A stretch of DNA of 63,962 bases, counting the filler, from Basidiobolus ranarum (taxonomy: Eukaryota), in NCBI GenBank assembly GCA_040143965.1. It is 3 parts of 3 records of this genome, joined end to end, with 100 filler letters (N's around TTAATTAATTAA, not from the genome) between each part and the next. Parts side by side here need not be neighbours in the genome. Positions count along the whole stretch, not along the records: positions 43,108 to 63,962 come from JASJQH010007095.1; 2 more parts are not named here. One strand, given 5' to 3'. How positions within the stretch are numbered: position 1 is the stretch's first letter; each line of letters starts with the position of its first letter. The translations under genes were made by a program, and so were the position numbers. Under the pieces are notes generated by a model. That model had not been told where the DNA came from, made no database searches, and worked only from the letters and a program-made list of their open reading frames with translations. Shown piece by piece: positions 1-63,962 of the stretch.

Positions 1-201
1 AGTGTTTTCTCAGTAAGTGTTTTCTCTCCATTGAACCAATACAGTGTTCCTATTTGTTAGGAAGTGTTCCTTTTTGTTTCGATTTACTTCATAGATTATT
101 AAGTGCGCACGGAGTGTTTGTATTGGCTCTTATTCTAAGGTGGTTTGCCCAGGTACTTTCAAATATACTAAACAAGGACATTAAGTGATTTCTCATCATC
201 A

Positions 202-271
202 TTCCAAAGTATCCACGTTGTGGGGTGAATGGTAAGTTCCAAAGTATCTGCGCTGTGGGGTGAATGGTAAG
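202..271. repeat. Imperfect 35-bp direct tandem duplication
   Basis: ttccaaagtatccacgttgtggggtgaatggtaag is followed directly by ttccaaagtatctgcgctgtggggtgaatggtaag. Confidence 0.85.
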
Positions 272-611
272 GATAGACTCTTATGCTATCAGGTGTAGTG
301 GTTGAGTTTGAATGGCCAGAGAAGGATTTGGATTCCCGAACGAATATTCACATCAGACACATATATAGTCCGTCCTTATGAAGGTTATCATGAATAATGT
401 CGGCTAGTGGATTCTTCTAGACATAGCAACTTAACCTTCAGCCTTCTCTGATTATTAAAGTTTAAACGGGAAACGCCATGTAACCTCGATGTTAAGCGAA
501 TATTAAAACTGATTGGATATTTATCAATGAATCCAAAGGAAGAAGAATTTACAAATCAAAGGTTGAAACAAATAATACACAAGAAATTTCGATCACACTC
601 TAAAATCTCAT

Positions 612-3152
612 TCATGTCAGATGTTTCAGCATGCTGTAGGGAGCTGGTGGTGGTGGGGAAGGTTGTACTGGTAGCGTGGGTGGATTATTTTTTAGATTGG
701 GATAGAATGGGGGAAAATAAGAGTTGCTTGCATTATTTTGAATCCCATTATTTTGAACCTCACTATTACCATTGCTCTCATTCTTAGCGGTGTTAAACCT
801 TACATCCATTCCACCGTCATATTGGCCCACATATTCGTTCCATTCATCGAAATCAAACGACAATGGAACATTCCATATGGGAAGTGAATTGCCTTGGAGA
901 TTGCTATTGTTCAACACTTGACCAAACCCATTTGGCGTGTTAGCCGACATCTCAGTAATAGTGTTGGTAGGTACGACGGGGTTGAACCCTGATGTAGAAA
1001 TAGAATAAGGTCCCAATGGCGATAATGTGGTGGGGATTGTCCCGGAAATCGGTTGTCTATTAGGTGTAAATCCAATAGGGTTAGGGAATTGGGCAGCCAT
1101 TCGAGGTGGATACATACTACCAGACATTTGTAGCGAATGCACCCTAGAATTGACAGTGGAACCTGGGATATCACTTGGGTTGGTTCCTCCGACAGAAGCG
1201 GCTTGTGTCATGGCAAATTCGTTATTTTCTGACAACGAACTGGGAAGGCCAGTGGTTAAGACTGGACTGGGTTGATTGAACTCTTCTTCATTCAGTCGCA
1301 TACCTCTAGCATCAAGTAGACTCTTTAGTGTTACATAATACTTGCCAGCACTTCCCCAACGTCCTCTCACGATCTCCAGAATTTGAAGGTTCTGGTGTAG
1401 GCTTTTCTTTGCTGATTTGCTTAGCCATGGATCGTTAGACGTAGCGTTGATGAGGTGAACGGTACTTGAAGTGAACAATGGGAAAAGCACGAGAACAAGA
1501 AACTCTTCAAAATCAGGTTTTCCATGGCATGCTGCAGCGATCGCGGTGATACTATTGGCGGAAGTGGTGCAAATATGTAAGGATGGGTATGGAGACGGAA
1601 GAACCTTAGGTTTAGGCTTGGGGATATAGGGACGGTGAAGCAGAATCAAGGCGTTATGATAAAGAATATGAATATATGCTACAAGTGGAGCAGAAGGAGG
1701 AGTTCCAGCAAAATATTCCGAAGGTTCGTATTTCATACTACTGGGAAGCGACACTTGCCAGGTGTGTAATGCTGAATCTAGTTCCAAAAGGATCGATTCA
1801 CTACGAATAGGATTCTCAGTGGAAGTTCCACGAATAGCATAGATATTGTTCAATATTGAGCCCATGATTTCGTGAAGTTTGACAGACTGCACAAAGACTT
1901 TCATACAATATCCAGCCTCCGGATCAGACATCACCTGTGGAGAGTCCAACTCGAGGGGAGGAATATTAGGATAACTTGTATCGCAATGTCTATCATCAAT
2001 GCACAGCGGCCTTCCCATAGAAGAACTAGCTCCGCGATCAAGAATGTAGCAAGCCCACCAAACGCGCTTACGCGTTTCTCTGACACTATTAGATAATCTC
2101 TGTGTTTGCCATGAGTCAGGATTACGATGTAGCCCTAAATCTTCCGCAAGACGGATAGCCATTCCACTATAAATCCAAGATTTTATACCACCGTGTGTGA
2201 TTCGGAAGCAGATGGAAAGTAGAATCAAGGCTTGAACATTGGAGAGCGAGGTAACATCATATGACTCATTCAACAGACATTTGGCTCTACTGTAGAATAC
2301 CTCGAATCGAGCATTTTCTTTATGAAGCCATTCTCTTTCACGTGAGAGATTAGAAGATAATGCGAAGATCGAATTCAATAGTAACTTCGAAACCGAGTGA
2401 ACATTTTGCCGTAACTGACCATAGAAATCCGCCTTATGTAACAAAGGGAAGAATGGATTAATGTAAGTAAAATAAACATCCAGTAAATGCTCAAAGACTG
2501 GTGAAGCAGGAAGCACGTCGGTCTTATCTTCGGAACTCTCCTGGTTTGAGGACTCTTGAATAAACGACCGAAGAGAATCAAATGAATCCTCCATTTTCAC
2601 GTTATCTTGAAGAACATAGAAGCCGGAACTACCACCCATGTATCTCACTCGACCTTGTTCATCGAAGCTGAGTTGACTTGTATCATCTCCTAAGGATTCG
2701 ATGACAGGATCTGAAGCTAATACATCTCGAGGACTACTCTTTGAGGAATTAGTGAGAGGAGAGTTACATGCTGACTCTGAAGAATCTTTAGATATATGTG
2801 GACTCCGTATATGTTCATTTGATTTACTAGAACGTTGTGAATTGATTATCACGGCTGAATCATCGACTTCAATCTTACGAAGCTCAGCCATTATATTCTC
2901 GGCAACACGAGGATCACTCTGGGCAAGTCCACCTAGTAGATGCTCCATACGGTGTAGACGGTTTTCGATGGCTTCGATGTATCCCTTAGGCGGACCTCGC
3001 TTTTTGGTGACATCAAGATATGTACATTCAATATTAAGAACTTTACAATGACCACAACAAGGCTGTACACCATCACAACGAACTTTCTTTCGCCGACAAT
3101 GATCGCAAGCACGACTGACGCGTTGTCGTTTGTGTTCCTCACTACTAGTCAT
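612..3152 (-). CDS. Zn(II)2Cys6 fungal transcription factor with fungal-specific TF middle domain (846 aa, single exon)
   Basis: N-terminal ACDHCRRKKVRCDGVQPCCGHCKVLNIEC binuclear cluster followed by a coiled coil (IEAIENRLHRMEHLL). Middle-homology motifs 'GMAIRLAEDLGLHR' and 'RKRVWWACYILDR..SSSMGRP'. Low-complexity C-terminus. Confidence 0.95.
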   Translation of the reverse strand: MTSSEEHKRQRVSRACDHCRRKKVRCDGVQPCCGHCKVLNIECTYLDVTKKRGPPKGYIEAIENRLHRMEHLLGGLAQSDPRVAENIMAELRKIEVDDSAVIINSQRSSKSNEHIRSPHISKDSSESACNSPLTNSSKSSPRDVLASDPVIESLGDDTSQLSFDEQGRVRYMGGSSGFYVLQDNVKMEDSFDSLRSFIQESSNQESSEDKTDVLPASPVFEHLLDVYFTYINPFFPLLHKADFYGQLRQNVHSVSKLLLNSIFALSSNLSREREWLHKENARFEVFYSRAKCLLNESYDVTSLSNVQALILLSICFRITHGGIKSWIYSGMAIRLAEDLGLHRNPDSWQTQRLSNSVRETRKRVWWACYILDRGASSSMGRPLCIDDRHCDTSYPNIPPLELDSPQVMSDPEAGYCMKVFVQSVKLHEIMGSILNNIYAIRGTSTENPIRSESILLELDSALHTWQVSLPSSMKYEPSEYFAGTPPSAPLVAYIHILYHNALILLHRPYIPKPKPKVLPSPYPSLHICTTSANSITAIAAACHGKPDFEEFLVLVLFPLFTSSTVHLINATSNDPWLSKSAKKSLHQNLQILEIVRGRWGSAGKYYVTLKSLLDARGMRLNEEEFNQPSPVLTTGLPSSLSENNEFAMTQAASVGGTNPSDIPGSTVNSRVHSLQMSGSMYPPRMAAQFPNPIGFTPNRQPISGTIPTTLSPLGPYSISTSGFNPVVPTNTITEMSANTPNGFGQVLNNSNLQGNSLPIWNVPLSFDFDEWNEYVGQYDGGMDVRFNTAKNESNGNSEVQNNGIQNNASNSYFPPFYPNLKNNPPTLPVQPSPPPPAPYSMLKHLT

Positions 3153-4296
3153 TTTTAGGGAAAAAAGAGAATACTTCTATTTTTAACAATACTCTGGAAG
3201 AATATACCCCGTCAAGGGTTAATGTACGCAGTCAGAGTATCTAAAGCTGATTAATTAGATCAGAGAAGTAGAAACTCTGGGGATAGGGAGCAATATGAAT
3301 AGATATAAGTGTAGATATATATAACCACCTGTCAAATGTGGCACTAAAGACGCGACTACAGCAACAAAAATTCCAACTTCAGAATATATGGGAAATGTTC
3401 GGACTTTTCAATGTACGAAATAGACCCTCTACATTTCATTTATAATCCTACAGATCAAAAGCATGGCAAAACACTTAATGTCTCAAAATATCTCCAAATA
3501 CCGAAGTAGCCATCGCAAATCACCAATTCAGTCAGTAGAAATTTCGACTAAACGTCAATCAACGAGAATAGCAAATCTTAATTCCAAGAGTAGCGTATCT
3601 TCAATGCGTCAACCAACTACCCTGTCCCTGAAAGACTGTGAGTATCTATTACTGGATTACTTATGTGCGCAAGCTGAATCTATTACCTATTCCGATACAG
3701 GTCTAGCTTTGTATTCCCAAAAACCGACATGTAACCCGAATTCCCTACTCTTTCCTACTCGTCAGTGAGCATTTCCGACCCTTTCTCGTCAACCATCTAA
3801 AGATAACTGAGGGTAAAACCATTTAACCCTAATCAATATGAAATGGCTTTTCGTCCAATTTAGTCACCTTGATGTCATAATTGATATTGTTTGCTCATCA
3901 CTTCTAGATGTGGGTTAGGTTACCGGGTTTTACCGAAGATCTCCGATTCAGGTTTGTTGAATTTGGTTTATCCAAGTTGCTAGAATCGTGGTTGTTCTAA
4001 TAGCTATCTGTGTCTGGATTGGACCTACTCCTGAGTTACTATCTTAATCTACTCATCCAAATAGGATAGTATATACTCAGCTAAAAAGGGTAATATCTCT
4101 CGGCCAAACAGGGTAATATCTATCCTTTATAAAACCGAAATCATCAAGAAAGGCCAGGTTAGATCAAGAAAGACCAGGTTAGCAAAAACTATAGACAAGA
4201 ATACTGCTGATGACGAAATTTTTCCCAGTGTTGCCAAAAATAGCTGATATTCAATACACGTGTAATTATCAAAAGGCAAATTTTGACTACACCATA

Positions 4297-4438
4297 TATT
4301 TCATATGTATAGGTAGAGTATATCTATCGTATTTCGTATGTATAGGTAGAGTATATCTATCGTATTTCGTATGTATAGGTAGAGTATATCTATCGTATTT
4401 CGTATGTATAGGTAGAGTATATCTATCGTATTTCATAT
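4297..4438. repeat. 33-bp minisatellite, about 4.3 copies
   Basis: Unit tatttc(g/a)tatgtataggtagagtatatctatcg starts at 4297, 4330, 4363 and 4396, plus a partial copy. No spacers. Confidence 0.95.
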
Positions 4439-5205
4439 ATAGTGTTTTTTCCGGATGTTCTAGAGCAGGTGATCTCTTTTTATCAAAATATCTACTTATC
4501 ACTCCGTGGATGCAACCATGTTAACAGGTTTCAAAGTCGTTTGGTTTGCTTGTTAATTATTGCTTAAATTATTGTTTAAATTACTTGCTTGTTGTTTAGG
4601 CCATTAGGCTAGTATGTTACATAAATCAATTGATTTCCCATTGCTAGTGAACAACTCTAAAGCCCCAACATTTGTTGGATGTTCTTAAGAGTTTTTTTAG
4701 ACAGCAATATAGTTTCTTCATGAGTTAAGCGGTGTTTGGGTTTGCAAAGGAGAGAAATATGGGAAAATATTGTTACTTGCGTAGATGGGAAAAATATTGT
4801 TGCGTAGGTGAATGGAAAATCGTATCCTAGAATAAACAAGGTTTTCATTTATTTATCTCTAAACCATGTAAGGCTAGTCATTAGTTTGCATACTTGTGAG
4901 TTTAAGGAACCCGCGGCAAAACCCCATAATTAGCTTTGAGTATTCTACAATTGCGTTTCTGCTTTGAGTATTCTACAATTGCATTTCTGCTTTGAGCTCA
5001 ACATAGTCGCCAACAATTCATCTATGAAAATCTTCGTATAGAACATTCGCCATCAAATATTAGCTGACAATATACTAGCTTAGAATTCGATAGGTATGGA
5101 TCCAAGATGTGATCAGATCCAGATCTAGTAGAATATTTGGTTGGAATATGGTGAGTGTAGAAATGTGTAGACGAATATTTCATTTCTTACTCAACCGTTA
5201 ACAAT

Positions 5206-5823
5206 ATGGTAAGAATCTCCGAATTTGACGAAAGAACCAAACATAAACCTCGTCCACGTAAACCACTCTTAGATGATATACCAGACATAGAAAAACATCG
5301 TATCATCGAGGAAACTGGCATTCTAAAGCAAGTGAAAATCCCCAAACCTGAAAATCAACCACCTCCGGAAGGTTACTTTTTGCAAGCATTGTTGTTCACT
5401 ATACCTTTTACCGCATTGTTTGGACTCTTTGAAGCGTTGGTTCATCAACAGTACAATAATACTATCACTATAGGGATGATATTTCAAAAGATGGCCAAAG
5501 TATTCCCAGGTAATGTTCTTTACCATATTGTAAAGAGAAGACCATGCTAAAGTGGACTTTTTTTATTAGGTTTATTACTTATCATCTACCTCACTTGTCG
5601 TTTCCGTCACTCGAAAATCATGACTCCCGCACTTACAGTTGTTGGCTCTATGTCAGGATGTTTCCTTCTTCATGTGATGCACAACGATCCTGCCTTTGGA
5701 GTCATGCTGCGTTGCCCAGGTTTAGCAACATTCTGGATTTATTGTATCTTTCAACTTGACATAATTCCTTGTCTAGTTAGTTTGTTGCCAGTAGGATGTT
5801 ATTATTATTTTTATTATGTGTAA
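5206..5823 (+). CDS. Small multi-pass membrane protein of unknown function (2 exons; intron 5510-5569)
   Basis: ORF 5206 splices via gtaatg...ttattag in frame into the ORF ending at 5823. Charged N-terminus (PLLDDIPDIEKHRIIEETGIL) then several hydrophobic helices. Confidence 0.75.
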
Positions 5824-7018
5824 TTTATTCATTTTTTCTGTTCCTTTGGATAGAATAAAAATCATACATCTTTTGTCATATTGAATTGATTGTTATGAAG
5901 ACATGGGTGGGTCCCCTTAGATTGTAAAACATCCCTTAGTGTATTTTGGAAAATTTTCAATGAAATTTTATTAAAATCTACATGTACCATCAATGCCAAC
6001 TCTTACAAACTCATTGCCTCCGGACCTAGTCAACTTTTCAAGAAGATAGATAATGCTTTTTTCGTAACGTACGATACGCAGACATTGTCGCTTATAATTC
6101 GGATACGCTATAGCTGGTGCAGTACAGATATGTCCATTAACGTATTTAAGGACGAGCTCAAATCATAGAAGAACCTTGCTTTATCGGTCTCATGATTGCT
6201 CCGATTTTCTTAGCTCTCTGTTGAGTGAAGGTCAGAATGAAATCGCAAGCCAGGTCGCGTAAATGCGCGTCAAGCATCACCACAATAGTGCAAAGCTGTA
6301 ACACTATACCAATTAGGATAAATATTTTCGTTAAAGGTATATACAGCTAATTGTAAACAATATTGCAAGCAATATTTATTTATCTTTTTTTTCAATTTTA
6401 GAATCTATGGTCCTTTAGTTGTCTATTGATACAATAACTCCTTACGGTTGGGAGCACTACTATTTACTGAGCTAATGGTTATTTCTGACGAACGTTAGGA
6501 TATTAAAAGTAAGTATACATTTCGTTCTTCTCACCGGGTTATGAAAATTGGGGACTTGTCAAGAAAAGAAAGGATAACAACTCTATTATGGAATTGAGAG
6601 CCTTTCTTTTCTTGTCATACACTAACATTGTGAAGTCTCATCCGACGTGACCCAAGATTAAAAATACTGACCTGCTGAAGACCTGACATATTGAATATCG
6701 TGATCAAGGACAGATACCAGGTCAACATAAATAGTTTTCAAAAATAATGTTCATTAACCTTGACTTCTTTCACTATAGGTTGGTCTACATTTATTTTATC
6801 GAAAGAATACATTTAATAAAAAATATTTCAAAATCATCGTGGGTATGGGTATTAGTATAGGTATAGGTAATTAATTCTAGTGAACAAAGGGTGAAGGAAA
6901 GGTGAAGAAAGGATGGAATTACTATGAAAGAGGTTGTTATAAAGATCGAGTTAAGAATTCATTTAGTACTTAGGGTTAGCCACCTCACTTCACCCCACTG
7001 GGGGGTAATTCAATCGTT

Positions 7019-7979
7019 TTAGTAACTGGTTTGTGCCATAAAGAACTAGATGATAATCAGGTTAAGGCCAATCATCATACTGCAACTGTATGGGTTATAT
7101 ATATATACATACCTCAAGATCGTCAAACACAGATAGCCTAGGGATTTCTGGGAGATCAAAGGGGTTAAGTGGGACGCTCATTCGATACCCAGCTTTTAAT
7201 AGGTCACCGGTTTTAGGGACAAGAGCAGAATAGTGTTTTGGATTATTCCCGTAATCAGGGTTATTTTCCTGATACATCTCCAACAAATCCTGAAGAATCT
7301 CTGGGTTCTCCAGGAGGGTGTTTTTACTCAGTTGAGGAGCGGTTATATTCGAGTCAAGTGTCTATCGAGACACAGTGAAACGACAAGTTAATAAAATGGC
7401 ACTTTTCAAGCATTTGTTCATACTAACCGTAATCATGCCAGTAGAATCATCAAAGCTGATATGCGCAGTGTGATTAAAGTTGGTAGGATTGGAAACCCCT
7501 TTCATTGGGGATCGCTACAGATACAAAAGTATTAATATGATATACTTACAAATGGTAACCGAAATTGACAGTACCTTGTAAATAGCGTCCATCCAAGACC
7601 ACATTTCATCGTCTGATTTGAAGCTGATAAAGAGTGTTCTGAGTTCAGTCGCCACTTTGACACAGTAAGTTCGACTACTGCACCGTTCCAAGTCCCGGAT
7701 TTCTTCAAAAAATAGGGTCTCCAGTGCCTTGTCTTCGTTCTTTTAGTAAAGTTAGTAAGGAACACAATAAATAATCCATGGATATTAAACCTGTTGCTTA
7801 TGAATAGTAACGCATGTATTCTTGAGCATGACCAAGCGTTTCGACCACAACCAGCTAGTCATACCTGTCCCTCGAACAGATAAATAGCCCCGCTTGATTG
7901 CCTCCATGGCCATCGCATTCTCTGGAAATTCCGGAGGAATGGTGGCAGTGCTAGAGATGGTCGAAGGATATCCGGTCAT
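7019..7979 (-). CDS. PH + CRIB (PBD) domain protein resembling the Cla4/PAK N-terminus, with no kinase domain (5 exons)
   Basis: Spliced translation gives a PH domain (AIKRGYLSVRGTGMTSWLWSKRLVMLK ... LFISFKSDDEMWSWMDAIYK) and a CRIB motif (GVSNPTNFNHTAHISFDDSTG). It ends LSVFDDLE|FFMAQTSY*. All junctions are GT-AG. Confidence 0.75.
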
Positions 7980-8296
7980 TTTATAGCGGAATACTTGAAC
8001 TACTCGATAGAAATGGAGTTTGATCACACAATCTCCAGAGAGTTGAAAAATCAATGAGGAAGGAGTTGAATAGAGATGTATCCACTTTATCACAGATTGA
8101 GTAAAGCTAGAGAAATAGAGAGACAGATGAAGTGGTTGCAAAGAGTAGAAGAAGATCTCCAAGAGAGCTTTTAATTGATCTGAATGTGACTGAAGCGTGA
8201 AACTTGCTCCATCTCCTACCTATCGTCCTTCACACAGCATGATTGGGAACGGAGAGCAGAAAAGGAGTAATTTTAATAAATAAGCTCCATCGTACA

Positions 8297-8370
8297 CTGT
8301 TTGATGTAATCTGTTCTCTTTCGTAGGCTGTTTGATGTAATATGTTCTCTTTCGTAGGCTGTTTGATGTA
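8297..8370. repeat. 31-bp tandem repeat, about 2.4 copies
   Basis: Unit ctgtttgatgtaat(c/a)tgttctctttcgtagg repeated in tandem. Confidence 0.85.
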
Positions 8371-8957
8371 CTTGGTTCATTGTGCTGAACACGTTCTGCT
8401 TGCACACTCATTGCGATCATTTCTTTTCTCTACACGACAACGTGCACTATTTGTTAAGTGAGTAGATGTTGGGGTATGGATGAGTATTTTACTTTCAATC
8501 TTTCCTAAAACAGGGAACAGGGGGAGGAAGAGAATAAAGGAAAATTACTTAAATCATTCTTAATAAATTAGTGTTCCGTCCCTTTTTGCTGTAGAACATC
8601 AAACGGTGTTGTTGACAATTAATCTACTCACTTTAAATATGGCAATGTAAGAATTATGGTAAGAATTGACTAATTCGGATGGATTCTTGCATATTGTGAG
8701 TTCACCTCATTCTTTATTTGGCCAAGAATACAAAGAAAGTCAAATGAATGGCCAATCAGCAGTTGTTGATAACCTTAACAAGTTAAGATGTTACTCAAGT
8801 TTTTGATTGTATTGGGGACGTGAAATAGGGTTTCTTGGGATTTTGGTCCAAATCGAGCGAAAGAACGCATGCCACTGACAAAATGTATAGTATTAATATC
8901 GCGGAAAATTACTTTCAATCTTGACCCAACCTCTTCTCTTCACTTGAGTACACTAAC

Positions 8958-10319
8958 ATGAACGAAACTGGCCTGAGGAAACCTGTGGTTGCTGAAACCA
9001 GGGTCCGCAAAGATTACTTTGCTTTTCTTAAAAATCGTAAGTTTTTACTTGCTTTCGCAATCGGTCAATACTTGTCATTATGCACCACTTCTACCAGTAT
9101 CGTGAGTACGGAACTTGCGAACCGAAAACAAATCAATATCCCCTCTACTCAAAGTTTTCTTGTTTATGTTGGACTTGCGTTGGTCTATTTATCCTTCACT
9201 TTTTATAAGGTGGGCTCTCGTGGTGTCTGGAAAATATTGAAGAAAAGTGGTTGGAAATGTAAGTACCAATGATAGTATTTCTTGGTTAGAAGTAGTAAAA
9301 CTTTCTTTATATGCAATAATTGAACTACTTTCTTCATTGCTCACAAATTCCCGTTAACCTAATTCCCTCTATCTATAGACTTGATTTTGGCTATAATGGA
9401 TGTAGAGGCCAATTATTTTACGGTGAAAGCCTTTCAATATACCTCTATGCTGAGTATAATGCTGCTTGATGTGTGGGCCATTCCAGTGGTTATGTTCTTA
9501 AGTTTCTTTATGCTTAAAACTCGGTACAGAATAGTCCAATACGTTGGTGTAGCAACAGCTCTAGTGGGCATTGGGCTACTGATTTTATCAGATGTATTGG
9601 CTGGCCGTATTACACCTGGTACACAAAGAGTTTACTTAGCTGTCGAATAAGCCATAGGTTTTTGACTAAAGTTGCATATTACTATTAGGTGGAGACTCTG
9701 TCAGAGGAGACTTATTTTGTTTACTTGGTGCCACCTTGTATGGATTTACTAATGTCACCGAAGAGTATCTGGTCCGCAGTCGGCCAGTGTATGAAGTCAT
9801 TGGAATGCTTGGATTGTTTGGAACCATAGTAAATGGAGTTCAATTGTAAGTTTAGCTATCAATTTATGTCAATACCTCTTGTTAAATCTTCTATTTAGAG
9901 CGGTATTAGAACGATCTGAGCTTGCTGGTATGACTTGGGATGGAGAGACTGGTAAGTGAAGAGTCAAAAACTACCACTCATGATTGTTACTAATTGCTGG
10001 CGAACTAGTTGGTTTTATTATTTTGTTTAGCGCCCTCCTTTTCTCTTTCTACTCCATCGCCCCGATACTGTTCCGCCTTAGTTCATCTACTTTCTTTAAT
10101 ATCTCTATGCTCACTTCTGACTTCTATGGACTGATATTTGGCTTAATTCTTTATCATTACACTCTTCACTGGTTATACCCAATTGCATATGTCGTCATTA
10201 TCTGTTCCATCATCATTTATAACTTAACCTCTGCTTCTACTGAAGACTTAGCCAAACAACCTCCACAATTAATTGATACTTCGGATCCAACAGTAACCAT
10301 AGACCATATATCTGAATAG
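8958..10319 (+). CDS. SLC35F1/F2-like (DUF914) DMT-superfamily transporter, multi-exon
   Basis: Motifs 'GQYLSLCTTSTS', 'DVEANYFTVKAFQYTS..S.MLLD.WAIP', 'GDLFCLLGATLYGFTNVTEEYLV' and 'SSTFFNISMLTSDFYG' across spliced exons. Confidence 0.9.
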
Positions 10320-10539
10320 GTGTTAATAAAAACCATTGAATAAATATGACCAAGCACGTATAACCATTTTCCCATTTACTGGAACTGCGGAATCTCACGC
10401 CACTCGGTAAACTCGGCAAATACCCCTTATAGGCTTTCTGCCTTTTCGTTTTTTAATTGGTTGACGAATACGTATATTCTAAGGTAGATTTTATTTATAA
10501 CCTTAAAGGCCAAAGGCAGAGTTTCAACTTCACTATAAC

Positions 10540-12326
10540 ATGGAGCCTAGTAACGATTACATAAAAGTGTCAGAGATCCCACAGGTACGATTTGCTCTCC
10601 CTTGAACGATAAATCCCTACATAGGTTCTTATATTTTTTATCACTTAAACAGGTTGTTAAAGAACTTCGGGATGTTTACCGCTCTGGCTTAACCAAACCT
10701 ATAAGCTTTCGTAAACAACAATTGAAATCTCTATACAATATGCTGGAAGAGAACTTTAGTCTTTTTCATGAAGCTATGAGTAAAGATCTTGGTAAACCAC
10801 TTGGAGAATCCAAGTTTTGTGAGATCAACTATGCTATGAACGACATCGCTGAGATGCACGATAACTTGGATACTTGGTCCAAACCTGAAGTTCCTTCTTT
10901 ACCTTTATTTGCTAAGCTCGATAGTCGCGGTGAGATCCGTAAAGAACCTTTGGGATTAGTGTTGATCATTGGTGCTTGGAATTATCCTATTACCCTTACA
11001 CTTGGTCCAATGACTGGAGCTATCGGTGCTGGTAATACCATCATTCTTAAGCCTTCTGAGGTGTCTGGTAATACTGCTAAATTGTTGGCTGAATTGATTC
11101 CAAAATACTTGGATTCTCGGGCTTACCGTGTTATGAATGGTGCGGTCGAGGAAACCACAGTTCTGTTGGAACACCAATTCGATCATATTTTCTACACCGG
11201 TAATGGAGTAGTAGGAAGGCATATCATGGCTGCTGCAGCAAAGCATCTTACTCCAGTAACCTTGGAGTTGGGAGGAAAGAGTCCAGTGGTGATCTGTAAA
11301 GGAGTTGATATGTGGGCTACTACCAGACGTATCGCATGGGGTAAATTTATCAACGCTGGACAAACATGCGTTGCACCCGATTATATTCTTATAGAGAAAT
11401 CATTGGAAGATCAATTCATCGAAGAAATGTCTAATACATTAAAGAAATTCTTTGGTGAAAATATTGAGGAATCTCTAGACTTTGGACGTATCGTTAATGA
11501 GAAACATTTCGATAGAGTCTCGGAATTACTCCATAATGGTCATTCTGGGAAAATCGCTATCGGTGGTCAATCTAATAGGGAGAAGAAGTATATCGCACCT
11601 ACTATCATTAGGGGTGTTAAACTCGAAGATAAGATCATGCAAGAGGAGATCTTTGGACCTCTCCTTCCAATCGTTACAGTGGAAAATACCCAGGAAGCCA
11701 TTGATATCATTAACTCCAAGTAAACTCACTTTATAGGTGATTTACGTGACATCCTTCTAATGTCTTCTTTGTAGAGATCACCCCTTGACTATGTATGTCT
11801 TCACTCCAGACAAGAAGAAGGCCCAAACAAGTAAGTAATTCAAACACATGAACCATAAATGACCTGTCGACTGACTCTCTTCAGTTCTTGATAATACTCA
11901 ATCTGGCGGTGTTTGCGTAAATGACACTTTGGTGCAAATGGCTGGTAAGTAGGAATTGTTGATCCCTTCTTGTTGTACTTTGATAACCTAACGAGCATCA
12001 CCATTCTAGTATCAACACTACCATTTGGTGGCGTTGGAGGCTCTGGAATGGGATCTTATCACGGAAAGAAGTCCTTTGATACTTTCACCCATCGCCGCTC
12101 CGCTTTAATTCGAAAAATAGCATTTGACCAAGTTAACGACGTTCGCTACCCACCTTACACTGAAGGAAAACTCGATGTTGGATTAAGTTTGATGTTTAGC
12201 AAGCCCAGCTGGAAGCGTAAGTTCAAGTTAAGCACCATTTTCTACACTGCCATCGCAGTTATTGGAATCGCCACATTCGTCCGTAAAGAAGGAATCAACA
12301 CTTTACGTCGCAAGTTAGGATTTTAA
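10540..12326 (+). CDS. Aldehyde dehydrogenase family 3 (fatty aldehyde dehydrogenase, Hfd1-like) with C-terminal membrane anchor
   Basis: Motifs [30 protein letters not shown], catalytic [40 protein letters not shown], then a hydrophobic tail. Short first exon starts at ATG 10540. Confidence 0.93.
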
Positions 12327-12650
12327 ATGATTTTATCAATAACCAACATGTAAGGGAAGTGCTCCCCTCAATCACAATAATAAAAAGATATATGATAATG
12401 ATATAGTGCGGTCAACATCCTTTAAAGTAATATCGGATGTACATCCATGGATATGATGAGTGAATCTTATAGCATAAATAGTATCCACTTTTCTCTAAGA
12501 AATCCATTTATTTCCCCTTCCCCTTAATAGTAAGAGATACTGGAAGTAAATAAACGATGGAAAAAAGGGCCGGATGAAATACAAGAAGAATGCAGGGATT
12601 GTATATGAGTTATGAAAAGAGACTGAATAACATATATTGGTGAATTCTTT

Positions 12651-13154
12651 CTAGGTCTTATCTGGTCTAGCTACAACATCCTCCAACTTGCTACCCAACT
12701 TAATAAAGGTATGACGAATCACTCTAGGGTCTACTTTTAACTTGGCATCCATAGTAGTGAGAGTGCTAGGGTTAGCATCGAAGTGCATCAACCAATATCT
12801 AGTAAAAAATATATGGTAAACTTGATTAGAAAAAAACTCAAAATCACCAAAGTAGTCTCTCTATGAACTGAACTCCAAGAAATACTAACCTTCCTTCATT
12901 GTGATATGTTTGGTGACGCTTCATACGATAGGGGAGAGCTTGTTCACCCATATTTTCGAAGCTACGAACAACGCCCCCACGCTCCATAACTTGGGTAGCG
13001 GTCTTTCTGAGAAGATCGGCAAGATTAGGCTAGAATGAGTGGAAAAAGTAACCCCCCGATTAATAAAAGTAACATAAAAGAAAAGAGAATATTCAAGTTT
13101 CTTTACCTCGGAAAGACGAGCTCTGGAAATGCACACTAATTCGTAAAAAGGCAT
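12651..13154 (-). CDS. MRP17: Mitochondrial ribosomal protein bS6m (3 exons)
   Basis: MPFYELVCISR ... GGVVRSFENMG..LPYRMKRHQTYHNEG|YWLMHFDANP ... LKVDPRVIRHTFIKLG. Confidence 0.88.
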
Positions 13155-13720
13155 ATTTGAAAAGAAAACCCTCGAAATAAAGCGTGTTTGAAATTAATCA
13201 AGAGAGGTTCATATACCCTTTCCCCTCTCTCATCCATTGTAAAGTTAATTTGAATCGAAATTTTCTGGATTCATCAAAATTTTACTCTCGTCATTTTTGG
13301 GGATATTAATTAGATGTTAGTAATATTCTATATTCTTCAAAGTCGATCATTTTTGTGATAAATTAGATAATTAATCAGAGAAGAGTCGCCTTCTTCAATA
13401 TATTATTATATGGATTTGATGATTAAAATAGTGGAAAATTCCCTTAACCATAAGGCGCATATTTATTACTGTCACTTTTAATCTCGTCATATCTGAAGCA
13501 AAACCCAAGTCCTGAATTACTTGCATATATGAAAGGAAAGAGGATTTGGTTTGTCATCAGATTTCTTTACTATCAACTAATGTTTAAACTGAAGAACCAT
13601 GAAGAAACTTACAAAAGATGCACATCGAAAATTAAGTAATTCAATAAAAAGTAAAGGAAAGGGAAAAAATGGATCTTTTGGATGATCATGAATAAATTTA
13701 TATAGCCATTTACTGTGTAT

Positions 13721-14917
13721 TTATGGGTTGGATAAAAGCCACTCTACAGCACTGTTGACATTCCCTCCAGTAGCAAGTAAAGCACGGATGTTCTTGGAAG
13801 CATCCCAAAAGCCCATCTCATTCAGTTGTTGAAGTTGAACTTGGAAACGCTCCTCAGGGGGTTGTTGGTTTTGTTGTTGAGCTTGTGGGGAAGCGGCACC
13901 ACCCATCATTTGCTGAAGCATGGAAAGGGCTGCGGCAGGATCAGCGCCAAAAGGACTAGCTCCTCCACTAGGATTGTACATTCCGAATGGATTAGCAGCT
14001 CCAGAATTGGGTGAGGTAGGGTTGGTAGCGTTGCTTGAATCAGTTCCACTTCTGGGTGCTTCGGGGGTGGTAGGAGAGGTGACACCAGCATTAGGAGCGC
14101 CACCGAATCCACCGAAGTTATTCATTCCTCCAAAACCTCCACCCATGCCACCGCCCATTCCACCAAGAGATTGGGTCATCTGGAACATGTTACGGAGCAT
14201 ATTGGGGTCACTCAACATCTGTCGAAATTGTGGTGTGTTAATCATGCCTCTCATTTCAGGAGGAAGGTTTTGGAATTGTGGGCTGTTAGAAAGCATATGC
14301 TCAACAAACTGAGGATTCTGGAAAAGTGTAGACATGGAACTCATAACTTCGGGATTACTGAATAAGGCATTCATCATAGAAGGATCCATGGGAGGCATAC
14401 CGCCAGCACCGGCGCCAAATCCACCCATGCCACCAGCACCAAATCCACCCATGCCACCAAAGGCTCCAAGACCATCGCCACCACCAAACATGTTACCAAA
14501 GGCAGCCATAGGGTTAGCATTCTGTTGACTATCTGGTTGGCTATCAGGAACTGTTGTGGGATTAGAAGGTTGTTGCTCGGTAGTAGGTTGAGGTGCAGCA
14601 GCTCTAGGAGCTTTAAAAGCAAAGATTGGTAAATTAGGTAAACAAATAGCAGGGTATTTATAAAATTAGTTACTTTGTTGGCCAGGAGCAGCACCACGGA
14701 CCATATGGATGGTGTTTCCATCAGCAATCTTGTAGCTTTCTACGGTATCAGCATCCTTTAGCACTCTACCAGAAAAGATGAGGCGTTGACGTTCAGCAGG
14801 GGTATCAGACTTTTCGGCGATTGCTTCTTTGAGTTCCAAGACGGTTTTTTCCGTATCAATAGCTACGGAGTACTTGGTCTCGTTGGAACATTTAATATTA
14901 ATAGTAATTTCAGGCAT
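13721..14917 (-). CDS. DSK2: Ubiquilin / Dsk2 ubiquitin receptor (UBL-STI1-UBA), 2 exons
   Basis: UBL domain ([12 protein letters not shown]...TIHMVR), a Met/Gly-rich STI1 region, and a UBA domain ([18 protein letters not shown]...[20 protein letters not shown]). Confidence 0.95.
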
Positions 14918-15427
14918 TATGAGACAAACGTCAAAAGAGAATAAGGAAGTAAAGAAGCTGCAGTGCTAATGTAAATAGGATATGAAAATGGATAAATCAA
15001 GGGGATCGAGAGATTCACTAGTCCTCAGAAAAATACTTGTAACGACTACGGTGAATTGGCTACGGGTATCTACTAGATTGGCTATGATAAAATAAAATAC
15101 TGATCACTCCTTAAATCTAGAACTTTCTTATTGGCCTCATCCATTGAGTGACGCGGAGTCAATCGTTCATACGGGGTGGCCAATGATTGAGCTTGTATGT
15201 GTTGGAATTCAATCAAGTTACCAGAGTTTATACACGCCTTTGATGTAACAGCAGAGACTGCGACTAATGTAGATATCCAAATGTGGATAGAAGGCCAAAG
15301 AAAAATATGGCATTTCGTATTTTTGTTATGGAATTTATTGTAACAAAGATTGACTCAATGAAGCATGGAATTATCTAAACGAAGAAAGAAATGCTGTAAA
15401 TTATGGAGAATGAAGATGAGATTTCAT

Positions 15428-16662
15428 TTAATTGCTAGAATAATATTGCTCCCAAAGGGACTTCGCGAACTTGACCAAGTTTTCATGTTGCTGAACAATT
15501 TGACGTAGCTCTGAGTTGGGGAGGGGTGCTGCCAATATGGTATGTAGATAGGCGAACACAACAGCATCAAGATAACCGGCTTTCTCGCTTTGGATGAAGA
15601 TGTGTTATACGGTGACCATCCATAGAAATCAAATTACACGCACTTACCCAGAAAAGTATTCCGCGTCTCCAAGACGATTAGACAAAGCCTGAAGAGCTTG
15701 AGAGGCTTCGTTGTAAATCTAAGTAAAAATATGTAGTTTAGATCGATGAACTCCAAAGCTTTAAGGGGTTCTACGAACCTCTTCCTTCAATAGGATAGGC
15801 TTCTTGGTCAATAAGAAGTCAATCACTGTGGAGCGCATTTTGTAACCAATGAGCTTGTCTAGGGGCCAGATATAGGACTTTGTGTATTTTTCAAATGTTT
15901 GTTCGGAGTAGTTGGAGGCCTCACACCAGAAATAAAAGAGCTAACAAGTCATTGATATTTAATATAACTCGACAGAGCATGATATACGGTTAAAAGAGAG
16001 GACTCACGGTGGCAACTTTGATGTTAGTCTCAACAAGAGAAACAAAGGCCTTGTCGTCACCACTAATAAGCTCGTCTCCTTCAGGAGCATACTTCTCAGG
16101 ATCCTATTGAAATCGTAAAGGTTACATATATAGCTCTTAAACAAACCTCATGACAAAGCATGCTTACCTGGCCCTTGGCATACTTCAAAATCTTCTCTCC
16201 TGTCAAACATTTCTTCTCTACAGTAACTAGATATGGAAGTTGTTCTAAAAGAAAATGCGCGCTTTTTAGTCTTGGTCTCAGTTAAGATAATGTAACTCAA
16301 CCAAAACATAAAGTTAATGCTAACCATCGGGGGATTGAGAAGGCTCATTTGAATAAACAATATCGTAATCATAAGCCAAAATATTTAAATATGTCTGTTT
16401 AAAAATAAGTAAGTAATGGGAGCAATGAAGTGATATTAGGAAGTCTAATCCTTTTGAATTGAGTAATACCTACCTGCCATTTCAAACATTCAGGGTCAAA
16501 AGAAGTTGGTTGATTCTTCCAACCAGGGCCATAGGTAACTAAAGTGGGTTTGGAAAGCTCGGCAGGAGTGAAAACAGAGGGATGGACGTACACTGGAAAT
16601 TGATCTAAACGAAGTTGTTTAGAAAGTTCGGCAGCTTTTCTCGAGAAGGCGGTGGAATTCAT
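15428..16662 (-). CDS. Metaxin-like mitochondrial outer-membrane SAM complex subunit (Sam35/Sam37 family), multi-exon
   Basis: N-terminal 'DQFPVYVH...PTSFDPECLKWQ'. GST-C-like end 'ALQALSNRLGDAEYFSG...LDAVVFAYLHTILAAPLPNSELRQIVQQHENLVKFAKSLWEQYYSSN*'. Internal exon boundaries were not fully resolved. Confidence 0.75.
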
Positions 16663-17068
16663 ATTTGTAGAAACTAAGCCGTTATATTACTACTAAACCA
16701 AGCCTTCCTATACTCAACAATGATACTTTTCACACATCACAAAACTACTCCACAAAAAAGATTTTTGGGGCAGATAAAAATGTATAACGGATTTAGTCAA
16801 CTATAATCAGCAAATAATGATTACACTTAACCACCTAACCCTAACCCATAGCTCTTGGTTTACATTTTATATTGCAATATATTGGTGAAATTTTACTCTA
16901 TTTTATGGGCATAGTGAAGCCGTAGTGCATCGAGAAGAACAAATGGATGTTCTCTTCATTTGAAGAAGGGGTTTATTTAAATAACAGGGACATGAATGAT
17001 TCTTGTTAGAATAGAGTTTTGCTACTGGGCTAAACCAATTCAAATTTTAATATGTGAGGAAATGCGGA

Positions 17069-17346
17069 TTACTTCGAACTTGAGTCTCTTCTAGCGTCAG
17101 TTAGCATCTGGTCAATGCCTTTTTCTTTAATTACTTTCTGTAATGAAGGGTTGTTAAAAGAGTGATAGTTGACATTCAGAACATAAAATCACTTACCATG
17201 ACGCATGCTTTGTATTCAGTAAATATTTCTTCACATTTCGAGTCAGGCTCAGTCTCTCCCTTCAGAAACTTCTCCGAATACCATTTATTAAAGCAACTAT
17301 CGTAAGTATGCTTCAGCTCTGTACAATCTTTACCAATGCTCTCCAT
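17069..17346 (-). CDS. MDM35: Mdm35/TRIAP1 twin-CX9C intermembrane-space protein (2 exons)
   Basis: MESIGKDCTELKHTYDSCFNKWYSEKFLKGETEPDSKCEEIFTEYKACVM|KVIKEKGIDQMLTDARRDSSSK*. Not in the ORF track. Confidence 0.9.
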
Positions 17347-17782
17347 ATTATGAGGTCAGGTAAAGGTCAAATTCTCCAAATTTATTCTTTTAATTCACCC
17401 GCCAGAGTTCTCAAATTCCTTCCAAAATCCGCAATCAAATATTCCGGAATTAAATGGTTATTTTTAAATTGTTTAAATAGCTTAGAGAATCGAAGATAGT
17501 GTAGATAGAGTTGGTTAGCACTACTAAGTAGTCTTTGGTGGTGACTCTACCATTCCAAAATTCAAATATATAGACAATAGAACAAATGTTTGTATGGTTT
17601 ATGAATAAATAAGATGACCACAGCAAGTACAAAGCAGTTGAGAATACAGATGCCTAGGGAGAGGTATAATGGGGTTGTAACTTACAAAGGTGCCAAGCAT
17701 TAATAGACAACTACTCGAATGGGAATTATTGAATCAACTAACAGTATATAGTAGAGCTTAGCCCTAACCCTAAGTATAGAGC

Positions 17783-19451
17783 TTATGGGCCAAGATTATG
17801 CAAGCGTTCTGCCAAATCACCAATGCGCATATCTATAGTTTCAATATTTCGCTGCAAGGTAATGGTATTCTCATCCAGACTAGCTTCCAACTATACAATA
17901 AATAATATTAGCTTACGGCTCTTACTAGAATCCCAAGAAAACTCAATTCTCACATTTTTGAAAATCTCTGACAGCCCTGACCCATCTTCCTCAATCTTCT
18001 TCTGCTCTTGGGAAATCAAGTGAATAGATTCTGCTACGTGGTTGACTTCCAAGTGTAAGCTTTGTAAGCTACTGAGGCGAGTGAGTAATGAAGGAGTCAA
18101 AGTGACTAAGGGATCGATTTTTTCGACTACTTGGTGGAGTCGTTCCAGCTAAAAGATTGTTTGTAAGTGTTGATCAATGAGTACTACTTGTGATGTCGCT
18201 TACTCTATTCTCCGATTCTTTGCTAATCATAGTATTTTCTGTATCCTTTCGTTGAGTCTCAGAAAGATGTTGAAGCTCACTTTGTAACATCTTTACTCGA
18301 CGTTCAACAACATCCAGCTGAGGCCCAGCAGTAAATAAATTAAGCTGCTTGCTCAATTGAGAAACGGACGAAACCAAATCTTGGTTCGTTTCATTCTTGA
18401 ATCGTAATTATCGAGTCAGTGAAGAGAAACTATAACACAGGCTGACATACACCTACTTCAATGCTTTGCTTTCCCACGAGCTCTTCTAAGGCTTTGAGAC
18501 GAGGCTCCAATTCAATGGCATTTAGTGTTTCCAGATGTCCGCTTAATTTACCATTTTCTTCCTAAAATAATGTTGTATTGGCATTAAGGAAACAAGAGTC
18601 TATAATGGTGTACAGCTCACCTCTGTTCTTTGTGTCAAATCCTTATCAAGGGTAAAAGATTGGAGCTTACTAAGTATTGAATCAGTCTCTGCAGATGACA
18701 CTTGTTTATCTAGCCCTTGGCCGATTCGACCAAGGCTACTCTGTAGAAGCTGAACCTGTTTCAGCAATGATGAATGAGATACATCATTTTCCTTGTCTTT
18801 TTGCTCATCCTAAATTTCACTTGTTAGAGTACGCTTAAGAAATCTTATTATCGTGTAAGAACACCTTGGTGATATCTTCCCCAAGCTCCTGAACTTCATA
18901 AATCAAGCGACGTAGCTTTTGTCTGGGCGTCTCTAGCTCTATTTCCGACTCAATTTCATCGCGGTTCAAAATAGCACTGCGAACATATGCCTTATACATT
19001 GCTCGACGATGACGGGTTACGGATCTTTTAGCATCTGTTTGAGAATTAATCAGCAAACATAAATTCCATTTCGAACAATCAGAAACTCATAGAAATATCT
19101 TACCTTCATCATCTTCACAAACACTCTTGAACTTGGCGGCTGCCTCAGTAGCAGTAATGGAACTCTTAATAATATCTTCATTGTCAGGTTCAGATTCTTC
19201 ATCCTGACACAAGTGTTGAATAATTAAGTAAGTGTTTCTTCTTATGCATGCTAAAAATAGAGAAAATATATCCATACAGATTCCTCCGCATTCGTTTGAG
19301 TTTTTACTGGTGCTATATTAGGAGTTTCATAAACTTCTGGCTCAGTATCCTAAACGAAATAGGAGAATTTTAATTGTTGCATTCAAGATGGAGTACAGTA
19401 ATAAGATTCGTGTACAATATCAGGCAAAGAAGAATATTTGGAAGGTAACAT
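17783..19451 (-). CDS. DCTN2: Dynactin subunit 2 (dynamitin/p50), multi-exon
   Basis: MLPSKYSSLPDI|DTEPEVYETP..., 'ETPRQKLRRLIYEVQELGE', 'QLDVVERRVKMLQSEL', 'PSLLTRLSSLQSLH', followed by a coiled-coil C-terminus. Confidence 0.85.
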
Positions 19452-19754
19452 TTTGCGAATAGGAAACTTAGACTACAAGCTTACGGATGCCTTGTTTATA
19501 ATTATTGACCTGTTGAAGAGCTATTCCTTGTTATTACTATTAAAGTAAAGATTCAGATTTTACGTACATTTTTTGTTTAAAGGTATACTTATTTGTATCC
19601 CCTATAACTCGGATCATTTATGATGACGAAATATATATTAATTCAAACATTGTATGCTCAGTATATGAATAAATAATCAATTTCCATTAAACTTAAAAAT
19701 ACTTGGTACTCAAGCTACTTCTCAATTTGAAACAATTCAGAAAGTAGTTGAAAG

Positions 19755-21403
19755 ATGGCTGGTGTTCGGGAGGCAAAAGCTTTTTTGAGTTCAGTTTACC
19801 AACGTTCTGAGGAATCTTCACACAAGAGACCATACGTAACACTTGCATATGCCCAAAGCTTAGATGGCAAAACTTCCGGTCCAGGTGGCAAACAAGTTGC
19901 TTTTAGTAGCAATGAATCCTTGGCTATGTCCCATCGGTAAATATTCGCTAGCTGTATTCTATTGAACCTTACCTTTAACTCCATTTAAATGCTAAGCCTG
20001 CGGATGATAAACGATGGGATTTTACTCGGTGTTGGGACCGTACTCAATGATGATCCTCGATTAACAGGTAGTTAGTTACATGTTAATATTGATTGCTTTT
20101 CGAGTTTTAATACTAAAAACTGCTTTTAGCACGAATTGTCGAGCCTAATGAAATTCCTGTTCAACCACAACCAATAATTCTTGATTCTAAACTTCGTTTT
20201 CCTCTAAGGTCAAATTTAATTCTAAGCGCTTCACAAGGCGGCGGAAAGTATCCTTGGATTTTCTGTGCCCCTGATTATTCTCCTCAACGTCGCCAGGTAT
20301 TCTATTGATGTTATTTATCCTGGACGGCAAATATCACTAACAATGACTAGGCCCTTGAAGCTGCCGGTGTTCAGATTTTTGTTGTTTCTAGCCAAGGCGA
20401 TAAATTATCTATACCCGAGATACTTAGAAAAACTGAAGAACTCGGGATTCGTAAACTAATGGTAGAAGGTGGCTCGAATGTCATACGTGAATTCTTAGCT
20501 TCCGGATACATAGACCTTTGCGTAATTACTTTAGCTCCTGTATATATTGGTGGTACTGGTGCATCATCTGTGGTAGATGGAGATGTAAGTTTTTCGAATG
20601 TATTACCACTTAATATATCGAAACTAACTCTAATCTCATGATAGAACCGACCTTTATCAAAACTGAGTGACATAAGATATCATCAATTCGGAATAGATAT
20701 GGTTGTTGTTGGCTATGCTTCGCCTACTAGCCACGTAGGCTCTGTACATGGTGACTCTCAAAACCAATTCCAACAGGCCGCTTATCCACCTAGTGGTACC
20801 CATCCTTCTAGTCAACAGTCATATGGTGGTAATATTGCTCCATCCTCTGGCTACCCTCCAAGTCATGGTTCTGGATATCCTCCAAGTAATAATTCTGGAT
20901 ATCCTCCAAACAATAGTTCAGGATATCCACCAAGCAACAATTCTGGCTATCCTCCTGGTAATAGTTCTGGTTACCCCCCAACTTCACCCACAAGTAACTA
21001 TCCACATACGTCACCAGCCGGCGGATATCCACCTCAAGCCTCCCAAACTGGCGGCTATTCTCAGAGACCTCAAGGTGGAGTATATCCACCGAAACTTGAA
21101 GCTGGACCACCACTTCCTCCACGTACCGGCACTAATATCAGTCCTCAGCAAGGATATCCTCCAACTATCGGGCCATATCCTCCAAAGACCACTTCTCCAG
21201 TACAATCCGTGCCTGGCCGTGTCTCATCTCCTCAAGGATACTCTTCACCTCACGGCTCCATATATCCACCACAGGGAAGCTCGGGTTATCCACCACAAGG
21301 AAATTCAGGCTACCCCCCGGCTGTCTCGGCTCCACCAAAGAGAGATACGGGCTATCCACCACAAGGAGGTTCAGGCTATCCACCACAAGGCGGCTCAGGA
21401 TAA
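19755..21403 (+). CDS. RIB7: RibD-C/Rib7-type pyrimidine reductase fused to a long Gly/Tyr/Pro/Ser repeat tail (multi-exon; 3' end probably truncated)
   Basis: Motifs RPYVTLAYAQSLDGK, DGILLGVGTVLNDDPRL, PQPIILDSKLRFP and LMVEGGSNVIREFL. Intron 20585-20644 joins in frame to NRPLSKLSDIRYHQFGIDMVVVG and then more than 220 aa of GYPP repeats. Confidence 0.85.
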
Positions 21404-21471
21404 CCACCACACGGAGCAGCGGGATATCACCCCCCACCAGGATCAGGATCACCAAAGAAAGATGACGGATC

Positions 21472-21571
21472 NNNNNNNNNNNNNNNNNNNNNNNNNNNNN
21501 NNNNNNNNNNNNNNNTTAATTAATTAANNNNNNNNNNNNNNNNNNNNNNNNNNNNNNNNNNNNNNNNNNNN
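21472..21571. other. Artificial contig-joining spacer (N44-TTAATTAATTAA-N44)
   Basis: 100-nt N run with a palindromic six-frame stop core at 21516-21527. Confidence 0.97.
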
Positions 21572-21705
21572 GTATCCAAATTGGTGCCTTGGGAGCCATG
21601 GCCCCATCTCGTAAGAAGGATCTTGCCGAACTTGCCTTCTCCGCTATGTTGTGTGGTACCATGTCTAAACTTATGAGCGCCACCATCGCTGGTATGTTAC
21701 TCTGA
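21572..21705 (+). CDS. 3' fragment of a concentrative nucleoside transporter (CNT/SLC28/NupC family)
   Basis: xIQIGALGAMAPSRKKDLAELAFSAMLCGTMSKLMSATIAGMLL* matches the conserved CNT C-terminus. The rest of the gene is lost at the contig start. Confidence 0.85.
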
Positions 21706-24700
21706 TACCCCTATTTCCCGGCAGTGATCATTGAACTTGTCTGTAGCAAATATGATTTATCCAAGAAAAAGGTGTATTTTCAACCAATAGTCCGACCACA
21801 TCATTCATCATTCTCATTTACACTTGGATTTTTGCATCCACTCATCATTGCTATATGTACAGCTTTACAGCCCTTAGTTAAAGTTAATAAACAACCTAAT
21901 ACCTTGATCAACCTCAGCGAATCATCGATAGATGTTGGCCAAGGGAAGAAACATTTGCGAAAAATTCTATTCGTTTAGAATGTAGATCCATTAAAGATCC
22001 TCGCTCACATGGCCAATCGTAAGCGGATGATCATGATCCATATGGTAATGAGACCACTCGATAGGGAAATAAATTCTAATCGAATCGAATTCTTTGGTAC
22101 CTCTAGCCATTCAACGTTGAAGTATTGTGTAATGCGATTCCCTCTTTGGGGTTCCCCACACCGCTTCATTGGACTTGGGAATATTGCAGCGACTTATTGG
22201 TAGGTGATGCTATTAATGCGGCAAGTGTAACATCCAAAGAAAAAGAATTTTTCGAGTCTAGTTTCAAACCAACACAATACCATAGGGTAATGATCCCCAT
22301 TCTTTTTGTCAAAGATGGTGTAAATTTCCTTTCAAGCTCACTTTAATCATAGTTAATGGTTAAAAAGCTTAAATATGGGAGTATTAATTATGTAAGGGGA
22401 ATCTCGAAATTCCATGGATTTGTAAAATTTGGTCAAGATCTCCATCTGAGGGATAGGTGACTTTTCACTACGTTAATTCATCGAAATTTGAGGGTTTTTT
22501 TTTTGGTTGGTGACTTTCTCCTATTGTCCAATGCTAGAACACAGGACCCATTACTTGGAACTGACCAATACCAGACTATTTCATAGGCAACATCACACAC
22601 CATATCTCTATTTGGGGGGAGGGCTATGTCTGCACCTTATTGGATTTTATGTGTGAATAAGAAATCTGATCGTCCGTTTCCATTGTATCAGAGGGATTTC
22701 TTTTCATTCAATCGGCATAAATGGCACACCAAACGCCTGGTTGATATTCGCACACTGAAACCATTCTACTGATCTCTGTATGGTCAGAGTAACAATGCCG
22801 TGTAAGCTACATTAAAGGATGAATGATATGAAATTTTCAACCTACCATGACACGTTGACCTTAGCCGCTTGTTCATATCACATGAACCAACATTTCTTTT
22901 TCTAGGAACCAGGTGATCGTGGGTTTTATGGGTGTTCCTTCTAGTTACAGCTTTACTTCCATAAATGTCCGATGAATTTGTTTAGTCACCCTAATCACAC
23001 CAAAGCTAAATTAGAACGAAAGAAAAGCAGTAAATTCCCTATACAAAAGTGATTAATCAGAAGACCCCCTTTATGGTATTTTACCAATGGGCTAGATTAC
23101 ATGGGTATTACTGATGGTTCTTAGATGGTGGAAATCGATTATTACTTAACTAAATAAATGGATTGAGAAATATACTGCATCAACTAAGGTGGCGGGTAAG
23201 AGAGAACTTGATTCTAGAATTGGCTATTAATCTTTTGCTCTAGTACCTATGGAATAAGTCAAGTGTTGTCATGCATGTTTGTTTTGTTGGTCATTCTATG
23301 AGTTCTCACCTTTACTGGTGATAGATAAGATTAGGTTATATTATGTTATGATTCTACATATCATGAAAGCTATCAAATGCTCTATTGTATGTCCTCTGTA
23401 CGAGTTTAGATTCGAAGTATAATGGTGGCATATTTTTGCAAGTCTATCATAGCTTAGAAAACCCACCTGAGCCTAGGTAGAGTTGAGCAATGATTGCCAC
23501 AACGACTCACACCAGGACCTATGTAAAAAAACCTTCAATAAGGGATAATATGGCTGAATGACGGGAGCACGTAAAATAGTCCGAGGCTTCGTAAATGTTT
23601 CTCCACATGAGATTTAAAATGGTGCTGAATGGCCCAGGTTAAACGGCATTGACGAAAAGGGAATGGTTTATTACTCTTAGATGTAATAGAGTTATCTATA
23701 GAGTCTAAAGACGGTCATTGCTACTCCTTTGAATCATAGAATACAGTGAAACTAATCTCCCAAAAGTGAAACTCTGCGTGGAGATTCTCCCAGGAATGAT
23801 CGGTAAGATGCACGTAATACAGCCCATATTACTCCATGGCTCAAAAGGCCCTTACAGGGAGGGTCCTGAAAATCACCGATATTAAAGTTTGTAGTACGGA
23901 GAAACTCGAACAAGTTCACGTTTTGACAAGAGATGAAGAGTACTCGAAGAATATTACCATATATTGAGACATTGTTCAAACCAGGTGTGCGTAATATAAA
24001 GCAAGATGATCAAACGATCTGAAATTGGCTTTGTACATGGGAATTCCCAAGGCTGCGCCTACGTTCAATGGTTGAGAAACTTCTACTCCTTGTACTACAA
24101 TTTCCTTGAAACACATTCTCTTGAATGTAGACTTTTAAGTACAGGTTCATTTAGAAGTGTTCCATAAAGAGATGGGGATGTTTGAGGCGTTACTTTCAAA
24201 GGCAATCTCCACGTTGTCAGCATCATCACCATTCATTCAGTCATTTAATCACTCGATCATTCGAACAGGGCAAAAGGCGATCTACCAACCACTAATCCCA
24301 AGCAAGCATCACTCTAGAGAATCCACGCTTAGTAATGAAAAGGTCCAAACTGAACGGGTTTATCTTACACAATCAAATCGGTCCTGAGTGTTTGTTCAGT
24401 CTTCGAGACTCGATCCAGAAGGATCTTTAAATTCAGTATCGCTTATTGATTCTTACTGTCCAAGTAAATCAAACATTAGTCGATCTGGATAATCGTTCAT
24501 CGATCTAGGTCTGAACCATTGTGATGAAACCAGGCACAAAATGTGTTCCACGTCTTTTCTTCTGACTATATACGAGGGCATTGGGTTCGTTTAGAATTGA
24601 TCATACATGGACCGTTCAATGGTATGTACATTAATTCTTAATATATTAATCCTTCTATATATATTATGATATATAGTACAGGTAAAACATCGAAGCACTT

Positions 24701-24942
24701 CCAGAGCAACTGTTTGTTTCCAATATGACGTAGTGGTTCTACTGCGAAAATTTCATTTAAGTTTTTACTACTCGAATCTTCCACTATTACACAGGTGTAA
24801 ATTAAAGCCTGAGCATGATGTGATTTTGTAATTTCAGAGTGAAGGGTCAGTTCAATAATCAAGCCTTTGGATTTGGAGTTCTTGTCTGTTCCTTTATAAT
24901 GGACAATTATATATTACTTTGATTATTGGTAAGTTCTAAGCA

Positions 24943-26540
24943 AATGAACACAATATAAATATATGTTGGCTAAACTGAGTTGTACTATAAAAAATCCTCT
25001 AATCCCATCCAAAAATTCTATTTTGGCTAGATTGAAGCCAGGTAGTAGAGTGATCACTCTAGGTTAGGTTTTCTATGAGAGCCTAGAAGTAACAAATCAC
25101 TTTTGTTTTAAAAGCACAAGAAATCATATCACAAATGAGCAAATGAGCTCACCATTGGAGTACCCAAAGGGTTGTAGCTAAAGCCACCTGGTTTCTCATT
25201 TTCATGGTAAAGAATCCATATATCTGAGAACTTCCAAACACACTCCAATTGAGAATAGTAAGTGATATCTTGGTTCAATATAGGATAACTAAATACTAAG
25301 CTATATATGACTATATAGGTGCTTAGACAATGTTAACTGCAGCAGATAATTATAATTTGTTGATGATTTGGAAGTATTTTGGGTGTTTGCTGGAAGTTGT
25401 TCAGGAAACTAGAAAGAATTGATGGCTTTCACTTATTGATTAATTGCATTGAAAGTTGCTACTTATAGTTTTGCAAGTAGGTAAGCAAGTAAGTATGTAG
25501 TGTTAAAGTATTTGGGAGCCTGTTGGAAGTGGTTTGGAGAATTAGAGAAATTGGCGGTTTTCACTTATGGAATTATTAAGTAGAAAGTTGACATTTGTAG
25601 TTTTGTCAAGATGTAAGCAAAAAAACACATAGAATGTGTTAAGAGAGGTTTCAGGGCCATGTGTGCAAGTTTTGGTGCTTCTAGCACCAGTTATCAAAAT
25701 CTATATATCTGAGAACTTCTAAGTTGGTAAAAAATATTCCAAGTAAGTTCCAATTGCAAATAATGGATAATATCTTAGTTCAATATAAGATAACCAAGTA
25801 CTAAGCTATATATGACTATATAGGTGCTTAGGCAATACTAATTTCAATATCTTCATAGTACAACTCAGCTTAGCCAACATATATGTATATTATATTCATT
25901 AGTTGAGATTGTCTAATGAAAATGAAAATTTTCACCCAAAATGACCTCAGATGATGACAAAAATCAATTTTCTCCTGATCCAATCATTCAAATTGATTCA
26001 AACCAAAACAATGGAGAAAATAGCATTCCTGTGGACCCTTCAACCAAAAATGAGAATAATGGGTGAAATCTGAATATATATGTAACAATTAAATACCAAG
26101 CTATATATGACTATATAGATGTTTAGACTATGTTAATTTTAGCAAAATACAGGGTTATCAAATAACAGTTAGAGATACTAGCAGCTATTGAAATTAAAAT
26201 GGTATATATGTTAAAGAATTTGGGAACCTGTTGGAAATGGTTTGGAGAATCAGAGAAATTGGTAGTTTTCACTTATTGATTTATTGAGTATTCAAATGAC
26301 ATTTATAGTTTTGTGAAGATATAAGCAAACAAGCATGTAAAATGTGTTAAGGAAGGTCCCAGGAGCATGTGTGCAAATTTTGGGGCTTCTAGTACAAGTT
26401 TGAAGAATCCATATATCTGAGAACTTCTAAGTACACTCCTCTTGAGAATAGTAAGTGATATCTTAGTTCAATATAGGATAACTAAACACTAAGCTATATA
26501 TGACTATATAGGTGTTTAGGCAATGCTAATTTCAATAAAA
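24943..26540. repeat. Cluster of AT-rich repeat units with a ~50-bp inverted repeat pair (24943-24993 / 25850-25900); probable non-autonomous transposon remnant
   Basis: Recurrent blocks 'tttgggagcctgttggaagtggtttggagaattagagaaattgg' (~25370, 25501, 26210) and 'ctaagctatatatgactatataggtg' (~25296, 25801, 26096, 26489). aatgaacacaatataaatatatgttggctaaactgagttgtacta is mirrored at 25856-25900. Confidence 0.7.
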
Positions 26541-26720
26541 TATTCTAACAATATACCTGGTATGTTTATTCGTAAATCTAAGTTTTTTAAAAATATAATG
26601 CAACACCAGAATATTATTCAGTAGAATAGATTGCTGTTTAAGCTGTAGCGCTAATATCAACAAGAAACAAGTGCTTGAATGGATAAAATTATAGGATTTT
26701 AGGTAGGGTTTATTACGAAA

Positions 26721-27443
26721 TTAAAAGGTACCATCGATTTCATTACTTTTATGAGCGGATGCTACATATTTAGTATGTCTTCCTTGTGCTATAATTTTAT
26801 CCTTTAATTTCAAATCGATCTCTGTGAATGCCAATGTTTTCCCTAACTTCACACAAGTAGCCTCCTAGAAATGTTCACCACATTAATTATCTTAAAGAAA
26901 AGATGTACCGATAAACTCTTACTTACCACGCTCAACACGTCTCCTAATTTGGCAGGCGATAAACAGGTAACGTTCAGATCGGTAGTCACTCCGGTTGCTT
27001 TCATTCCCATACTGGCAATTGATAAGGAGCCACCAATATCAACAAGAGTTCCCATAACACCGCCATGAAGACTTTCCAAACGATTCTAGTACCCCCCAAA
27101 CCAGTAAACATTAACTTCAGTAATAAAGATATCTCCATTTCTTAGAAGAATTCTTACCAAATGCTCTTTCCTCACCGGAAAGTCAAGAATCACCTTCCCT
27201 TTATCTGCCGTAACGACCTTTAACTACAGTTCAAATGGAAAAGAAAAGAGTAAGTAAACTTCTTAAAGTTCAATACACTCCTTACTGAACTTTGGTTCCA
27301 AAATAAAAATAAGGACCAAACCCGAAAATGGAGAATGTTGGGAACCTTACGTTTGATAGTAAGAAAGAGTCTAACCCCTTAGCATCAAGGAAGTTCTTCC
27401 ATACATTACGAACAAAGGGCAGTACCGTGGCAGAAGAGGTCAT
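26721..27443 (-). CDS. Hot-dog fold acyl-CoA thioesterase (ACOT13/THEM2, PaaI family), 4 exons
   Basis: EHL|NRLESLHGGVMGTLVDIGGS...GVTTDLNVTCLSPAKLGD...|EATCVKLGKTLAFTEIDL...IAQGRHTKYV. Confidence 0.9.
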
Positions 27444-28211
27444 GGTATTTGGAAGGAAACAGAGTATACTTGGGTGTAAAAAAAAGTTCGCTGCTTCTAA
27501 AATATAGCAGTTGAAATTTGGACTAAAGGTGTTCAATAATCATCGTGGGAAGTCGGTTGAAAATTGAATTATTACTATATTTTCACCATATATAAATTCA
27601 CAAATCTCTTCCTGTATGACATAAAAAGCCAAAATCATCCGAAATTTGACTTATCAAGAATACCGATGAGTAATTATCCTTGGTACATTGTTGTAGTATT
27701 AGCTGGTGTATCGATTTGTATGTGCGTGTACATCCTTCGGTTCTAAAAATGGATCGATGTGTGCATCCGTTGATATCACTTCGATTTCAATGGTGATTCT
27801 ACATTAGTTCATTCATGATACATTATCGAAGATAAGAATTCATTCTTGATTATTCACCATTTATTGAAGAGGAGAATATTGAAATAGATCGCATATACTC
27901 CGAAACGACGAAGGTTCTAATCGGATAACAGGTTTTCGGGATAACCATTTCCCCGTTATTGAAATAATGTTGGCTCATGGAGCCTTTCTACATTTTATGT
28001 TTTACGTCAGTGACTTAATTATTTTGAGGTAGTTCAATAAAACATGGGTTAACAAAGTAACTAACATCGCTTCGGGATTTGATACGTGTACGAATGAGGT
28101 GAATAGAAAATACTACGGATATCAATGTAACAAAGAATTACTCAAGACCGTGGATTATGATGAGAGTCGAGAAGTGGCTAAGGAAATCTACGGTGTAGAT
28201 ACATCAACGGA

Positions 28212-29848
28212 TCAATCGTCAACACTTGCTTTCAACTCGTAGATTACATCGTAACACTCATTCAAAAGCGACATAACGATGGCTTGGCCTTCAGGGACGT
28301 TTCCGTCTTCGTCAAGGAACTTACCATCAACACGGAGATTGTCAATGCTTGCGAGTTTGAGTTGGTAAGGATAAAGCTCTCGAGCTATGAAGATCAATTT
28401 ATAATGAACGCAAAGTTAGTTTGGCAGTCAAAATCATCAAATATAAGCGCAATATACCTGTGAAAGGTCCACCCCACTTCTTCACTTCGAGTAGACAGGT
28501 TCGCAAAGTAATCAGTTGGTTATGTATAGGCATTAGAGGCTCGGCTATTGGCTCACTGGAGGACAGTAGATGATAAACAAGACGATAGCACTTTTGGAGT
28601 AAATAGTTCAACACAGCCTGGCCTTCAGGGATGTTCTTCTCTTCGTCGTAAAAGTACCCGTCTTTTCTCATCGCGTCGATTTCATTTAACTGGATTTGGT
28701 AGGCCCAAAGGTCAGTTTCACGAAGAGTCCACCGATGAGTCAACACCAGCTTCTGTAATTGTGCTTTAGTATCCGCTAATCTTTCATAGATAGGCTTCAA
28801 CGGTTCTGCAACAATCTCGTTAGAAGCGAAGATATCGTGGATCATATCATAACATCTCTCTAGTAATCCAATCACTTGCGCTTGACCAACTGAGACTGAC
28901 CCATCCTTACTAATAAATTTGCCTTCTTCTCGCGAACCATCGATCTCACGAAGTTCTTCTTGAATCTCACGAACACGATTAAGATCATAATCCCCTCGAG
29001 CAGAAATGATGGCCAGTTCACGGCTGAGGTTTAATAAAGATTTATGGATTGGAATCAGTTCATCGTCCATATTTTCTAAGGAGTTTCTGAAGCTCTTCAG
29101 TAGATTCTCTATAAATATACAGTATATATCAGTAACAGCTGGTTGAGGGGAGTTAACTAAGGAAGTCACTTACGGCATTGGTTGAGCTTCTTGGATACAA
29201 GCGGAGTGAGTCCATTTTGGTGATTTGGACTCTCCTCATCAAGTATTCTATCTTGCTTGATGATTCCTTCAATATCTTGCAGACGATCAGAAAACGCGGT
29301 GATGTCCTCTATTCAATGAAATACACGAACATGTTAGCATTGCAATCGAGTAACAATATGTGTAGCGTTGTATTGACTAATCTTCATGTAATAGACGTAT
29401 ATACAGTGCATTCAATTACATACCTTGGGAATAAACTCCAAATACATCCATACTATCCAAGCATTGCTAGAAGTGATTGTTAATTAGGGCTAAAGTAATA
29501 ATCAACTGTGCTTCTTTTATATACCTTCATCGTTACCAACTGGACATAGGTGGCCGGTAGTTCTCTATTCTTCCCAAGTGCCATCCAGAATAAAGACAAA
29601 AGTTGGAATACATCGTCCAAGACTGTATCAACTCGATTTTGATATTCATCGTAGTCGTGTTTTTCTCTCTTTCTGATCTCAAGTAGTTTCTCAACCTGAT
29701 TTTTAACTTCGTTGTAGATAGCAACTACATCTGCGGCTTTGTAATAGTTGTTGCGATCTTTCTTCAACACCCCAAGGCGATTACGAAAGGTGACCAAAGA
29801 TTCCAGTATAGGATGTTCTTCGGGCGTTACAACTTGAAGTTCACTCAT
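28212..29848 (-). CDS. DUF2408 / UPF0662 protein (yeast Cub1/YPL260W-like), multi-exon
   Basis: Motifs 'EHPILESLVTFRNRLGVLKKDR', 'VDTVLDDVFQLLSLF', 'THRWTLRETDLWAYQIQL' and repeated 'DGKF.D..G.VPEGQA'. Confidence 0.88.
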
Positions 29849-32528
29849 GCTTAGGACGCTTGTTTGGTACGGATAGCTACAAGGAGGAAAAATGAGACAA
29901 TTGAGACAACACTCAAAGTTTTTTGGATGGTCAGAAAAAGGTTAACTTTCTTGATGAGAGGAAGTTACCACAAGTGTTTGAGAATAAGATGAGAAAGGCT
30001 TTAATATAGATTCTCGAGGAATACACGAGAATATAATTACAAAAGGATAGAAGAACCAAGACGATACGAGTGTGGGGAATTATCTTTATATCCTTGGAAC
30101 TGGTTTGATCTAAAAACCATTTAATTTCATACCAATATCAACTATACATTCATAGCGTAATTCTAGAGATTCCAGAATTCAGTGATCTGAATAATCCTTA
30201 TGTGGCTTTTAAATCCAAAAGCTACTAGTATGACGTTATCACGAATGCCACTCAAATTCATGTTCAATAACGATTAGAATAAACAATCTTTCAGTCACTC
30301 ACGCATTTATGACGTGCCGCTGATGACACGTCATTGGATTTTACCCGATGGAGTTTTCAGCATTCCATCTGCGCTCAACTATAAATTCGGTGTTATTATC
30401 ACTAGTCTCAGCAAAATAGTAGGCACTGGACTGCTAACTCATTAATCTACACTTTAGTAGGAGTTCAAAACTAATTTAGAGCATATTTAAGAGTACAGTA
30501 ATGATGTTTGCAGTTGTCCTGAGTGCCGAGGTATTATATGTATATTTTTAATCGTGCTTTTCACCATCCATTTGAAGAGTCATTAATCCACATAGAAGCC
30601 TGCAGTAATTCGCATATATTTGGGCCTTACTTAAACAGGTACCATCATACAGTCTGGATTCGGATTTGGTACAGGTCAATAGACTTCCCTCCTCTTAGTC
30701 TTTGTTGGCATTAAACGCCTTCCTATATAAATTTCTGCACAAGAAAACGTTCGAAGAATAGCAAAAGTGAAGTCAATAGCTGATGCCTCTGAACGAAATC
30801 GTAGAGATACAACAAGGAATTAATGAGTTTAACAAAGAGAGCTAAGATCTATAACAGTTACTTATTCACAAAAAATCACAAATGGCCCAAGGACTGACTT
30901 TTATTGAATTCCTAGTGATTGAGTATGAAAGTATAAATTGCGTGAAAGTAGCCTTTATTCGTTTAGTAGGGATTAACCATTCATCTATTGTTGTTCATAT
31001 ACCTGAGAACCTTATCGTTGGTAGCTTATCTTTTTTAATCCAGATATGATAAACATTACCTGCAATATAATTCAAACGATCTGAAAACTGTAGAAATATT
31101 ACTCATCCATATGTAATTTGGAACTAAATCCATGAAAATTTCAATTCTCTTCCAAGTTTTGTAAGAACAGCTCTCAAAAACATAGATTTCCTTAGTTGCG
31201 TAGGGAATGACAATCTGAAGAAAGGATATACTACTAAGTACATAAGCTATCTTGAACAACCGCAGTATCATGAAAATACGAATATTTGGCTCTGTAAAGC
31301 ACCAAAAGCCTAGTACATATTGAAATAGAAAATTCACTCTCAATGAAATAGTAGAACGAAGGTATTAAAACCTCACGAGCTCTGGCATGGAATGATATCT
31401 CATAATATGCTTTCATAGGTGAATACAAGTTTATAATATGGAGACAAACCCGATTGGATAAGCCACATTCTGCGTAAGCATAAATATCAGTAGAATAATA
31501 AGCGAAAAACACTTGGCATTTGTGGACTTTCAGTAGTAGCGCGTTTGTTGGAATGATTTTCACCAAATGATGCTTTGGCAAAAGAGTTTAGAGACGCGTA
31601 ACTTGCTTTGAATTACTCAAGACCATAGAATCCTCAATATCAACGTAGGCGATATTCTATTCTAAAGAACTGAATGCTAGTCACGTTAATGTAAATTTTC
31701 ACCTCAATCTGGATTATTTAGTTACTATATTTTGCTATATTCTTAACATACGATTTCACAATAGCAGGATATATTGAAATATCAGGCGGTCATGGCTAAT
31801 TGTCTCGGCTGGGTATAGTTCAGGTGATTTCCGTAGTCTCCAGGGCAATTTTGACTCGGATAAAATGCAACATTGTTCCATCCCTACAACAAATAACAGT
31901 CAAGTTGAGAGCTTGGCTAACTGTGGGGCACGGTTTCCAATCAAGTATCAAACACAGCTTGTTCCCGACTTACCTGCTGATTGACCAATACTTGAGGACA
32001 TAAATATTTATTGGGAGCTGCTATGGTACGTGTTGAACTTCATGATCTCAAATCGTTCGCTTTCCCATCCAGATCTTAAGTTTGGAACATGGGGCTAGGT
32101 CAACCTGGGGATAATCTATATCCTTAATTGGTGAATCCTAATCAATATTTGCAATGTAAAGCTGAAACGTTACATTACACCAATTATCACGTTAAGGCAA
32201 AAAACCTCCCCAGAATTACTCCCCTTTTTATTTTACGGCATTATGTATTACAAGGCTTTCACGAGCACGGTAACAATTGGCCTAGTAAGCTCACTAATGC
32301 GCTGCAAAAATATCATTGTAACCTGTATACTGTATATATTTACCCAAGAGACGCGCTGTCACGGATATCAAGATAATCCAAGAGATCGTTGAATCTGCTT
32401 TAAAAATACCGTCGTGTCGATCGCGACCTTTCAAATGGTATAAAACTCCCTAGTTGTAACGAAGGGTAAGATGCCCAACCTCTCTTTTAGAATCAACACT
32501 TTTGCCTCTTATTCAAGCTTCCAAATAT

Positions 32529-33443
32529 ATGATATCTCAACCACATGTTTTCCAGTCAGTGTTGGACCATTATGACCAACGGTTTCAACACTCCAATAAC
32601 CCCAGTAAGGCATACGTACAACCAACAAAGTCATTACTCTACTACTCGGATCTATCCAAGAAACTCCGACAGTACCTTATAGGTAAAATAATGCCATCTC
32701 TCTCTCCTGTTAACTATAGTCACGTATTGATATTTCTTGATTTGTAAGATATCACTGCCACCATAGTTAGCACCTTATACCAATGTGATGCCAACTTGGC
32801 TTCGAATGGCCCATCACTCAAAGAATTCATCTTCAAGTTAATCGTTCGTTCCAAGGTTCCCACCAACAATATTCTCTGTGCTTTGCTGTACTTGGTACGC
32901 TTAAAGCAACGTCATCCCGAATGCAAAGGGACAAACGGTGCAGAATGTCGATTGTTTTTGGCAGCATTGATTGTATCCAACAAATATTTGTATGATAATG
33001 CATATCAGAATATAAGTTGGATGCAAATTAGTGGTAGACAATTCACCCTGACAGAAATTAATTTCATGGAGTTCGAGTTACTCTACTTTCTCAATTTTCG
33101 GGTGAATGTCACGAAGGAGCAATGGTTGAATTTCGTAGATTTAATCGATCTCAAAGTGACAGAGAGTTGGCGAAAGTCTAGTAATTCAGCGCCTTCGAAA
33201 TTCCTTTATTCTAAGGCAACTGTTGGTATAGATGTTGCCAAGGGGAAAACTAGCCCCTTACCATTTCTTATGAAAAGTAGTCGATTTCGTGAAGAGTCCT
33301 ATCAGTCACAATGTAATCAATACTCCGTAGATATCCCGACGTCGCTATCACCGTTCAATAGTAAGGATAAAAGTAGGGATACCTTTAGCTCTGCAAACAG
33401 TATATCCAGTAATGATAGTGGGCCCAAGACACCATATCGTTAA
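32529..33443 (+). CDS. Pho85-type cyclin (Pcl family), 2 exons
   Basis: Cyclin box PSLKEFIFKLIVRSKV...LCALLYLVRLK...RLFLAALIVSNKYLYDNAYQNISW...FTLTEINFMEFELLYFLNF. Confidence 0.88.
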
Positions 33444-33900
33444 GTAATCTTGGTGTATTCTGTGAAAATTCAGCATATCCTTTACATTGTCATATATTTC
33501 ATCGTTTAGCATAATCTCAAGGTAATGGACCAACTGTATTCTAGCTATTTTGTAAATAGGAATCGAACTCGCGTATTCTGGTCATATCAAGGTAAAATCA
33601 TTAATTATGTATGTTTGTTTATCGATGTTACACTAATTCATCACTTTTTTTTCTTGTCACGTTCTTGATATTACGAGCTTACACTCAATCCGTATCTTTA
33701 TCTCATTCGTGTATATGTTGATTAAATTATTAAAATGAAATTTATTGTTGCTAAAGAATTCGAACTCAAACTAAACAAAAGAATTTTTTCCAAAATAAAC
33801 ATAACTAAACTTGCAACATGAGATGGTAACAGATTTCTTCGCTCCCATGATATATACGGTATCGGTATCTTCTATGACAAAACGATTAACAAACGCATTT

Positions 33901-35214
33901 TTAGAAATCATTGAAGTCAACTGGTTCCACTGGTTCCAGAGTGACTGTGAGATCTGCATGCTCTACCCCTTTGATTGCCTCTATCACTAGTGAGTTCGGC
34001 ATATACTCCACATTACCATCAGTGTTCCAAACACGTATCCGCAGACCAGATGGAGGTGAAGTGGGAATGGCGAATTTCAGCACCGTAGCAAATGTAGTGG
34101 TGTTGGTGATGGCAACTCTTGGTCGGTACAATTTGCGATTTGATCGCACCGAAACGGTGGTGATATTAGACATATAAGTGGCCAAACCTTCGGTATGTTG
34201 ATTCGTCGTACACGGGCTTAAACTATTGTACGATAAGTTTTGGAAATTATCCGTAGTAGAGGGTGAGTGTTCACTTGAAAAGATTTGAAGATTACTGTTG
34301 CGTAAAGTGAGATGGGCGCCCCCACTAGGTGACTGTGTCATCTCAGTTTTGATTTTCTTGGGGAGAATCTGAACTGGCGTGCCATTTGAATGTTCCGTGC
34401 GTTTAGTGGTTGGTGTGTCTGACATATGAGTAGGACCAGTCATATCTGGAACAGTAGCTTCACCAGATTCTACTTCGAAAAGCTCGGGTAGAAAGTCTTC
34501 GGTGGCACTATATTGATTATTAACCTAAGAATTCCCGTTAAAATCCATTATTATATCAAGAGTAAAATGCTCATACGATTCACATACAACAAACTGTGCC
34601 CATTGATGATATAACTTCGAGTCCAACGGTACATGACGTTTTCCATTAATGTAACATCCAGCTGGGTGAAGTGAACACTTGCCACAATATTTTGCTTGAA
34701 GACGGGTTACACACTCAGCCACTGTGTGAGCATTAGCGACTGCATCAATATTCGAATACAAAAGGGTTACAAACATGCATGGCTATATTGATTCTAAATA
34801 TACGGTTGGATAAGTACCTTTCTTAAATCTCATCCAGTGAGAGTTACAACGAACACATATATTCACCTCAGTAACTTCTTCACCCCAGTTATACCGAGTC
34901 CCCGCTTTGGTTCTTAACCATTGAATGAGCATCACACCAGTAGGCTTGTTAGCAACAATAACTTTATGTCGAAAATCAAGAAACCCATTTTGTAGGCGTG
35001 CTCGATTCCATCTCACTTCCTGTGGTAAGCATTTGCACTCAACACCAAGGGATCCTTCAGGGCAGGTCAAGCAACGTTTACATATAGGACAAGAGTTTGG
35101 GCGAAATTCCTCCTTAATGGTAAAGGTGGCAGGATCAGAATTATGTGGGGGTGAGATTTGGGGAATACTTGGTGATGTAGTAGAGATAGTTACTCCCTGT
35201 AGAGTAGGATTCAT
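33901..35214 (-). CDS. Uncharacterised Cys/His-rich protein (3 exons; introns ~34740-34817 and ~34526-34588)
   Basis: Three ORFs join in frame at GT-AG sites. Motifs CPICKRCLTC...ECKC, ICVRCNSH and CGKCSLHPAGC...H, then a Ser/Thr linker and a compact C-terminal domain. Confidence 0.7.
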
Positions 35215-36048
35215 GATACCAAACTATCAAGTAACAAAATTAACTTCAATAAAAAATGTATATAGAGCTTTGTGGAGGTAATTAAATTTAACGTGGTCAA
35301 CGTCGGACTTGAGGATTTCTTGTAACGGAACAAAAGAACAAACACTCAATTTTTCAGCCGATCGTGTTTCTGACCCCTAAAGGCTGAGTGCCTTTTTTTT
35401 TGACCTGAGAATCCGTTGGTCGCTGACCAATCATTACTCACCGGTGATTTGATTTTGCCAAAACATAACCTCTAAAATTGAAATGTTTCAATCTGGGGCC
35501 AATTGAGTTGATTTCTGGTGTCCATTCGAAACTAGCTGATACACAAAATAAACGCGAGTCTCTTATAGGTGATTCCAGAAACGTGCCTATTGGATCAGTG
35601 TTTCCAGAGGTAACCTATCCTTATTTGGTCAGAGGGAGAGAGGGTTTACTTCAACTGTGACTTTCCTCAGATTCTATTGGTGGCTGAGATAAGAATGGGA
35701 AGAGGAGGATTCATGTATTGTGTTGATTCCTAAAATGCACAACTACAGGGCAAAGCAAGGATATATGTTGTCTGTGAGACCTGCAGAATGCATGATGTAC
35801 ATCATGTTCACACTATAGAGTCAATATTGTTGGCTGAACTGTGCGAAGGTGGAGGTCTCTCGGCCGAATGGGGGCAGTTGAGTGTCTGTTCATTACTCAC
35901 GTTCCTATCTCGAATTGGTTTGGGGTCTATACCATGCAAGTGTTTAAGTTGGCGCAAAAGGGGTATTTATTGTTTGGAAGGGTTACCACAGCTCATGCTA
36001 GCTGTAATTAGTAGATTCAGACAGGTTTTGGGAGTTTGAACAAGCAGA

Positions 36049-37239
36049 CTACAGTGACTTTTTTATAATAGGATTCGCTAGATCCGGTCCATTTCCAAGA
36101 GGGACAACTTGGGTGGGATTGATGTTTACATGGCTCATGTAGTAATGCTTCTTGATATGGTCCATGTGCACAGTTTCCTTAACGTGAGGCAGTTGGTAGA
36201 TTTGTCTGGTCCATCTCAATATGTTGGGATAGTCTTTCTCGATACTTTTGATGTTGCATTTGAAGTGTCCATGATAAACAGGATCGAAGCGGATGATGGT
36301 GGTCCAAAGACGAATATCTGCCTCTGTAAAAGTCTCACCAACAAGAAACTCATGCTCCGTGAGAATTTTCTCTACTCTGTCTAGTGATTTAAATAGAGTT
36401 ACACAATTCGTCTCGTATGCTTGTTGAGTGGTAGCAAAACCGGATTTGTAAACTCCATTGTTGATGGTTTCATAGATCCATTCGTTGACTTGGTCGATAT
36501 CTTTACGAAGGTTTTCTGGATAGTACGTGACCCGGTTAGTGTGATCTGGTAGAAACTCATCGAATGCTTCATTAAATATACGAATGATTTCTGAGCTTTC
36601 ATTGTTAACGATGGTTTCTAGCTTCTTGTCCCAAAGTATAGGGACGGTGAAGCGTCCATCATATTCTGGGTTAGCTTTGAAATAAAGATCTCTAGCATAT
36701 TCAGAGTTGTAAAGACTATCTGGGATACATCCCGGAGTCGCTTCCGAGGTACTAAATTTCCACCCTTTAGGTCCCATAAGATAATCAACCACTGAGAGCC
36801 CAATGATATCCTGAAGCCCTTTAAGGGAACGAACAAGTAGCGTACGATGAGCCTGACCGAGTAGTATTGGTTAAGTTTTGAATATTCATAGTAAAAGAGA
36901 TGAGAGCTTACCCATGGACAGGCATGACTGATATATAGGTGGTAGCGATCTCTATAGAATATGGGTGAGCATGCATTTTTCATTCAAGAATTTATCATTT
37001 GCTTACTTCTCTGGTGTGAATAGGGAGCCTTCCTCTTTGGAAATGGTGTTGCGGAAAGTAGAAGGTTTGCGGCGGAATTCGCCATCTCCACTGGCCCACT
37101 TGTAAATATTCTTGTCAGTACTCTGGGTAGACATCGTTAAAAAGCGGATGGAGCTGCAAGGTAAATTCTTATGAAAAAAGGATGATTGACTTGGATATCT
37201 TGACAAATGTGATAATTTATATGTATTGATACGAAGCAT
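36049..37239 (-). CDS. ECM4: Glutathionyl-hydroquinone reductase (omega-like GST, Ecm4/YqjG family), 3 exons
   Basis: Motifs GEFRRKPSTFR, RYHLYISHACPW|AHR, RFTVPILWDKK..TIVNNESSEIIR, INNGVYKSGFA, TEADIRLWTTIIRFDPVYHGHFKCN and HIKKHYYMSH..INPT. Confidence 0.93.
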
Positions 37240-38666
37240 AATTTGTATGAATCAAGTTCTATTTACTACCTTATAAATACCCAACATTGGAACTTGGAAG
37301 ATATTATGGCTGGTTAAGCTTACAAATGGTGATTATCACATGATGATGATCCGGAAAATGTAACTATTTGTATCATCGATTGAACTGTCATTAGTAATAG
37401 CTTTTTTGTATCATTGATCGAACTGTCATTAGTAATTACTTGAGCTTCTTACCAAAGCCACGTGCATGATTTAAGTTATATGGACTATGCTGACACCAGA
37501 GAAAGCAGATTTAGCTACCATTCTACTTATTTCCAAGATGGCATATTTCTACTATTAATTACATCTAAAAGAGAATTAATTATTCATGAACCTAGTTTGT
37601 AGATACTATATTGTAGCATTATTCTTGCTTTCTAATAGATAGACACCTCATACTAGAAGATTATTGATTACCTTGAAGATTCTACTCTATACCTGGTGAA
37701 AGTACGTACAGGAAGTAATCACTGATTGTGAACGAGATGAGATTCAATATCACCAGCAACTGGGAATATCCAAAGCAACCGGTTAAAACATGCCATTTCG
37801 GTCTCCATGATATTATTTTCTTGTGATATTGAGCAATTTGTTGATATCATACCAAAAATGGTCAATCAGTGCTCAAATTTGTGAAACTAATATATAAGAC
37901 TAATAATGAGGAAGTGATAAATGTATTTGCTATTATTAAAGTTTGAAGTTTTATATATGGACGTGATTCAAACTATCTCCACTTATCACTTTTTCTGATG
38001 CATATCTCAAATGAGGAAGTGAGAAGTATTGGGATGTTGAAATGCGAAACGTCATTTGCTATTGGAGGATGGTAGATGATTGTTCCAAAGTTCAGCAAAA
38101 CCATGACATTCTCTGGTTATTGGTTCTAGTCAACATGGCTTCTTATATTCCACTCAATCACTCGAACGTCATTATCATTCAAGCGCATGAGATTCCAAGA
38201 CAAAATCACAGAATAGGGAGTACTATAGATGTGGAGAAGACATGATAAAGTATGGTTAGAACAATACGGAATAAGGTCGCTATATACACATACACACAGA
38301 AGGTAAATCAATTAGACTGTTAAGTTTATATATAGATTAAATATCTTTGCAAAATATGAGCTGGTTTAGCACCATCCCACGGTAGGTCACCGTCTACCTA
38401 GATATATCCATTGGGACACTAGATTTGACCTTGAGCACAGATAAAGTTCTATTGAGCAAAGAAAATGTCGAAATGTACAGCAGAAAAGAAAGAAATAAGA
38501 GAAACGAGTGGATGCTTGTGCGAAAGAAAGAGCATGAATGCAGCGTAGAAAGCAAAAAAGAAAGCTTAAATAGGAAGGTAACAAGTAGCGAAGCAAAGAT
38601 AACGGGCAAACAATTGACCGTCAACGGAATCCGAGATAAGATTCAATCAAATTGAGAATTGGATAT

Positions 38667-39649
38667 TTAAGCTTCTGTGTGGCTTTCTCCATCTTCCCAA
38701 CCAGGCTTTCGCAAAGATTCGCGGTATGTATCTGCTATTAAGTATGCTTCATTAGCAGTTAACGGAGCAAACTGAGCAACATTTCCAGAGCTTCCGAGGG
38801 GAGCTTCTTTGTCTGCCAATAGTTTGGTATGTGAAGATGTTGAACCTGTGTTTTGATTCCTCTTCTTTTCCATTAAGATTGGGGGTTGCTTTCTACTACG
38901 ACGTACATAAAAAACAATGGCACCCCCTACCAAGATAGCCCCTAAAATACTGCCAATAATGATCCCAACGGCTTTTCCAGTTGTGTAGAAAGATCCCGAG
39001 TTATCATAATTGGATGGTACACTAGATAGAGTGATCGTAACAATTCTCGTAGTAGTGGTAACTCCGGAGTTGTTTCGAGGAATATCTACGAAGGGAATGA
39101 GTGAGCATTGTATAAGCTAACGACTATTATAACCTTGTACCACCTACCTATAATTTGAAAAATCGGCCCATCTTGAGCCTTCGCCAGAGGTTCTCCAGCT
39201 GGAGTAAGTACAAACTTATACCACCGTCTACCAATTACGTTTGGTGCTAGACCAGTAACTGGTGGAAAATATTCGTCGGTTAAGATTATTGGAAAAAATC
39301 CCTCATTATTATATCCCAACCATTGCTTTATAGGCTCTCTGGTGTCAGACATCTCGTACATTCTAATGTCAACCATGTTAATGGCCGGCAAGGTAGGGTA
39401 TTTAGCGTACCAGCGTAAATACTCCGAAGTCCCCATGACCCAAGTCTCGTTTAGCCTTGGGTAGCAGTAGAGGGCTGGTCCACAAGGTAGATCTACAAAT
39501 CAGAAGTAGAGTTCGTTCCATTTAACATTATATGTATCGCGAACAGACCATATACTAAACTACTAACCTTGCAAATCACCGAGTGATAATTTTAAAGACA
39601 ATAGACATAATACAAAGAAAGAAAAAAGAGTCCTTTTTTGGAATGTCAT
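38667..39649 (-). CDS. Single-pass type I membrane protein (signal peptide, ectodomain, Thr-rich stalk, TM, cytoplasmic tail), 3 exons
   Basis: Signal peptide MTFQKRTLFSFFVLCLLSLKLSLG. Ectodomain with CGPALYCYPRLNETW. Stalk TTTTRIVTIT. TM AVGIIIGSILGAILVGGAIVFYV-RR. Tail ...IADTYRESLRKPGW. Confidence 0.75.
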
Positions 39650-41701
39650 ACTTGATTCGGTGCTTTACACAAGTGAGCCAGCACGGAGGAGATTTGTCTA
39701 TATTGGTGAATGGATATAGTGCTGTCCTTTATTTTTTTAAGCTCTTGCGTGCTAGACAAACACAAAAATTCTAGGAAAGTACCACGTAGAAAAAGAAAGC
39801 CCCGATTGTTCCAGGTAATTAACAAAATCAGGAGAATTGGAGTATACCAATCTTCTAAGAATGAGTGGAAGAGGAGTAAGGACAGCAACCTGACAGAGCG
39901 AATAAATGCTAGCTGATAAATAGCTCCCAATATGGCGGCGTAAAATTTCGAGGCAAAATGAGTTTACATTTTTAAAATTTAACATTTCCAACGAATTTCC
40001 ATTTAGAAAAGGTAGCTGTTAATATTACCATAAAGATACCATGATGATTGGTTGCTTGAACTTGAATGTCTTCCGTTTCTTAATAGTACAGCCAATCTTT
40101 ATCTGGAATTCAATTTTAGATAAAGTTTAGCAAATAAAGGGTAATAACAGACGAATGTAGATCTATATTTAAATAGATGGGACAGGCTCTGGCTCTACAA
40201 GGCAGCATTTCTTTCTCAGGTCTTTTCGTAAACTAATGGGGAATTTCGTTTTCTGTCTCCATGCTCATGTTAGAACATTCTATGAAACAGTTGCTACTTT
40301 TTGCAATATTTCGGCACTTCGGTTGTTGCACAGCTTTTGGCCACGAGCAGACCACATTGCTGAAGTCGAGAATCCACTTATTATTATATCTTGAAGAGTT
40401 GGCCTTCGTCCAACCATCAAAGCACTGGTTTCAGGTGGCTTTGTGCGGTATTCATGCTTGGTATCACACATAATATCTCAACTTCAAACATTTTATCAGA
40501 AATGTGTCATGCTAGAGACATGTACCACAGAGCTGTGGTGAGGGTGAAAGTGCAATTATGTTTTGAGGTTAGGACTATGAAATCATCCTTGAAGTTATCA
40601 TCGTGCAAAATAGTACAGCGTGTTTGTAACACCTCTATGTCCGTAAAATAGTAGCCCAATCTAAGTCAAGGAACGAAAGATATTCCAGATACTGGTAGCC
40701 CAGTTTAAGAATTATGAGTTCTTTTACGAGATTCGAATACTCATTGCCAGAAACAAGCTGCTTATCACCCTCATCATAACCGTGATTTTTGGATAGAAAT
40801 CTTCAATAGGGGCAGTGCGGTTTTATTGCGTTTAAAATAGTCTCTTGGCAGTGAAAAAGGAAAGTGAATGGTACCAATTTTTTAGGGGGTTTCCAATTAT
40901 TGTTCGATATATTGGGATATCGACAGATTTATTTTAATGAATACTCCTTAAATACGACGTTGGTCTATTGAGAGCCTTGTACGCACAATAATAAATGTGT
41001 CTATAAAATGGCGAGAAATGAGGCTGCTTAAAGCTCCTCATCTCTAGCTACTCATAGGCCTTCAGAATATATTGCATTTGTTCGTTATCTTATACAGTGT
41101 GAATGTTACAAATATTCTGATTGGAATTAAACCATATCGCTATATCGTGCTTTGGTATATGATTGAAATCAAAGTGAAATCGAATCTCTGTACCTCATCT
41201 AAAATACTCCCAACTTAATCAAGTCAACAATTGTTCAGCCATATATTTTAAATATCTCGTGATAATTTGAGATTGTTTAGAGTATTATAAAAAAATATAC
41301 AGCATGTTTGGTTGAATTGAACATACTACTTGTTGCGACATTAGTAGTAAGCCCCTAAATAGGGGAACATTTCGTTAGCATATTCAATGTGTATATACTC
41401 AATAATGAAGAACGATGACATTGTAACATCATCTTTGAATATATCTCAGGTATGTTGAAAAAGATTAAACGTTCTAAATTGTCCATACTCCACAAGTATT
41501 TCCAGCAAAAATATAATGTTCTTATAATGCAATCACTAATATCTAATACATTGTAAACTTGTCCACAAGTATCTCTTTTCTATTCAATGCCTAAGCAAGT
41601 AAAGAAAAACTACTCTTTTATTCATCCAAAGCACATTAACTTGTTCTCAAATATCCATAACAGTTGAACATGCATTGGCATATTCCTGTTTCTTTATTTA
41701 G

Positions 41702-42019
41702 TGTTGTAGGATCTTGACATAATGGGGGTAGACTTTGTATATTAGAGGCAACTTATGATAATATTTTTTGGTTACTTTATTCTTAAGAGAATATGGTGGA
41801 CTTATATAGTTGAGAAGTAAATCAATTATTTGAGATAGTCAGAAGTTTGTGTAATAGGATTTAATAGTTAAGTGAGGATAATAAGACATACTTCTTATAT
41901 AGATGTAGAGATATTCCTATTTTTAATATAGGGGCAGTAGATACGTTGTTTTCTGTTTCTGATATATATATCATAACTAAAGTTAACTAAGATGTTGAAT
42001 AAAGATTAATTATTCAACA
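41702..42019 (-). mobile_element. Copia-family LTR (~318 bp), minus orientation, preceded on the minus strand by a polypurine-tract-like aagggaagg
   Basis: TGTTG...CAACA ends. It is the reverse-complement homolog of the LTR at 42463-42780. Confidence 0.85.
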
Positions 42020-42080
42020 CCTTCCCTTAATTCTTATTCAGCAATATGCTTATATTCACTAATGCCTATGCCTGCTCTTT

Positions 42081-42462
42081 GTTAAAGTAATTGGGAGCCT
42101 GTTGAAAGTGGTTTGGAGAATTAGAGAAATTGGTGGTTTTCACTTGTTGATTTATTCAGTAGAAAGTTGACATTTATAGTCTTGTCAAGATATAAACAAA
42201 CTATCATGTAGAATGTGTTAGGGAAGGTCCCAGGAGCATGTGCACAAAGTTTGGGGCTTCCAGCACCAGTTTGAAAAAATCTATATATCAGAGAACTTCT
42301 AAGTTGGTCAAAAAAATTCCAAGTAAATTCCAATTGAGAATGATGGATATGTTAGAGTATTTGGGAGCCTGTTGGAAGTGGTTTGGAGAATTAGAGGAAT
42401 AGGTGGTTTTCACTTATTGATTTATTGAGTAGAAAGTTGACATTTATAGTTTTGTCAAGATG
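42081..42462. repeat. About 1.4 tandem copies of the ~270-bp repeat unit also seen at 25.4-26.5 kb, interrupted by the copia LTR
   Basis: 'ttgggagcctgttg(a/g)aagtggtttggagaattagag...agaaagttgacatttatagt' at 42091 and 42361. The second copy stops at the LTR start. Confidence 0.8.
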
Positions 42463-43007
42463 TGTTGGATAATTAATCTTTATTCAACATCATAGTTAAC
42501 TTTAGTTATGATACATATATCAGAAACAGAAATTAACATATCTATAGCCCCTATATTCTAAATAGGAATATCTCTATATCAATATAACAAGTATGTCTTA
42601 TTACCCCCACTTATCTACTATATCTTATTACACAAACTCCTGAATATCTCAAACAATTGATTTACTTTTCTAGTATATAAGTCACCATATACTCTTAAGA
42701 ATAAACTAACTAAAAACACACTATCATAAGTTGCTTCTAATACACAAAGTCTACCCCCATTATGTCAAGATCCTCCAACATGGTAGCAGTAAGTGAATTA
42801 GAGTTTTCTTCCCAAAAGGAGATTACTAATATTGCAACATTCAATGGGGAAGATTTCCATGAATGAAAATTCAAGATGCAACTTGTGCTTGAAGGGAAAC
42901 ATGTCTGGGAAGTAGTTTAACCAGATGAAGAAGAAGAAACTTCTGAGGAAGAAAGTACAGATTCTGATACTGAAACAAAGAAGCCAACATGTAAAGAAGC
43001 CAGGGTA
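42463..43007 (+). mobile_element. Degenerate Ty1/copia retrotransposon: 5' LTR (42463-42780), PBS and disrupted gag start, truncated by the contig end
   Basis: TGTTG...CAACA LTR is immediately followed by TGGTAGCAG, a tRNA-Met-type PBS. Then IATFNGEDFHE*KFKMQLVLEGKHVWEVV*, a copia gag N-terminal motif with two in-frame stops. Confidence 0.88.
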
Positions 43008-43107
43008 NNNNNNNNNNNNNNNNNNNNNNNNNNNNNNNNNNNNNNNNNNNNTTAATTAATTAANNNNNNNNNNNNNNNNNNNNNNNNNNNNNNNNNNNNN
43101 NNNNNNN
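43008..43107. other. Artificial contig-joining spacer (N44-TTAATTAATTAA-N44)
   Basis: Same 100-nt linker as at 21472. It supplies the false stop of the 2342-aa ORF. Confidence 0.97.
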
Positions 43108-46100
43108 TAATTCTCCATGATACCAGATCAATGGCATAGTGATGAACAGTCATGAAAATCAACTGTTGCCCATTCCAGAGATCATAAAGTGAAAATTGGA
43201 AGAGTGGGCCTGTTTCAATATTGAGGCTTCTCTGCAGCAGATGCACATGGTCCTTGAGTTCCTCGACAGTTTGAATATTACGATGATGAACCTCAAACGA
43301 TTCCTTTCCAGGTGGAAGTACTTGCAGTTTCCACTCACCATTTGTGTTAGTAAAGCGACTACGAAGCATATCGTGCTGATCGAGTATTCCGTCAATGGCT
43401 TTAGATAGATTACCGACACTGATGGGGGTTTGTAACCGTAATAACCAAGACTGATTGAAGTGATTATCATTGGTTTGTTGAGTCTCGAAAAAGTATTCCT
43501 GGATAGGCGTAAGAGGTACAGCTCCTTCCCGAGGTTCCTCTGTCGTTTTGGATATAGCAGTCAAAACAGTAGAGACAGAAGCCTGTTCGCGAATAGTTGG
43601 GTTTTGCATTACTTGTTGCACAGTCAAAGAGATACCATTCTGTCTACTCATAGATGACACCCGAATAGCCGAGATTGAATCACCACCTAAGTGGAAGAAA
43701 GAGTCATTGGCACCTATTTGTGAAGGTGAAATATTAAGAGTCCCAGACCATATCTCAAGCAACATCTTTTCAATGGGCGTAGTGCATTCAACTTTTTGAG
43801 TATTTGCAGATAAACTTTTAAGTTGGTCAATATTCAACGATTTGAAGAAAGCCGTAAGATGTTTGCGATCAACCTTTCCGTTTGCAGTAGTAGGCATTTT
43901 TTGAAGAGGGATCCAGACAGAGGGTACCATGTATGACGGCAAGATCTGTTTAGCGAGATTTCTAGTTTCATCAATGTAGGTAGCTGCAACCTCAGCATCA
44001 GCACCGGTCAGTCTCTCAACCTCAGCATCATTATCACGCATGTCACTATAAGTTATGAATGCTACCAACACTCGTCGATTAGAATTGCTATCTGCCACTA
44101 GTGGGAGAACACAGGCTCTGTCAGTCATGGGATGTTCGTACAGAGCATGTTCAATTTCGTCCAGTTCAATACGCAATCCATTGACCTTGATCTGATTATC
44201 CATTCTTCCAACCATTTCCACAGTACCATCCGTGTTAAATCGACCAAGATCACCAGAGCGGTACATGAGCTCTCCTGGAATGAAGGGATTCTTGACCCAT
44301 GAAGCCTCTGTAAGGTCAGGACGATTGAAATAACCTCGACCAATCTGGGAGCCAGATATGCAAACCTCTCCAATCACTCCTATGGGCACCCGAGATAACT
44401 CAGGATCTAATACATACATATTACAATTTCCGATGGACTTGCCGACATTTCCGATTGAGGATTTCTCACTGATTTTAGGATTCACCGAGCAAACTACAGC
44501 CGTCTCTGTTGGTCCGTAGCAGTTGTAGAAGTCCACAAAGGGAACCCACATATTACGTACCGTAGAGGTCAACATCTCTCCACCAGTTTGAATCCTTTTC
44601 ATGGTTGGGACTTTCTCCGGGTTGACGAAGCTAGCAACGGTTGGTGTTAGGATTGCTGATGTTACTCCCATCGTATTAATACAGCTCTCCAAGTCAGTAA
44701 GTAAGTGATCCTTGGAAGCCACTGCCATCCTGGCTCCGCTTAGGAATGGTAAGAATATCTCCATTACGGAAATGTCGAAGTTGTAATTTGAGAATTGAAG
44801 GATCGAATCTAATTCTGTAACGTTCCAAACTGCTTGTTGTGCTCTGATAAAACTAACTACAGCTAAGTGTTCTAACATGACACCCTTAGGGGTTCCAGTT
44901 GAGCCTGAAGTAAATAATATATAGCATAAATTGGATGAAGTAAGCCCGTCAATGACAGGATTGAGAACTGATTGTTGACTAATGGATTCCTTATCAGAGT
45001 CGATCAGGATCACATTATGCCCGTCGAAGAACTGCTTGTAGCACTCAAGGGTCACCACAACATTGGCTTGAGTTTCATTTACAATGAAACGATTACGCTC
45101 CACAGGGGTGCTCGGATCTAACGGAACATAAGCACCGCCGGCTTTAAGAACCGCCATTATTGCTACCAGTTGCTCCACAGATTTATCCATGCACAATGGA
45201 ACGAGGGAATCCGGTCTTACACCATGCTTGACCAGAAGGTGTGCCAGTTGATTTGAACGCTTGTTTAATTCCTCATACGTTACATACTCTGTGTCTTCAT
45301 ATTGAATAACCACGTTGTTGGGCGTAAGTAGGGCTTGCTTTTCTAGAAGATGGTGCAGGCAGTCATGGATCTCTGAGGTATTGGATTTGTTAATATTGAA
45401 GCTATCAATCAAACTTATCTCTGATTCCGCCATCTTTGGAAGCGCTTGGATTTGGGTTTCACCGTCTGCCTTAATGATGGCTTCAATAATTGCCTCCAGT
45501 CTCTCTAGAAGGTGTCCGGCCAGAGCTTCTGTAACTGAATCACTACTATAATCCAATCTTAAGGCAAGTACTCCGTTTTCGGTCCAGGAATTCAGAGTTA
45601 GTTTGTATTCTGTTGGCTCTAAAATCTTCTCCAATTCAAATTTCAGTTTCACTTCGTTGTCACTCTGAGTATCGTTATCGTCTTGAGACTGGAAATTAAG
45701 AATGGTGTCAAAGCTAATGGTGGTTCCATGCGATTTGCACCACTGGTTGATCTTCTGTAAACCACAATTTTGGAATGGAATACTGGTGAGTAAGTGTAAG
45801 TGAATCTTATGCAACCAATCCACTACACGCATCTCTTTGTTGATTTGGATTCTCAATGGAGAAGTGTTGATGCATGGCCCAATAACCTTATCGATATTCT
45901 TCATGGCCATGTTTCGTCCATTTGTAATAATTCCATACACAAAGTCTTCCTGTGCGTAATACGGCTGTAGCAGTAAGCCCCAGGCTGCCTGTACCACAGT
46001 AGCAAGCGTGACACCCATTGTCTTAGCAAAGTGACGTAGGTCTCTAGTTGCAACTTTAGGTTTTGCTGTCAACTGGAGGTTCTCAGTTTTGAGGAGGTTC

Positions 46101-49100
46101 AAGTCTCCTAGCCTTGGGAAGGTACAGGGCTCTGTACCGGATAAATAACTTGTCCAGTATTTTGACCCCTTGTCATTACTCAAAGCCTTCTCCTCCTTAA
46201 CGCGATAGGCAATGTAATCTTTGTACGGAATGACTGAAGGTCTCATAGTGTCGTTGTAAACTGCTGACAAATCATTCATTGTAATTCTATCAGACCAGCC
46301 ATCGTTGATTGAGTGATGGCGACTGATGATCATCCTGTCTTCACCGTCTCTTACATGGAACAGATGTAAGCGTACGTTGGGCTCTCCAAGAGGGAATCCT
46401 CTGATTACATCATCATCAAGATATTTCTTGACAACTGAGTCGACTTGATCATTATCAATCGTGGATTGCTCGAATTCTAGCTCGAGTTCCCTCAAAACAA
46501 TCTGAAGGTAAGCCCCTGATATTTTTGAATCAAACGGATTGTTAATAAATACTGTTCTCAAAATTGGTAGATCATGAACAATCGTTTTCCAGGCGGAAAT
46601 CAACTTGTCTGTGTCCAAATCCCCAACTAGCTTGTATACATCTCGTACATGATACAGCTCAGGTGATCTCATATTTCCAATAATCAAACCTTCTTGTATA
46701 GGCGAGCATGGGTAAATATCTTCCACATTATGGGCTAGATGCTGGCTATATTGAGGTAGGACTTGATGAACTAATCGATGCAATTCCTCTTCATGCAACG
46801 AAAGAAGTGGGAGATCCGAGACAGTCAGCTCTCCTCTCTCTTTATCAGCACACACGTGAACCGCTTCGATTAATGATTGGCGCCACGATTGCAACCATTG
46901 ACTAACATCTTCCTCCTTGTGAAGAGCATTACTGTATGAGATAGAACAGCAGAGATTGTTGTGCTGTATGGTTACTTCAGCTTCAATAGCATTCATTCTT
47001 CTCCATTTTGGACCAATCAACTTCAAATCAAACTTGTATTTCTCATCAACATCTTGCAACAGTGCCCCTGTCTTTTCTAGATGTTGGAAACGTCCAAGAT
47101 AATTGAAACCAACCTGTGTCTGGTCATTACGAAGAGTTGCAGAGTGTTCTTCATTCAAGTAGCGGAGAAGGCCATAGGTAAAGCCATGATGAGGAATACG
47201 CTTACGAACATCCTTAGTACGTTTTAGTACATCAATGAGAGTATCCCCTGGCTTACTTTGGACGGTAACAGGATAAATAGAGGTGAACCAACCGACAGTT
47301 CGTGAGACATCAATGGAATCATCCCATGGCTCTCGACCGTGACCCTCCGTAGCAATGGTGAGTGACTGAGAGTTAAAAGTCGAGCAGTAAGAAGCGGCAA
47401 GAGTAGAAAGCATGAAATCTACAGCCTCGGTCCTATACGCATCGTTACTTGGGCCAAAGAGTAGCTTGGTATGTTCACTCTCCAAAGTAAACGATAATGT
47501 CTTCACTGTTTCCATGGTGTTCAGCGGGAGCTTGGATACATCGATGGCAAGAGGTTCTATTGGGGATTGCTTTGGCCAATCCTTAAGACTCAATGACTCA
47601 GCATGCTTACTCAATAATTTACTCCAGGCTTTGAAGGATAGGGATTTATACGACAGAGACTGGCCATTAAGAAGCTTCTCAAGATCCTCCCATATAACAC
47701 GCCAAGAAACAAGATCTATAAGGTAATGATGGATAGTCATAAACATCAACTGTTCGCCTTCTGGGAGATCGTAAAGCACAAAGGAGGTAATCGGTCCATT
47801 TTCGATGGAGAGGCTGCGTTGAATCTGGTATACATTTGCTTTCAATTCCTCAACATTTGAAACACGATGCTGTTGAACATTCATATTACTCTCTTCTTCG
47901 GGCACGATTCTTTGTTCCCAGCGACCATCTGTGCGTACAAATCGGACTCGAAGCATTGGATGATGGGCAGCAAGATCGTTCATCGCTTTCTGCAACACCG
48001 TGGCATTGATAGGCTCTCTCACTTTTACCAACCATGAAAGATGGAAATGATTTACTTCCAACTGTTCCACACCAAAGAATTGATGCTGAATAGGAGTGAA
48101 TGGAACTATGCCATTTTCTTCTTCCTCGTCATTAATAGCATGAATATCTTGCTTTCCTGTCACGAATTCTGCATAGTTATTGAGTTGATGGATAGTTGGG
48201 TGCTGAAGAATACTCTGGACGGAGACTTTGACTCCCATTTGGCGACACTGTGAGGATATTTGAATTGCAGAAATAGAATCACCTCCCAAGTGATAAAATG
48301 AATCATCGGTGCCTATAAGAGAGCGCTCAATATTTAGCACGTCTGCCCATACTTCCTGTAGAACCTCTTCCAGTGGAGTGCTAGGCTTCTTCTTGGCTTC
48401 CTTGGGATCTTGAGTAAAGCCACGAAGATAATCAGGATCGCTATCCTTATAGATGGCTTCTAGTGTTTTGAAGTCGGTTTTTCCACTGGTATTAATGGGA
48501 ATCCGAGTCAAAGGGACCCATACAGTTGGTACCATGTATTGGGGTAACTTGGTCCTCATGAGGTCCTGAAGATGGGATATTTGAGCGGTGATTTCGGTGT
48601 GTACTTGATTGTCAATAACAGCTACTGGTCCATCCTCCGAAGTCATATTTTTGATAGTCAAAAAGGCAACTAGAGCACGATGCTTCTTCTTTGTATTCAC
48701 ATTGACATCTAACAATCTTACCGATGCTCTAGAGACTTCAGGATATTGATGCAACGCATGCTCCACTTCGTCCAATTCAATTCGTAATCCGTTCAATTTG
48801 ATTTGATTATCTTTACGACCAAGAATCGTAATTGATCCATCCGGATTAAATCTGGCCAAATCTCCAGATTTGTATAAACGTTCTCCTTCAGTAAATGGGG
48901 AACTGACAAATACTTTTTCGGTAAGATCAGGTTTGTTCAGATAGCCACGTGCAAGTTGAGGCCCACCAAAGCAAATTTCACCGACAGCACCCAAAGGAAC
49001 AGTCTCCAACCTATCATTGAGGATGAACACCTTATTGCGGCCAATGGGCCAGCCGATGTTGGTGCAAGCTGTGGATTCACTCAATGAAGTCCTGATGATG

Positions 49101-50776
49101 GTGTATACAGTAGTTTCCGTTGGACCATAACCGTTATGGAGGGTTGTCCCATTGGTCCAAGCATCGCGTACTGGCTTTGTCAACATCTCACCACCTTGTT
49201 GGAGAAGCTTAAGGGTAGGTACTTCGCTGGGTTTCAATAATCCAGCCACCGTGGTGGTCAATTGGGCTGCTGTCACCTTCATCAAACGAGCCATCTCTGA
49301 CAAATTGGTAAGCAAGTTATTTTTGGAAGCCAAACAGATGCATGATCCAATGGTAAGGTTAACAAAGAAATCAAGAATGGATGCATCGAACGTATAGTTA
49401 GAGAATTGCAAGAAGCGGTCGTTTTGGGTCAAGTTCAAGATCTTTTGATGAGCAGCGACATAGTTGACTACTCCACGATGCTCCAACATCACACCTTTAG
49501 GAGTTCCTGTAGAACCAGAGGTGAAAATAAGATAACAGAGATTGGAAGACTTGAGGCTGGGTATTTCAGGATTTGTAGCTGGTTGCTGGCCTATACTAGT
49601 CTCCTCCCGATCTATTACGACTAGCTGAAGTTCGGAACATTGACTGAATACCTCCTCTAAATTGGAAGTGGTAATGCTTATTCTAGCTTTAGTGTCTTTG
49701 GCGATGAAAGACACACGTTCCATGGGATATTCTGGGTCTAAAGGAACATAAGCAGCACCTGCTTTCAGTACGGCCAGAATAGTAACAATCATATTGATCG
49801 ATTTCTCAAGACAAATTGGCACTATGTCATCAGGTTTCACACCAATTTCGATGAGATGATGGGCGAATCTATTAGCACGCTTGTTTAACTCGTCATAGGT
49901 AACTACCTCCTTATCCTCAAATTGGAGTGCGGCATTCCCGGGTGTTCTCTCTACCTGTCTTTCTATGAGATGATGCAAGCAGGTATCATCTAGTTCTCTA
50001 CTGTAGTCAGATTTTCCTTCTTGCCATATATTCAAAAGTATGTTTTTTTCGTTTTTGGGAGTCCAATTCAATGCCTTCATGGGTGAGTCAAGATTTTGGA
50101 CCAGTGTATTTGCAATATGAACAAATTGGTCAGCAAATAATTGTCCTTGGTCTAGTTGAAAATAATTGTCCGAAAATGTTAGTTGAATGCTGAGCTTTCC
50201 ACCTTCAAGCCAGCCTAACGCACTGACTGCGAGCTATATAGAGAGAAACAAGAAGTCAATACTTGTCTCGAAATCTAATGTGAATTGGCATATTACCTCG
50301 GAATTTTTTTGTAAGTCTAATTTTCTTTCTTTATCGCTGAATGCAACGTAGGTATTATATGGGCTAGTGCCGTCTTCAGCAGAGGAGCCAGAGACTTCAA
50401 AGATACTTGCTGGAGCGATCTTAGCTAACTTCTCAATCCAGTCTGCGACTAGGGAATTCTCCGTTTCTTCGTCATAAACCGAGTAAAATACGTCGAATGT
50501 CTTTAGAGAGACTTGGGATTCCTGATCCCCATAGTTCTTGGTACCAAAGGTGATATCAGAGTTTCTTGTATAGAGATTAAGCAAAATTGTCCACACAGCA
50601 TGTATCAATGCTTTCTCGAGGCCGGGTAGCTCCTTGAGGTTTACACGACTGTAAACTTGGTCCAAGGATACAAGGTCTGTCTGGGTAATCTGGAAATCTC
50701 CACCATTACCAGAGTTAGAACCTTCACTACTGCTGAGTTGCGGAAATTGGCAAACGCTAATCTTCGATGTGTTCAT
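43108..50776 (-). CDS. Multimodular non-ribosomal peptide synthetase: partial C-A1-T1-E1-C-A2-T2-E2, 3' truncated by contig end; intron 50234-50296
   Basis: A cores (YLIFTSGSTGTPKGVML, NGYGPTET, LYKSGDLARF, GRKDNQIKLNGLRIELDE) occur twice. T motif LGGDSISAI occurs twice. E motifs HHYLIDLVSW, EGHGRE, RTVGWFTS and FNYLG; C motif HHSINDGWS. Exon 1 (50776-50297) splices in frame via LAVSALGW...DSPM into ORF 50080. Confidence 0.96.
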
Positions 50777-52220
50777 TGTAGATGGTACTTTTCTCTTGAA
50801 TGGGTTTTTGAATTAATCGTATGCAATATGTCGCTATATATAGATGTTTTCGTTAGTACCATTCAATCGAATGAAGCATCAAGAGTAGCCTACCAACTCG
50901 CCTGTCAATGAATTGAAACTTGCTTGTCAATCATTACCTTTTCAATCCCATCAGAACAAGTAAATTCAATGGCAATATTGGCAATTGTCAGCACAAGTAG
51001 ATGTATCACAGTAGTAATTCAGTCGAGGATTCCCACATTGTAGAATTTCTGACGCCTATCTCTAGTGGATCCGGTGGCAGTCACATCGGCTCTTCATAAT
51101 TGTGTACCGTATAGCGAGTGCTCCAGCCATCTTTTCCTGAACTAGTCATTGCATCTTAGCCATTCCATAATAACAAGAAACTAAATCTGCCTACTCTCAA
51201 ATGGGTTAAAGGTTTCACGCTATCAAGTCCCCAAACCCCGCCACGTGCTACCAAAGAAGGTGAGTGAATGGTAAAAACTCGATTAATATCAGTTAGGTAT
51301 TGCGCAATTCCATGATTTATTAAGTAGCTACATTGCTACAAATAATCAACACGTATGATTTCTCATTGGCAGACCTTTTAGGCAAGTTTGTACGTTTCGA
51401 CTTGAAAATCATTCTTATATTAGGCATTCTGGTGACACCAATCAATCCTAGATACTCTAGTGACTGAGCTCTCCAGTATACGTCTGTGACAACTACGGTT
51501 AAGAAACCTTTTTGCCAGTCAAGAACCAGAACGAAATAAGTGAATATCTCGGGTGCAGTAGAGCGCTTCGCCGATATTCCTACTGCTTTCACCTAATAAG
51601 AAGCATTAGCGCGCTTTGATGGCCCTTTACATACAAAGTGGTGTCTAAGATTCCGATCAATCATCAATATCTATGGTGTGATGAATCTTCAAGCAATCCT
51701 GACTTGGACAAACGGTTAAGTGGATCCAGACATTTTATCGAAACAAGTTCAGATCAGGCACAATACAGCATTGCCAACCCTGCAATTAACACTGGGATTC
51801 AATTTCCAGATGCCCTAGATGAATGGAATGACGTTATTATCTGACAAATCGAAAGCGCTATGCGATCTTCTGCATGACTCCAAGGCGATCAGTGCCTTAC
51901 ATGCAATTGGAGATGAGCGCAGGATTTTAAGGTTGGAAGATCCATCGATAGAGTCTGCATAAATCCAACTATTTCATTGCTATTTGTTATTAAGTCGATC
52001 GCATTGGTGATGATAGTCATGGTTATTCCCTTTTCAGGGCAGGATGGACGTAAATGACTATCTGGACATGTCGATCGTTGCTAATTAGCAATCTTACTCG
52101 GTTACATTTCAGTGCGGAACTTGAATTCAGGCCTTGTTGCTATCGGATATCTACCTCGGCAAAAGCCTTGGCATGATCTCGAGCAAGTAAAGGAACACGG
52201 CTGGAATAGATGGAATAGCT
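50696..52220 (-). repeat. Left arm of a large inverted segmental duplication (NRPS 5' end plus ~1.45 kb upstream)
   Basis: The reverse complement is colinear with 62350-63962, e.g. aaacaagttcagatc at 51741-51755 / 62851-62865 and gttattatctgacaaat at 51833-51849 / 62742-62758. Confidence 0.9.
50834..50843 (-). promoter_or_regulatory. TATA-like element (ctatatatag) of the NRPS promoter
   Basis: About 60 nt upstream of ATG 50776 and exactly conserved at 63815-63824 in the paralogous promoter. Confidence 0.55.
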
Positions 52221-55200
52221 ATTTTGAAAGGAATTAGAACATCTTTGGGATCAGATGGTCCATACAATCCAGTCCATTCTGACAAAAACGTAATTAAAGT
52301 TCAGTATTCTTTGGATATCAGGAACTGCATCCCCCAAATTCCTGGCTACCTTAGAACTTTAAACCAGTTTACACTGTCACTAAGGCGTTTCTGTGGTGGT
52401 TACTTTGTGATTAAAGTATGTAACCCTTGGAGGCTTATAATCATAGTCTCTTTGTAGTAATGATAGTCCTATTGGTGTGTACGTACAGTTGAGCCAAGAA
52501 CGATGCCCAAAGATATTACAGTGGTTTCAAAATTCATGTATTCCCCTGATATGGCTTAATTGTAAGAGTCGCTTGCAAAGTTCTCTTTTGTTGTAGCCAT
52601 TTGAGAACCATTGGAAGTGCTTCATCGTTCTCGTTGGATATTTGGTTGCGGTGAAGTTGTACCTTCACATCAGTATGAAATGTTGAAATGAATCGACTCT
52701 TCTGAATCTTCATCTACGAATCAGAGGATTGAGATGGTCGCGTGCTTCCTATTGCTATCATCTGAATCATTAAAAGTAATAATATATGATGTAAGAACTA
52801 TGATAGGCTTGTTGCAGCCAAAATATCTATAATTCGAATATGTATTCCCGGGAATAGCGCAAAATGGAATGACCATTAAAAAATGTTATTTTACCTGAAA
52901 TTACATTGAATCTTGCGGCATTAATAGTTGGTTAAAAATGAAGATTTGCCGACATAAAACAGGTGGTAAATCAACATTTAACTCAATGTAAAAAGTGTAG
53001 TGCTGCTTAGAACAATCCACCATTGTATTATGAAGGAATAAGATTTAGATGTTTGCTCTCTTGCGGAGTAATGCTAATTGTATGTCGTTAATTTAGTATG
53101 AGTTGAAAAATAGTTAAAGCAAAAATTTAGCGTCCGTATCATGCTTGATATCTCCATAGTTATACAAGCTCATATATCGAGTAGATGTTAGTCGATATTA
53201 TTTAGTCATAGATGCTATAATCCCGTGTGTAATATTAATGTGTATATTAATGAACAGTCAAGGAATTAGCAAAATCGAACCTGATATGCCTTGGAAATTT
53301 GCCAAAGACAACTCATACTACTCTGATATATATTCTGAGCAGCATCATGTGGTTGTTTTTTTGAAACTCATTGTATCTATGGTGTCTATTAATTCTACCT
53401 TTACACACCTAACTCTTTCGTAGCCAACATCCCAGCGAGCAATTTTGGTTTAGTTCAAAGGCAGAATATGTAATTCGGAATCTTTAGCTTGAGGTCTCAA
53501 AGATGTTCAATTTCACCTGAAGAGTCTTCAATTTTCTTTCACTCATTTTCTTAACACTAGATCTTTTCTTTCATTACTATATGCCAGAGTGCAAATATTG
53601 ATTCTCTGCCTGAAAACACTTTCAGCACTGCATGTCCTTGAATACCTTTGCATAAACTCAACTAGTGTATATTGCCCTAACAAAACTATATATCATTAAA
53701 TGCATTTCACCAGCAACTAGTTATCGAAATATGTGCAAAATTCTGGCCTTAATTCGCCAATAAAAATTTGGGTTGGCAAGTATTCTTGAGACTGAAAGAA
53801 AATGATAAAAAACTGTAGTTCAACATGACTGGAATTTTACAGCAAAAATTAAGCCCAATAGGAATCTTTTAATCACATAACTGACAGGTAGTCAATAAAG
53901 CATATGATGCAAGATTCTTTTCAGACCAAAATGGCTCACTCTGTGAAGCCTTAATGTCAACCTGAAAAAGCTTTTTAAGCCCTAGTCTTTGGCATAGGAG
54001 TGGATACTAGTATTTTTATGGGGGATGAAGAAAAACCAACTCAGTGTATTGCCAAGAATGCCAAGCCCTACTACTAGTTACGTTGCTTACTTATTTTAGA
54101 ATGCCTTTATAAGCAAGCTTTATACATAGTTTCATAAGATGTTTCCTACCCTGATCCCATTATTAGTTTGAGAAGTTTAAGACAAAATTGTAAATACCCA
54201 GGTTTCAACTAATAAACCAAAAAGCAAAAAACAGACTTTCTTCTCATAGTCCATGTCACTTCAAATATCCCTGAGAATTCTCAACAATCTTAATATGTTG
54301 AAGAACACTCCTATAAGTCCTTCATCAAATAAAAAAAATGTTCAACAATAACTATATACTACTCCTGTGTAACAGAAGAAAGTATTGCAGGGTAAATTTC
54401 TTATATCTACAATGGTTCCATCAGTAGGCTGCTTAAGGTTAAGTGAAAGGAATCTGATATATTATATATTAAGCTTCCCCATTACAAATTTTCTTTGATA
54501 TTGCTATTCTTGTGCCCTAAGACTTTAAATAAACCAGAAGCAAGTAATGCCACTTATTGAAATACTTGTATACCAGTATTAGTTTACTGTACCTCACACT
54601 CAGTCCCAGAACATGATCTGATCACAGAATATTCTGGTTTTGGTGGTGGTCTTTATCAGTAATCAGCTCCCCCAGTTAGAACTCATACTATTGCTGAATA
54701 TTTTACACCAAATATCTTATATTAAGTGCGTCAAATGCTTTTTACAATGCAATTAGCTTCATATGAGATCAATGGATGGTGGGAATCAGTCTTGTAAGCT
54801 CATTGAAGTATGTCTCAACCAAAATATAATTAGATATTAGACCTCACCAAATGATTGCATCATGAATATCAAGGTTTCCTATTTTGTAATGCTGGAAATT
54901 TCTGGGATATTGAAAGTAAAATAGATTGTTGTATAATAGTTTGGTTTTTGCTTGATGATTTATTAGTTCAAGCTTTTGTATTTATACTTCTGGCCAAAAT
55001 ATCAGAAATTAATGCTGGGAACCTGGTGGAAAAGATGTCACAACAATGCACTAGAGTCAAGGCTTAATCATTAACCAGCTATAATCTCATTCAAGAGTCT
55101 TAGCTGGGCTAGCAGTTATCCATTAGAGACCATATCCAGATGCACCATATTTCAACCATCCCCTACCAACATTGACACCAGTCTAAGGTTATAAATGTAA

Positions 55201-55515
55201 GTGCAAGGCCCAGATGTATTGTATATACCACTATTTCAGTGATAAACTTAAGATATACTTGCCTAATATATGATGGAAACATTGAGAACTTTTTGCCATG
55301 ATTCTGATCTTGGCATACTCATTCACTGCAAATGGAACTCTTCTATTATTAGATTATGATATCATATCTGCTGTGCCATCCTTTCTTGGCAATCTTGGGA
55401 TAGTTCATCCAGGTTACCTTGAATGGAAGTCATGTTCTTTGGAACATTCCATCAAACCTGACTAATCGTGTCATCCCACATATAGTATATTTCCACCAAG
55501 TCCTTCTATGGAAGG

Positions 55516-55832
55516 TGTTGGAGGATCTTGATATAATGGGGGTAGACTTTGGGTATTAGAAGCAACTTATGATAGTGTGTTTTAGTTACTTTATTCTTAA
55601 GAGTATATGGTGACTTATATAGTAGAAAAGTAAATTAATTGTGTGAGATATTCAGTAGTTTGTGTAATAAGATATAATAGATAAGTGAGGGTAATAAGAC
55701 ATACTTGTTATATAGATATAGAGATGTTTCTATTTAGAGTATAGGGGCTATAGATACATTACTTTCAGTTTCTGATATATGTATCATAACTAAAGTTAAC
55801 TAAGATGTTGAATAAGGATTAATTATCCAACA
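55516..55832 (-). mobile_element. Solo LTR of the same copia family (~317 bp)
   Basis: tgttggaggatcttgatataatgggggtagac...aattatccaaca is highly similar to 41702-42019 and to the reverse complement of 42463-42780. Confidence 0.88.
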
Positions 55833-58800
55833 ATTATATTTGTGCATTTGTTGAAGTTAGGAATGGGAATATTATTTAATAGTTTGGCTTGCATTAGAGC
55901 TGGTATAAATGTGTTGATAATAACATTCATTATAAATGCTGAATAAAGTATACTATAAATATACATGCTGAAGGCCAAATTGATTTTGCCTGACAGAGGT
56001 GAAATCCTAAATAAGAATTATGTAAATGGGATTGAATCATGGTTAAAAGGTTTCTTACAAACAATGCTAAAGGAATCCAGTTGGAAAACCATATGGTAAT
56101 CTGTGTAAAAGCAGTTAAAAACCAAGTTATTTGTATTATGAGGGATTTCTGATGATACTCAGACAATTTGATGAGGATCTAATCTAGTTCATCCAAAATT
56201 GATTTTCATGTGGAACTTTTGCATCAGAGATTGATAAGACTCAAACAGAAAGGTCCAGGTTGCAGAGGAATATGAATAATATCCTTGATTAAGTGGACAT
56301 ATGATCAGTAAATAGTATCTTGAATTGTATATTCAGTGGTATTAGTGGCATTGAAGTTATTTGGGAGTTGTTGCAAGTAAGTTACCATATATACTTTTGT
56401 CAAGAGGTAGGCAGACCAATGTTTGGAATATATTCAGGAAGGCATCAGGAACATGTTTACAAAGTCTAGGGCCTGTTTGGCAAGCTTGAGAAAATTATAT
56501 GATTTGAGAGTTTCATATTATATTATAGGTAACTTATGAATATAAAATCACAATGCTATCAGATTAGAACTTATAATCCAGGATGTTTGGATATATAGTC
56601 AATAACTTGAAATTTCAGTGCAGAAAATATGTTGAGAGAAAAACTGATCCACAAACTGTAAGCAACGTAAACGTACATACTATCACCAAGAGTAGTGGAA
56701 TCACCCTAATATCAAAGAAGGCCATTTAGGCTCTACTTTGGCTATGTGGAAAATATAGAGTTAATGCATGGATTGAACGTCGAGATAGTGTCGTTTAAAA
56801 GATGCAAGCAACAAAGGTAAATCAAGGGCGCTAGCGTACATTTCAGATTATGAGCAACACTTATCTAATCAATACTAGCTAGCCGAGATAGGATATATGG
56901 AATAGGAGAATGAGACTAAGATAATACATCCAAATAATATAGGTGTTTGTTAAGTGTAACGGATATAGAGTAGTAATGGATCTAGATGCATTGGTTCCAT
57001 CATCGATGATATCGTAATTGGAATTTTAAAGATGATGGAAGAGATTCGATGTTGCCTAGTGTTTAAGTAGCAACTACCTATCCAATATCAAAGCTTGTAT
57101 ACTTGGCAGTCTTTGGATTTGAATCAACCTAAACCTGAATTGTATCATGATAAGAGCGAGCTAGACTTTCGTGCAGTCAGACTACACTGTATTTGCTTAC
57201 TGTAACAATTAGCTAACTTAATAAATAGGCTTTAAAAGAAGTGTTTGAGAGTCTGGTAAATACCTAAGCCTGGCATTTTCTGACATCAAAGAGAATTTGA
57301 ATATTGCTGCCCATTCCAAGCGAATATTCGACATCATTGAAAACCTAGACGGCATCAAAACTAGTCAAGACAACAATCCTAGCCTTTCCTTCATTGGTAA
57401 TGATGCAATAACTAGGTTCAATACCTTTGAATCAGAGTGAAAATGGTTGGTGGTACATTAGATGAGACTAATAAACTTGCCAGTAAAACACCAGACTTTC
57501 CTGAATTTTGCTATCAAATCGATGAGTCAGTACGTTGTCTTAAATTCCAAGTGAAATGAACTCACTTAGAACTCACCGCAATGGAAGAATAAAAAACCAT
57601 GCCGATATATAACACAGCCTTTTGGGCTGATCCTTCTTCTAGAACTATAGATTTATCTTACCGACTTCACTTATCTGTAGCATTATTGTATCAACTAGAG
57701 CCTATTCCCCTTAGAGACCTGCTGAGATCACGAGTACGGCCAGGCACGAAACTAGCTTTCCCCTCGGACTTGCAAGAGTCTTCAAATATCCACTGGATGC
57801 TACAGAGGTGTAGTGCTCTATCCACTACTGAACCCGTCAATATAGCAACTTTTTAACAACAAGTCAATAGAATTGAAACGTATCCCTGCTTTTTGATGGA
57901 TTTTTATACGGGTTAATGACCAGGAATCAGGTGATTATGGGGGCCTCGTCAAGCCTTGAGTTAGATACAGTGACAGGCATCAGATGAAACGTTGAGGCAC
58001 TACAGCTTAATCAATAGATTCCCCACAGTTCTTCCAGTAACAGCATTACGTAGGAAATATCTTAGTTGCTGCACCACATACGGTGTATCTGCAGTTGGCC
58101 AAGACGCTGCTGTTTATTCAGAATTGCAACGCAGAGAAGGTAGAAATACGAGCAGCATGTTACTCTTTCGTAGGCGACTAAAGAATTCGCGAGGATAATA
58201 AACGGCTTTATGAGTAGAAAATGGGTAGGGATTATTTCCCCCAGGAGTTAAGTGTACCATGCAATGTAACATTGGGTGATTTGAATTTGTGTAGATCCCT
58301 TCCATATAGAAGAACCCTCAATAGAAGCTGGTTGATTTGCAAGCGTGGTATGCCACAAATAACTGTATTACGATTGACAGGACTCAAGTGGGTTCATACC
58401 AGTTTAGTTAATATCCAAAACGAGTATACCGAAAGAACTCGATGCAAACGAGTTTCGAGTGCTCAGGACATATCGACATTGTGAGTCAAGATCCCACGGC
58501 ATACCCTGTATCGTATACAATGTAGCAACTTATTAACCTTTCATACTCACTATAGGTTACTAACATAATGCACAGTTGCGTAAATATTTAGGACTTTCTT
58601 CATTCCACTACTAACTGTGTTATGATGTGCACCATGCTGGCTCAATAAGCCTTGAAAATTATGCGGGAATCCCTTTACGGCATAGATAAATTCAGGATAT
58701 ACTATCCCGGAATATTAACTCACAGATGCTTTATTTAGTATTCAATAATAGATTACTTTATTTACCGACTGCATATTTGGAAATGCTGCGGAATTTTACC

Positions 58801-61800
58801 CACAGGAAAAACCATGCAGAATTTTGGAGCAATTTTTGCATATCATAAGATAATATCTCACATCTGATATCACACGTTATTGCCCAAAGAAGAGAGTTCA
58901 TCCGGAGGTGTCGTAAATCTCCAAGTAAGTTTAGGGTTCGTGACGTTTCTTTACATACCGATGGTCGTGGGATAATTTCAATATTGATTGGCGCATACGC
59001 ACTCACTATTCCTCGATGATTTATTGCGGATGTGTTTGTTGGCGTTTACCAACGTGATATTAGTGCAGAAAATGTGTGACTACTAATATGCACCTCTACT
59101 GGTTTCTCGATACGCATGCATATCGAAAAGTCTATTTATAAATTTGTTGATCTGACTATGTACTGTCACAAATTTCTTGGCAAGTGTGTCTGAACAGACA
59201 AAAGGTACAGCGTTATTACAAAGATCCTGACTACAACTGACTCAATATGTATGAGTATACCTGATTTGAATGCATGATTCTTTCAGAGGCGACCAAGGCC
59301 AAAGGAGTGACCATACCCAACCCACTGCCAAGGACGGAAATCCGGCTATCAAATGGCAAGTGAAGTATTTACCAACAGATTTGTACTGATACTATGGAAA
59401 CCATGTAACCCGTCAGTGCTACCAGTACGGTATTCGTTACAATGCACAGAGCGTACTGTTAAAACACCTGGGGGATTGATGCAGTATTACAGCCAAGAAA
59501 GGACTAATTTCAGTCATGGCTTCGTGAGAATGCTAGTATTATCTACGCCAAACTGTACTTAAAGTTAGTCGTTGCCTTAAATTCTAGCCTAAGGAATTCT
59601 TTCCTCACACTGGTATCACAGGATATGACAGAATCTCAGATTCTAAATAGTAACAATTATCCGAATCATTCTAGGCTTCAGGTGTTTCCTGTGTCAGTGT
59701 TCTTTTGTATAGAACACTTATGAGGATTCTGGAGTCAAGTAAGGATCAGTGACTTTTGAATTCGGTTAATTTAGAAACAAATAACGAAAACAATTATGTA
59801 TTTGCGTATGCTACTACGGTGAGAGATTGTCATATTTGGATGTGCTTCATTCGGGATACACATATTTGTTCATCAATATTGATAATTACAGGAATCGCAT
59901 GAATGCCATTATATGGTGGAATGCTTTTGGTTGATTCAAGTAAGGTGAACTTACTTTTCTGGTGCTGCAAGAGGCTGAAGATGAAAGTAGAGATCAAACT
60001 GTGCATCAAGTAGCGGTATGTCAGAGTGAACAAGGTGAATTATGCGGTGACTACAGATCTTGTAATCAAGATCAATTGTCTGGTTAATAAGTCTTCAATT
60101 CAGAGATATAAGTATTTTAGATCTCGGCTGGTAAGATCATAGTGTTACAATAACTAGCAGATATAATGGGCTTCACTCCGGAACTTAAAATTCCCATCAT
60201 AAACATCTACCTTTACTATGGCCATTGTTTTGGGATATTTATTCTATGTAACCCAATAGCGGGTTAGTTAGATATATGGTTCTGTCGCTCACTGCACTAT
60301 TCACAAATAGAATTACTAGTGTCACTTACCCTTGTGGACCCCTCACCTTTAGAAACCTGTAAGAGGTAGAGGCGCTAGACCTTGGATTCAGCAACTATTA
60401 ATGCACAGTAGATGCAACTTAATCTTGGCCGGGTTGAGTTTTGTCATGTGTGTTTGGACTAAATATTTTTCCTCCAAGATTATAGCTTTGAGAAGATCTT
60501 TCAGCTTGAACTGATAGTTTAATACATTAGATCTTGTCGGGTCAGGTTTCTACCAGATTCTAATGGCCTTAGTACTTCAATTCATCTAAATTACTCTTCT
60601 AAACTTGAGTAACTATCTGTTTTGGATATAAATCCAGTCTATTGGAGATTTAACATGTAGAGCACTTGCTGATTTTCCGACCCCCCTTTTGTCTGGGTAC
60701 TAATTAGATACCGATCCAACACCAAAATATTCGTCAGTGCATACAACTATTACCTAGTTTTTAGGACACATTGGGCCGAGCTGGTCAAGGACTGGTTAGA
60801 GTGTTATGTTCGTAACCACTGATGGTTAAATCCAGGTAACTTCTTCCTTGGGTGAGCAATTCATTTTTTTATTTCGCCGGTCGAATAAGTGAAGGTATTC
60901 TGGCGAGGTTGCGGTCAGTAGATATCCAGTAGACGATTCATTAATGTCTTTTTACCGGTTCAGAATACTTTACAAAAACCCCTGTTTAACTAAGCCTCGA
61001 TTCATCTATGCAGCAACACATAACAGCACTGCCAAACTCTAGCTGAAAATAAAGTAATACTGGAAAGATGTGACATCTTTCGCTTTATTGAACCTAGATT
61101 CTACGTAAAAGTACATTATCAATCAATCATGAAGTTACAATAAAACTTGTTTCTAATTTCAAATATTTAACAGAGTTTGGTGTAATAGTATTTCTGCGGT
61201 AACTAGGTACATACACGAACTAATACAAGTAAGAATGGAGCTATGAATGAATCACCTAATAAAATCATTATTCTTGGCGTTGCTTGTTGCTAGGAAATTC
61301 TACTAACAAAGCTATGTGATTTGGTAGCCAAATGCTATATGTTCGTTTTTCTGAAGCATCATAATTTCACATTTCTTGTTCAGGATCTTTGGAGCAACAG
61401 AGGTGACATAGGCTAACATAGTTGCTTCTAACCAACTAATTATATGTTGACAAGAAACGCTGTATCTTATGAAATACCTGGTGAATGCACTTAAATAAAG
61501 ATGGAAATAGCTCATCCATATTCTTATTGACGGAACACTAGAAGTGTATACACGTGGTACTGCTATTAGTTGAACGCCTATGACTTGTTGCTACTGAAAC
61601 ATGCAAGTCAGCAATCAACTTCTGACTCACAATTGTTGCTTCATATTCCATCAAGACCAAGTTAAGGTGCATCAATACAACAACGATTGTATCATCTAGG
61701 AAGTAAATTGGCTGAGACTAGATTTGTTTAACGTTCCAAATATCCTACTCAAACAACTAGTGTTCCCTCCGTGTCTGCTTTCCATACTGATAGTAAGGCT

Positions 61801-62349
61801 TACAGCGTTCCAAACGATGGGCGTACGACTGATTTACTGCTGTATTTACTTCTCTTTCTGCAGTTTCTTCTGGTTGCTTACCGATCTCATCATCAACTGT
61901 ACATTTTGATCATCTTTTGAGTCAACACTGACATCATACATAGCAAGGCTACTATGAAGTAGCACTTGTTATTCTGGAATAGAATGGTTCGAAATGATTG
62001 AGTTGTACTAAACTAAAGAATCTACACATATATGTAAACAGGTATTTTCAGGAATATTTAAGCCGAAATTGCTCAGTTTAGAAATGAACATCCCGCAATG
62101 CGGATGAAGTCACAACAAGTAGTGAACTAGTTACAATACCTCCGCGGCATAATCCCCCTCCACGTCGCAACACAACCATTTACAAGGACCATGGTATACA
62201 CTCATTCCAAAACATTACACTTGATTGAACAGAGATAGTTCGAAGGGATAAACAGGAGATCTTGTGGTCACCAAAAGAGTTCTTTAATAGAATCAGTCTG
62301 TGTTAATTCATTCGATCTGGAAGATTTTCTCATAAAATCTAACACTGTA

Positions 62350-63962
62350 CCTATACCACGTAGTTCAGCTATGCACCTTTACTCGCTCGAGATTCTGCCA
62401 AGAATTTAGGCATGGTAGGCACTTCATCGGATACTAACAAGGTTCGAATTCCAGTTCACCATACAAATGTGACCAAATGAAAAGTAACTAATTAGTAAAG
62501 ATCGACAGGCTCTTATGGCCAATTACATCAGGCTTTCCTATCAGAAGCAACCATAATGTTACCTCGGGTGCTGTACTAGTGTATTTATGATTGAGTTGAG
62601 ATTCATTCCATTCCAACCTTAACATACTAATCTAAGAGATCGGCTAAATAACAAATAGCTTTTGAACCTTAAAACCCTATGATTATCTCGAGGCACATAT
62701 TTAGGATTGATCGTCATGCACCAGATCGTATAATAATTTCTATTTGTCAGATAATAACAAAGTTAACCTAAATCATTGTAAACTCTAGAGATTCCATCAC
62801 AATCCCAAAGGCTAGCTGAGTTACATGGTCAACGAAGATGTAATGCGCCGGATCTGAACTTGTTTGAACAGAAGGTCTGGATCCCCTAACCGTTTGCCGA
62901 GGTCTTCGTGGCTTGAAGACCCGTCATACGCAGTAACTCTTGCCATAGCTATTTGCTATTGGGGTTTCACTTCAAGTCATCAATTCTAGGAGCTCATTAG
63001 ATACCCGGTATGTAGAAAGTTATCGAAGTCTGGTTCAGAATTGGTGGTTATTATTCTTGGGGGATGAGCAGTAAAAAATCCGGTTAAATACTATCCTGCA
63101 CATCCGAGATGTTCGTGTGAAAAAACTCACCTTGTGTTGCTCAGGATGATGAAAGTCAGTAATTGGCACCATAGGATATTTGATACTAGAAGATTTATAA
63201 TTAATTGGTGACGCTGTAATACCTAATATAAGAAGGATTTGCAAATGAAAAGCACAAACCTGCCGTAAAAGTCTGCCGATGAGAAATCATAGATGTTTAT
63301 TATTTAAGATACTGTATCTTCATGATCATGGAATTGTACAACATCTTTTGGTTGTAATCGACCTTTTAACATACATACAGCTTCTTTGGTAACACGTGGT
63401 GGGTTTTGGGGTTTGATACCGTGAATCCGTCAACCCTTTTGAAGGTAGTAGGATTTGTTTTCTTGTTTGTCACTAAATGACTAAACTATAATGTTTGGTT
63501 CAGTAAGAGATGGCTGGAGCACTTGCTTCCCGGCATATATTGACTAGAAAAATCTATATGCGGATGAAGTTACTGACAGATCTACAAGAGATAAGCGTCA
63601 GTAACTTTGTGATGTGGGAATCCTGGACATAGTCGTCAATGTGATACATCTACTTGTGCTGGCAATTACCAATATTGCTGTTGAATTTGCTTGTCAATCA
63701 CTACCTTTTTAGAACTGTGGTAACAAGCAAGTATCGTTCCATTGACGGGTACAATCTGAGGCTGTTGGTATGCTCTTGATACTTCATTCGATTGTATGAT
63801 ACTAACGAAAATTTCTATATATAGTGACACATTGCAAACTCATAATTCAAAAAACCATTCAAGAGAAAAGTACCATCTACAATGAACACATCGAAGATTA
63901 GCGTTTGCCAATTTCCGCAACTCAGCAGTAGTGAAGGTTCTAACTCTGGTAATGGTGGAGAT
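62350..63962 (+). repeat. Right arm of the inverted segmental duplication (promoter plus 5' end of a second NRPS)
   Basis: Colinear blocks match the reverse complement of 50696-52220. The final 108 nt are identical. Confidence 0.9.
63882..63962 (+). CDS. 5' end of a second NRPS paralog (MNTSKISVCQFPQLSSSEGSNSGNGGD...), running off the window
   Basis: 81/81 nt identical to the reverse complement of 50696-50776, the start of the minus-strand NRPS. Not in the ORF track. Confidence 0.85.
   Translation, partial: MNTSKISVCQFPQLSSSEGSNSGNGGD

Follow-up and report, generated by a model that had tools for sequence, protein, structure and literature searches.

An inverted duplication places a second NRPS gene start opposite a multi-module NRPS gene in Basidiobolus ranarum

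Results

Layout of the locus

The window, by which we mean the whole stretch of 63,962 nucleotides of B. ranarum DNA that was analysed, consists of three contigs joined via N linkers, and runs of N occur only at 21472-21571 and 43008-43107. Its third contig (43108-63962; 20,855 nt) is free of gaps and carries NRPS sequence at both termini. A long gene on the minus strand, copy 1, runs off the contig start at 43108, and the first codons of a second gene, copy 2, lie on the plus strand at the contig end at 63962 (Table 1). The two gene starts are about 13 kb apart, measured from ATG to ATG, in mirror orientation, and each is preceded by one arm of an inverted homology. An earlier reading made from the sequence alone (the sequence-only reading) had placed both arms in a single gap-free contig; this is indeed the case, as no N run falls within 43108-63962.

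Table 1. Features of the third contig, with positions counted along the whole window
Feature	Position	Strand	Basis
NRPS copy 1 exon 2: A-T-E-C-A-T-E (partial)	43108..50233	-	Pfam domains, PDB matches, frame check
In-frame intron, 63 nt, GT..AG, with a stop codon inside	50234..50296	-	three-frame reading
NRPS copy 1 exon 1, 160 codons	50297..50776	-	Basidiobolus-specific N-terminal region
Exact tract, left copy	50696..50803	-	sequence alignment
Left arm, upstream (promoter) sequence preceding copy 1, diverged	50804..52257		BLASTN, 65% identity to right arm
Unique spacer, ~10 kb, GC 28-43%, without detectable gene	52258..62308		ORF, Pfam, Rfam, TRF, tblastn
Solo copy of dispersed ~318-nt repeat	55515..55832		BLASTN
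Right arm, upstream sequence preceding copy 2, diverged	62309..63854		BLASTN, alignment
Exact tract, right copy, reaching contig end	63855..63962	+	sequence alignment
Visible part of copy 2: 27 codons from the ATG, same sequence as in copy 1	63882..63962	+	read on both strands

Copy 1 is a predicted multi-module NRPS

Copy 1 corresponds to K7432_005516 (protein P0003), with which it is identical over 2459 aa, and excision of the short intron reproduces the public protein exactly. Exon 2 holds 2375 open codons without a single stop, and its frame is cut by the contig start, leaving a truncated gene with the domain order (partial C)-A-T-E-C-A-T-E. Pfam analysis identified two AMP-binding, two PP-binding and three Condensation domains. 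The adenylation domains were recovered as two stretches by PF00501 (E 3.9e-153) and as two stretches by TIGR01733, over its cutoff, and the carrier (PF00550, two stretches) and condensation domains (PF00668, three stretches) follow in modular order. The domain after the first T domain has its best PDB matches in TycA (612-1075), GrsA, BacC and PvdL, with E values from 1e-49 to 1e-55, in regions that we take to be epimerization domains, and the best PDB matches of the next domain are the condensation domains of TycB (N-terminal) and SrfA-C. Judged from these domains, copy 1 is a genuine multi-module NRPS with predicted epimerization domains, in line with the D-amino-acid chemistry that the sequence-only reading had proposed. 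Among the NCBIfam matches listed for P0003 there were generic NRPS and adenylation families only, and no specific equivalog exceeded its cutoff.

Like the tyrocidine and gramicidin S synthetases, copy 1 has a predicted A-T-E module followed by a condensation domain; unlike them, it opens with a Basidiobolus-specific region of about 210 aa before the first A domain. A Pfam search of exon 1, which encodes much of this region, gave no match, and exon 1 found only 11 matches in 1.84 billion representatives, all six of those with E<=1e-10 being from Basidiobolus. A comparison of exon 1 with 583 candidate proteins of 316-2000 aa, a test of low sensitivity, scored none of them; an exhaustive search later gave relatives. 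A profile built from the N-termini of five paralogs weakly matched other NRPSs at sites that precede their A domains, and by this comparison the exon 1 region resembles a vestige of a condensation domain's C-terminal half.

The upstream regions form two diverged inverted arms

The sequence-only reading had seen inverted homology of about 1.45 kb that extends to ~52220 and ~62350, and had proposed a comparison of the contig (43108-63962) with itself. Sensitive BLASTN returned one such inverted alignment, with close limits, between 50696-52257 and 63962-62309 (65.3% identity over 1696 columns, E 2.5e-173), so that the inverted homology measures about 1.56 kb in length. A repeat search of 43000-63962 gave eight inverted pairs, seven of which (I1-I4 and I6-I8) are collinear pieces of the two arms, while the eighth is the N linker. 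The locus thus contains an inverted segmental duplication, with two opposed arms on one molecule and homology beyond chance. Since 1.45 kb of diverged yet clearly homologous flank adjoins the exactly repeated part described below, the duplication itself is not a fold-back or chimera artefact.

Identity between the arms varies from 29 to 74% per 100 columns. It is about 72% at 63735-63834, and a TATA-like block is conserved roughly 65 nt upstream of the ATG. Scores in tblastx were similar in all frames, and substitutions between the arms comprised 281 transitions and 257 transversions. Given the lack of a frame preference and these substitution counts, the arms are, as far as their pattern of change indicates, drifting non-coding-like DNA that was not subject to RIP. 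RIP as the source of the divergence is ruled out, as its strong excess of C:G to T:A transitions is not seen (281 transitions in all against 257 transversions). A hidden gene within the arms is likewise ruled out, as the tblastx frames were alike and long ORFs in one arm had no counterpart in the other.

An exact tract of at least 108 nt spans both gene starts

At the contig end the arms become identical: the last 108 nt of the window are the exact reverse complement of the tract at copy 1, and comprise 27 nt of 5' leader and 81 coding nt. From the ATGs at 63882 (+) and 50776 (-) onwards the two sequences are the same through the window end, and copy 2 retains an intact ATG and 27 in-frame open codons. 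The sequence-only reading had noted that the last 81 nt repeat the coding start of the minus-strand gene; the exact match is longer than that. The second copy had also been found missing from the ORF track, which is explained by the mere 27 codons of it that fall inside the window. A 40-nt piece of the coding start common to both copies had no match in a scan of metagenomes.

The change in identity is a step and not a gradient. It climbs from about 70% to about 87% (some 11 mismatches in the 82 nt of 63773-63854) and then to 108 of 108 from 63855 onwards, the last mismatch being at 63854. As this border is visible on one side only, 108 nt is a minimum. Within the NRPS family, conservation is lowest at the N-terminus, with 37-59% identity between paralogs and no exact run of >=18 aa with the paralog P0121. 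Because the N-terminus varies most within the family, protein constraint does not account for an exact nucleotide match that includes the untranslated leader. The sequence-only reading had derived everything from one inverted duplication; arms that are old and only ~65% identical beside a last 108 nt that are exact require instead a second, younger event, unless the assembly produced an effect of this kind.

Such an effect would mean that the right arm belongs to a true, diverged paralog whose final ~108 nt were taken from copy 1 via a shared k-mer, the true start not being identical. The position of the tract at the extreme contig end, its abrupt onset after the mismatch at 63854 and the high fragmentation of this assembly in the NRPS family all fit this account. 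A copy jump would, however, require a shared exact word of k-mer length, so that much of the identity would be real, and the 82 nt that precede the tract are already ~87% identical. We regard an assembly origin of the tract as quite improbable.

The spacer holds no recognizable gene

The sequence between the arms contains no stop-to-stop ORF longer than 95 aa. Of the 85 stop-to-stop ORFs that reach 45 aa, 23 were run against Pfam, namely every ORF of at least 60 aa apart from two that overlap exon 1. None gave a match at E<0.01, and the best score was 13.9 bits (E 0.06) against a cutoff of 27. Rfam found no match and TRF no tandem repeat in the spacer. In tblastn with six paralogs, none of the 19 matches lay outside the NRPS gene, which leaves the spacer free of NRPS relics. 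ORF and Pfam analysis likewise revealed no gene for tailoring or transport there, within a search that spliced genes with short exons could escape. The sequence-only reading had not remarked on this lack of any detectable gene over the 13 kb that separate the two gene starts.

The spacer carries a solo copy of a dispersed ~318-nt repeat at 55515..55832, which is 94% identical to 42463-42780 and 88% identical to 41701-42019. In contig 2, copies of this repeat make up the two inverted termini of a foldback-like element (41702-42780). A sequence with copies elsewhere is a place where the contig could have been wrongly joined, in which case the arms would not be neighbours at all. The repeat is short, however, and its identity to the copies elsewhere is just 88-94%; at 55515-55832 there are no Ns and no sharp shift in composition. 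We therefore consider a misjoin in the spacer, at this repeat for example, very unlikely.

Candidates for the body of copy 2

Ten of the best 120 protein matches to copy 1 were paralogs from B. ranarum itself, located on contigs of 6-21 kb, with several truncated by contig ends, and P0121 (K7432_012466) is an orphan model that consists of exon 1 only. Since the paralogs sit on short contigs, several of them cut, and one model holds exon 1 alone, the B. ranarum assembly often breaks inside the NRPS family. In B. meristosporus CBS 931.73, which is better assembled, the relative ORX94727.1 is located on a 134-kb scaffold. Both modules of copy 1 have collinear counterparts in protein P0001 (K7432_009916), with identities of 57-83% per 100 aa; this protein lacks exon 1 and begins directly past the exon 1/intron position. 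Its contig of 11,023 nt leaves at most 178 nt beyond the 3615 codons of P0001, so exon 1 of this gene must be elsewhere. From this collinearity, K7432_009916 is a candidate for the body of copy 2. It may instead pair with the orphan exon 1 of P0121, which makes the pairing ambiguous. K7432_013616 is a further candidate body.

Among the annotated proteins of 1358-4323 aa, none has a second N-terminus like that of copy 1; the only matches were P0003 itself, P0002 (50%) and the truncated P0001. At the protein level, exact runs between other paralog pairs did not exceed expectation and thus gave no sign of gene conversion: the longest run, 50 aa with P0002, lies in a stretch of ~90% identity for which ~52 aa would be expected.

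These results bear on whether copy 2 is a gene at all. The right arm could be a dead or partial duplicate that has no NRPS body, or its promoter and leader could have been joined to some unrelated gene. No more than 27 codons are seen, the set of 1358-4323 aa offers no annotated partner, and the adjoining 10 kb are gene-poor and hold a repeat fragment, suggestive of a decaying region. On the other hand, an unselected relic would be unlikely to hold 108 exact nt and an ATG beside flanks of ~65% identity, although conversion could still achieve this; family members that lack their 5' ends do occur on other contigs; and the spacer has no NRPS relics, nor is decay visible elsewhere in the duplication. 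On balance a mere fragment appears unlikely. Of the proposal that an inverted duplication produced two paralogs with a common N-terminus, the duplicated 5' region, the intact ATG and 27 codons are borne out, and the shared N-terminus is seen as far as residue 27.

Discussion

The locus is most likely an ordinary duplicated NRPS gene pair that was split by the draft assembly. An old inverted segmental duplication would have set two lineage-specific, bacterial-like NRPS members head to head, each carrying its own copy of ~1.5 kb of upstream sequence, and these upstream copies would then have drifted to ~65% identity. At a later time a short tract, which runs from the edge of the core promoter through the 5' leader into the beginning of exon 1, would have been homogenised; the simplest route to this would be gene conversion of one inverted copy by the other. 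The exact repeat would then have blocked extension of the assembly, so that the contig stops 108 nt into the tract, and the remainder of the second gene would sit on another contig. We hold this combination of an old inverted duplication, a recent exact tract and a repeat-caused contig break to be probable. We infer the full second gene, the origin of the tract by gene conversion and its role in the contig break. For the last of these, it is only plausible that the exact tract was responsible, and to our knowledge 108 nt is not a default k-mer size of any assembler.

Inverted segmental duplications can stay partly identical through intrachromosomal gene conversion. The locus resembles duplications maintained in this way in having two inverted arms on one molecule and a sub-tract far more identical than the rest. 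It differs from them in that the arms are only ~65% identical and the exact part just >=108 nt long, with conversion inferred and the far border of the tract outside the contig. A narrower proposal, in which recurrent gene conversion limits identity to the stretch from the edge of the core promoter through the leader to the first codons while the distal promoter and the remainder of the gene diverge, is possible but rather doubtful. If true, concerted evolution would be confined to an expression and start module, perhaps maintaining co-regulation of the two synthetases. In a bolder variant, the duplicated promoter and leader would now drive a different gene body.

With the repeat-induced contig ends of draft assemblies the locus has in common that the inverted copy of a gene start stops exactly at the contig edge; unlike them, here 1.45 kb of diverged homologous flank precede the exact part. 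In the public gene set of B. ranarum the NRPS family is split over many contig ends, and counts of NRPS genes or clusters from this assembly are consequently unreliable.

A study of B. meristosporus and B. heterosporus (Tabima et al. 2020, PMC7466969), which does not extend to B. ranarum, describes the genus Basidiobolus as enriched in NRPS genes, in part through horizontal acquisition from bacteria, cyanobacteria among them, and such genes as having few introns. Copy 1 resembles the NRPSs described there in its predicted multi-module structure and single short intron. Beyond Basidiobolus, copy 1 is matched best by NRPSs of cyanobacteria, with 33-36% identity. The passages of PMC7466969 that deal with duplication, paralogs or tandem arrangement contain no description of head-to-head or inverted NRPS pairs. 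Explaining the locus requires no new mechanism, and NRPS expansion in Basidiobolus is already known. What the locus would add is a concrete case of a route for this reported expansion, namely local inverted duplication after acquisition.

Results

Runs of N, flanked by TTAATTAATTAA, occur at 21472-21571 and 43008-43107, where three separate contigs, 1-21471, 21572-43007 and 43108-63962, were artificially joined, so that adjacency across these positions is meaningless. Since N runs lie only at the joins, both arms of the inverted homology fall, as the sequence-only reading had stated, within gap-free contig 3 (43108-63962). A repeat search of 43000-63962 returned eight inverted pairs, seven of which are collinear pieces of both arms and one the N linker. 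Sensitive self-BLASTN aligned 50696-52257 with 63962-62309 in a single alignment (65.3% identity, 1696 columns, E 2.5e-173), which bears out the inverted homology upstream of both ATGs. Opposite-orientation arms on one contig, with homology beyond chance, constitute an inverted segmental duplication.

The ATG at 63882 (plus strand) and the sequence from there to the window end recur at 50776 on the minus strand, the start of the left gene (copy 1). Counted back from the window end, an exact match of 108 nt pairs 63855-63962 with 50696-50803 read on the minus strand and comprises a 27-nt leader and the first 81 coding nt; the previously reported identity of the last 81 nt to the coding start of copy 1 thus holds within a longer tract. 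Elsewhere, identity between the arms was 29-74% per 100 alignment columns. It was about 72% at 63735-63834, about 87% over the 82 nt preceding 63855 and 100% thereafter to the contig end, the final mismatch being at 63854, so that identity rises in a step at 63855, as a gene-conversion tract would show. The arms also share a conserved TATA-like block about 65 nt upstream of the ATG.

The arms scored alike in tblastx across all frames, and no counterpart of the long ORFs of one arm was found in the other, which argues that they are non-coding. Transitions and transversions between them were nearly equal (281 against 257), and RIP was therefore rejected as the source of divergence. No part of this NRPS family is less conserved than the N-terminal region (37-59% between paralogs), and the exact nucleotide identity of the two copies reaches into the untranslated leader; selection on protein is thus insufficient to account for the exact tract. 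Diverged arms next to an exact tract require two events of different age, namely an old duplication and then either homogenisation in more recent times or an effect of assembly. The single inverted duplication first proposed was recovered as a duplication, but one event does not explain both the exact tract and arms of about 65% identity.

The divergence of the arms rules out a pure fold-back artefact. That the assembler took the final 108 nt from copy 1 would account for an exact tract reaching the contig end and leave the diverged arms to the old duplication; we regard this as improbable. We favor, as reasonably likely, an old inverted duplication with a recent gene-conversion tract and a contig extension stopped by the exact repeat. 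Through the duplication, two paralogs of a lineage-specific NRPS family would have come to stand head to head, conversion across the leader and the beginning of exon 1 would have made the copies identical there, and the resulting repeat would have halted extension. A protein-level sign of gene conversion was looked for between other paralog pairs and not found, so we infer conversion from this locus alone.

By Pfam, the long minus-strand frame of copy 1 contains two adenylation domains, two carrier domains and three condensation-type stretches. Without its only intron (see table), its translation equals public protein P0003 ("hypothetical protein K7432_005516 [Basidiobolus ranarum]", 100% identity) across 2459 residues. 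Because the intron holds a stop, a plain ORF list divides the gene into ORFs of 180 and 2342 aa. The frame has no stop in 2375 codons and is open as far as the contig start (43108); the public model leaves it after 43337 for an 11-residue terminal exon, probably an annotation artefact at the contig edge.

Coordinates of features in contig 3
Feature	Position	Strand	Description
Exon 1 of copy 1	50776-50297	-	160 codons
Only intron of copy 1	50234-50296	-	63 nt, in-frame, GT..AG, contains stop codon
Spacer	52258-62308	none	region between arms, gene-poor
Solo copy of ~318-nt repeat	55515-55832		in spacer; 94% and 88% identical to element ends

The domain behind the first carrier domain best matched BacC, PvdL, TycA (residues 612-1075) and GrsA, in regions that we take to be epimerization domains, and the following domain matched condensation domains (TycB N-terminal, SrfA-C). 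The visible architecture of copy 1 is predicted to be (N-terminal region)-A-T-E-C-A-T-E(partial). Copy 1 is an NRPS by its adenylation, carrier and condensation domains and has, by sequence match, an E domain, and the predicted E domains make the earlier remark on D-amino-acid products reasonable. Its modules (43108-45362 and 47695-49982) share 57% DNA identity across about 2.3 kb, which indicates a putative internal module duplication.

Among the 120 protein matches listed, 10 came from B. ranarum, where their contigs measure 6-21 kb, and the next best were cyanobacterial NRPSs (33-36% identity). No Pfam family was found for exon 1, and searching 1.84 billion representatives exhaustively with HMMER gave only 11 proteins at E<=0.001; the six at E<=1e-10 are all from Basidiobolus (five B. 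ranarum, one B. meristosporus). A profile from five paralog N-termini weakly matched other NRPSs at sites directly preceding their A domains, so the region may derive from a condensation domain, as a vestige of its C-terminal half. Relations among paralogs are mosaic: P0002 is nearest copy 1 in module 1 (up to 90%) and 42-60% identical in module 2, and P0001 (K7432_009916) aligns collinearly with copy 1 along both modules (57-83% per 100 residues). These identities suggest that modules may have been exchanged or replaced inside the family.

The visible part of copy 2 is 27 codons, so that the proposed head-to-head NRPS pair is partly supported, through the inverted duplication and the NRPS nature of copy 1. 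A metagenome scan for the start shared by both copies gave no match, and among proteins of 1358-4323 aa none had a copy-1-like N-terminus besides P0003 itself and P0002 (50%). P0001 matches copy 1 only past the exon 1 position and begins right behind the exon 1/intron site; of its 11,023-nt contig, no more than 178 nt fall outside its 3615 codons, which places its exon 1 on another contig. Copy 2 as the start of the P0001 gene, where assembly breaks would flank the shared exon 1 tract on either side, fits these data and is a candidate. P0121 (K7432_012466), an exon-1-only model of another paralog (166 aa, contig of 7,639 nt), could equally be the missing start of P0001; no exact run of at least 18 residues was found between its exon-1 sequence and the N-terminal region of copy 1. 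P0061 is another NRPS body truncated at its 5' end. That the duplicate is a 5' fragment only would agree with the 27 codons, and family members lacking their 5' ends on other contigs speak against it; we consider a fragment unlikely.

The spacer contained no stop-to-stop frame of more than 95 codons, no Rfam match and no tandem repeat. None of 23 ORFs tested from the region (all those of at least 60 aa except two overlapping exon 1, from 85 ORFs of at least 45 aa) had a Pfam match at E<0.01, and none of 19 tblastn matches fell outside copy 1, leaving no NRPS relics in the spacer. GC dips locally to 28-37%, against 41-46% in the NRPS. With no gene signal and a dispersed repeat, the two gene starts are set apart by gene-poor, repeat-bearing DNA and not by a shared cluster core. 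We give very little credence to a misjoin of contig 3 within this spacer.

In contig 2, the ~318-nt repeat makes up the inverted ends of a foldback-like element at 41702-42780 (about 1.08 kb; ends 89-91% complementary over about 320 nt; internal 112-nt direct repeats), with related repeat units at 25200-26550. Contig 1 bears a Zn2Cys6 transcription factor (PF00172 + PF04082) and an aldehyde dehydrogenase fragment, at 612-3152 (-) and 10602-11723 (+). The transcription factor is in keeping with a fungal source; being on another contig than the NRPS gene, neither adds to its setting, and they allow no link to it to be inferred.

Discussion

Tabima et al. 2020 (PMC7466969) describe an unusual abundance of NRPS genes in Basidiobolus, which they attribute in part to transfer from bacteria, cyanobacteria among them, and point to a scarcity of introns in such genes. 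A 2025 preprint (10.1101/2025.03.31.646025) reports NRPS clusters numbering up to 76 per isolate; for the public B. ranarum genome it gives 65 Mb with 18,635 predicted genes. A text search of the former turned up no passage on inverted NRPS pairs, and one of the latter nothing on duplication; the supplements of both may list cluster layouts. Set against the Basidiobolus NRPS expansion, the B. ranarum pair adds a case to a known type of event for which Basidiobolus is already noted. We read the locus as an ordinary paralog pair viewed through a fragmented assembly.

Follow-up and report, generated by a model that had tools for sequence, protein, structure and literature searches.

Two NRPS 5' ends of Basidiobolus ranarum, one running leftward from 50776 and the other rightward from 63882 and thus placed head to head, are identical over 108 nt at the very end of a contig, whereas the homologous DNA lying upstream of them is strongly diverged. 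The reading that we favor, with a probability of roughly 0.55, is that a short patch of an old inverted duplication was homogenised by ectopic gene conversion and that the assembler stopped there. Under this proposal the duplication would have generated two head-to-head NRPS 5' ends, each accompanied by approximately 1.2 kb of upstream DNA that is now about 73% identical between the copies; the patch extending from 27 nt before the ATG through at least 27 codons would have been re-homogenised by ectopic (interlocus) gene conversion between the inverted copies; and a short-read assembler meeting the exact repeat for the second time would have stopped, leaving a contig whose last base lies within the tract or at its distal limit. 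If the 13-kb spacer ever inverts, this would then be an infrequent side effect of that recombination rather than a programmed switch. We infer conversion from the contrast between the tract and its flank together with the lack of constraint on the tract, and it is the simplest cause beyond descent and selection.

The window, i.e. the whole stretch of 63,962 nt that was analysed, is comprised of three separate B. ranarum contigs, namely 1-21471 (21,471 nt), 21572-43007 (21,436 nt) and 43108-63962 (20,855 nt), and not of the contiguous DNA assumed in an initial annotation made from the sequence. Its 176 N form four 44-nt runs, two of which flank the 12-mer TTAATTAATTAA in each of two artificial linkers (Table 1). 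Because the DNA of the window is not contiguous, any feature crossing either linker is an artefact. ORFs that seem to stop at a linker, the 2342-aa NRPS ORF being one example, are really truncated by contig ends. The first two contigs are unrelated to the third, which is present in its entirety, its 20,855 nt equalling the length recorded for the contig of the hypothetical protein K7432_005516 (P0003), and which has both of its ends within NRPS coding sequence, position 63962 being a true contig end. The B. ranarum assembly is fragmented, with the contigs bearing NRPS paralogs measuring 5.5-21 kb; a literature search across main texts recovered no publication describing it.

Table 1. Coordinates of the features discussed, in positions of the window
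Feature	Position	Strand	Remarks
Artificial linkers, N44-TTAATTAATTAA-N44	21472..21571 and 43008..43107	no strand	Stops in all frames
Left NRPS exon 2 (A-T-C-A-T-C)	43108..50233	-	Pfam; open to the contig start, gene truncated at its 3' end
Left NRPS intron	50234..50296	-	63 nt, GT..AG, in-frame stop; splice site from sequence
Left NRPS exon 1, K7432_005516 (P0003)	50297..50776	-	160 codons, all matching P0003 residues 1-160
Left arm of the exact inverted repeat	50696..50803	-	27 nt of leader and codons 1-27 of the left NRPS
Old inverted duplication, left diverged arm (upstream)	50804..51880	.	Alignment and BLASTN
Segment between the exact tracts, including both upstream arms	50804..63854	.	13,051 nt; no long ORF, Pfam domain, RNA family, tRNA or tandem repeat
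Right diverged upstream arm, non-coding	62713..63854	.	Alignment and BLASTN; mismatches without codon periodicity
Right arm of the exact inverted repeat	63855..63962	+	27 nt of leader and first 27 codons of the right NRPS-like gene; reaches the contig end
Right copy, visible coding start	63882..63962	+	27 codons, MNTSKISVCQFPQLSSSEGSNSGNGGD; truncated by the contig end

When 62600-63962 was aligned by MAFFT to the reverse complement of 50696-52060, the segment 63855-63962 and the reverse complement of 50696-50803 agreed at 108 of 108 positions, with the final mismatch before the tract (A vs C) at 63854. Given the position of the right ATG, the tract consists of 27 nt of leader followed by 27 codons, in which all third positions are also identical. 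Counted upstream from the end of the window in steps of 54 columns, the identity runs 1.00, 1.00, 0.83, 0.61, 0.48, 0.89, 0.70, 0.44, 0.74, 0.69 and 0.81, while an inverted-repeat search delimits arms of 190 nt with 94% identity at 50696-50885 and 63773-63962. The identity of the tract is significantly above that of the adjoining homologous DNA (108/108 vs 473/651): the chance of 108 consecutive matches is about 1e-15 at the flank identity of 72.7%, and about 4e-8 at the local identity of 70/82 seen in the nearest 82 upstream bases. No other exact repeat in the window is as long as the tract; next come the tandem repeat at 4304-4434, which overlaps itself over 98 nt, and a dispersed match of 41 nt. 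The tandem repeat, in the first contig, is an array with a 33-nt period, its exact direct repeats being offset by 33 nt. The visible length of the tract is a minimum, the contig ending at 63962. Two observations of the initial annotation are thus borne out, namely the cliff itself (108 identical nt from 27 nt before the ATG, with substitutions and indels upstream of it) and the remark that the sequence ends as an assembler would end it at an exact repeat, in that a real contig end abuts the tract.

Upstream of the tract, at 63185-63854, the alignment has 473 matching and 178 mismatching columns, plus 26 gap columns from 7 gap events, and the 72.7% given above is its ungapped identity. BLASTN aligns the arms at 75.3% over 793 columns, with weaker patches of homology reaching to about 51880 and 62713. 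The substitutions at 63185-63854 are balanced (98 transitions, 80 transversions), and the mismatches in the two long ungapped blocks lack three-base periodicity (chi-square p = 0.54 and 0.82). The upstream arms look like old non-coding divergence; the balanced spectrum, the absence of codon periodicity and the indels indicate that the flank represents such divergence and not a RIP-like burst. RIP-like mutation of the arms is ruled out by the spectrum and the indels, and a hidden coding exon is ruled out for the two long ungapped blocks by the lack of codon periodicity. The old duplication proposed in the initial annotation accordingly stands, with its diverged arms, their 98:80 ratio and their indels. 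Within the arms, a 54-nt block at 63639-63692 and 50966-51019 is 89% identical, the adjacent 54-column windows being at 48% and 70%; it may be a promoter element conserved between both genes.

The left gene is an NRPS by its adenylation, carrier and condensation domains, the Pfam matches comprising 2 AMP-binding, 2 PP-binding and 3 Condensation stretches in modular order. All 160 residues of exon 1 are matched in P0003, and the translation of exon 2 is identical to P0003 residues 161-2459 (2299/2299), the database protein thus continuing from residue 161 in agreement with the placement of the intron. The region of approximately 230 residues that precedes the first adenylation domain (49850-50776, minus strand) is without a Pfam assignment. 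The Condensation profile is weakly matched, below cut-off (E = 0.0036), by the start of exon 2 over its final 60 profile positions, and exon 1 shows weak matches to internal parts of giant NRPSs; the N-terminus of the left NRPS may be the relic of a condensation-domain tail.

The right copy consists of 27 codons only. We predict that it continues as a full NRPS beyond the contig end, although it may instead be a fragment and not a gene. Database searches for its continuation identified no second protein of this kind: with exon 1 as query 0 of 393 candidates among proteins of 281-2000 aa passed, and with P0003 residues 1-160 as query 2 of 211 among proteins of 1358-4323 aa passed, these being P0003 itself and P0001 (43%). 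An exhaustive phmmer search of exon 1 against 1.84 billion representatives, a set that merges paralogs closer than 50% identity and that alone covered proteins of 88-280 aa, yielded 13 hits, among which no identical N-terminus was found beyond that of P0003. A metagenome scan with an exact 43-mer from the tract gave 0 matches, and exon 1 protein patterns gave 245 raw matches in metagenomes with 0 confirmed. The "two full NRPS copies" of the initial annotation are an assumption: the contig shows one gene, itself truncated, and 27 codons, whose N-terminus recurs among the database proteins searched only in P0003, the left gene.

One further paralog, P0002 (K7432_009916), is colinear with the left gene (70.4% over 2290 residues) and lacks exon 1. 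This protein of 3615 aa has its start at the beginning of exon 2 and takes up almost the whole of a contig of 11,023 nt. It could possibly be the continuation of the right copy, or equally that of P0121 (K7432_012466), which has exon 1 only; its assignment to the right copy is unsupported, in that over its initial residues its identity with the left gene is no more than about 50-65% and it has no link to the third contig. P0121, a protein of 166 aa on a 7,639-nt contig, reads into an apparent intron, and P0121 and P0002 may be the halves of one NRPS that was split by a contig break near the exon 1/2 boundary.

As a putative interlocus gene conversion event, the locus is comparable to the concerted evolution of inverted paralogs, in which likewise a block of identity rises far above the flanking homologous DNA; between inverted paralogs in general, as here, exchange either homogenises the copies or inverts the spacer, without deletion. 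Unlike in the classic cases, the block shows a single boundary here, the one on its 5' side. The signature of a converted island is thus incomplete, its 3' side lying beyond 63962. The initial annotation had ascribed the identity to homogenisation by ectopic recombination: that part of the claim holds in so far as the identity exceeds what descent and selection would give, and it is weakened by the single visible boundary. A conversion patch between paralogs that causes a contig break is in itself a well-known kind of feature.

Independent, weaker support for recombination would come from the mosaic relatedness of the family, as seen when P0001, P0002 and P0004 are compared at the protein level with the left NRPS (43108-50776). 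In module 1 of the left protein the nearest relative among the paralogs is P0001, with 83-97% identity per 60-residue window across residues 391-660, and in module 2 it is P0002 (53-82% vs 38-68% for P0001). This pattern suggests segment exchange within the B. ranarum NRPS family, but could also be obtained from module swaps or uneven constraint. The NRPS family of Basidiobolus has been described as large and horizontally enriched, with many of its genes, poor in introns, being candidates for transfer from bacteria (Tabima et al. 2020, PMC7466969); neither "gene conversion" nor "paralogs" occurs in the main text of that report.

An alternative that we regard as unlikely, yet deserving of serious consideration, is that the identity is in part non-biological, the right arm belonging to a paralog whose true 5' end resembles that of the left gene without being identical to it. 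Small differences might have been lost by bulge removal or by polishing with mis-mapped reads, or the assembler might have walked from a shared k-mer into the left copy to produce a chimeric end. Consistent with this are the position of the tract next to a true contig end, the location of both contig ends in NRPS coding sequence, where paralogs have common k-mers, and the 5.5-21 kb contigs of a fragmented assembly. Against it, a path out of the unique base 63854 needs reads that contain that base along with at least one k-mer of the tract. Since a de Bruijn or overlap path must leave this unique base, an exact common stretch of at least k bases is probably real, and next to a flank of 73-85% identity even 55-77 nt in common would stand out as abnormal.

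Somewhat more doubtful is the possibility that the identity extends far beyond 108 nt, with large parts of both gene bodies being identical and collapsed into 43108-50803. Such a state could have arisen via extensive homogenisation or if the gene body had recently been duplicated again; what is seen at the contig end would then be a k-mer overlap into the collapsed repeat. It would fit with this that the contig ends in the tract and its opposite end (43108) lies in the same gene, and that this N-terminus is not found on a further database protein, as a collapse of the second body would lead one to expect. However, a de Bruijn contig ends at a repeat either at the fork where the copies diverge or with a k-sized overlap into a longer repeat. 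An overlap of 108 nt would imply k = 108 or 109, and neither value is known to be a default of the common assemblers. Moreover, a repeat of several kb would normally also stop a short-read contig at the left copy, which is here joined to its own upstream arm. If the contig instead ends at the fork of the copies, the tract would be about 108 nt long. In general terms the locus resembles a repeat-induced contig break, in that the contig stops at or in an exact repeat found elsewhere and both of its ends lie in a multigene family; unlike at a simple unitig boundary, the left copy of the 108-nt repeat is traversed.

A third alternative, of very low probability, is that the 13-kb segment is an inversion polymorphism, which by analogy with known systems would be repeatedly re-made by recombination between 5' ends that conversion keeps identical. 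The bounds of such a segment are present, with exact 108-nt arms 13,051 nt apart within the approximately 1.2-kb arms of about 73% identity. A crossover within the tracts would, as the initial annotation pointed out, flip 50804-63854 and swap the upstream regions of the head-to-head genes. The closest comparison is the flip/flop region of Saccharomyces chromosome XIV, in which 24 kb lie between 4-kb homogenised paralog pairs (PMC9731477). It likewise has a segment on a scale of tens of kb between inverted paralogs that homogenisation keeps alike, and recombination between these paralogs re-inverts the segment. The difference is one of extent: Saccharomyces has a near-identical repeat of about 4 kb and both orientations in many strains and species, whereas B. 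ranarum has 108 visible nt, one known orientation and remaining arms that are about 73% identical.

The spacer (50804-63854) has no ORF longer than 95 codons and no tandem repeat, and the third contig as a whole contains no Rfam family and no tRNA. A dispersed repeat family, with copies of 68-253 nt that are 89-97% alike, is represented both in the spacer, between the two NRPS starts (55516-55832), and in the second contig (41702-42780), where it includes one inverted pair; it may be a small transposable element or MITE.

Purifying selection acting directly on the nucleotides of the leader and the initial codons, as in a translational control element, could in principle maintain the identity without any recombination, but we consider this very improbable. 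The exon 1 family retrieved by the exhaustive search has 13 proteins, including P0121, P0122, P0001 and P0123 of B. ranarum and P0124 of B. meristosporus CBS 931.73, encoded on a scaffold of 134 kb; these five were compared with the left gene along with P0004, which was obtained in a separate homolog search. An N-terminal family motif, CQFPxL, is found in the first 14-18 residues, and P0121 agrees with the left gene at 16 of its first 18 residues, both of which are in keeping with some constraint. Nevertheless, only 9-16 of the first 27 residues match in the six members, residues 19-27 vary in all of them, and none of the six nears 27/27. Complete identity at third positions beside a flank that is about 27% diverged would not be expected from selection on the protein. 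The predicted RNA fold of the tract is no better than that of shuffled sequence (z = 0.05), by which an RNA element in the tract is ruled out. Given the weak conservation of the 27 residues and this fold score, selection alone is an unlikely cause of the identity.

Least credible of all, and lower in probability than the recurrent inversion polymorphism, is the switch in peptide output suggested in the initial annotation, here taken as programmed or recurrent flips of 50804-63854 that would re-pair promoters with NRPS bodies: the geometry allows inversion and there are fungal flip/flop precedents in Saccharomyces chromosome XIV (PMC9731477) and the Ogataea polymorpha MAT locus (PMC5720833, PMC4238957), but the visible exact repeat is 108 nt as against 4 kb in Saccharomyces, no RNA gene was detected in the third contig, and a single orientation is on record from one assembly. 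Neither a dedicated recombinase nor long near-identical repeats were found; none of the 28 scanned spacer ORFs of at least 59 aa (out of 85 ORFs of at least 45 aa) gave a Pfam or recombinase-like domain at E <= 0.01, a scan in which intron-split genes can be missed. The orientation in Saccharomyces is reported to be stable on laboratory timescales, making this nearest analogue a polymorphism and not a switch (PMC9731477). In O. polymorpha mating-type switching proceeds by a flip/flop inversion of 19 kb at MAT between inverted repeats, which alters the genes that are expressed (PMC5720833, PMC4238957); the flip there is an induced and regulated event with ties to centromeric silencing, and neither regulatory or recombination machinery nor a silencing context is evident in B. 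ranarum.

In practical terms the locus is mainly a caution about data, in that the window joins three contigs and the identity cliff lies exactly at a contig end, so that 108 nt is a minimum for the tract and a second full gene is putative. Wider interest would attach to it only if inversion re-pairing promoters with synthetase bodies were demonstrated. Should the segment be an inversion polymorphism, isolates or cell lineages would differ in which of the two diverged promoters drives which synthetase body. If gene conversion is the correct explanation, as we favor, the tract would represent one small further case of ectopic recombination shaping the NRPS family of Basidiobolus.
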